A DNA stretch of 16,000 nucleotides, taken from contig NZ_JAVLSP010000034.1 in NCBI RefSeq assembly GCF_031528575.1, positions 21,096 to 37,095 on the forward strand. The letters run 5' to 3'. The DNA is from Candidatus Sororendozoicomonas aggregata (GTDB taxonomy: Bacteria > Pseudomonadota > Gammaproteobacteria > Pseudomonadales > Endozoicomonadaceae). Under the pieces are notes generated by a model. The model was not told where the DNA came from. It saw only the letters and a program-made list of their open reading frames with translations, and did no database searches. Below are positions 1 through 16,000 of the stretch, in pieces (position 1 is the first letter of the stretch; each line of letters starts with the position of its first letter). Position numbers and translations under genes: made by a program.

Positions 1-2
1 AC

Positions 3-536
3 AGCCTGGAAGCCTATTGCTCGCCATCCTATCACCCAATGAGTCAGGGAATCGCATTAGAAGGCATGCGGTTGATCAAAGAGAATTTGCCGATCGTTTA
101 TGAGACCCCTTCCAATATGGAAGCCCGCGGCCATATGATGACCGCCGCTGCCATGGGGGCTACAGCTTTCCAAAAAGGTCTCGGAGCCATGCACGCCCTC
201 TCTCACCCTGTCAGCGCGGTATTTAACACCCCCCACGGCATGACCAATGCCGTCGTCATGCCTGCCGTACTGAGGTTCAACCGCCCAGCCATCGAAGAAA
301 GTATCACGTCAGCTGCCTCTTATATGGGAATAGATGGCGGCTTCGATGGTTTCTACGATCACATGATCGCACTCTCTGAAACACTAAATGTCCCGAAATC
401 ACTTGAAGAACTCGGCGCAAACCCGGGCAAAATTGAATTACTCGCAAAAATGGCTATTAAAGACCCAAGCGCTGGAGGAAACCCGGTTGAGTTGACCTTA
501 GAGGCCGCGATTAATCTTTATAGTGAGTGTTTTTAA
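3..536 (+). CDS. Iron-containing (group III) alcohol dehydrogenase family protein, C-terminal part. The 5' end lies upstream of the window.
   Basis: The frame of ORF 39..536 stays open back to nt 3 (SLEAYCSPSYHP precedes the listed Met), so the gene starts upstream. It contains the metal-site region GAMHALSHPVS...HGMTNAVVMPAVLRFN typical of Fe-ADH (PF00465-type) enzymes. Stop TAA at 534..536. Confidence 0.85.
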   Translation, partial: SLEAYCSPSYHPMSQGIALEGMRLIKENLPIVYETPSNMEARGHMMTAAAMGATAFQKGLGAMHALSHPVSAVFNTPHGMTNAVVMPAVLRFNRPAIEESITSAASYMGIDGGFDGFYDHMIALSETLNVPKSLEELGANPGKIELLAKMAIKDPSAGGNPVELTLEAAINLYSECF

Positions 537-586
537 ACCCTGATCAAGCCGTGTCGTCAATGTGGAAGAATGGAAAGTACCGTGGC

Positions 587-700
587 TCACTTACTTACCA
601 AGGCAAGTCGTTGCCCAAAGAAGCGACAACATTGACCTGGCTTCTCCACACCATCGCAAAAGTGGGTGGCTGGCGTGGCTCAGTAAGCGGGGTAAACACA
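587..700 (+). pseudogene. Probable remnant of the C-terminus of an IS4/Tn5(IS50)-like transposase
   Basis: The frame of ORF 527..775 reads KSLPKEATTLTWLLHTIAKVGGWRGS. As I recall it, the conserved C-terminal block of Tn5/IS4-family transposases is ...GSLQWAYMAIARLGGFMDS..., which this resembles. Only about 35 to 60 codons are present. There is no catalytic DDE region, and two frames are open here, as expected for decayed sequence. Confidence 0.35.
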
Positions 701-781
701 GCCCAGAGAATTTTAACATCAGACTCAAAAAGGGAGGTGCTACACTTTTATTATATATTCGTAGCAATTCGGTAAAGAGTG

Positions 782-1045
782 ATGCGTGATTTTTATTTCA
801 CCTTCAAGTACGGTCATAGTCACTTCCCCGGCCATATCAGAATTACTGCTGAAGATCAGGAAGCAGCAACGGCGTTGATGAACAAAAATTACAGTGATCA
901 GTGGTATCACTGTTATGATCAGTTGGCAGATATTGAGCCAGTGGAATGCAATGAGGTAGGGCATATTACCCAGACAGATAGCAAAGCCTCTCTGCTGGCG
1001 AAATATTCTACGCGGTCACCTGAAGAAAATATTTTGTATCATTAA
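782..1045 (+). CDS. Small hypothetical protein (87 aa)
   Basis: Open frame with ATG at 782 preceded by AAAGAG (774..779). The listed ORF begins one codon earlier at GTG 779. The product MRDFYFTFKYGHSHFPGHIRITAEDQEAATALMNKNYSDQWYHCY... has the feel of small orphan or phage-associated proteins, but I cannot name a family. It is followed by a hairpin at 1058..1097. Confidence 0.5.
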   Translation: MRDFYFTFKYGHSHFPGHIRITAEDQEAATALMNKNYSDQWYHCYDQLADIEPVECNEVGHITQTDSKASLLAKYSTRSPEENILYH

Positions 1046-1057
1046 GCCAGCCTCAAA

Positions 1058-1097
1058 CTCCAGGAGCCTGTCGGACCGATAGTCACAGGCTGCTTGG
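1058..1097. mobile_element. Collapsed relic of the type-1 MITE (left and right termini only), forming a hairpin
   Basis: CTCCAGGAGCCTGTCGGACCGATAGTCACAGGCTGCTTGG. Its left part matches the type-1 terminus CTAGGAGCCTGTCCGAGAATAG. Its right part matches the opposite terminus GACAGGCTCCTAG / GTCAGGCTGCTAG. The interior is missing. Confidence 0.45.
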
Positions 1098-1129
1098 TAA
1101 CCGGTATCAGCCGACGACCCTTCCAACTT

Positions 1130-1279
1130 CGCTTTACGCGGCAAGCTGAACGCCAGCCCTGTGTTGCAGCGCCTCGCAATAAGCAGGATTTATACCAATC
1201 GACGCTTCTAAATGCGCTTTACGTTGACAAACTGAACGCCAGATCCGCATTAAAACGCCTCGCGATAGCTCGGGCTATT
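1130..1279. repeat. Degenerate direct repeat of about 85 bp, two units
   Basis: Units start at 1130 and 1215. They share the perfect blocks CGCTTTACG, CTGAACGCCAG and CGCCTCGC in the same order and spacing, with diverged sequence between the blocks. Confidence 0.5.
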
Positions 1280-1367
1280 ACTCGTCGTTTTGCCTTGTTC
1301 TGACGCCCAGTTTGCAGACTCTTACGGTAGTTAGAAAAGACGATTAATAGTAGAAACTGCCTGTTTC

Positions 1368-1680
1368 CCCTATTTGTTCACTACATGACGCCCATGCTTT
1401 TTAGAAAACCGAAAAACAGGCGGCTCTTCCGTGGGTTCTGCTTATCACAAAAAATCATGAACCGTTTATTATAAAAAGCGATGTATGGTTTGAAATGAAT
1501 GGGCTAAAAAAATGGTGGATTTCAGTTATTAATAGTTACGGTAGTCTCATCATTTGATGTTGTTGGCTATATCATTTTTTATTCTATCCATCTCATTATT
1601 GGAAGCTATTTATCTGGTTTTAATTGACGGTTTAATCAAAAAAATAGTCTATTTTTAGACAGTTACGCGTTTCAAATGAG
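1368..1680 (+). promoter_or_regulatory. AT-rich upstream region of LDLa gene 1, duplicated upstream of gene 2, with a candidate -35 TTGACG at 1624..1629
   Basis: About 310 bp of non-coding sequence is conserved almost base for base with 5046..5364, including TTGACGGTTTAATCAAAAAAATAGTCTATTTTTAG. No convincing -10 hexamer or strong Shine-Dalgarno is visible, only GAG at 1678..1680. Confidence 0.3.
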
Positions 1681-4600
1681 ATGTCAGTTATGTATTTACT
1701 CTTTTTTTATGCTTGTTTCATGGCGCTGTCAGTGTCAGTAAGCCCAACAATTTATGCTGATCCTGATTCCAATCAACCTTTTGGCCCGACCAACGTTATA
1801 CTTAATCACCCTAATAATTTGAGCAATCATCTGGAGGAGGCAAAAGACAATTTAACAGACGATTTTCATAAGTACTGTCGAACCATGCTATTGGCAGAAG
1901 CAGAAGGCTTTACCGATAAGGAAAACTTTTTGAATAGCGAAAGGAAGTCACCTCGTTACTATTTATTCAAGTCGTTATGTATCCGCCATTTCTGGGCTCC
2001 TACCTTCGATAGTTTTATGCGGTACATTGTACACGGAGACCCTGTTCAGGTTTCAGAACTCCCCTTGTTGAAAACCATGATAAAACTGTGTGAGGCACAC
2101 CCCGGAATGACTATTGGTGAGATGATCAGCGAGGTAGAAAACCAGCAGCACGAAGATGAGGGTATCAACACTTTTTTAAGCTATAAAAACAACAGTCTCG
2201 AAAAGCATCAACAAGCGCTGGATGAGATCGTCGGCTTCTATCAGTCCGATAACGACGGGGAATACGAGGGTATCAACCCTGTTTCAGACGACAAAGCCAA
2301 CAGTATCCACAAGCATCAACAAGCGTTGGCTGAAGTCGGCTACGATGAGCTTGAGAACAGCGGGGAATCCTGTGGGGAGTCCTGGTTTGACGGCTGGTTT
2401 GAACACACAAGATTCTCTGGTGTGATAAGCAAACTGACAAACCTGGCTTCTTCCTTTGTCTCCCCTTTGAGCTTGCTAGTGACGGGGCTGCCCTGTGGCG
2501 TGTCAGGTTTTGATTGTAGAAGTGGGGAAACAGTACCGGATAATCGGGTATGTGATGGCAAATGGCACTGCTCTGACGGTAGTGATGAGGCCACCTTCTT
2601 TACGATAGATTTCGAGACCCCCTGTTTTCTATGTAGAGATGATAGTAAGCTGATTCAGAGTAAACTGCTCTGCGACGGCAAGAGACAGTGCGAGGACGGC
2701 AGCGATGAGTCAACCAGCGATGACTATCCCGTCTGTTTCCAATGTAGCGAGGGTGAGCTGATTCGCCGTAATCACAAGATCTGCGATGGCAAAAACGACT
2801 GCGGCAATGGCAGTGATGAGCGTGTCAGCGGCGAGAATCCGTCCTGTCTTCGATGTACAAATGGCGCTATGAGACCTATTGCATTTAAATGCGATGGCTA
2901 CAGAGACTGCCGTAGTGGCAGTGATGAGCTGGCGTGTAATAAGCCTGATACTACTAGCCCCACTGGTAGCCCTACTATTGGCAACTCCTATGTTTGTGAA
3001 AACGGGAAAACCATCCCGGCAGGACAGCGCTGTAATGGAAATCACGAATGTGCTGACGGGAGTGATGAGCAAGCATCAAGGTGCTGTGAAAATCCAGAGC
3101 AGTGGGTTAACGGTACTACCGGGCTGTGTGTTAAAAAAGGCGACCCCGGCACCAGATTCTATGTCTGTCAGAACGGGCATATCATCAATAAAACATTGCA
3201 CTGCGATGGCAATGACAACTGCGGTGACCGGAGTGATGAGAAAGTAGCAACGTGCTGTGAAAATCCAGAGCAGTGGGTTAACGGTGCTACCGGGCTGTGT
3301 GTTAAAAAAGGCGACCCCGGCACCAGATTCTATGCCTGTCAGAACGGGCATATTATGAATAAAACATTGCACTGCGATGGCGATGACGGCTGCGGTGACG
3401 GGAGTGATGAGCGTCCATCAGATTGCTGTGGAAGCAGTGTTCACTCTGTCACCGGGGAGTGTAATAAAAAAGGTGACCCTGACACCAAATTCTTTGTCTG
3501 TGAAAACGGGGAGCGAACCATTCGGGATGACTATCGCTGTAATAATGATTTGAATTGCCCTGACGGCAGTGATGAGCGTACCAACGGCACACGCCCTCCC
3601 TGTTTTCGTTGTGAAAATGGTCGGGTGATTCACAAGTCTGTTTTCATCCAATGCGATGGGGCTAACAACTGCGGTGACTGGAGTGATGAGAGCACCAGCG
3701 GTGAGAACCCTCCCTGTTTTCGTTGTCAAAACGATAAGGTGATTAACCGTGATAACTATCTCTGTGATGGTAGTAACCATTGCGATGACTGGAGTGATGA
3801 ACAGGCCGCGGACTGCTGTAAAAATCCGCGGCGGTGGGTTAACGGTACCACCGGGTTGTGTCATAAAAAGGGAACACGGGGCCACAAATTCTTTGTTTGT
3901 GAAAAAGGGCATACCATCCGAGGAATATGGCATTGTGATACTGGTGACGATTGCGGTGACAGGAGTGATGAAAAGACCAGGGACTGCTGTGTAAATGGGG
4001 AGCTGGGGGTTGATCGTACCACCGGACTGTGTAACAAAATAAGACACCCTGGCGCCAAACTTTATGCTTGCGAGGACGGGCGAACCGTCGCCGGAGATAA
4101 GCGCTGTGACGGTACTATAAACTGCCCTGACGGCAGCGATGAGCGTACCAACGGCACATACCCCCCGTGTTTTAAGTGCAACGATGGTCGATTAGCGTTC
4201 GCTGAAATACGCTGTAACGGTGTAATAAACTGCCCTGACGGCGGTGATGAGCGTACCAACGGCACACACCCCCCGTGTTTTAAGTGCAACGATGGTCAGG
4301 TGAAGCCCACTGAGATGCGCTGTGACGGGAGTATAAACTGCGCTGACGGCAGTGATGAGTTGGCGTGCAATAAATTCAATATTACTCATATTGGTAATAC
4401 GACGAATTTTGGTAATACGACGAATTTTGGTAATACGACGAATTTTGGTAATCATTCTTCCATGGGCAATTCTACTGATCTTACCGACTCTCCTGATACG
4501 CCTGATACTAATAATGCTGTTTTAAGCGCGCTTCTATCGACCCCAGTCCTGGTGGCGATAGGCGCAGGGGCAGGCCTGGCCTATTATGCTGTAATGCTGG

Positions 4601-4725
4601 TCATTGAAAAAGATAAAATAAAGTCAGAAGGTAAGTTTAAATGGCTGGTTTCTCCTATCACCACCCCCTATAAATACCTGAGGCGTCGTTGTGGCCACCA
4701 AGAAGTTGAAGCTGAGGAAGTGTAG
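1681..4725 (+). CDS. LDL-receptor class A (LDLa) repeat protein with 14 modules, an N-terminal signal peptide and a C-terminal TM anchor (paralogue 1)
   Basis: 1014-aa ORF. Signal-like N-terminus MSVMYLLFFYACFMALSVSVSPTIYA|D. There are 14 occurrences of C-[DN]-G-x3-C-x-D-x-[SG]-D-E (for example CDGKRQCEDGSDE, CDGNDNCGDRSDE). TM helix AVLSALLSTPVLVAIGAGAGLAYYAVMLVI at 4516..4605, followed by a basic tail. The start could be ATG 1681 or ATG 1690. Confidence 0.85.
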   Translation: MSVMYLLFFYACFMALSVSVSPTIYADPDSNQPFGPTNVILNHPNNLSNHLEEAKDNLTDDFHKYCRTMLLAEAEGFTDKENFLNSERKSPRYYLFKSLCIRHFWAPTFDSFMRYIVHGDPVQVSELPLLKTMIKLCEAHPGMTIGEMISEVENQQHEDEGINTFLSYKNNSLEKHQQALDEIVGFYQSDNDGEYEGINPVSDDKANSIHKHQQALAEVGYDELENSGESCGESWFDGWFEHTRFSGVISKLTNLASSFVSPLSLLVTGLPCGVSGFDCRSGETVPDNRVCDGKWHCSDGSDEATFFTIDFETPCFLCRDDSKLIQSKLLCDGKRQCEDGSDESTSDDYPVCFQCSEGELIRRNHKICDGKNDCGNGSDERVSGENPSCLRCTNGAMRPIAFKCDGYRDCRSGSDELACNKPDTTSPTGSPTIGNSYVCENGKTIPAGQRCNGNHECADGSDEQASRCCENPEQWVNGTTGLCVKKGDPGTRFYVCQNGHIINKTLHCDGNDNCGDRSDEKVATCCENPEQWVNGATGLCVKKGDPGTRFYACQNGHIMNKTLHCDGDDGCGDGSDERPSDCCGSSVHSVTGECNKKGDPDTKFFVCENGERTIRDDYRCNNDLNCPDGSDERTNGTRPPCFRCENGRVIHKSVFIQCDGANNCGDWSDESTSGENPPCFRCQNDKVINRDNYLCDGSNHCDDWSDEQAADCCKNPRRWVNGTTGLCHKKGTRGHKFFVCEKGHTIRGIWHCDTGDDCGDRSDEKTRDCCVNGELGVDRTTGLCNKIRHPGAKLYACEDGRTVAGDKRCDGTINCPDGSDERTNGTYPPCFKCNDGRLAFAEIRCNGVINCPDGGDERTNGTHPPCFKCNDGQVKPTEMRCDGSINCADGSDELACNKFNITHIGNTTNFGNTTNFGNTTNFGNHSSMGNSTDLTDSPDTPDTNNAVLSALLSTPVLVAIGAGAGLAYYAVMLVIEKDKIKSEGKFKWLVSPITTPYKYLRRRCGHQEVEAEEV
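3082..3423 (+). repeat. Near-identical 171-bp (57-aa) in-frame tandem duplication, two units
   Basis: Units 3082..3252 and 3253..3423 both begin TGCTGTGAAAATCCAGAGCAGTGGGTTAACGG. They differ at only a handful of positions over the first ~125 nt. A third, diverged unit starts at 3424. Confidence 0.9.
4123..4338 (+). repeat. 108-bp (36-aa) in-frame tandem duplication, two units
   Basis: Units 4123..4230 and 4231..4338 both begin TGCCCTGACGGC(A/G)G(C/T)GATGAGCGTACCAACGGCACA(T/C)ACCCCCCGTGTTTTAAGTGCAACGATGGTC. Paralogue 2 has a single unit, starting at 8431. Confidence 0.9.
4393..4452 (+). repeat. 18-bp in-frame tandem repeat GGTAATACGACGAATTTT (GNTTNF), three units plus a partial unit
   Basis: Perfect units at 4393..4410, 4411..4428 and 4429..4446, followed by GGTAAT. 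Paralogue 2 has one diverged unit at 8593..8610. Confidence 0.95.
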
Positions 4726-4851
4726 CCAATTATAATCCGTCGTCGTTTAATAATCAGCGGTTTATCAGCGCTTTGCCAGGATATCGAATATTGATGGGTG
4801 TCCTGGTAATACCCTGGTAATAGCCCGAACAAACGCCGCATATCTTGCCTG

Positions 4852-4935
4852 TTAGCCCGGATATTTCATAAACTGCCCTTAGAGCCGCAAGGAGCAAGCA
4901 AGGCCAGGAGCATGTTTATGAAATATCCAGGTTAG
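4852..4935 (+). mobile_element. Type-2 MITE-like palindromic element (84 bp), flanked by TTAG
   Basis: Termini are GCCCGGATATTTCATAAAC ... GTTTATGAAATATCCAGG(T). It is nearly identical to the reverse complement of 12244..12327. It lies exactly at the end of duplication unit 1. Confidence 0.7.
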
Positions 4936-4989
4936 TAAAAAGGGAAAGGACTTCCCTTTAAAAATATTAAGAAGCAGTCTTAAAAGTCT

Positions 4990-5058
4990 GCCCGTAGCGA
5001 GGACCGCGAGAAATGGCGGATAAAAAGTCGCTTTTGTGAGGAGAATAGCGGGACTATT
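4990..5058 (+). mobile_element. Truncated internal fragment of the type-1 MITE
   Basis: GCCCGTAGCGAGGACCGCGAGAAATGGCGGATAAAAAGTCGCTTTTGTGAGGAGAATAGCGGGACTATT aligns with the left-central part of the copies at 8887, 12080 and (reverse complement) 10737. The terminal inverted repeats are absent. Confidence 0.5.
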
Positions 5059-5364
5059 GTTCATCACATGACGCCCCATGCTTTTTAGAAAACCAAAAAA
5101 CAGGCGGCTCTTCCATGGGGTCTGTTTATCACAAAAAATCATGAACCGTTTATTATAAAAAGTGAGGATATGGTTTGAAACGAATGGGCTAAAAAAATGG
5201 CTGATTTCAGTTCGTAATAACCACGGGAGTCTCATCATTTAATGTTGTTGGCTATATCATTTTTCATTCTATCTATCTCATTATTGGAAGCTATTTATCT
5301 GTTTTCAATTGACGGTTAAATCAAAAAATAGTCTATTTTTAGGCAGTTACGCGCTTCAAGTGAG
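5046..5364 (+). promoter_or_regulatory. Duplicated upstream region of LDLa gene 2, with a candidate -35 TTGACG at 5309..5314
   Basis: Near-identical to 1368..1680. Conservation of this much non-coding sequence between paralogues suggests a shared promoter or leader. Confidence 0.3.
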
Positions 5365-8300
5365 ATGTCAGTTATGTATTTACTCTTTTTTTATGTTTTT
5401 TTCATGGCGCTGTCAGCGTCAGTAAGCCCAACAATTTATGCTGATTCTGATTCCAATCAACCTTTTGGCCCGACCAACGTTATACTTAATCACCCTAATA
5501 ATTTAAGCAATCATCTGGAAGAGGCAAAAGACAATTTAACAGACGATTTTCATAAGTACTGTCGAACCATGCTATTGGCAGAAGCAGAAGGCTTTACCGA
5601 TAAGGAAGACTTTTTGAATAGCGAAAGGAAGTCACCTCGTTACTATTTATTCAAGGCGTTATGTATCCGCCATTTCTGGGCCCCTAACCTTGATAGTTTT
5701 ATGCGGTACATTGTACACGGAGACCCTGTTCAGGTTTCAAAACTCCCCTTGTTGAAAACCATGATAAAACTGTGTGAGGCACACCCCGGAATGACTATTG
5801 GTGAGATGATCAGCGAGGTAGAAAACCAGCAGCACGAAGATGAGGGTATCAACACTTTTTTAAGCTATAAAAACAACAGTCTCGAAAAGCATCAACAAGC
5901 GCTGGATGAGATCGTCGGCTTCTATCAGTCCGATAACGACGGGGAATACGAGGGTATCAACCCTGTTTCAGACGACAAAGCCAATTGTATTAAAGAGCAT
6001 CAACAAGCGTTGGCTGAAGTCGGCTACGATGAGCTTGAGAACAGCGGGGAATCCTGTGGAGATTCCTGGTTTGACGGTTGGTTCAAACAAACAAAACTCT
6101 CTGGTGTGATAAGTACACTGACAAACCTGGCTTCTTCCGTTGTCTCCCCTTTTAGCTTGCTGGCGATGGGTCTGCCCTGTGATGTATCAGGTTTTGTTTG
6201 TGACAATGGGGAAGTAGTGCCAGATTATTGGGCGGGGTCTCTACGGTGCAATAAAAAGAGAGAGTGCGAAGACGGTAGTGATGAGCGCTCCAGCGGTTTT
6301 CGCCCCCCCTGTTTTCAATGTAACAGCGATGGTAAGCTAATTCAGAGTGAACGGCTCTGCAATGGCAAGAGAGAGTGCGATGACGGTAGCGATGAGGCAA
6401 CCAGCGGTGTCAACCCCCTCTGTTTCCACTGTGGCAAAGAGGGTGAGCTGATTCGCAATAATCTCCAGATCTGCGATAGCAGAAACCACTGCAGCAATGG
6501 CGGTGATGAGCGTACCAGCGGCAAGAATCCTCCCTGTTTTCGATGTAAAAATGGTGATTGGATTATTCGTAAAGAAATGCGCTGTAACGGTATTAAAAAC
6601 TGCGATGACCACAGTGATGAACAGGCCAATAACTGCTGTGAAAATTGGACGTTGCAGAGCAAAGGTAACAGACTGTGTAATAAAAAAGGAGACCCTGGTA
6701 CCAAATTATATGTCTGTCAAAATGGACAAACCATCAAGAAAACATGGCGCTGCGATGGCCAAGTTGATTGCGTCGACGGCAGTGATGAGCGCGCCAGCGG
6801 TGCGACCGCCCCCTGTTTTCGTTGTAAACAGGGTAATCCAGTGCTCAGTGAAATGCGCTGTAACGGTGTTAAAGACTGCGATTACGCCAGTGATGAGCGG
6901 GCTGGAGACTGCTGTGAAAATTGGACGTTGCAGAGCAACGGTAACAGATTGTGTCATAAAAAAGGAGACCCCGGTACCAAATTCTATGTCTGTCAAAATG
7001 GACAAACCATCAAAGCAGCATGGCGCTGCGATGGCGTAGTTCATTGCATCGGCGTCATTCCCAGTGATGAACGCGTCAGCGGTGCCAACCCTGCCTGTTT
7101 TCGTTGTCAAAACGCTCGGATAATTAAAAATAACCACCTGATCTGCAATGGCGAAGACGACTGCGGCGACAATAGTGATGAGAGCGACTGTTTTCATTGT
7201 AAAAATGGTGATCGGGTTCGTAGTGAAATGCGCTGCGATGACCACCAGGACTGCGCTGATAACAGTGATGAGCTGCTGTGTCATTCCTTTGACTGCTCAA
7301 ACGGACAGGAAACCATCGAGATAGAATATTACTGTGATGGAATGGGCCACTGTAGTGACGGGAGTGATGAACAAGCGCAAAACTGCTGTGAAAACCCGGA
7401 GCTATTGGTTAACGGTACCACGGGTCTGTGTATTAAAAAAGGACACCCCGACATCACATTATTTGTCTGTCAAAACAGGAAAACCATCCGGCCAGAATTT
7501 CACTGTAATGGCTATACAGAATGCAGTGACATGAGTGATGAGCAACCACAAGACTGCTGTGAAAATCCGGAGCGGTGGGTTAAGGGCACTACCGGGCTGT
7601 GTAATAAAAAAGGAAACCCCGGCGCGGAATTATATGTTTGTCAAAACGGGCGAACCACCCGGCCAGAATTTCACTGTAATGGCTATAACGATTGCGGTGA
7701 TGGAAGTGATGAGCAAGCATCAAAATGCTGTGTAAATCCGGGGCGGTGGATTTGGGGCACCACCGGGGTGTGTGATAAAAAAGGAGACCCTGGTACGAAA
7801 TTCTATGTTTGTCAAAATGGGCAAACCATCAACGAAGCATGGCGCTGCAATCGCATTAACGAGTGCGGTGATGGGAGTGATGAACGCATCAGCGGTCACA
7901 ACCCTCCCTGTTTTCTTTGTCAAAATGGTCGGTTCATTCACAACTTTTTTGGCATGACCTGCAATGGTAGGAACAACTGCGGTGACTGGAGTGATGAGAG
8001 CGCCAGCGGTGACAACGCTCCTTGTTTTCGTTGTCAAAATGGTACGGTGATTAGCCGTAGTGGCATGTTCTGCAATGGCGTTAACAATTGCGATGACTGG
8101 AGTGATGAGCAGGCCGCGGACTGCTGTCAAAATCCGCGGCGGTGGGTTAACGGTACCACCGGGTGGTGTCATAAAAAGGGAACACGGGGCCAGAAACTCT
8201 TTGTTTGTGAAAAAGGGCATACCATCCGAGAATTATGGCATTGTGATACTTTTGACGATTGCGGTGGCAGGAGTGATGAAAAGACTGAAGACTGCTGTGT

Positions 8301-8889
8301 CAATGGGGAGCTGGGGGTTGATCGTACCACCAGACTGTGTGACAAAATAAGACACCCTGGCGCTAAACTTTATGCTTGCGAGGACGGGCGAACCGTCGCG
8401 GGAGATAAGCGCTGTGACGGTAGTATAAACTGCCTTGACGGCAGCGATGAGCGTACCAACGGCACATATCCCCCGTGTTTTAAGTGCGACAATGGCCAGG
8501 TGAAGCCCACTGAGATGCGCTGTGACGGTTTTATCAACTGCGCTGACGGCAGTGATGAGCTGGCGTGCAATAAATTCAATATTACTCATACTGGCAATAC
8601 AACGAATTTTGGTAATCATTCTTTCATGGGCAATTATACGGATATTAACGACTCTCCTGATACGCCTGATACTAATAATGCTGTCTTAAGCGCGCTGCTA
8701 TCGACCCCAGTCCTGGTGGCGATAGGCGCAGGGGCAGGCCTGGCCTATTATGCTGTGATGTTGGTCATTGAAAGAGATAAAATAAAGTCAGAAGGTAAGT
8801 TGAAATGGCTGGTTTCTCCTATCATCGCCCCCTATAAATACCTGTTGCGTCGTTGTGGCTGCCAAGAAGTTGAAGCTGATGAAGTGTAG
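5365..8889 (+). CDS. LDL-receptor class A (LDLa) repeat protein with 18 modules, an N-terminal signal peptide and a C-terminal TM anchor (paralogue 2)
   Basis: 1174-aa ORF. The first ~270 aa and the last ~250 aa are very similar to paralogue 1. There are 18 C-[DN]-x-x3-C-x-D-x-[SG]-D-E type motifs, one of them degenerate (CDGVVHCIGVIPSDE). TM helix at 8680..8769. The stop TAG 8887..8889 coincides with the first bases of a MITE. Confidence 0.85.
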   Translation: MSVMYLLFFYVFFMALSASVSPTIYADSDSNQPFGPTNVILNHPNNLSNHLEEAKDNLTDDFHKYCRTMLLAEAEGFTDKEDFLNSERKSPRYYLFKALCIRHFWAPNLDSFMRYIVHGDPVQVSKLPLLKTMIKLCEAHPGMTIGEMISEVENQQHEDEGINTFLSYKNNSLEKHQQALDEIVGFYQSDNDGEYEGINPVSDDKANCIKEHQQALAEVGYDELENSGESCGDSWFDGWFKQTKLSGVISTLTNLASSVVSPFSLLAMGLPCDVSGFVCDNGEVVPDYWAGSLRCNKKRECEDGSDERSSGFRPPCFQCNSDGKLIQSERLCNGKRECDDGSDEATSGVNPLCFHCGKEGELIRNNLQICDSRNHCSNGGDERTSGKNPPCFRCKNGDWIIRKEMRCNGIKNCDDHSDEQANNCCENWTLQSKGNRLCNKKGDPGTKLYVCQNGQTIKKTWRCDGQVDCVDGSDERASGATAPCFRCKQGNPVLSEMRCNGVKDCDYASDERAGDCCENWTLQSNGNRLCHKKGDPGTKFYVCQNGQTIKAAWRCDGVVHCIGVIPSDERVSGANPACFRCQNARIIKNNHLICNGEDDCGDNSDESDCFHCKNGDRVRSEMRCDDHQDCADNSDELLCHSFDCSNGQETIEIEYYCDGMGHCSDGSDEQAQNCCENPELLVNGTTGLCIKKGHPDITLFVCQNRKTIRPEFHCNGYTECSDMSDEQPQDCCENPERWVKGTTGLCNKKGNPGAELYVCQNGRTTRPEFHCNGYNDCGDGSDEQASKCCVNPGRWIWGTTGVCDKKGDPGTKFYVCQNGQTINEAWRCNRINECGDGSDERISGHNPPCFLCQNGRFIHNFFGMTCNGRNNCGDWSDESASGDNAPCFRCQNGTVISRSGMFCNGVNNCDDWSDEQAADCCQNPRRWVNGTTGWCHKKGTRGQKLFVCEKGHTIRELWHCDTFDDCGGRSDEKTEDCCVNGELGVDRTTRLCDKIRHPGAKLYACEDGRTVAGDKRCDGSINCLDGSDERTNGTYPPCFKCDNGQVKPTEMRCDGFINCADGSDELACNKFNITHTGNTTNFGNHSFMGNYTDINDSPDTPDTNNAVLSALLSTPVLVAIGAGAGLAYYAVMLVIERDKIKSEGKLKWLVSPIIAPYKYLLRRCGCQEVEADEV
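6178..8568 (+). repeat. In-frame array of 18 LDLa-like modules
   Basis: Same module grammar as 2494..4368. There are 7 CC-linker (long) modules here against 5 in paralogue 1. Confidence 0.85.
6634..7188 (+). repeat. Two-module super-repeat of about 276 bp (92 to 93 aa), two units
   Basis: Units start at 6634 and 6910 with TGCTGTGAAAATTGGACGTTGCAGAGCAA(A/C)GGTAACAGA. The first ~130 nt are nearly identical (CCENWTLQS.GNRLC.KKGDPGTK.YVCQNGQTIK..WRCDG). The remainder has diverged. Confidence 0.8.
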
Positions 8890-9051
8890 GGGCCTGTCCG
8901 AGAACAGCGCCCGTAGGAGGATTGCCAGAAATTGAGGATAAAATTTCTGCTTCTGAGGAGAGCAGCGAGGCTATTTGATGAAGAAGCAGGAGTTTTTAGA
9001 CCAATTTATCGCAACCGCAGTGGGGCAGTCTATTCTCGGTCAGGCTGCTAG
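8887..9051 (+). mobile_element. Type-1 MITE-like element (165 bp), copy A
   Basis: TAG-GGGCCTGTCCGAGAACAG ... CTATTCTCGGTCAGGCTGC-TAG, with imperfect terminal inverted repeats flanked by TAG. It has no coding capacity. It is absent from the equivalent position after paralogue 1, where the stop TAG is followed directly by CCAATTAT (compare TCAATGAT after this copy). Confidence 0.75.
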
Positions 9052-9354
9052 TCAATGATGGGCTGTAGTGAAAGTCTATCGTCGTTTAATTATAAGCACT
9101 ACTTGCCAGGGCATCAAATGTTGATGGTGTTCTGGTAACGGCCTGAAAAACGCCGCGCACCTTACCATAATGACTGCACGTCACTGGAGGTTTTGGTGCC
9201 GCTGATACGATCAGGTCGCGTTTTACCCTGCTATGACCTTAACAACAAATAGCGGCAAAAATAGCGGCAAAAAAACTGTTTATCGGGGCTTGTTATCACC
9301 TGCTATCAGTGAAATAGTGTGGGTTGTTTTTCCTTCTCTGGTAAGCTCCCTTTC

Positions 9355-10683
9355 ATGTTTTCTCACTTCCCCCTGAACAAGCGCTTGTTAAAGGCTCTTG
9401 ACGCGCTTTCATTGACAACCCCAACACCTGTCCAGCAGCAGGCCATTCCGTTCATACTGGCCGGTAAGGATATGCTGGTGGGAGCAGAAACTGGCAGTGG
9501 TAAGACAGCGGCATTTTTACTGCCTATGTTGCACCGCTTCCATGAAACCCCTTCGCCGCGATCAGTCACACGCGCGCTGGTGCTGGTGCCTACCCGTGAA
9601 CTGGCCCGGCAAGTGCTCAGACAGTGTGAAGCATTGGCTCGCTATACCCTTATAAAAGCAACAGTTATCATCGGTGGAGACAGCTTCAAGTACCAGGCTG
9701 CCAGCCTGCGAAAAAACCCAGACATTGTGATTGCCACACCGGGACGTCTTGCGGAGCATGTGGGGCGCCGTACCATTGACCTTGGCGATCTTGAGGTCCT
9801 CGTGCTTGATGAAGCTGACCGGATGCTGGATATGGGCTTTAGGGACGATGTGCTATTGATAGCGGGGCGTAGTCGCCTTGAACGCCAAACCCTCTTGTTT
9901 TCCGCAACAATGAGACAAAAGGGTCTGCGTGATGTCATTACGGCAGTGTTAAATGAGCCAGAAGAAATCAGGCTTAATGATACGCGCGGCACCCATGAAA
10001 AAATCAAGCAGCAAATTATTCTGGCCGATGACCTGAAGCACAAAGAAAAGCTATTGGCGGCCCTGCTCAGGGCTGAGATTGGTGAAAAAGTGGTCGTATT
10101 TACCAATACCCGTCTACAGGCAGATAAACTCGGGCGTTGGTTGCGTTATCACAAGCACAAAGTGGGAGTTCTCCATGGCGATATGACCCAGGAGGAGCGC
10201 AATCAGGTGATTCACTTTTTCCGGGAAGGTCGGATGACAGTGTTGGTGGCTACAGATCTAGCTGCCCGGGGTCTGGATGTGAAAGGGGTTACGCTGGTGG
10301 TGAATCTCGATATGGCGCGCGGTGGTGATGACTATGTCCACCGCATTGGCCGAACGGGCAGGGCAGGGGAGCAAGGATTGGCAGTCACCTTTATCAGTCC
10401 CTCTGAGTGGAACCTGATGGTCAGCATTGAGCGCTACCTGGGTGCAACCTTTGAACGGCGCGTCATTAAGGGTTTGGAAGGTCATTACAAGGGCCCTAAA
10501 AAGCTGAAAGCTTCAGGCAAAGCAGCTGGCCGTAAAAAGAAACTGACCGGAAAAAAGAAGGCAGAGTCTGCTGGCAAATTGAAAAACCGTGATAAGAAAA
10601 GTATTGGAAAACGGCGCAAGCCCACAAAATTAGAGGCAGGATCTATGCTTGACGTGGGGTTTGAGCCTTTAAAGAAAAGATAG
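9355..10683 (+). CDS. srmB: ATP-dependent DEAD-box RNA helicase, SrmB-like
   Basis: Motifs present: Q motif TPTPVQQQAIP, I AETGSGKT, Ia PTRELA, TPGRL, II DEAD, III SAT, V ARGLD, VI HRIGRTGRAG. It is colinear by eye with E. coli SrmB, including DDLKHK (DDLEHK) and the basic tail ...KSIGKRRKP (...KNIGKRRKP). ATG 9355 (MFSHFPLNKRLLKAL) fits the SrmB N-terminus better than the listed GTG 9319. Confidence 0.85.
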   Translation: MFSHFPLNKRLLKALDALSLTTPTPVQQQAIPFILAGKDMLVGAETGSGKTAAFLLPMLHRFHETPSPRSVTRALVLVPTRELARQVLRQCEALARYTLIKATVIIGGDSFKYQAASLRKNPDIVIATPGRLAEHVGRRTIDLGDLEVLVLDEADRMLDMGFRDDVLLIAGRSRLERQTLLFSATMRQKGLRDVITAVLNEPEEIRLNDTRGTHEKIKQQIILADDLKHKEKLLAALLRAEIGEKVVVFTNTRLQADKLGRWLRYHKHKVGVLHGDMTQEERNQVIHFFREGRMTVLVATDLAARGLDVKGVTLVVNLDMARGGDDYVHRIGRTGRAGEQGLAVTFISPSEWNLMVSIERYLGATFERRVIKGLEGHYKGPKKLKASGKAAGRKKKLTGKKKAESAGKLKNRDKKSIGKRRKPTKLEAGSMLDVGFEPLKKR

Positions 10684-10736
10684 TCAATAAGGATGTCGCT
10701 TCGCCCCACATGCTTTAGGTGGCGAATGAGCACCAC

Positions 10737-10904
10737 CTAGGAGCCTGTCCGAGAATAGACTGCCCTACTGCGGTGGCAGCAAATTGGTCTAAAAAGTCGG
10801 AAATTTTTAGCAAATAGAACCACTATTCACTAAAAATTTCCGACTTTTTATCCTCAATTTTCTGCCATCCTCGCTACGGGCGCTATTCTCGGACAGCCTC
10901 CTAG
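10737..10904 (-). mobile_element. Type-1 MITE-like element (168 bp), copy B, inverted relative to copies A and C
   Basis: CTAG-GAGCCTGTCCGAGAATAG ... CTATTCTCGGACAGCCTC-CTAG. The interior holds a 20-bp inverted repeat, AAAAAGTCGGAAATTTTTAG / CTAAAAATTTCCGACTTTTT. Its reverse complement aligns with copies A and C. Confidence 0.75.
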
Positions 10905-10949
10905 CAACACAACCTTCGAGGCAAAGCTTCGCAATGCCTGCGGTTGTTT

Positions 10950-10982
10950 CCCCCACCAAGCTAAAGCTCTGGTGGGGGTTTT
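10950..10982 (+). terminator. Rho-independent terminator, probably for srmB
   Basis: Perfect 9-bp GC-rich stem CCCCCACCA / TGGTGGGGG with an 11-nt loop, followed by TTTT. There is no T-tract on the opposite strand. Confidence 0.6.
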
Positions 10983-11004
10983 GACCCTGCGCTATTTGAT
11001 AAAA

Positions 11005-11499
11005 CTATAACATTGATTTAACGAGGTTCTTTCGACTAAATAACGAGGTAATCACGATAGCCAGCAGGTGGATACCGATGAAGTAGAACAGACTATTGAC
11101 CAATAAGCTGTGCCATTCATAGACACCCTGTTCAAGTCCAAAATCGGTGTCCTGAAGCCAGCCAGTAAAAGCGCAAAGTAACAACATTGTCCACATGAAC
11201 CAGACAGCCATAGCCCCCAACGGGTTATGACCGTGGGGTTGGTAATTGCCTTCTTTCAGCTCCTGAAGGTGATGCTCAACACCCTTGATAGAAAAGCAAA
11301 TATCTCGAAGTCGGGCAGGCGTCTTGGCAAAGGTCATACCATAGAGCAGGCGCAAGCAAACCAGTAAAAGAATCCCCCAGCCAGCATAGGTATGATACTG
11401 GCTTCCTCCTCCAAACAGGAACTGATTGCTAAAAAAAAGCACGACTACTGACCAGTGAATCAGCTTGACAACGCCAGGCCAACGGAATGGTTCAGACAT
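11005..11499 (-). CDS. Cytochrome b561-family (PF01292-like) di-haem membrane protein
   Basis: Four hydrophobic helices carry the conserved His pattern (IHWSVV, YHTYAGW, EWHSLL, GIHLLA). The preferred start is ATG 11499 (MSEPFRWPG...), which overlaps the upstream stop as ATGTCTGA. The listed ORF start 11532 would overlap cybC by 41 nt. Confidence 0.7.
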   Translation of the reverse strand: MSEPFRWPGVVKLIHWSVVVLFFSNQFLFGGGSQYHTYAGWGILLLVCLRLLYGMTFAKTPARLRDICFSIKGVEHHLQELKEGNYQPHGHNPLGAMAVWFMWTMLLLCAFTGWLQDTDFGLEQGVYEWHSLLVNSLFYFIGIHLLAIVITSLFSRKNLVKSML

Positions 11500-11926
11500 C
11501 GAATTTGCCGTGGTATTGTTTCTTGATATCATTGAGCGCTTTCATTCTATTTTTAGCAAGATCGAGATCACCCGCGTTAATGGCGTCCTGAACTGATGAC
11601 AGGCCCGTCAGTAGCTCGCTAACACCTGTCTGGAATGCTTCAGGATCTTCAGAGTACCCCGCTTTTTTTGCTTTTTCAGCATAGGCATGAAATTCATCTA
11701 CGTAGCCCTGCAGCTCATCCAGTGTTTTTGCAGAAATAGAGCGCTTAAAGTTAAACCCCATTGTTTTCATTGCTGCGCTCAACGGCTTACTTCCGCCTTC
11801 CTTTTTTATTTCTTCAGCCTGCATGCTATCGCTAGCTGTTGGTGCGCCGTTGACAATATAGGCGGTGCTTAAAACCACTACTGACAGCGCCACGGGAATA
11901 AGGACTGCTTTTAAGTTAAATTGCAT
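11492..11926 (-). CDS. cybC: Soluble periplasmic cytochrome b562 family protein
   Basis: Signal peptide MQFNLKAVLIPVALSVVVLSTAYIVNGA. Four-helix-bundle-like sequence with an N-proximal Met (AAMKTMGFNFK) and the C-terminal motif KKQYHGKF, comparable to E. coli b562 RNAYHQKY (Met/His haem ligands). Confidence 0.7.
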   Translation of the reverse strand: MQFNLKAVLIPVALSVVVLSTAYIVNGAPTASDSMQAEEIKKEGGSKPLSAAMKTMGFNFKRSISAKTLDELQGYVDEFHAYAEKAKKAGYSEDPEAFQTGVSELLTGLSSVQDAINAGDLDLAKNRMKALNDIKKQYHGKFDV

Positions 11927-12079
11927 TTTAAAGCCCTGAAAGTGAAATTTTCAAAGGATAATAAAACATGTATTGATGTATTTCCAGTGTCTTATCCCCC
12001 CATAGGCTGCAGATGGACAAGTACTTTATTGGCATAGCCGCATTAGCGTCAGGAACAACCCTGAAGAGGAATAACAGCC

Positions 12080-12247
12080 CTAGGAGCCTGACCGAGAATA
12101 GCGCCCTTAGCGAGGGTTGCGCGAAATTGAGGATAAAAATTTCTGTTTATGAGGAGAATAGTGGGGCTATTTGATGGAGAAGCAGGAATTTTTAGATCCA
12201 TTTATCGCAACCGCAGTAGGGCAGTCTACTCTCGGACAGGCTCCTAG
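12080..12247 (+). mobile_element. Type-1 MITE-like element (168 bp), copy C
   Basis: CTAG-GAGCCTGACCGAGAATAG ... CTACTCTCGGACAGGCTC-CTAG. It is colinear with copy A. Confidence 0.75.
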
Positions 12248-12327
12248 CCCGGATATTTCATAAACATGCTCCTGGCCTTGCTTGCTCCTTGCGGCTCTAA
12301 GGGCGGTTTATGAAATATCCGGGCTAG
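12244..12327 (-). mobile_element. Type-2 MITE-like element (84 bp), second copy, sharing its flanking CTAG with type-1 copy C
   Basis: CTAG-CCCGGATATTTCATAAAC ... GTTTATGAAATATCCGGG-CTAG. Its reverse complement is nearly identical to 4852..4935. Confidence 0.7.
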
Positions 12328-12582
12328 CATGGGGCCAAATAACTCAAATGGGAATGTTGGATAATTTGGAACTCTAAAGTGGGTAGATAATGAACAAAAG
12401 TACTGTTTTTATAGGGTGACAGGAATATAAGTTGTTCACTCAAAAAAGACACCAGTAGTTAATTCTACCGTCATCGTTCAGGCTTGGCCCAAGGTGCTAA
12501 TCAACCAATCTGGCGCAGTTTTATCACCCTCTATGGCGCACCTGGAATCTGGCAACGACTGTCGTTTGTCTGAATAACACAT

Positions 12583-12621
12583 AAAAAAGCCCCTACTCGA
12601 TGAAATCAGGCAAGGGCTTTT
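12583..12621 (-). terminator. Putative Rho-independent terminator after rplT
   Basis: The minus strand reads AAAAGCCCTT-(17-nt loop)-AGGGGCTTTTTT, starting about 20 nt after the rplT stop. GCCC/GGGC core, A-tract 5' and T-tract 3'. The loop is long, so confidence is moderate. Confidence 0.45.
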
Positions 12622-12640
12622 AAAGCGGTTATGCCAAAGC

Positions 12641-13000
12641 TCAGGCAGCCAGAGCGGTTTTCGCTTTTTCCACCAGCTGGCCGAAGACAGCCTTCTCATG
12701 AACAGCCAGATCAGCCAATACCTTACGGTCGATTTCAATCGCAGATTTTTTCAAACCAGCGATAAAGCGGCTGTACGACAGACCGTTCATACGTGCGCCC
12801 GCATTGATACGGGCAATCCACAGGGCGCGGAACTGACGTTTACGCTGACGGCGGTCACGGTAAGCGTACTGACCGGCTTTGGTCACCGCTTGCTTGGCGA
12901 CGCGGAATACACGCGAACGCGCGCCGTAGTAACCTTTAGCCTGCTTGAGAACTTTTTTATGTCGACGACGTGCAATGACGCCACGCTTGACGCGAGCCAT
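12641..13000 (-). CDS. rplT: 50S ribosomal protein L20
   Basis: [39 protein letters not shown]... is unmistakably L20. GGAG lies 8 nt upstream of the ATG. Confidence 0.97.
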
Positions 13001-13031
13001 GAGTTATCTCCTGAAAATGAGTGAAAGCGAA

Positions 13032-13223
13032 TCAGTCACGCAGCATACGCTTGACGAGGCCCGTGTCGGCTGGGGATACCATAGAAGTACCCCTCAGTTG
13101 ACGCTTACGCTTGGTAGTCATCTTGGTCAGGATGTGACTCTTGAACGCCCCTTTACGCTTGTAGCCAGAAGCTGTTTTCTTGAAACGCTTCGCGGCCCCA
13201 CTGTTGGTTTTCATCTTAGGCAT
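13032..13223 (-). CDS. rpmI: 50S ribosomal protein L35
   Basis: [45 protein letters not shown] matches L35 (E. coli [17 protein letters not shown]...). ATG 13223 has GGAG 8 nt upstream. The listed start 13232 is a GTG three codons upstream. Confidence 0.95.
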
Positions 13224-13291
13224 GAAAAACACTCCGCATTTGGGTCATCCCTCAGGATGCCGAAATAGTTTAATCACACAGTAACCCTTAT

Positions 13292-13325
13292 AAAAAACCG
13301 CCTTACGCCGGGTGGGCGTTAAGCC
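13292..13325 (-). terminator. Hairpin plus T6 tract in the infC-rpmI spacer (attenuator or terminator-like, possibly part of the rpmI-rplT leader)
   Basis: The minus strand reads GGCTTAACGCC-CACCC-GGCGTAAG-GCGG-TTTTTT. The stem is 8 bp with one bulged A. The T-tract is offset by 4 nt, so the call is weak. Confidence 0.3.
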
Positions 13326-13358
13326 AGTCTTTTAGCGCTTTCTCAAAGAAAAAGGGAG

Positions 13359-13901
13359 TTACTTCTTCTTTTTCGGGGCAATCACCATGATGAGCTGACG
13401 GCCTTCCATTTTAGGGAACTGTTCCACAGTACCGACATCAGTCAGGTCATCTTGAACCCGTTTCATCAGTGCCATGCCCAGCTCCTGGTGAGCCATCTCG
13501 CGACCACGGTAGCGAAGGGAAACCTTCGCCTTGTTGCCCTCAGTCAGGAAACGTATCAGGTTGCGCAGTTTGACCTGATAATCTCCATCTTCAGTGCCCG
13601 GGCGAAACTTCACTTCTTTCACCTGGGTTTGAACCTGTTTTTTCTTTGCCGCTGTTTTCTGTTTCTTGGCTTCGTACTGGTGCTTGCCAAAGTCCAGGAT
13701 CTTACAGACGGGCGGTTCGCTGGTTGCGTTAATCTCAACCAAATCCAGCCCTGCTTCCTGGGCCATCTCCAGCGCGACGCGTAAATCCACCACGCCAACC
13801 TGATCACCCTCAACACCAATCAAGCGGACTTCTTTGGCGCGAATATTTTCATTGATCGGCGCTTTTTGATGACGACGATCACGGAAGCTGTTACGTCTGA
13901 T
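13359..13901 (-). CDS. infC: Translation initiation factor IF-3, with a probable non-AUG (AUC) start
   Basis: ...[23 protein letters not shown]...[45 protein letters not shown]... is colinear with E. coli IF3. In-frame ATC at 13901 lies 8 nt after AGGAG (13914..13910) and gives a 180-aa product, the E. coli length. An alternative ATG at 13928 gives 189 aa. The listed start 13976 is unlikely. Confidence 0.9.
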
Positions 13902-14026
13902 AGGGATATCTCCTGTATAATCAACCATAAGCAAGACGACTTGTTGAACAATAACGATAAAGCCGTCGTACCACAAGCAAGCATCAGCGAAAGATCAAAA
14001 AAAGATCAGCGAATGCTACTGTTTTT

Positions 14027-14061
14027 GTCTTTTCTGTACCTGTGTATAGCACAGAAAAGAC
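14027..14061 (-). other. Perfect 11-bp-stem hairpin 14 nt downstream of the thrS stop
   Basis: GTCTTTTCTGT-(13 nt)-ACAGAAAAGAC. On the thrS strand it is followed by an A-rich rather than a T-rich run, so it is not a canonical intrinsic terminator. Confidence 0.35.
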
Positions 14062-14074
14062 CGTGTTTTCCGCC

Positions 14075-16000
14075 TCAAGGTCTATGACAACCTTTTTTAC
14101 TGACATCGGCCTTGAGCATGTCAATAAAAGCCTGTATTGACATCACCCCCTTGTCTTCGCCTGTTCGGGTTCGTACCGCGACGTTACCATTTTGAGACTC
14201 TTTGTCGCCAACGATGATCAGGTAAGGGGTCTTCATTAAGGTATGTTCGCGGATTTTAAAGCCGATCTTCTCGTTTCTCAAGTCTGCTTTGGCTCTAAAT
14301 CCGTTTTCTGATAAAGATTTTTGCAATTGCAGGGCGTATTCACCCTGACGGTCGGTAATATTCAGAATCGACACCTGCGTGGGGGCTAACCATGCGGGCA
14401 TCGCTCCTTCAAAGTGTTCAATGAGAATACCGATAAACCGCTCAAAAGAGCCAAGAATCGCCCGGTGAAGCATAACAGGCGTTTTGCGCCCGCCGGTTTC
14501 ATCCACATACTCAGCGCCTAAACGTCCGGGCATGGAAAAATCCACCTGTATGGTACCACATTGCCAAACCCGACCGATACAGTCTTTCAGGGAGAACTCT
14601 ATTTTCGGGCCATAGAAGGCACCTTCACCGGGCAGTTCCTCCCAGGGCAGCCCTTGAGTGTCCAGTGCTTTTGCCAGGGATTTCTCCGCTTTGTCCCAGA
14701 TTTCATCTGACCCCACACGCTGTTCAGGGCGCGTTGACAGTTTATACATCAGGCTAGCGCGATCAAAGCCCATGTCATCATAGACTTCATGGAGAAAATC
14801 AATAAAATCAGCCACTTCCTGCTGAATCTGATCTTCTGTCACAAAGATATGGGCGTCATCCTGAGTAAAGCCCCGCACGCGCATAATCCCATGCAAAGCA
14901 CCTGAAGGCTCGTTGCGGTGACAGGAACCAAACTCTGCCAGACGCAGCGGCAAGTCACGGTAGCTTTTCAGCCCCTGATTAAACACCTGCACATGACACG
15001 GGCAGTTCATGGGCTTCACCGCCATGTCTTTGTTTTCAGAATGGGTGGTGAACATGTCATCTTTGAACTTGTCCCAATGCCCGGATTTTTCCCACAATGT
15101 CCGCTCCACCAGCTGGGGCGTTTTGATTTCCCGGTAGCCATGGGTAATCTGCTTACGGCGCATGTACTGCTCCAGCTCCTGGTAAATCGCCCAGCCGTCA
15201 GGGTGCCAGAATACCATGCCTGGCGCTTCTTCCTGCATATGGAACAGGTCAAGCTTTTTACCGAGTTTTCGGTGGTCACGTTTTTCAGCTTCTTCTAGGC
15301 GGAGCAGGTAGGATTTCAGCGCCTTTTTATCTTCCCAGGCAGTGCCATAAATGCGGGTCAGCATTTCGTTATTGGCATCACCCCGCCAGTACGCACCGGC
15401 AACACGCATCAGCTTAAAAGCCTTCAACTTGCCCGTGGAAGGGACATGGGGACCACGGCACAAGTCCATCCAGTCTCCCTGGCGGTACACCGAGATCTCT
15501 TCTGATGCAGGCAGGTCATTAATGATCTCAACCTTATACGTTTCACCCATAGCCTTAAAAGCGTCTACCGCTTCTTCACGGGTCATCACCAAACGATCTA
15601 TCGGGAGGTCTTGCTTCGCCAGCTCCCCCATACGTTTTTCAATTTTGGTCAGGTCTTCTGGCGTAAACGGGCGCTCGTAAGCAAAGTCGTAGTAGAATCC
15701 GTTGTCGATAACAGGGCCAATGGTAACCTGTGCGCCAGGGTACAAATCCTGCGCCGCCATAGCTAACAAGTGCGCCGTGGAGTGACGGATCACTTCGACC
15801 CCCTCTTCATCACGCGCGGTAATAATTGAGAGTTTCGCGTCATCAGATATGCGCGTGCTGGCATCCACCAACTCACCGTTTATACGACCAGCCAATGTTG
15901 CTTTGGCCAAACCCGGACCAATATCCTGAGCAACCTCCATCACGGAAACGGCGTCGGCAAATTCACGTTTGCTGCCATCGGGAAGTGAAATTACAGGCAT
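14075..16000 (-). CDS. thrS: Threonine--tRNA ligase (complete)
   Basis: The 641-aa ORF begins [34 protein letters not shown] (E. coli [34 protein letters not shown]). It carries class II core motifs, for example [30 protein letters not shown]. The start ATG is the last codon of the window (15998..16000). Confidence 0.97.

What the first reader, a model, noticed from the sequence alone, without database searches (positions are those of the whole stretch)
1681..8889. Tandem pair of giant LDL-receptor class A (LDLa) repeat proteins in an otherwise ordinary bacterial locus
Two same-strand ORFs (1014 and 1174 aa) consist mostly of 14 and 18 cysteine-rich modules. Each module ends in the hallmark acidic calcium-cage motif C-[DN]-G-x3-C-x-D-x-S-D-E of LDL-receptor type A repeats (CDGKRQCEDGSDE, CDGQVDCVDGSDE, CDGNDNCGDRSDE and others).

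LDLa modules are a metazoan extracellular ligand-binding domain and are rare in bacteria. These genes are nevertheless intron-free. They lie between bacterial housekeeping genes (Fe-ADH, srmB, the thrS operon) and are surrounded by the same MITE families as those genes.

This profile fits a eukaryote-like protein of a host-associated bacterium. Possible roles are capture of host ligands, receptor mimicry or decoy, and adhesion. I know of no characterised bacterial system with this architecture. Everything beyond domain identity is inference.
Basis: partly seen in the sequence, partly recalled or inferred. Interest (0 to 1): 0.9.

Follow-up and report, generated by a model that had tools for sequence, protein, structure and literature searches.

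The report
Coral symbiont's tandem LDL-receptor-like membrane proteins
Two neighbouring genes of a cultured coral-tissue bacterium encode very large membrane-anchored proteins built from 14 and 18 calcium-cage modules like those of animal LDL receptors; they belong to a small, uncharacterised family found so far only in animal-associated Endozoicomonadaceae and probably bind host molecules, though that role is untested.

Summary
ORFs 1681-4725 (1014 aa) and 5365-8889 (1174 aa) carry 14 and 18 LDLa-type modules (Pfam PF00057, E 1.5e-74 and 5e-90). [quoted passage not shown]

New findings:
- They are tandem paralogues of a family I found only in Endozoicomonadaceae: Sororendozoicomonas, two Ca. 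Endonucleobacter species, Endozoicomonas sp. and an invertebrate metagenome.
- The family's constant parts are a signal peptide, an N-terminal domain with no detectable sequence or fold relative, a transmembrane helix and a conserved tail motif (W-L-x-S-P-I-T). The cysteine-rich array between them varies from 0 to 18 modules.
- Every module lacks the third cysteine of animal LDLa (0/29 here, 95/97 in animal modules). An unrelated bacterial protease has the same subtype. Codon usage looks native, so recent capture of a host receptor gene is unlikely.
- The arrays grow by module duplication, and the ends of the two genes appear homogenised.

Function is inferred, not shown: calcium-dependent binding of host ligands at the cell envelope. 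LDLR-like genes in Endozoicomonas, with an egg-lipoprotein and vertical-transfer speculation, were already noted by Ide et al. 2022. This is a useful lead in a culturable strain, not a categorical novelty.

The parts
1370..1680 (+). Upstream region of gene 1, duplicated with the gene. Contains a weak sigma-70-like site at 1444-1472.
   Evidence: blastn of unit 1 against unit 2: 1370-2864 matches 5054-6554 at 89.7%. Repeat families D7, D11 and D16 are 91-95% identical. The same ATCACA-17-TATTAT site occurs in both copies, but the overall count of such sites does not exceed shuffles.
1681..4725 (+). LDLa-array gene 1 (1014 aa; annotated start 1690; Bakta MGKHPG_08705).
   Evidence: (PF00057, E 1.5e-74).
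1681..1758 (+). Gene 1 signal peptide (aa 1-26, ...SPTIYA|D). The n-region carries no charged residue.
   Evidence: Hydropathy peak at aa 2-20. The cleavage-type motif [IT]-Y-A is conserved in family members. Cleavage is inferred; no predictor was run.
1759..2487 (+). Gene 1 N-terminal orphan domain (aa 27-269). The conserved core is about aa 27-190, followed by a 36-aa internal repeat and a hydrophobic, amphipathic linker.
   Evidence: The profile search found 15 further representative proteins. AF2 on the 16-sequence alignment gave pLDDT 78.5 and pTM 0.70. There is no Pfam, NCBIfam, PDB or BFVD match.
2488..4359 (+). Gene 1 array of 14 LDLa-like modules: 9 with four cysteines (short type, including the first module and a linker-extended fifth) and 5 long (six cysteines).
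   Evidence: and 33 (alignments to LRP2, VLDLR and LDLR chains). Intragenic tandem repeats: 171 bp x2.1 at 3054-3411 and 108 bp x2.4 at 4102-4359.
4360..4515 (+). Gene 1 juxtamembrane stalk, low-complexity and rich in N-x-S/T. Includes an 18-bp (NTTNFG) repeat x3.4 at 4391-4452.
4516..4605 (+). Gene 1 transmembrane helix (aa 946-975).
   Evidence: Hydropathy 2.11 over 19 aa. This segment is conserved across the family.
4606..4725 (+). Gene 1 cytoplasmic tail with the conserved motif K-x-x-K...E-G-K-x-K-W-L-V-S-P-I-T...Y-L-R-R-x-C, plus the stop codon.
   Evidence: Tail alignment: the motif is present in 14 of 15 family members.
4850..5058 (.). MITE-like repeat at the junction between the two duplicated units.
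   Evidence: Inverted repeat I1 (95% with 12244-12329) and direct repeat D17 (78% with 12103-12171).
5054..5364 (+). Upstream region of gene 2, the copy of 1370-1680. Weak sigma-70-like site at 5128-5156.
5365..8889 (+). LDLa-array gene 2 (1174 aa; annotated start 5374; WP_330925729.1, MGKHPG_08710).
   Evidence: PF00057, E 5e-90; P0001 is 100% identical.
5443..6171 (+). Gene 2 N-terminal orphan domain (aa 27-269).
   Evidence: 92% identical to the gene 1 domain. Signal peptide plus this domain: dS 0.076.
6172..8559 (+). Gene 2 array of 18 LDLa-like modules: 11 short and 7 long. Module 7 has a two-residue insertion in the acidic motif.
   Evidence: Tandem repeat of 171 bp x3.1 at 7354-7883.
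8560..8679 (+). Gene 2 stalk. It has one NTTNFG unit where gene 1 has three.
8680..8769 (+). Gene 2 transmembrane helix (aa 1106-1135).
8770..8889 (+). Gene 2 cytoplasmic tail with the conserved W-L-V-S-P-I motif, plus the stop codon.
8940..9051 (.). MITE-like repeat copy downstream of gene 2.
   Evidence: D15 (88% with 12136-12247) and I3.

Best explanation
The two ORFs are tandem paralogues of a family so far seen only in Endozoicomonadaceae. The proteins are Sec-exported and single-pass, anchored by a C-terminal transmembrane helix.

Architecture, from N to C terminus:
1. Signal peptide.
2. A roughly 160-240 aa, mostly helical N-terminal domain with no detectable relative outside the family.
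3. An acidic array of disulfide-reduced LDLa-like calcium-cage modules (14 and 18 here, the largest sampled).
4. A short stalk rich in N-x-S/T.
5. A transmembrane helix.
6. A roughly 40 aa basic tail with a conserved W-L-x-S-P-I-T...Y-L-R motif.

Proposed mechanism (inferred, not shown):
- The protein is exported and its cysteines are oxidised in the periplasm.
- The modules fold around Ca2+, which is abundant in sea water and coral tissue fluid.
- The protein presents a long, negatively charged, beads-on-a-string surface, with the N-terminal domain at its tip.
- This surface binds basic patches on host proteins, as animal LA modules do. Lipoproteins are the obvious candidates.
- The outcome would be attachment or aggregation in host tissue, capture of host nutrients, or both.
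- The conserved tail couples the protein to an unknown partner on the cytoplasmic side.

Evolution: the gene pair and the arrays change by tandem gene duplication, tandem module duplication or loss, and homogenisation of the gene ends. That behaviour fits a host-facing, fast-evolving surface component.
For: Shown:
- Domain identity and module counts.
- Alignment of modules to LRP2, VLDLR and LDLR structures. The C4-D/N-G-x3-C5-x-D-x-S-D-E cage is retained.
- N-terminal hydrophobic segment and a single strong C-terminal transmembrane segment. The ectodomain has net charge -56/-55 and the membrane-proximal tail is rich in Lys/Arg, which fits an outside-facing ectodomain and cytoplasmic tail.
- Family membership: the N-domain profile found 15 further representative proteins, with E down to 6.6e-44. 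Cluster members that carry a name come from Ca. Endonucleobacter bathymodioli, Ca. Endonucleobacter sp. ex Gigantidas childressi, Endozoicomonas sp. and an invertebrate metagenome.
- Those proteins have the same architecture. The tail motif occurs in 14 of 15.
- Cage-motif count varies from 0 to 18 across the family.
- Tandem arrays recur: five full copies plus fragments in Endonucleobacter.
- Intragenic tandem repeats of 171, 108 and 18 bp.
- Mosaic synonymous divergence between the two genes: dS 0.076 in the N-domain, 0.33-0.49 in the early and middle array, 0.07-0.13 at the C-terminus. dN/dS is 0.46-0.81, and both ORFs are intact over more than 1000 codons.
- GC3 and codon usage are like the neighbouring genes.
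- The organism is a tissue-associated, vertically transmitted coral symbiont. All other named family members are animal-associated.

From established knowledge: LA modules of the LDLR family bind lysine-rich epitopes through their acidic calcium cage.
Against: - There is no experimental datum on expression, localisation or ligands.
- A C-terminal transmembrane anchor after a Sec signal peptide would place the array in the periplasm of a Gram-negative cell, behind the outer membrane. How it would reach host ligands is unexplained.
- Key ligand- and calcium-binding residues are weaker than in animal modules. Asp before Cys5 is present in 6/28 modules against 81/97. The pocket Trp is present in 3/28 against 31/97.
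- Some family members have degenerate cages (P0129), and several have no cage motifs (P0124, P0132, P0134; P0137 also has no PF00057 match). The cage therefore cannot be the family's universal active part.
- No conserved neighbouring genes point to a pathway.
Confidence: 0.5

Rival explanations
1. Stalk model. The LDLa-like array is mainly a calcium-stiffened spacer of adjustable length. It holds the conserved N-terminal domain, the real functional head, away from the membrane, as extender domains do in bacterial repeat adhesins. Ligand binding by the cages is secondary or absent.
For: - The N-domain and the tail are the parts conserved across genera. The array varies from 0 to 18 modules, and one member replaces it with a different cysteine-rich segment (P0134).
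- Some members have degenerate cages (P0129).
- Between the two window genes the N-domain is the best-conserved part (92% aa identity).
- Module copy number changes by tandem duplication.
Against: - The S-D-E cage is kept in all 32 modules of the window genes despite about 25-30% amino-acid divergence in the array. That argues for selection on calcium binding at least.
- A pure spacer does not need a net charge of -55.
- The function of the N-domain is unknown, so the model only moves the question.
Confidence: 0.25
2. Host-membrane receptor mimic or decoy. The protein leaves the bacterium, by vesicles or a secretion system, and works in or on host membranes as an LDLR-like type I protein. The tail would then engage host cytosolic machinery.
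For: - The overall layout copies an animal type I receptor: signal peptide with uncharged n-region, LA array, sequon-rich stalk, transmembrane helix, short conserved tail.
- N-x-S/T sequons sit in the CC-loop of 26 of 41 long modules across the family.
- Family members occur in intranuclear parasites, and Endozoicomonadaceae are reported to carry other host-derived genes such as IAPs and ephrin ligands.
Against: - No known route delivers a disulfide-rich ectodomain of about 1000 aa across two bacterial membranes and into correct topology in a host membrane.
- Candidate host sorting motifs in the tail (YKYL, C-terminal E-x-V) are not conserved in the third paralogue or the wider family.
- Overall sequon enrichment is modest: p about 0.02, 0.14 and 0.007 for the three paralogues.
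- The modules are of the prokaryotic, Cys3-less type.
Confidence: 0.08
3. Periplasmic role unrelated to host recognition, for example calcium or metal buffering, envelope spacing, or a scaffold for periplasmic enzymes.
For: - The predicted topology puts the array in the periplasm.
- A similar four-cysteine module occurs in a DegP-type periplasmic protease from an unrelated bacterium (P0003).
- The array has very high acidic and calcium-site density.
Against: - The family is restricted, as far as sampled, to animal-associated Endozoicomonadaceae. The exhaustive N-domain profile search of 1.84 billion representatives returned only 17 hits, and the names available for their clusters are all from that family or an invertebrate metagenome.
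- Recurrent tandem amplification and fast array turnover are unusual for housekeeping envelope proteins.
- An extended array of 14-18 modules is longer than a periplasm is wide (inference from module size).
Confidence: 0.12
4. Artefact, or very recent capture of a host gene: a chimeric join to coral DNA, or a freshly transferred coral LDLR-family gene.
For: - Best non-family database hits are mostly animal LRP, VLDLR and LDLR proteins.
- Host-to-bacterium transfers are reported in this bacterial family.
Against: - The genome is from a cultured isolate.
- The genes sit inside a 37.5-kb contig between bacterial genes.
- GC3 is 0.48-0.49 against 0.53-0.56 for most neighbouring housekeeping genes (0.44 in cytochrome b562). 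RSCU correlation is 0.63, against 0.68 for a housekeeping control.
- A third paralogue lies elsewhere in the genome, and homologues occur in other genera.
- Cys3 is absent in every module, but present in 95/97 animal modules.
- Similarity to animal proteins is only 23-35% and limited to the cage.
- No cnidarian protein stands out among the hits.
Confidence: 0.02

Closest known systems
Ligand-binding (LA, class A) modules of the animal LDL receptor family (Pfam PF00057; LDLR, VLDLR, LRP1/2)
   Same: - The C-terminal calcium-cage lobe, C4-[DN]-G-x3-C5-x-D-x-S-D-E, with the F/Y-x-C2 start.
- Tandem arrays in the ectodomain of a type I single-pass protein, with a sugar- or sequon-rich stalk and a short tail.
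- Pfam E 1e-74 to 5e-90, and direct alignment to LRP2 and VLDLR structures.
   Different: - No Cys3, so no Cys1-Cys3 disulfide (0/29 against 95/97).
- The next cysteine follows S-D-E after 8 or 4 residues instead of 2.
- The long subtype has a CC-x13-C insert.
- The Asp before Cys5 and the pocket Trp are mostly replaced.
- No EGF or YWTD beta-propeller domains and no NPxY tail.
- A bacterial gene with a family-specific N-terminal domain.
'LDLR-like gene' of coral-associated Endozoicomonas clade A1 (Ide et al. 2022, Microbiome 10:220, PMC9743535; orthogroup OG0003603 with PF00057)
   Same: PF00057-bearing genes in coral symbionts of the same bacterial family. They are uncharacterised and were proposed to bind host egg lipoprotein and aid vertical transfer.
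   Different: I could not retrieve those sequences, so it is unknown whether they share the N-domain, anchor and tail scaffold. For the entries I could read, that paper's table gives the SignalP class OTHER (no signal peptide). No architecture or family analysis is given there.
Homologues in Ca. Endonucleobacter (intranuclear parasites of deep-sea mussels), e.g. MDP0589528.1, MDP0562069.1 and the tandem set MDP0562560-66
   Same: The same scaffold (signal peptide ending ...YA, N-domain, short and long Cys3-less modules, repeat stalk, transmembrane helix, W-L-L-S-P-I-T tail) and the same habit of tandem amplification.
   Different: - Shorter arrays (0-6 cage motifs), and many cages are degenerate.
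- N-domain only 28-33% identical to the window's.
- Different genomic neighbourhoods.
- Not discussed in the Endonucleobacter paper.
Eukaryote-like repeat proteins of marine symbionts (ankyrin, WD40, TPR, LRR and others)
   Same: Repeat domains typical of animals, enriched and amplified in host-associated bacteria. They are presumed to mediate host interaction.
   Different: Those are mostly cytosolic interaction domains delivered as effectors. Here the domain is extracellular-type, disulfide-bonded and calcium-binding, on a membrane-anchored protein. The published screen of this genome looked only for ankyrin, WD40 and TPR domains.
Other prokaryotic LDLa-like arrays: a metagenomic S1-C (DegP-type) protease (P0003), and roughly 1380-aa surface proteins of marine group II archaea (e.g. 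Ca. Poseidonia alphae, P0013)
   Same: - Reduced-cysteine versions of the same cage.
- P0003 has the identical C-F-x-C...C-D-G-x3-C-x-D-G-S-D-E four-cysteine form.
- Mean pair score of window modules against P0003 modules is 66.7, similar to 67.1 between modules of the two window proteins and above 54.9 against animal modules.
   Different: Unrelated protein contexts. The archaeal modules keep only two cysteines and end in a short archaeal-type C-terminal anchor. None has the N-domain or the tail motif.

Membership tests
LDL-receptor class A domain (PF00057 / LA module) | Significant match to the family profile above the curated threshold | tested here: met
   246.4 and 295.9 bits against a cutoff of 24.1, with 13 and 16 stretches. 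PDB phmmer hits to LRP2, LRP4, VLDLR and LDLR, E 1e-24 to 1e-7.
LDL-receptor class A domain (PF00057 / LA module) | Acidic calcium cage: C4-D-x3-D-C5-x-D-x-S-D-E | tested here: met
   - [SG]-D-E is present in all 32 modules.
- C5-x-D-x-[SG]-D-E is present in 26 of 32.
- The residue after C4 is D in 16 and N in 12 modules.
- The residue before C5 is D or E in only 11 of 28, and N, H, Q or G in the rest.
- Calcium binding itself was not measured.
LDL-receptor class A domain (PF00057 / LA module) | Six cysteines forming C1-C3, C2-C5 and C4-C6 disulfides within about 40 residues | tested here: not met
   - No cysteine lies at the C3 position in 0/29 window modules, against 95/97 animal modules.
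- Short modules have 4 cysteines.
- Long modules have 6, but two of them lie in an N-terminal CC-x13-C insert.
- The cysteine following S-D-E is at +8 or +4 rather than +2.
- Disulfide connectivity was not determined.
LDL-receptor class A domain (PF00057 / LA module) | Aromatic residue (usually Trp) two positions before C4, forming the lysine-binding pocket | tested here: inconclusive
   Trp in 3/28 and Tyr in 3/28 window modules; otherwise Met, Leu, Lys and others. Animal modules have Trp in 31/97 and Tyr or Phe in 20/97.
Animal LDLR-family receptors (whole-protein architecture) | LA array followed by EGF-precursor region with YWTD beta-propeller, and an NPxY endocytosis motif in the tail | tested here: not met
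   Pfam finds only PF00057. The tail has no NPxY.
Endozoicomonadaceae N-domain / W-L-x-S-P-I-T-tail family (defined here) | Homologous N-terminal domain | tested here: met
   The profile search returned 17 proteins with E up to 0.001, 15 of them up to 1e-10. The two window-species proteins scored 1e-158 and 8e-120. Alignment A2.
Endozoicomonadaceae N-domain / W-L-x-S-P-I-T-tail family (defined here) | C-terminal transmembrane helix followed by the conserved tail motif | tested here: met
   Both window proteins and 12 of 13 other members examined carry it.
C-terminal sorting-signal proteins (GlyGly-CTERM/rhombosortase, PEP-CTERM/exosortase) | Short signature motif, transmembrane helix, then only a few basic residues at the extreme C-terminus | tested here: not met
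   The tail after the helix is about 40 residues with its own conserved motif. There is no GG or PEP signature before the helix. NCBIfam, which I expected to include models for such sorting domains, gave no hit.
Bacterial lipoproteins | Lipobox L-[AS]-[GA]-C at the end of the signal peptide | tested here: not met
   Gene 1 has F-Y-A-C at aa 9-12, but gene 2 has no cysteine there (F-Y-V-F).

The most novel reading that the evidence does not exclude
These proteins are a bacterial counterpart of the LDL receptor. They would be envelope-anchored or vesicle-borne calcium-cage arrays that capture host lipoproteins, such as yolk- or vitellogenin-type carriers in coral mesenteries. That would feed the symbiont and carry it into developing larvae, giving a molecular mechanism for the vertical transmission seen for this species. 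The amplified homologues in intranuclear mussel parasites would do the nutritional part. Ide et al. 2022 raised this as a speculation for another Endozoicomonas clade. It has not been tested, and this strain is culturable.
Probability: 0.12. Interest if true: 0.85.

Novelty: new variant of a known kind. Interest (0 to 1): 0.58.

Why it matters
How tissue-resident coral bacteria attach, aggregate and pass to offspring is unknown. Endozoicomonadaceae are the dominant such bacteria worldwide.

This locus offers a concrete, testable candidate in a strain that grows in culture. It encodes two very large proteins with more than 30 calcium-cage modules. They belong to a family so far seen only in animal-associated members of this bacterial family and amplified in an intranuclear parasite.

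The locus also shows that LDLa-like modules occur in a distinct, disulfide-reduced prokaryotic form. That bears on whether 'eukaryote-like' domains in symbionts are really borrowed from hosts. Finally, it defines an N-terminal domain and a tail motif with no known relatives.

Tried and rejected
Searches that gave nothing or could not be used:
- The word-index protein search with the N-domain alone and with the family alignment returned nothing or one hit. The exhaustive HMMER search found 17, so I treat as false negatives of that tool.
- Exact-sequence look-ups of the two proteins and of P0001/P0002 found no contig.
- The genome-contig scan with gene 1 found nothing.
- The scan with SrmB returned only relatives of 53% identity or less, from other families.
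- Two metagenome-contig scans found nothing.
- AF2 of the N-domain with 3 sequences was unusable (pLDDT 47). The 16-sequence run was usable, but Foldseek against the PDB and BFVD gave no match (best E above 1, TM at most 0.26).
- The PDB profile search gave only weak hits to the ferritin H-chain N-terminus (E 0.004 for one engineered chain, about 1 for wild type). I regard these as chance helical similarity.
- NCBIfam gave no hit.

Ideas considered and rejected:
- Y-x-x-Phi (YKYL) and C-terminal E-x-V (PDZ-type) motifs in the tail: not conserved in the third paralogue or the family.
- Lipoprotein signal: the cysteine is absent in gene 2.
- PglB-type bacterial N-glycosylation: the sequons lack D/E at position -2.
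- C-terminal sortase-like sorting signals: the tail is too long and has its own motif.
- The hydrophobic stretch at aa 250-277 as a second transmembrane helix. Its hydropathy is only 1.35-1.49, and a helix there would put the disulfide-rich array in the cytoplasm.
- Promoter and terminator scans did not exceed shuffled expectation.

Full report
**1. What is there**

The window has two same-strand ORFs, 1681-4725 (1014 aa) and 5365-8889 (1174 aa). Pfam finds only PF00057 (Ldl_recept_a) in them, at E 1.5e-74 with 13 stretches and 5e-90 with 16 stretches.

Parsing by the acidic motif gives exactly 14 and 18 modules:
- All 32 fit C-x5-C-x(2-6)-[SG]-D-E.
- Residue-shuffled proteins give 0.03 such motifs.

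The flanks are ordinary bacterial genes: Fe-ADH C-terminus, an SrmB-type helicase, cytochromes b561 and b562, and rplT, infC and thrS.

**2. Source**

Gene 2 from its fourth codon is 100% identical to WP_330925729.1 of Candidatus Sororendozoicomonas aggregata. The Bakta table of Maire et al. 2024 (PMC10833068) lists the same gene order on contig_34 of isolate Pac_P3-11-1: alcohol dehydrogenase, a hypothetical protein, two 'hypothetical protein, PF00057' genes, then srmB.

This bacterium forms cell-associated aggregates in the mesenterial filaments of Pocillopora acuta. It is present in larvae and was cultured. The paper screened only for ankyrin, WD40 and TPR proteins and does not discuss these genes.

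**3. Anatomy**

Each protein has, in order:
- An N-terminal hydrophobic segment ending ...TIYA|D.
- A roughly 240-aa non-repetitive region.
- The module array.
- A low-complexity stalk rich in N-x-S/T, with an 18-bp NTTNFG repeat (3.4 copies in gene 1, one in gene 2).
- One strong transmembrane segment (aa 946-975 and 1106-1135).
- A tail of about 40 aa that is Lys/Arg-rich near the membrane.

The ectodomain has net charge -56/-55. This is a type I, outside-facing ectodomain layout. In a Gram-negative cell it predicts an inner-membrane anchor with the array in the periplasm, unless the protein is exported further. That is inference; nothing here tests it.

**4. The modules are a distinct subtype**

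Short modules are 36-38 aa with 4 Cys: x8-C-F-x-C-x11/12-C-[DN]-G-x3-C-x-D-x-S-D-E. Long modules are 55-58 aa with 6 Cys and a CC-x13-C insert before the F/Y-x-C. HMMER alignments to LRP2 show the canonical Cys3 replaced by Val or Ile.

| Feature | Window | Other family members | Bacterial protease P0003 | Animal modules |
|---|---|---|---|---|
| Cysteine at the C3 position | 0/29 | 0/38 | 0/6 | 95/97 |
| Next Cys after S-D-E | +8 (13), +4 (10), +2 (4), other or none (2), of 29 | mostly +4 or +8 | mostly +7 | +2 (84/97) |
| Asp before C5 | 6/28 | 22/35 | 5/5 | 81/97 |
| Pocket Trp | 3/28 | 7 | 0 | 31/97 |

Marine group II archaeal proteins in the hit list keep only two cysteines per module.

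Mean pair scores of module cores:
- Window against P0003: 66.7.
- Between modules of the two window proteins: 67.1.
- Window against animal modules: 54.9.
- Best-hit mean against P0003 is 77.7, above every one of 200 size-matched animal subsamples (maximum 75.6).

The calcium-cage lobe is therefore LDLa, but the N-terminal lobe and the disulfide plan are not canonical, and the subtype is shared among prokaryotes. Part of the score difference comes from the missing cysteine itself.

**5. Native or borrowed**

GC3 is 0.48-0.49, against 0.53-0.56 in most neighbouring housekeeping genes (0.44 in cytochrome b562). The RSCU correlation with them is 0.63, against 0.68 for a housekeeping-versus-housekeeping control. 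No cnidarian protein stands out among the hits. The nearest non-family hits have E around 1e-20 and 23-32% identity.

Contamination, or a recent transfer of a host receptor gene, is effectively excluded. An ancient transfer followed by remodelling cannot be excluded.

**6. A family, not a singleton**

A third paralogue (WP_330927462.1; 701-719 aa; 8 modules) lies elsewhere in the same genome on a 3-kb contig.

An exhaustive HMMER search of 1.84 billion representatives with the N-domain profile found 15 further proteins, with E from 6.6e-44 to 3e-4. Source names of cluster members place them as follows:
- Ca. Endonucleobacter bathymodioli.
- Ca. Endonucleobacter sp. ex Gigantidas childressi.
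- Endozoicomonas sp.
- An invertebrate metagenome.
- NCBI names two of them 'LDL receptor domain-containing protein' and 'low-density lipoprotein receptor class A repeat-containing protein'.

They share the whole scaffold: a signal peptide ending ...YA, the N-domain, short and long Cys3-less modules, a repeat stalk and a transmembrane helix. They also share a tail motif, about Y-x-x-M-L-V-K-Y-R-x-K-K...G-x3-W-L-[LV]-S-P-I-T-x4-Y-L-R, present in 14 of 15 members examined.

The middle part is variable. It has 0 to 18 cage motifs, and one Endozoicomonas member has a different cysteine-rich segment. The window genes carry the largest arrays sampled.

In the Gigantidas parasite, five full copies plus fragments form a tandem array next to an 885-aa ankyrin protein. 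A second pair lies next to queA-tgt-yajC-secDF. Tandem amplification recurs, but no conserved partner gene is seen.

**7. The N-domain**

- No Pfam or NCBIfam match.
- With 16 sequences, AF2 gives a mostly helical model (pLDDT 78.5, pTM 0.70).
- A weak profile hit to the ferritin H N-terminus is probably chance.

**8. Evolution of the pair**

The duplicated unit includes about 310 bp upstream: 1370-4725 against 5054-8889. DNA identity is 90% at the 5' end, 80% in the collinear middle and 91-93% at the 3' end. Gene 2 has about 800 bp of extra modules. A MITE-like element (4850-5058) sits at the junction.

Synonymous divergence is mosaic:

| Region | dS |
|---|---|
| Signal peptide plus N-domain | 0.076 |
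| Early and middle array | 0.33-0.49 |
| Late array | 0.11 |
| C-terminal part | 0.07-0.13 |

dN/dS is 0.46-0.81. The simplest reading is gene conversion at the ends together with module shuffling in the middle. Some middle alignments may pair non-orthologous modules.

Tandem repeats of one module length show ongoing module duplication:
- 171 bp x2.1 at 93% identity.
- 171 bp x3.1.
- 108 bp x2.4.

**9. Mechanism**

Shown:
- Architecture and domain identity.
- Family distribution.
- Evolutionary dynamics.

Inferred:
- Sec export and oxidative folding.
- Calcium-stabilised modules forming a long acidic array that binds basic epitopes of host proteins.
- The N-domain acting as a distal head.
- The tail engaging an unknown partner.

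The main weaknesses are the unexplained passage across the outer membrane, the weakened cage and pocket residues, and the family members with no modules. I therefore give 0.5 to host-ligand binding or adhesion and 0.25 to a mainly structural stalk role. The periplasmic role gets 0.12, the host-membrane mimic 0.08 and an artefact 0.02.

**10. Prior knowledge and novelty**

Ide et al. 2022 (PMC9743535) reported an LDLR-like gene (orthogroup with PF00057) in Endozoicomonas clade A1 from Acropora tenuis. They speculated that it binds egg lipoprotein and aids vertical transfer. The Endonucleobacter paper does not mention its homologues. Other literature searches found no study of bacterial LDLa proteins.

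The general idea is therefore published as speculation, and the domain is in public annotation. What is new here is the family definition (orphan N-domain, anchor, tail motif), the Cys3-less module subtype and its prokaryotic distribution, and the duplication and conversion dynamics. I rate it a new variant of a known kind, with interest 0.58. It is helped by the facts that the strain is culturable and the species is vertically transmitted.

Noticed in passing
window 4850-5058, 8940-9051, 10737-10904, 12080-12329: Copies of one or two MITE-like repeat families (79-95% identical, in both orientations) occupy several intergenic spaces: the junction of the two LDLa genes, and the spaces after gene 2, after srmB, and between cytochrome b562 and rplT.
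   Followed up: partly
window 1128-1270: By eye, two adjacent copies of a roughly 60-bp sequence (cgctttacg...aactgaacgccag...gcctcgc) lie upstream of the duplicated unit. This may be another small repeat family. The repeat finder at minimum length 40 did not report it.
   Followed up: no
window 2152-2230 / 2260-2338 and 5836-5914 / 5944-6022: The linker after the N-domain contains an internal 36-aa duplication (E-[DY]-E-G-I-N...K-H-Q-Q-A-L). The third paralogue lacks one copy, seen as a 27-column gap in alignment A1.
   Followed up: partly
window 4391-4452 versus 8590-8610: A perfect 18-bp repeat (NTTNFG) occurs 3.4 times in gene 1 and once in gene 2. Endonucleobacter homologues have an analogous FTDSN repeat stalk, which led NCBI to annotate one as a 'pentapeptide repeat' protein. 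These look like length-variable, sequon-rich stalks.
   Followed up: partly
long modules of both genes and family members (e.g. window 3082-3120, 3814-3852): An N-x-S/T sequon sits at a fixed place in the CC-x13-C loop in 26 of 41 long modules across the family. N-G-T recurs in some short-module linkers. Overall enrichment is modest (p about 0.02, 0.14 and 0.007). No D/E lies at position -2, so these are not PglB-type sites. The meaning is unknown: glycosylation or a structural turn.
   Followed up: partly
window 1444-1472 and 5128-5156: The same weak sigma-70-like site (ATCACA-17-TATTAT) is conserved in both duplicated upstream regions. The scan as a whole is not above shuffled expectation.
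   Followed up: no
window 527-775 and 779-1045: Two small ORFs (82 and 88 aa) lie between the Fe-ADH gene and the LDLa genes, with no Pfam match. The second corresponds to Bakta's hypothetical MGKHPG_08700.
   Followed up: no
window 11005-11926 (minus strand): Cytochrome b562 (11492-11926) and cytochrome b561 (11005-11532) ORFs overlap by 41 bp as listed. The true start of b561 is probably further downstream.
   Followed up: no
window 14075-16000: The window ends exactly on the thrS start codon. ThrS is identical in a second public assembly (GCA_031546025.1, a 9.5-kb contig that stops about 700 bp after rplT). L20 is also identical in Logan runs SRR32327913 and SRR32327915 and in a Tara scaffold. 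The short-read assemblies break near the repeats.
   Followed up: partly
L085 1598-18464 (Ca. Endonucleobacter sp. ex Gigantidas childressi, JASXSU010000003.1): Five full-length family genes of 700-710 aa, at least four of them sharing one 90%-identity cluster, plus fragments, are spaced about 2.45 kb apart at a contig end, directly after an 885-aa ankyrin-repeat protein.
   Followed up: partly
P0003 (JGI metagenome, 757 aa): A DegP/S1-C-type protease from an unidentified bacterium carries five or six four-cysteine modules of the same C-F-x-C...C-D-G-D-D-D-C-G-D-G-S-D-E form, so this subtype exists outside Endozoicomonadaceae.
   Followed up: partly
P0004, P0013 and about 20 similar hits (marine group II archaea, ~1380 aa): There are abundant archaeal proteins with dozens of two-cysteine LDLa-like cages plus PF12999, ending in a short hydrophobic C-terminal anchor. 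They form a large, apparently undiscussed prokaryotic reservoir of this cage.
   Followed up: no
tool behaviour, versus 44: The word-index protein search failed to return family members that the exhaustive search found, including the window's own proteins. Negative results from that tool for this family should not be trusted.
   Followed up: yes

Follow-up and report, generated by a model that had tools for sequence, protein, structure and literature searches.

Lipoprotein and yolk receptors of animals bind their ligands through LA modules, their classic binding units. Canonical modules have six cysteines, paired C1-C3, C2-C5 and C4-C6, and in LR5 of LDLR the Ca2+ ligands are D196, D200, D206 and E207. 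Small type-I LA receptors such as CD320/8D6A, Tva and LDLRAD3 contain one to three canonical six-Cys modules and have no N-terminal helical domain. We know of no characterised bacterial LA protein, and none came up in our searches. Here we compare these systems (the small receptors in part from PMC9550310) with two tandem genes of Candidatus Sororendozoicomonas aggregata that lie in a 16,000-nucleotide stretch of DNA, hereafter the window. This bacterium is a symbiont of the coral Pocillopora. Both genes are members of a family that is specific to one clade of Endozoicomonadaceae, made up of Sororendozoicomonas and Endonucleobacter. Judged from its sequences, the family is real and undescribed, a membrane-anchored variant of the known LA domain that probably binds host molecules.

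Gene 1 encodes, in order, a signal peptide, an N-domain, 14 LA modules, an Asn/Thr stalk, a TM helix and a 39-aa tail. The parts of both genes are listed below.

1391..1680, + strand: upstream region of gene 1, 91-95% identical to 5075..5364 (duplicated with gene 2)
1444..1472, + strand: weak sigma-70-like site inside the duplicated upstream region of gene 1
1681..4725, + strand: gene 1, 1014 aa, uninterrupted ORF of 1014 codons, 14 LA modules
1681..1758, + strand: predicted signal peptide of gene 1, ending ...SPTIYA before DPDS; hydrophobic segment at aa 1-25 by hydropathy
1759..2493, + strand: family-specific N-terminal domain of gene 1, mainly helical with a few short strands
2494..4368, + strand: LA array of gene 1, 14 modules (9 with four Cys, 5 with six)
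3070..3240, 3241..3411 and 3412..3576, + strand: long modules 6, 7 and 8 of gene 1, carrying the CC...C insert, 171-nt period
3802..3972 and 3973..4143, + strand: long modules 11 and 12 of gene 1, carrying the CC...C insert
4369..4515, + strand: Asn/Thr-rich stalk of gene 1 (NIT, GNTTNF three times, NHS, NST, then DSPDTPDT)
4516..4605, + strand: predicted C-terminal TM helix of gene 1 (AVLSALLSTPVLVAIGAGAGLAYYAVMLVI), by hydropathy
4606..4722, + strand: tail of gene 1, with the family-conserved motif G-x-x-x-W-L-x-S-P-I-T-x-P
5075..5364, + strand: duplicated copy of the upstream region, before gene 2, by repeat comparison and promoter scan
5128..5156, + strand: promoter-like site of gene 2, inside 5075..5364
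5365..8889, + strand: gene 2, tandem paralogue, 1174 aa, uninterrupted ORF of 1174 codons, 18 LA modules
6178..8568, + strand: LA array of gene 2, 18 modules (11 with four Cys, 7 with six)
6622..6789, 6898..7071, 7372..7542, 7543..7713, 7714..7884, 8110..8280 and 8281..8451, + strand: long modules of gene 2
8569..8679, 8680..8769 and 8770..8886, + strand: stalk, predicted TM helix and conserved tail of gene 2

The array bounds run exactly from the first to the last Cys of the array in both genes (aa 272 to aa 896 in gene 1). Gene 1 corresponds to the published locus MGKHPG_08705, which is annotated as hypothetical with its start placed three codons later, and gene 2 is identical from residue 4 on to P0001 (MGKHPG_08710) of Candidatus Sororendozoicomonas aggregata, which is likewise recorded as hypothetical. 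Rfam, tRNA, promoter and terminator scans of the window returned nothing relevant except the duplicated weak promoter-like site.

The genome was assembled from a metagenome, the protein collection does not contain the exact gene 1 product, and dN/dS between the two copies is high (Nei-Gojobori, NG86: 0.43 for the N-domain and 0.82-0.86 for paired modules, on small counts), all of which would fit an artefact or decaying DNA, whether through mis-binning of a host contig, a chimeric assembly or functionless pseudogenised repeats. However, both genes sit on a single contig amid bacterial adh, srmB, cytochrome b561/b562 and the thrS-infC-rpmI-rplT operon, and the same family is present in three independently assembled genomes. 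The ORFs are intact, with scaffold Cys in every module, D-E in 32/32 modules and variation in the loops, a pattern that, along with the dN/dS values, we count in favour of selection, and we regard an artefact as extremely unlikely.

Modules were anchored on the pattern C-x5-C-...-[SG]DE, which gave 14 + 18 = 32 modules. Four-Cys segments account for 20 of the 32 and are mostly 36-38 aa long, the exceptions (30, 33, 40, 45 twice, and 47 aa) being found where an array starts or next to non-LA linkers; the 12 six-Cys segments measure 55-58 aa, with five in gene 1 and seven in gene 2. The initial annotation, made from the sequence before this analysis, had described two module classes with five long linkers in gene 1 and seven in gene 2, counts that are confirmed here, and had put the short modules at 36-38 aa, which stands for most of them but not for the exceptions. 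It had further claimed that C3 is never Cys, and indeed no window module has Cys at canonical C3 (0/32), with V, T, I, L or another non-Cys residue there in 32/32. Mis-registration is ruled out by residue-level alignment to solved LRP4/LRP2 modules, in which V or T faces C3 (e.g. frcqndkVi vs FHCDNGKCI). C2, C4, C5 and C6 are retained in every window module and a C1-like Cys occurs solely in module 1 of each gene; the window modules thus lack the six-Cys arrangement of PF00057 (C1-C3, C2-C5, C4-C6).

The similarity to LA modules is not due to chance. PF00057 matches gene 1 with E = 1.5e-74 and 246 bits over 14 stretches and gene 2 with E = 5e-90 and 296 bits over 17 stretches (gathering cutoff 24.1), covering all gene 1 modules and 17/18 gene 2 modules at HMM positions of roughly 8-35. 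Pairwise alignments of window modules to solved LRP4/LRP2/LDLR modules are significant. The C2-C4 gap is 11-15 residues and Cys-free in 32/32 modules and the C4-C5 spacing is 5 throughout, both canonical LA values by alignment to solved modules. With metazoan LA (PF00057; LDLR LR5, LRP4, LRP2) the window shares the core F-x-C2-x-N-G-x-x-I ... C4-[DN]-G-x2-[DN]-C5-x-D-x-S-D-E. It differs in that C6 has moved from SDE+3 to SDE+5...+12, mostly +10, where it abuts the next module, in the absence of C3 and, apart from module 1, of any C1-like Cys, in the rarity of Trp at C4-2, and in a Cys-pair insert of 27-30 aa in 12 modules that has no metazoan counterpart.

We also considered that the repeats may not be LA folds, with C-F-x-C and C-x5-C pairing locally, binding metal or serving redox, and with an acidic tail that merely resembles LA. 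A C-x-x-C is found at every junction of short modules, and for a short and long module pair no LA fold came out of AlphaFold, the model from a 9-row alignment having a mean pLDDT of 41 that is not interpretable. Yet the C-x-x-C spacing is not constant, changing to C-x4-C in gene 2 module 10, to C-x19-C across the linker of gene 1 and to C-C-...-C2 in every long module, and together with the PF00057 coverage, the canonical spacings and a joint C4/C6 loss described below this makes a non-LA fold very improbable.

The initial annotation gave the last Cys after SDE to the preceding module, and we agree: this Cys is C6 of the preceding module because terminal modules and modules before a non-LA linker close with canonical SDE-x2-C, and because the first modules of Endonucleobacter proteins have no C1-like Cys whatsoever. 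Likewise, gene 1 module 5 opens at YVC without C1 after a 20-aa linker whose sole Cys is C6 of module 4. Short linkers are 9 aa long and Pro-rich (x-[ST]-[SG]-G-x-N-P-P-C6), and with their Cys two residues ahead of the next C2 the modules are nearly fused. In the last module of the Endonucleobacter paralogues from G. childressi (DCYCRNGALILNEFNYNNTEHNCHG...), N stands at C4 and C6 is gone, while C2 and C5 are kept. A putative C2-C5/C4-C6 core is supported by these module boundaries and by this natural case in which C4 and C6 are missing together. As the AlphaFold model is unusable, we infer the disulfide pairing, which by homology with canonical LA modules should be C2-C5 and C4-C6.

The residues of the acidic Ca2+ cage (C4+1, C5-1 and the D-E of SDE) are present at the sequence level. 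D or N occupies C4+1 in 32/32 modules, D/E/N/Q occupies C5-1 in 26/32 and D occupies C5+2 in 26/32, with SDE in 30 modules and GDE in the other two; several Endonucleobacter modules are without the SDE cage. A Trp/acidic pocket had been proposed from W-x-C motifs said to be kept in several modules; W-x-C4 is present in just 5/32: IWHC in gene 1 and TWRC, AWRC, AWRC and LWHC in gene 2. The residue at C4-2 is otherwise F or Y (6/32) or aliphatic or charged (21/32). With Trp at this position in so few modules, most modules cannot be taken to dock ligands in the canonical manner of LDLR.

Among non-family proteins, the strongest matches to gene 1 are prokaryote-type proteins with PRKCSH/glucosidase-II-beta-like repeats (PF12999; P0003-P0005), which carry about 20 two-Cys repeats of the form FxC...VNDGxxDCxDGSDE and PGF-CTERM-like tails. 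As in the window, these are long arrays in prokaryotes without C1 and C3 and with a D-C-x-D-G-S-D-E tail, and the window repeats could on this basis belong to a native, Cys-poor, LA-like prokaryotic lineage and not to animal-type LA. We find this quite unlikely. Per repeat, the PRKCSH type reaches 14-26 bits vs 25-33 bits for metazoan LA modules with the window-core HMM, and its high total scores are due to repeat number. The window modules retain C4 (32/32) and C6, whereas PRKCSH-like repeats have no C4 (VNDG for C-D-G), no C6, no CC insert and no shared N-domain, and their PGF-CTERM-like C-terminal anchor differs from the window's. Pfam gives no PF12999 match on gene 1 or gene 2. Per module, the LA core is nearest to metazoan LA; no full-length, N-domain or insert homologue was found in animals.

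The long linkers, of 27-34 aa, follow x4-C6-C-x13-C-x-K-K-G-x-P-x4-[FY]-x-C2 and bring an extra Cys pair of their own. In 15 Sororendozoicomonas inserts (12 from the window) the CC, the third Cys and the K at +2 are invariant; across 46 unique inserts of the whole family, loop lengths are 13 (34/46) and 12 (40/46), with K or R at +2 in 36/46. Most likely, the insert's Cys pair staples a hairpin by a disulfide, in which the second Cys of CC would pair with that of G-L-C, and a basic loop then stands in for the lost N-terminal lobe. Whether the insert is a known annotated domain was checked, and it has no match in Pfam (isolated inserts, E <= 10), NCBIfam (whole proteins) or PDB sequence profiles. 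An exhaustive profile search of 1.84e9 representative proteins matched only P0001, P0002, P0012-16 and, spuriously, one repeat protein, and no eukaryotic or metazoan protein with the insert was found among them. A word-index protein search with the insert alignment gave no match but also missed the query's own source proteins and is uninformative; the same type of search with the N-domain profile likewise missed known family members. The earlier proposal of a distinct, undescribed LA sub-family that is not a host-gene copy is borne out by the profile search. The form without C1 and C3 is not exclusive to the family: 2/49 LA modules in metazoan comparators are also without both, a state that is sporadic in animals. 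The family offers a natural experiment, an LA array without the C1-C3 disulfide in every module and with the N-terminal lobe swapped for another Cys-stapled element.

Outside the arrays, type-I topology signals are present in both genes by hydropathy, and gene 1 has two hydrophobic segments and no others, at aa 1-25 and at aa 946-975. Cleavage would occur after ...YA in gene 1, a motif conserved across the family. The signal peptides of genes 1 and 2 have no basic n-region. The N-domain (~240 aa) has no meaningful match in Pfam, NCBIfam or PDB by sequence profiles, and a metagenome scan gave no confirmed relative; in gene 1 there is a 108-nt duplication inside it (2152..2230 and 2260..2338). 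The layout of signal peptide, LA modules, Ser/Thr/Asn-rich stalk, single TM and short tail is that of CD320/8D6A, Tva and LDLRAD3, but the window proteins have 14-18 four- or six-Cys modules in a bacterial chromosomal context. In LDLR-family endocytic receptors the LA array precedes an EGF-precursor homology region (EGF plus YWTD propeller), and the tail has an NPxY motif. These features were not detected here, with no EGF or Ldl_recept_b match and no NPxY in the tails of either gene. In a Gram-negative cell, a signal peptide with a C-terminal TM helix predicts an inner-membrane-tethered periplasmic array and not a surface-exposed one. The extracytoplasmic part of gene 1 contains 67 array and 4 N-domain cysteines, an odd number.

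We then considered the origin of the family. It is confined to two sister genera, Sororendozoicomonas and Candidatus Endonucleobacter; the latter parasitises mussels from inside their nuclei, and in it family genes form tandem arrays. Family loci of Endonucleobacter lie at JASXSV010000018.1 3465-15923, JASXSV010000015.1 74470-86946 and QS721_09665-09695. Elsewhere, the N-domain was found in two Endonucleobacter species only, among 185,579 species searched with one genome per species. The two genera form one monophyletic, genome-streamlined clade (PMC13286007). Their genome papers and supplements do not mention LA proteins and give no expression or localisation data for them, the searches for eukaryote-like proteins in those papers having covered ankyrin, WD40 and TPR repeats only.

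Several features could indicate a recent, near-unchanged copy of a whole type-I LA-receptor gene from a coral or mussel host. The architecture resembles small animal LA receptors, the stalks are N-x-T-rich, the signal peptides of genes 1 and 2 are without a basic n-region, and the top per-module scores are those of metazoan LA modules. In addition, the clade has acquired animal genes: Endonucleobacter IAP-type genes came from the host and group phylogenetically with host IAPs (PMC11521996), and a member of the LA family is located 770 nt upstream of one such gene (BIRx3+RING) in L003. The LA family resembles these IAPs in its clade, animal-type domain and multi-copy expansion. Unlike the IAPs, it has no detectable animal donor, and its N-domain and insert are orphans. 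The best metazoan matches have 25-31% identity at E = 1e-11 or weaker, no N-domain homologue was found outside the clade, no eukaryotic protein among those searched carries the insert, and the family is common to two genera with differing hosts (cnidarian and mollusc). A recent host copy is thus improbable. An old transfer of LA modules followed by diversification within the lineage is compatible with the explanation that we favour, in which arrays grow and vary through tandem duplication of 108-114-nt and 171-nt units plus whole-gene duplication.

We lean towards regarding the family as clade-specific, exported, membrane-tethered, Ca-dependent LA-array proteins that bind host ligands. Such a protein comprises a predicted signal peptide, a novel ~240-aa N-domain, an array of LA-type, putatively Ca-binding modules, an Asn/Thr-rich stalk, a single predicted TM helix and a short conserved tail. 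Its LA core is cut to four Cys (C2, C4, C5 and C6) and the C1-C3 hairpin disulfide is gone; the C2-C5 and C4-C6 pairs would surround an intact acidic Ca cage ([DN]-x3-[DNE]-C-x-D-x-S-D-E), with about one Ca2+ site expected in each module, and successive modules are joined by either the 9-aa Pro-rich or the 27-34-aa Cys-pair linker. Sec export would be followed by oxidation and Ca loading outside the cytoplasm, and the C-terminal helix would anchor the protein to the membrane. The bead-on-a-string array could then bind basic patches of host proteins, as an adhesin or a ligand trap mimicking host LA receptors, with vitellogenin, apolipophorin and protease-inhibitor complexes as predicted ligand classes. 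The tandem arrays of Endonucleobacter and the IAP-type neighbour in L003 fit a role in host interaction. The predicted inner-membrane-tethered periplasmic location, the rarity of Trp at C4-2, the loss of the SDE cage in several Endonucleobacter modules and the odd Cys count of gene 1 speak against this reading. The family is expanded and clade-specific in the Endozoicomonadaceae lineages that live most intimately within animal tissue, as vertically transmitted coral cell-associated aggregates or in mussel nuclei, and is a concrete candidate for host-ligand capture or mimicry.

In a more far-reaching proposal, which we consider unlikely, this bacterial family mimics an animal type-I LA receptor and assembles its LA arrays in a new way. 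Here the CC insert would be a stapled hairpin whose near-invariant Lys (C-x-K-K) would plug the Ca/acidic pocket of a neighbouring module, so that a floppy string of beads would become a rod, either rigid or auto-inhibited. Glycosylation would occur on the conserved [VIF]-N-x-T of the insert and on the stalks with their sequon arrays, and the proteins would capture host lipoprotein- or yolk-type ligands. If this were true, ligand capture could contribute to tissue aggregation, to vertical transmission in Sororendozoicomonas or to host-cell entry in Endonucleobacter. N-x-S/T sequons in the whole gene 1 protein number 17 vs 9.9 expected, a weak enrichment (p ~0.016), and enrichment in the whole gene 2 protein is not significant; because the whole-protein signal is weak, we treat glycosylation as a side note. 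A PglB-type sequon (D/E-x-N-x-S/T) was rejected for the window stalks, as it does not fit their F-G-N-T-T and instead matches the NFTDS stalk repeats of Endonucleobacter.

Two tandem paralogues of the window, genes 1 and 2, encode arrays of LDL-receptor class A (LA) modules with an unusual cysteine pattern. The window is bacterial chromosome and carries the following features.

Features of the window
39..536, C-terminus of an Fe-alcohol dehydrogenase (adh)
527..775 and 779..1045, plus strand, small ORFs
1681..4725, gene 1, 1014 aa, large ORF between adh and srmB
4879..5238, minus strand, small ORF
5365..8889, gene 2, 1174 aa, large ORF between adh and srmB, paralogue of gene 1
9319..10683, DEAD-box helicase, srmB-like
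Minus strand, cytochrome b561 and b562 and a complete standard thrS-infC-rpmI-rplT operon, with rplT at 12641..13000 and rpmI at 13032..13232

The tandem duplication includes ~290 nt of upstream DNA (1391..1680 and 5075..5364 are 91-95% identical), and extra modules make gene 2 480 nt longer than gene 1. This arrangement of genes recurs, as alcohol dehydrogenase, hypothetical, MGKHPG_08705, MGKHPG_08710 and srmB, in the published annotation of the coral symbiont that encodes P0001, a protein identical to the gene 2 product from residue 4 on (supplement of PMC10833068), where MGKHPG_08705 and MGKHPG_08710 are both hypothetical with PF00057 (LA) matches; they were never discussed in that paper because only ankyrin, WD40 and TPR proteins were tallied as eukaryote-like. 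None of the three small ORFs had a Pfam match, and the one on the minus strand, overlapping the duplicated DNA ahead of gene 2, is unlikely to be a true gene. TTG is the start codon of infC in the ORF listing. A weak sigma-70-like site, ATCACA-17-TATTAT (9/12), is identical at 1444..1472 and 5128..5156 (plus strand) in the duplicated upstream regions, ~210 nt ahead of each start codon; the promoter count across the whole region showed no excess over the shuffled expectation.

Segmentation of the arrays was anchored on the C4-x5-C5...SDE core, SDE being part of the acidic cage, and yielded 14 + 18 segments. The gene 1 array runs from its first to its last Cys at exactly the 2494..4368 initially assigned to it. 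LA homology is clear, with PF00057 matching 14 stretches of gene 1 (E = 1.5e-74) and 17 of gene 2 (E = 5e-90), the best in gene 2 beginning only after C1, at HMM position 8. The acidic cage is essentially intact: C4-C5 spacing is 5 and C4+1 is D or N in 32/32 modules, C5+2 is D in 26/32, C5-1 is D, E, N or Q in 26/32, and the acidic tail reads SDE in 30 modules and GDE in two. Twenty of the 32 segments have four Cys and are mostly 36-38 aa long, as initially described; the exceptions, of 30-47 aa, lie at array starts and around non-LA linkers. The other 12 have six Cys and 55-58 aa, and the proposed split of these insert-carrying modules between gene 1 (5) and gene 2 (7) was reproduced. Retention of W-x-C-D had been reported for several modules; W-x-C4 is indeed present, in only 5/32.

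The central claim of the initial annotation, that C3 is never Cys, held for every module (0/32), the C2-to-C4 stretch of 11-15 residues being free of Cys throughout. To judge whether C3 had been mis-registered by eye, we used residue-level phmmer alignments to the solved LRP4 and LRP2, in which the window residue facing the canonical C3 is V or T and the single Cys preceding F-x-C faces a non-Cys residue. We conclude from these alignments that C3 is truly missing. The initial observation stands, and its description was accurate.

As read from the sequences, the arrays show the Cys after SDE to be C6 of the preceding module, abutting the next F-x-C as first proposed, and not C1 of the next. The final module of each array has a canonical SDE-L-A-C end with nothing LA-like beyond, and gene 1 module 4 has a canonical SDE-x2-C type end followed by a 20-aa linker, after which the next module starts Y-V-C2 with no upstream Cys. 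SDE-S-D-C-F-H-C and SDE-L-L-C-H-S-F-D-C in gene 2 vary the C6-to-C2 spacing while the cores stay intact, and the first module of the Endonucleobacter homologues has no C1-like Cys. Additionally, the terminal module of the paralogues from the Gigantidas childressi parasite carries Asn in place of C4 and lacks C6 while retaining C2 and C5, a joint loss that C2-C5/C4-C6 pairing predicts. On this assignment, C6 of a long module is the first Cys of its CC pair. The remaining Cys of CC and the one in G-L-C are always both present or both absent, and so would most simply pair with each other. The disulfide map as a whole is one that we infer; AlphaFold on a short-long module pair returned a pLDDT of 41.

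Alignment of 15 Sororendozoicomonas inserts, of which the window supplies 12, gave CC-E-N-P-x2-W-V-N-G-T-T-G-L-C-x-K-K-G-D-P-G-T-K-[LF]-Y-V-C, with the three Cys, C2 and a Lys two residues past the third Cys invariant. An exhaustive HMMER search of 1.84 billion representative proteins with a 32-column insert profile (E <= 1e-3) returned eight matches: P0001 (the gene 2 product, identical from residue 4 on) and P0002 (the third paralogue, encoded by a small contig), both from Sororendozoicomonas, P0012-P0016, and one unrelated low-complexity protein. This recovery of little beyond the family supports the suggestion of a distinct, undescribed LA sub-family. The insert had no match in Pfam (E <= 10) or, as a profile, among PDB sequences, and the proteins had none in NCBIfam. 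Across 46 unique inserts of the family, loop 1 has 13 residues in 34 and carries [VIF]-N-x-[ST] in 36, loop 2 has 12 residues in 40, and K or R stands at +2 in 36. Speculatively, the near-invariant Lys could sit in the acidic pocket of a neighbouring module.

The strongest non-family matches to gene 1 were prokaryotic proteins, P0003-P0005, with ~20 two-Cys PRKCSH-type repeats and PGF-CTERM-like tails. In these large metagenome proteins, probably surface proteins of archaea, the LA-like repeats (FxC..VNDGxxDCxDGSDE, PF12999) are poor in Cys and form a distinct prokaryotic lineage. With an HMM built from the 32 cores of the window, single metazoan LA modules scored 25-33 bits and the PRKCSH-type repeats 14-26 bits, and in contrast to those repeats the window modules retain C4 and C6. 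Because of the higher metazoan per-module scores and the retained cysteines, the window modules are LA cores of the animal type from which C1 and C3 have been lost. Both cysteines are also missing in 2 of 49 modules of metazoan comparators (P0009 aa 28-70, in a trypsin-domain protein, and P0011 aa 578-620, in an Allacma fusca kinase), so the four-Cys form arises sporadically in metazoa. In the window family, unusually, this loss has become fixed throughout, in all modules, and goes together with two stereotyped linker types.

The source organisms of P0012-P0016 are Candidatus Endonucleobacter bathymodioli and Endonucleobacter sp. ex Gigantidas childressi, and these proteins share the whole architecture: a signal peptide ending ...YA, the ~240-aa N-domain, an LA array with both linker types, a sequon-repeat stalk, a TM helix and a tail with W-L-x-S-P-I-T-E-P. 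A scan with the N-domain alignment of one genome per species (185,579 species) found only two Endonucleobacter genomes, with 8 loci, and the JGI metagenome collection gave no match. Together, Endonucleibacter and Sororendozoicomonas make up a monophyletic clade with streamlined genomes that is sister to Endozoicomonas sensu stricto (PMC13286007); with the N-domain confined to these two sister genera, the family is clade-specific. It is also undescribed and expanded in host-associated bacteria, and its modules vary a domain that is already known; the function and disulfide map are putative. The expansion in Endonucleobacter is a tandem one: four family genes stand in a row at one locus (L001), and the locus tags QS721_09665-09695 run consecutively. 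At another locus (L003, Ca. E. bathymodioli JASXSV010000015.1), an inhibitor-of-apoptosis (IAP)-type BIRx3+RING gene (8979..11999, 1006 aa) lies 770 nt downstream of the LA-family gene (5608..8208), in the same orientation. IAP-type genes of Endonucleobacter are reported to have been acquired from the mussel host (PMC11521996), and thus two animal-type genes adjoin here; neither that paper nor its available supplements mention the LA proteins.

AlphaFold modelled the N-domain, with confidence in parts, as a mostly helical core that includes a few short strands (overall mean 57.8; block means up to 95 between residues 20 and 150). Foldseek with this model against PDB and BFVD, and the sequence profile against PDB, returned nothing. 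An internal 108-nt (36-aa) duplication, E-G-I-N...H-Q-Q-A-L, is present in both window genes (2152..2230 and 2260..2338; 5836..5914 and 5944..6022), but neither the third Sororendozoicomonas paralogue nor Endonucleobacter has it. The arrays grew by tandem units of 171 nt and 108-114 nt, and the scaffold is conserved while the loops vary. Between genes 1 and 2, dN/dS is 0.43 for the N-domain and 0.82-0.86 for paired modules (small counts).

Two hydrophobic segments give type-I topology signals. We suggest that after Sec export the protein would fold oxidatively and take up Ca outside the cytoplasm, that the C-terminal helix would tether the protein, and that the modules could bind basic patches on host proteins in a Ca-dependent manner, as in LA receptors. 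In a Gram-negative cell, a protein with this topology would be expected in the periplasm, which is the main weakness of the host-binding proposal. N-x-[ST] sequon enrichment over the whole proteins is weak. The stalks (4369..4515 and 8569..8679) are N-x-T sequon arrays, with GNTTNF three times in the window, and the Endonucleobacter stalks carry NFTDS five times, which fits D-x-N-x-T.

Follow-up and report, generated by a model that had tools for sequence, protein, structure and literature searches.

Why a bacterial chromosome should carry two genes for proteins built like the type I receptors of animals, and whether that build means action in or at a host membrane, is the question raised by a 16,000-nucleotide stretch of DNA from Candidatus Sororendozoicomonas aggregata (GCF_031528575.1 NZ_JAVLSP010000034.1:21096-37095; hereafter, the window). 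A preliminary description of the window left two alternatives, an inner-membrane-anchored periplasmic array and a protein that functions in or at a host membrane.

Two tandem genes in a bacterial setting

Gene 1 (1681..4725, plus strand), delimited from the ORF list and its translation, encodes a protein of 1014 aa that matches Pfam PF00057 and contains 14 LDL-A modules by pattern; its tandem paralogue, gene 2 (5365..8889, plus strand), encodes 1174 aa with 18 LDL-A modules. The order in gene 1 is signal peptide, orphan N-terminal domain (N-domain), 14 LDL-A modules, stalk, transmembrane (TM) helix and tail. Positions 4369..4725, read in frame with the 1681..4725 ORF, translate to NKFNITHIGNTTNFGNTTNFGNTTNFGNHSSMGNSTDLTDSPDTPDTNNAVLSALLSTPVLVAIGAGAGLAYYAVMLVIEKDKIKSEGKFKWLVSPITTPYKYLRRRCGHQEVEAEEV followed by the stop, and the corresponding stalk-helix-tail block of the paralogue is 8569..8889. 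The coordinates and sequences of the preliminary description all check out on retranslation, and the receptor-like layout that it proposed is borne out by prediction, with signal peptide, ectodomain, stalk, single TM helix and basic tail all present. The same layout is kept across a small protein family. Topology was predicted from hydropathy, small residues at -1/-3 and the positive-inside rule.

The neighbours in the window encode Fe-ADH, a DEAD-box helicase and cytochromes b561 and b562, together with infC and thrS. The window ThrS is 81% identical to that of one Oceanospirillales genome, and GC3 is 0.48-0.49 in both genes versus 0.44-0.56 in the neighbours; these features together indicate a bacterial setting. 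The non-coding region upstream of gene 1 (1370..1680, plus strand) was duplicated with the gene, the second copy (5054..5364) being 90.4% identical (blastn; repeat families D7, D11 and D12). The two genes are recently duplicated members of one family.

A family limited to Endozoicomonadaceae

The N-domain (core about aa 36-186) and a low-confidence linker occupy 1759..2508 (plus strand), as delimited by profile search and AlphaFold2, which predicts a mainly helical structure with pLDDT 60-97 over model residues 10-160. The N-domain has no match in Pfam or NCBIfam, and a Foldseek search of its model against the PDB gave no match with E below 1. An exhaustive profile search of 1.84 billion representatives, from genomes and metagenomes, detected this domain in only 17 proteins. 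Their named sources are Ca. Endonucleobacter, Ca. Sororendozoicomonas and Endozoicomonas sp. (Endozoicomonadaceae) and one invertebrate metagenome; two ENA records and five further members lie outside the named set. Scans of genome collections gave no copy of this family. Beyond it, identity to the best matches is only about 23-35% (E about 1e-20), and these matches come from a mix of bacteria, archaea and animals. The proteins constitute a small family limited to Endozoicomonadaceae, bacteria associated with marine animals, and in Endonucleobacter the genes stand in tandem arrays. A literature search found no paper on this family, and LDL-A is unmentioned in the Endozoicomonadaceae papers searched.

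Relatives live within host tissue or nuclei, and Ca. Endonucleobacter is reported to carry apoptosis inhibitors acquired from its host (PMC11521996); type II and type III secretion systems are reported in Ca. Sororendozoicomonas (PMC10833068). The occurrence of the family only in bacteria of animal tissues, cells or nuclei is easier to reconcile with a role facing the host than with one confined to the periplasm.

The LDL-A module array

The array of gene 1 (2485..4368, plus strand) was defined from the module table, alignment to LRP2 modules and the structural model. PF00057 matches gene 1 in 13 stretches (E=1.5e-74) and gene 2 in 16 (E=5e-90), both counting as significant at the gathering score of 24.1 bits, and the best solved relatives of the modules are those of LRP2 (E=6e-49). 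Eight modules of gene 1 are short (35-47 aa, 4 Cys) and six are long (55-57 aa, 6 Cys, beginning CC). Four cysteines in place of six are thus found in 8 of the 14 modules of gene 1, and in 11 of the 18 of gene 2; in these modules Leu, Val or Ile takes the place of the canonical third Cys, and the conserved Phe has a Cys directly before it. The acidic Ca2+-binding signature (approximate pattern C-D-x-x-x-D-C-x-D-x-S-D-E) occurs in 11/14 and 17/18 modules, respectively, suggesting that these would bind Ca2+. The last two modules of gene 1 are modelled with AlphaFold2 pLDDT 82-88. In the long modules a [VI]-N-x-T-T loop recurs, with a sequon in 27 of 42 cases.

By analogy with LDL-A modules elsewhere, the most likely ligands of the array are cationic or Lys-bearing, bound in a Ca2+-dependent manner. 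Between the paralogues, the modules show a dN/dS of about 0.9 and differ in number. Together with the tandem gene arrays, these values point to fast turnover of the array, which suggests a host interface.

Signal peptide and transmembrane helix

Either protein has only two segments whose Kyte-Doolittle 19-residue mean is at least 1.9, namely residues 1-26, with a peak of 1.96, and residues 944-976, with a peak of 2.11. The former is the predicted Sec signal peptide MSVMYLLFFYACFMALSVSVSPTIYA (1681..1758, plus strand), also supported by alignment to relatives. Its core, LLFFYACFMAL, is followed by I-Y-A/D (slash, cleavage site), with the small residues at -3/-1 expected for Sec SPase I, and by inspection cleavage would occur after I-Y-A, leaving MSVMYLLFFYACFMALSVSVSPTIYA ahead of D. 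The orthologue has V-C-A/G at this site and relatives have A-H-A/T; the window signal peptides align with those of relatives ending AHA/T or IYA/A. Gene callers place the start at Met4 (1690), and P0001 begins MYLLFF; ahead of 1681 gene 1 has no ATG, GTG or TTG start, because of an in-frame TAG at 1645. No Lys or Arg precedes the core in the window genes or in P0002, as the preliminary description had remarked for the window genes, but this is peculiar to their clade: n-regions in Endonucleobacter are Lys-rich and canonical, copies reading MFFDNCKGIKYIKHFLCLPVMLALLVTSLAHA before the cleavage site and T. The missing charge is a lineage-specific accident, not a functional eukaryotic signal. A signal peptide without any Lys/Arg does count against the arrangement proposed below.

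The second hydrophobic segment, a helix in the model, lies at 4516..4605 in gene 1 and at 8680..8769 in gene 2 (both plus strand), and each encodes AVLSALLSTPVLVAIGAGAGLAYYAVMLVI. The family alignment (A5) places the likely TM core at 4543..4605 (PVLVAIGAGAGLAYYAVMLVI). Between the paralogues, this segment differs by 4 synonymous and 0 nonsynonymous changes, indicating purifying selection. Ahead of the helix, the family alignment shows no conserved Gly-Gly or other sorting signature, and no NCBIfam model of a C-terminal sorting domain (GlyGly-CTERM, PEP-CTERM and similar) matches at E up to 0.1.

The stalk and its sequons

The juxtamembrane stalk of gene 1 (4369..4515, plus strand) comprises 49 residues rich in Asn, Thr and Asp, is predicted to be disordered (AlphaFold2 pLDDT below 50, model residues 81-142) and contains six N-x-S/T sequons (NIT, NTT three times, NHS and NST); that of gene 2 (8569..8679, plus strand) has 37 residues and five sequons. 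A perfect tandem repeat of an 18-bp unit (4391..4452, plus strand; 3.4 copies; 100% matches and score 124 in Tandem Repeats Finder) encodes GNTTNF three times and so accounts for three of the gene 1 sequons; gene 2 holds a single copy of the unit, seen as a gap in the paralogue alignment. The sequon excess over composition-preserving shuffles is weak (P=0.07 for gene 1, 0.12 with the repeat collapsed and 0.016 for gene 2). The preliminary description held that the sequons lack the acidic -2 residue of PglB-type sites, which is true of all six in gene 1 but fails for one of the five in gene 2 (D-I-N-D-S).

The stalk is acidic. Richness in sequons is not shared by the family at large, as at least five are found in only 4 of the 17 members (gene 1, gene 2, P0002 and P0128) and the other 13 have 0 or 1. 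Other long stalks are built of Asn-free repeats (ISTEA six times in P0150, AFTDA twice in P0135). The many sequons of the window stalks are a side effect of repeats expanding within an Asn/Thr-rich spacer.

The tail and its motifs

The tail of gene 1 (4606..4722, plus strand; 39 aa, net charge +2) is predicted to be cytoplasmic by the positive-inside rule; that of gene 2, ERDKIKSEGKLKWLVSPIIAPYKYLLRRCGCQEVEADEV (8770..8886, plus strand), was defined by translation and paralogue alignment. Family tails are 33-97 aa long, and 16 of 18 carry a net positive charge over their first 12 residues. The two window tails are indeed similar, but the conservation once read into this is uninformative: 9 nonsynonymous and 0 synonymous differences, together with the 90.4% identity of the upstream non-coding DNA, indicate that the similarity reflects recent duplication.

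A conserved tail motif does exist at the level of the family, although it is W-L-x-S-P-I-T…Y-L-R-R. The core in gene 1 is WLVSPITTPYKYLRRRC (4642..4692, plus strand; consensus W-L-x-S-P-I-T-E-P-V-x-Y-L-R-R-x-C), and the fuller family consensus is K-Y-R-x-K-K…W-L-x-S-P-I-T-E-P-V-x-Y-L-R-R-x-C; in alignment A5 the Trp and Pro of the core are invariant and the Ser is at least 90% conserved, and W-L-x-S-P as a whole is invariant or almost so. Considered as a YxxPhi signal or a PDZ ligand, this motif fits neither class.

The motifs proposed earlier behave differently. Y-K-Y-L, which fits Y-x-x-[LIVMF], is present in both paralogue tails, but such a pattern arises in 36-43% of shuffled tails, and it is not conserved: in register with it are C-K-A-L in the Ca. 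Sororendozoicomonas orthologue and V-R-Y-L, V-N-Y-L and A-R-Y-L in Ca. Endonucleobacter. Its first Tyr occurs only in the two window genes, the rest of the family having C, S, A, V or T. Similarly, the extreme C-terminus fits the class III PDZ-ligand pattern x-[DE]-x-Phi in gene 1 (E-E-V) and gene 2 (D-E-V), but among relatives only in P0123 (E-K-L); other members end in GEL, KQL, NQL, HVL, QGL, SNL, SAD, KEE, PQY, QPW, RGF, DCK, EIN or VSD. Neither Y-K-Y-L nor [DE]-E-V is thus kept in orthologues, an outcome that the preliminary description had itself named as refuting. NPxY is absent from both tails. Y-K-Y-L and the C-terminal [DE]-E-V are accidents of this lineage and do not function as eukaryotic signals. 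A C-terminal Leu or Val is over-represented in the family (8/16; binomial P=0.002, with relatedness ignored), which counts against the arrangement proposed below.

Proposed arrangement and alternatives

The window proteins are probably lineage-restricted, tandemly expanding Ca-binding LDL-A arrays that are anchored in the inner membrane, face the periplasm and carry a family-specific cytoplasmic motif. Of the two alternatives left by the preliminary description, the first is thereby the best explanation, given the layout kept in the family, the bacterial signal peptides of relatives and the basic tail. The very hydrophobic N-terminal signal peptide would direct export by the Sec/SRP pathway, and the N-domain and 14-18 disulfide-bonded modules would fold in the periplasm. 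A disordered, acidic spacer rich in Thr, Ser and Asn and made of short tandem repeats would lead to one stop-transfer helix that holds the protein N-out/C-in in the inner membrane, with the basic tail remaining in the bacterial cytoplasm, where its family-specific motif probably docks a bacterial partner or membrane surface. No such partner was found. Fully extended, 14-18 modules would by a rough estimate span more than the width of the periplasm, which counts against a periplasmic location.

The helix might instead be a transient anchor, cut by an intramembrane protease (rhomboid/GlpG-like or rhombosortase-like), after which type II secretion or vesicles would release an array that mimics host LDL-receptor-family proteins and binds host ligands. 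Vibrio GlyGly-CTERM proteins, in which a C-terminal TM anchor is removed before surface display, provide a precedent, and the outer half of the helix is enriched in the helix-destabilising stretches Ser-Thr-Pro and Gly-Ala-Gly-Ala-Gly, small residues recurring in relatives (…LVAGAITCATY…, …LGAGAGAVAC…). Confinement to host-associated bacteria, the secretion systems reported in Ca. Sororendozoicomonas and the rapid change of the modules are also consistent with release. The lack of a conserved signature ahead of the helix and of any NCBIfam sorting-domain match, and a motif-bearing tail of 33-97 aa, where sortase-type signals end in just a few basic residues, make this unlikely. Modification of the sequons by a cytoplasmic HMW1C-type N-glycosyltransferase or an oligosaccharyltransferase of relaxed specificity, which would make the stalk stiff and protease-resistant, like its sugar-rich counterpart in LDLR, is distinctly improbable: although four stalks have 5 or 6 sequons, with counts above shuffles in gene 2 and P0002 (P about 0.016), and the loop of the long modules often carries one, most family stalks have almost none or use Asn-free repeats, and in gene 1 it is a perfect DNA repeat that produces the enrichment.

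Placing the tail in the host cytosol, with Y-K-Y-L as an AP-2 type YxxPhi signal and E-E-V/D-E-V as a class III PDZ ligand, would accord with the presence of both patterns in both paralogues, the parallel to metazoan LDL-receptor-family layout, the life of relatives in host tissue or nuclei and the C-terminal Leu/Val enrichment. This reading is weakened because the tail-motif conservation test came out against it. Members with a C-terminal Leu/Val have E, D, G, K, N, H, Q or S at -2, and half of the family ends in some other residue; the restriction of the Tyr to the window genes, the chance frequency of YxxPhi, the purely nonsynonymous tail differences and the missing NPxY weigh in the same direction. 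We know of no route by which a Sec-exported, disulfide-rich bitopic inner-membrane protein could enter a host membrane in the required orientation, and the idea is scarcely credible. Capture of an entire host type I receptor gene, with the layout an inherited leftover and not a bacterial adaptation, seems very improbable. LDL-A modules are overwhelmingly metazoan, the layout parallels LDLR and host-acquired genes are reported in Ca. Endonucleobacter, but the matches outside the family are distant and of mixed origin, the N-domain has named sources only in Endozoicomonadaceae or an invertebrate metagenome, most modules are the 4-Cys variant also present in the bacterial HtrA-like protease P0003, composition agrees with that of neighbouring genes and relatives have bacterial-type signal peptides.

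Comparison with known systems

The metazoan LDL-receptor family (LDLR, VLDLR, LRP2/megalin) shares with the window proteins tandem PF00057 modules with the acidic cluster C-D-G-x-x-D-C-x-D-G-S-D-E, a Ser/Thr-rich membrane-proximal stalk, a single TM helix and a short cytoplasmic tail. The window proteins differ in having PF00057 as their only Pfam domain, without EGF, YWTD propeller or NPxY, in the 4-Cys form of 8/14 modules of gene 1, and in their orphan N-domain, bacterial chromosomal setting and about 23-35% identity to animal proteins. Among prokaryotic LDL-A proteins, the HtrA-like serine protease P0003 (six modules) has the same short module, C-F-x-C-x-N-G-x-x-[IV]-x5-C-D-G-x-x-D-C-G-D-G-S-D-E, and the Marine Group II archaeal proteins P0004, P0013 and P0059 combine LDL-A with PRKCSH-like domains; these four have other partner domains, and in none of them is the N-domain, the 57-aa long module or the W-L-x-S-P-I-T tail present.

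C-terminal tripartite signals (GlyGly-CTERM/rhombosortase, PEP-CTERM/exosortase, LPXTG/sortase) likewise consist of a Ser/Thr-rich linker, a hydrophobic helix and basic residues, but the window family is set apart by the features of helix and tail described above. The eukaryotic-like repeat proteins (ankyrin, WD40, TPR, Sel1) of Endozoicomonas and sponge symbionts similarly represent a eukaryote-typical domain in host-associated Endozoicomonadaceae with lineage-specific expansion (PMC12491435, PMC10833068); those proteins are mostly soluble and thought to be effectors, whereas the window family is predicted to be Sec-targeted and membrane-anchored.

Organization of the tandem LDL-A genes

Gene 1 (1681..4725, plus strand, 1014 aa) and gene 2 (5365..8889, plus strand, 1174 aa) encode proteins that are 92% identical over their first 276 aa and 89% identical across the C-terminal alignment; in the central region they differ in module number. 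About 310 bp of non-coding DNA upstream was co-duplicated with the gene, and the two copies are 90.4% identical. Open reading frames on the opposite strand within these genes were ruled out as real genes, none having a Pfam match.

LDL-receptor class A (LDL-A) repeats are the sole Pfam match of both proteins (E=1.5e-74 for gene 1 and 5e-90 for gene 2). The LDL-A arrays (2485..4368 in gene 1 and 6169..8568 in gene 2) are parsed into 14 and 18 modules, respectively, in which short four-Cys modules alternate with long six-Cys modules. The short module, which is the majority form, is about 36 aa (…P-P-C-F-x-C-x-N-G…C-D-G-x-x-x-C-x-D-G-S-D-E); when aligned to LRP2, it lacks the canonical first and third Cys positions. 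The same form is present in P0003, a bacterial HtrA-like protease outside the family, in which six LDL-A modules were seen. The long module is 55-58 aa and begins C-C-E-N-P-x-x-W-V-N-G-T-T-G-L-C-x-K-K-G-D-P-G-T. The canonical S-D-E-x-x-C cysteine occurs only after modules preceding a stalk or linker. The first loop of the long module has a recurrent [VI]-N-x-T-T-x-x-C, with N-x-S/T there in 27 of 42 modules counted (those of the window genes, P0002, P0125-P0136 and L081, the last being DNA of Ca. Endonucleobacter bathymodioli); this loop may form a structural turn or be a site of modification.

The N-terminal domain (N-domain) spans 250 aa and has no match in Pfam or NCBIfam. Its structural model is mainly helical, with moderate confidence at residues 10-160, and a Foldseek search of the PDB with this model gave no match with E < 1. 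At its end lies a 36-aa internal duplication (…EGIN…KHQQAL.E[IV]…) with 77% DNA identity, at 2152..2230 and 2260..2338 in gene 1 and at 5836..5914 and 5944..6022 in gene 2; a Ca. Sororendozoicomonas orthologue has one copy of this unit.

Distribution of the family

In an exhaustive HMMER search, the N-domain profile retrieved 17 of 1.84 billion representative proteins. The named sources are Ca. Endonucleobacter bathymodioli, Ca. Endonucleobacter from Gigantidas childressi, Ca. Sororendozoicomonas aggregata, Endozoicomonas sp. and an invertebrate metagenome. Endonucleobacter are intranuclear parasites of deep-sea mussels, and Ca. Sororendozoicomonas aggregata is a coral tissue-aggregate symbiont. 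Family members are labelled in databases only as 'hypothetical' or 'LDL receptor domain-containing', and no NCBIfam model matches the family. Their locus tags include QS748_08435, QS721_09665-09695, MDP0589528 and MDP0589698.

In Endonucleobacter, the family genes are arranged in tandem arrays, and one genome has seven adjacent loci. The L081 array (JASXSV010000018.1, 1..10700) adjoins tig-clpP-clpX-lon and contains at least five family genes with TTG or GTG starts, some of them broken; one copy, split into three ORFs (9043..9258, 9265..10038 and 10001..10498), is probably decaying. Most family members are laid out alike: the N-domain comes first, followed by LDL-A modules in varying number, a short stalk, a single helix and the tail. 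The type I layout proposed in the preliminary description is thus real and kept in most relatives, and all of its sequences and coordinates were reproduced by re-translation.

Searches with other tools were less productive. A word-index protein search with the N-domain had no return, although the window's own protein and a 60%-identical orthologue exist; given the 17 relatives found later by the exhaustive search, this tool is of low sensitivity and its negatives are not read as absence. A tail-profile search added one protein, P0150, an Endonucleobacter LDL-A protein which was the sole family member returned, and no tail or anchor joined to other ectodomains was seen with this similarly insensitive tool. 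Scans of a genome collection and of metagenomes with the paralogue alignment relied on the peptide patterns DDFHKYC, ENQQHED and MTIGEMI, not all of which relatives keep, and gave no match. A second metagenome scan, using the C-terminal alignment, matched only generic LDL-A modules and never the helix or tail. Exact-sequence look-ups for contigs carrying gene 1, P0001 or P0002 returned no record.

The best whole-protein matches outside the family have about 23-35% identity (E about 1e-20) and are bacterial, archaeal (Marine Group II) and animal. GC3 of gene 1 and gene 2 is 0.48-0.49, inside the range of their neighbours, by which a recent foreign origin judged from composition was ruled out. 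In these distant, mixed matches and the neighbour-like GC3, nothing indicates that the genes were recently captured from an animal. In Marine Group II archaea (Ca. Poseidonia, Thermoplasmatota; P0004, P0013, P0059 and similar), proteins of ~1400 aa combine LDL-A modules with a glucosidase II beta (PRKCSH)-like domain. The diversity of prokaryotic LDL-A proteins is greater than usually assumed.

Signal peptide, stalk and membrane helix

The N-termini of the window genes have no Lys/Arg, as first described, and no earlier canonical start is possible for gene 1, where an in-frame TAG is located at 1645. This feature had been noted as unusual for a bacterial Sec signal, which does not hold in the family: the signal peptides of Endonucleobacter are of the ordinary bacterial type, with a Lys-rich n-region and an A-H-A|T site, so the uncharged n-region is a trait of the clade of the window and Sororendozoicomonas. 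In-frame codons upstream of both starts (1651..1680 and 5335..5364) read I(ATT)-F-R-Q-L-R-(V/A)-S-(N/S)-E after TAG and resemble the Lys/Arg n-region of relatives in both genes. They may be what is left of a longer n-region; use of the rare, non-canonical ATT as a start is less likely. Lipoprotein identity was ruled out, as there is no lipobox.

The gene 1 stalk (4369..4515) contains six N-x-S/T sequons, as confirmed by re-translation. Three copies of GNTTNF in this stalk are encoded by a 100% perfect 18-bp tandem repeat (4391..4452), which is present as one copy in gene 2; half of the gene 1 sequons therefore derive from one recently copied unit. Sequon counts are only marginally higher than in shuffles of the same composition (gene 1, P=0.07, and 0.12 once the repeat is collapsed; gene 2, P=0.016). 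Sequon richness is not a property of the family: five or more sequons are found in four of the 17 stalks (gene 1, gene 2, P0002, an orthologue 53-60% identical to the window's genes, and P0128, with NFTDS x5), and the other 13 have at most one. Long stalks elsewhere in the family consist of Asn-free repeats, for example ISTEA x6 in P0150 and AFTDA x2 in P0135. The common stalk property is that of an acidic Thr/Ser-rich spacer, short or tandem-repeat, and not N-x-S/T as such.

The membrane segment (4516..4605 in gene 1 and 8680..8769 in gene 2) is the sole strongly hydrophobic stretch besides the N-terminus, in agreement with the preliminary description. Between the paralogues it has four synonymous and no nonsynonymous differences, so the helix is constrained. 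When the last 193 residues are modelled with AlphaFold2, two LDL-A modules are well defined (pLDDT 82-88), the stalk is disordered (< 50), the membrane segment forms one long helix and the structure of the tail is of low confidence. The 39-aa tail includes nine Lys/Arg, and its net charge is +2.

Tail motifs in comparison with relatives

The tail had been proposed to carry a YxxPhi sorting signal (Y-K-Y-L) and a C-terminal class III PDZ ligand (E-E-V or D-E-V), both regarded as conserved on the basis of the two paralogues. Nine nonsynonymous and no synonymous differences separate the paralogous tails, and their likeness simply reflects recent duplication. When family tails are aligned in register on an invariant Trp, the consensus is (M-L-V)-K-Y-R-x-K-K-x-x-x-G-x-x-A-W-L-x-S-P-I-T-E-P-V-x-Y-L-R-R-x-C-G-Y-x-x-[VL], beyond which 0 to about 60 residues of unrelated sequence follow. 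Y-K-Y-L of the window aligns with P-V-x-Y-L of this consensus. Its first Tyr is C in Sororendozoicomonas and V/A/S/T elsewhere, and the second Tyr, which is the conserved one, is followed by L-R-R and so makes no YxxPhi. A further, partly conserved Tyr (in C-G-Y-x-x-[VL]) is YxxPhi-like in five relatives and is replaced in the window by His (gene 1) and Cys (gene 2).

The C-terminal tripeptides of the family (EEV, DEV, GEL, EKL, KQL, NQL, HVL, QGL, SNL, SAD, SSY, KEE, PQY, QPW, RGF, DCK, EIN and VSD) keep no PDZ class, which speaks against the proposed ligand. Eight of 16 distinct tails end in Leu or Val (binomial P=0.002, a value that ignores relatedness and concerns a feature noticed after the fact), and the -2 residue is not conserved. 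At the level of sequence comparison with relatives, the arguments for a eukaryote-directed function from YxxPhi, PDZ ligand, sequons and n-region all fail. The case is a cautionary one for claims of eukaryotic sorting and PDZ motifs: short motifs common to recent paralogues appear conserved and are not.

Possible topology and function

The best-supported reading is that of a bitopic inner-membrane protein. A very hydrophobic signal peptide would direct export through Sec/SRP, placing the orphan N-domain and a disulfide-bonded, putatively Ca2+-binding LDL-A array in the periplasm; a disordered spacer would then lead to a single stop-transfer helix. The basic tail would be cytoplasmic, and its conserved core (W-L-x-S-P-I-T…Y-L-R-R) probably contacts either a bacterial partner or the membrane itself. 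A host interface is suggested by the host-restricted distribution, tandem expansion, module turnover and a dN/dS of about 0.9 in LDL-A modules. These indications are also consistent with release of the ectodomain, in which the LDL-A array is set free from the cell, and the abundance of S-T-P and G-A-G-A-G in the helix's outer half is in line with such release; this alternative is retained as a less probable rival of the bitopic inner-membrane protein.

A more far-reaching and rather improbable proposal is that the family is the bacterial equivalent of a type I receptor, the array of which reaches host fluid or compartments by shedding or an unrecognised export route and captures host ligands of the LDL-receptor family, with the tail as a new bacterial signalling or sorting motif. 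Such ligands could be lipoprotein or vitellogenin-like carriers, or other cationic host factors, and the W-L-x-S-P-I-T…Y-L-R-R tail would couple ligand capture to the cell. This proposal could account for the confinement and tandem expansion of the family in bacteria of animal tissue and nuclei.

Genomic context

The window DNA is bacterial. An iron-type alcohol dehydrogenase gene is cut off at the left end of the window, and gene 2 is followed by genes for a DEAD-box helicase (9319..10683), cytochromes b561 and b562 (11005..11926, minus strand) and infC and thrS (13359..16000, minus strand). The thrS-infC DNA is about 68% identical to that of E. coli, and the ThrS protein is 81% identical to that of 'Oceanospirillales bacterium XeTr1' and 64-75% to those of other marine Gammaproteobacteria; the thrS region is also found at 99.9% identity in a second public assembly (GCA_031546025.1). 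A small ORF at 527..775, which separates gene 1 from the alcohol dehydrogenase gene, has a weak IS4-family transposase-end match (E=0.0046, far below cut-off) and may be an insertion-sequence remnant.

The duplicated LDL-A genes are flanked by small dispersed repeats. A palindromic REP- or MITE-like element of ~83 bp (CCGGATATTTCATAAAC…GTTTATGAAATATCC) is located at 4853..4935 and, inverted, at 12244..12326 with 96% identity, and a copy is also present at the end of another DNA record, L082. An element of ~70 bp at 4990..5058 recurs at 8909..8976, 10841..10881 and 12103..12171. A search of Rfam gave no match in the window, and promoter and terminator scans gave signals no better than chance.

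Comparison with known systems

Corals, molluscs and sponges have Endozoicomonadaceae among their most widespread bacterial associates, and little is understood of the interaction of these bacteria with the host. Studies of their 'eukaryotic-like' proteins have dealt mainly with ankyrin, WD40 and TPR repeats. The present family is set apart by being membrane-anchored, built of LDL-receptor modules, lineage-restricted and tandemly expanded, and by its presence in both a coral aggregate symbiont and an intranuclear mussel parasite. No paper describing the family, and nothing relevant on LDL-A in Endozoicomonadaceae or other symbionts, came up in literature searches; in the Endonucleobacter paper and the supplements consulted, LDL-receptor mention concerns host LRP only (PMC11521996). 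The motif finding as first written is of modest interest; the family behind it is a sensible subject for symbiosis research. Should the array come into contact with host molecules, the protein would represent a new type at the host interface and would show the LDL-A fold put to use by prokaryotes with a reduced Cys pattern.

The layout is like that of the metazoan LDL-receptor family, but the proteins lack the EGF/YWTD region and NPxY, have mostly four-Cys modules and carry an unrelated N-domain, and are thus not members of it. The anchor is also not of the GlyGly-CTERM/PEP-CTERM sorting-signal type. The family belongs with the 'eukaryotic-like' symbiont repeat proteins, as a membrane-anchored, lineage-specific variant.
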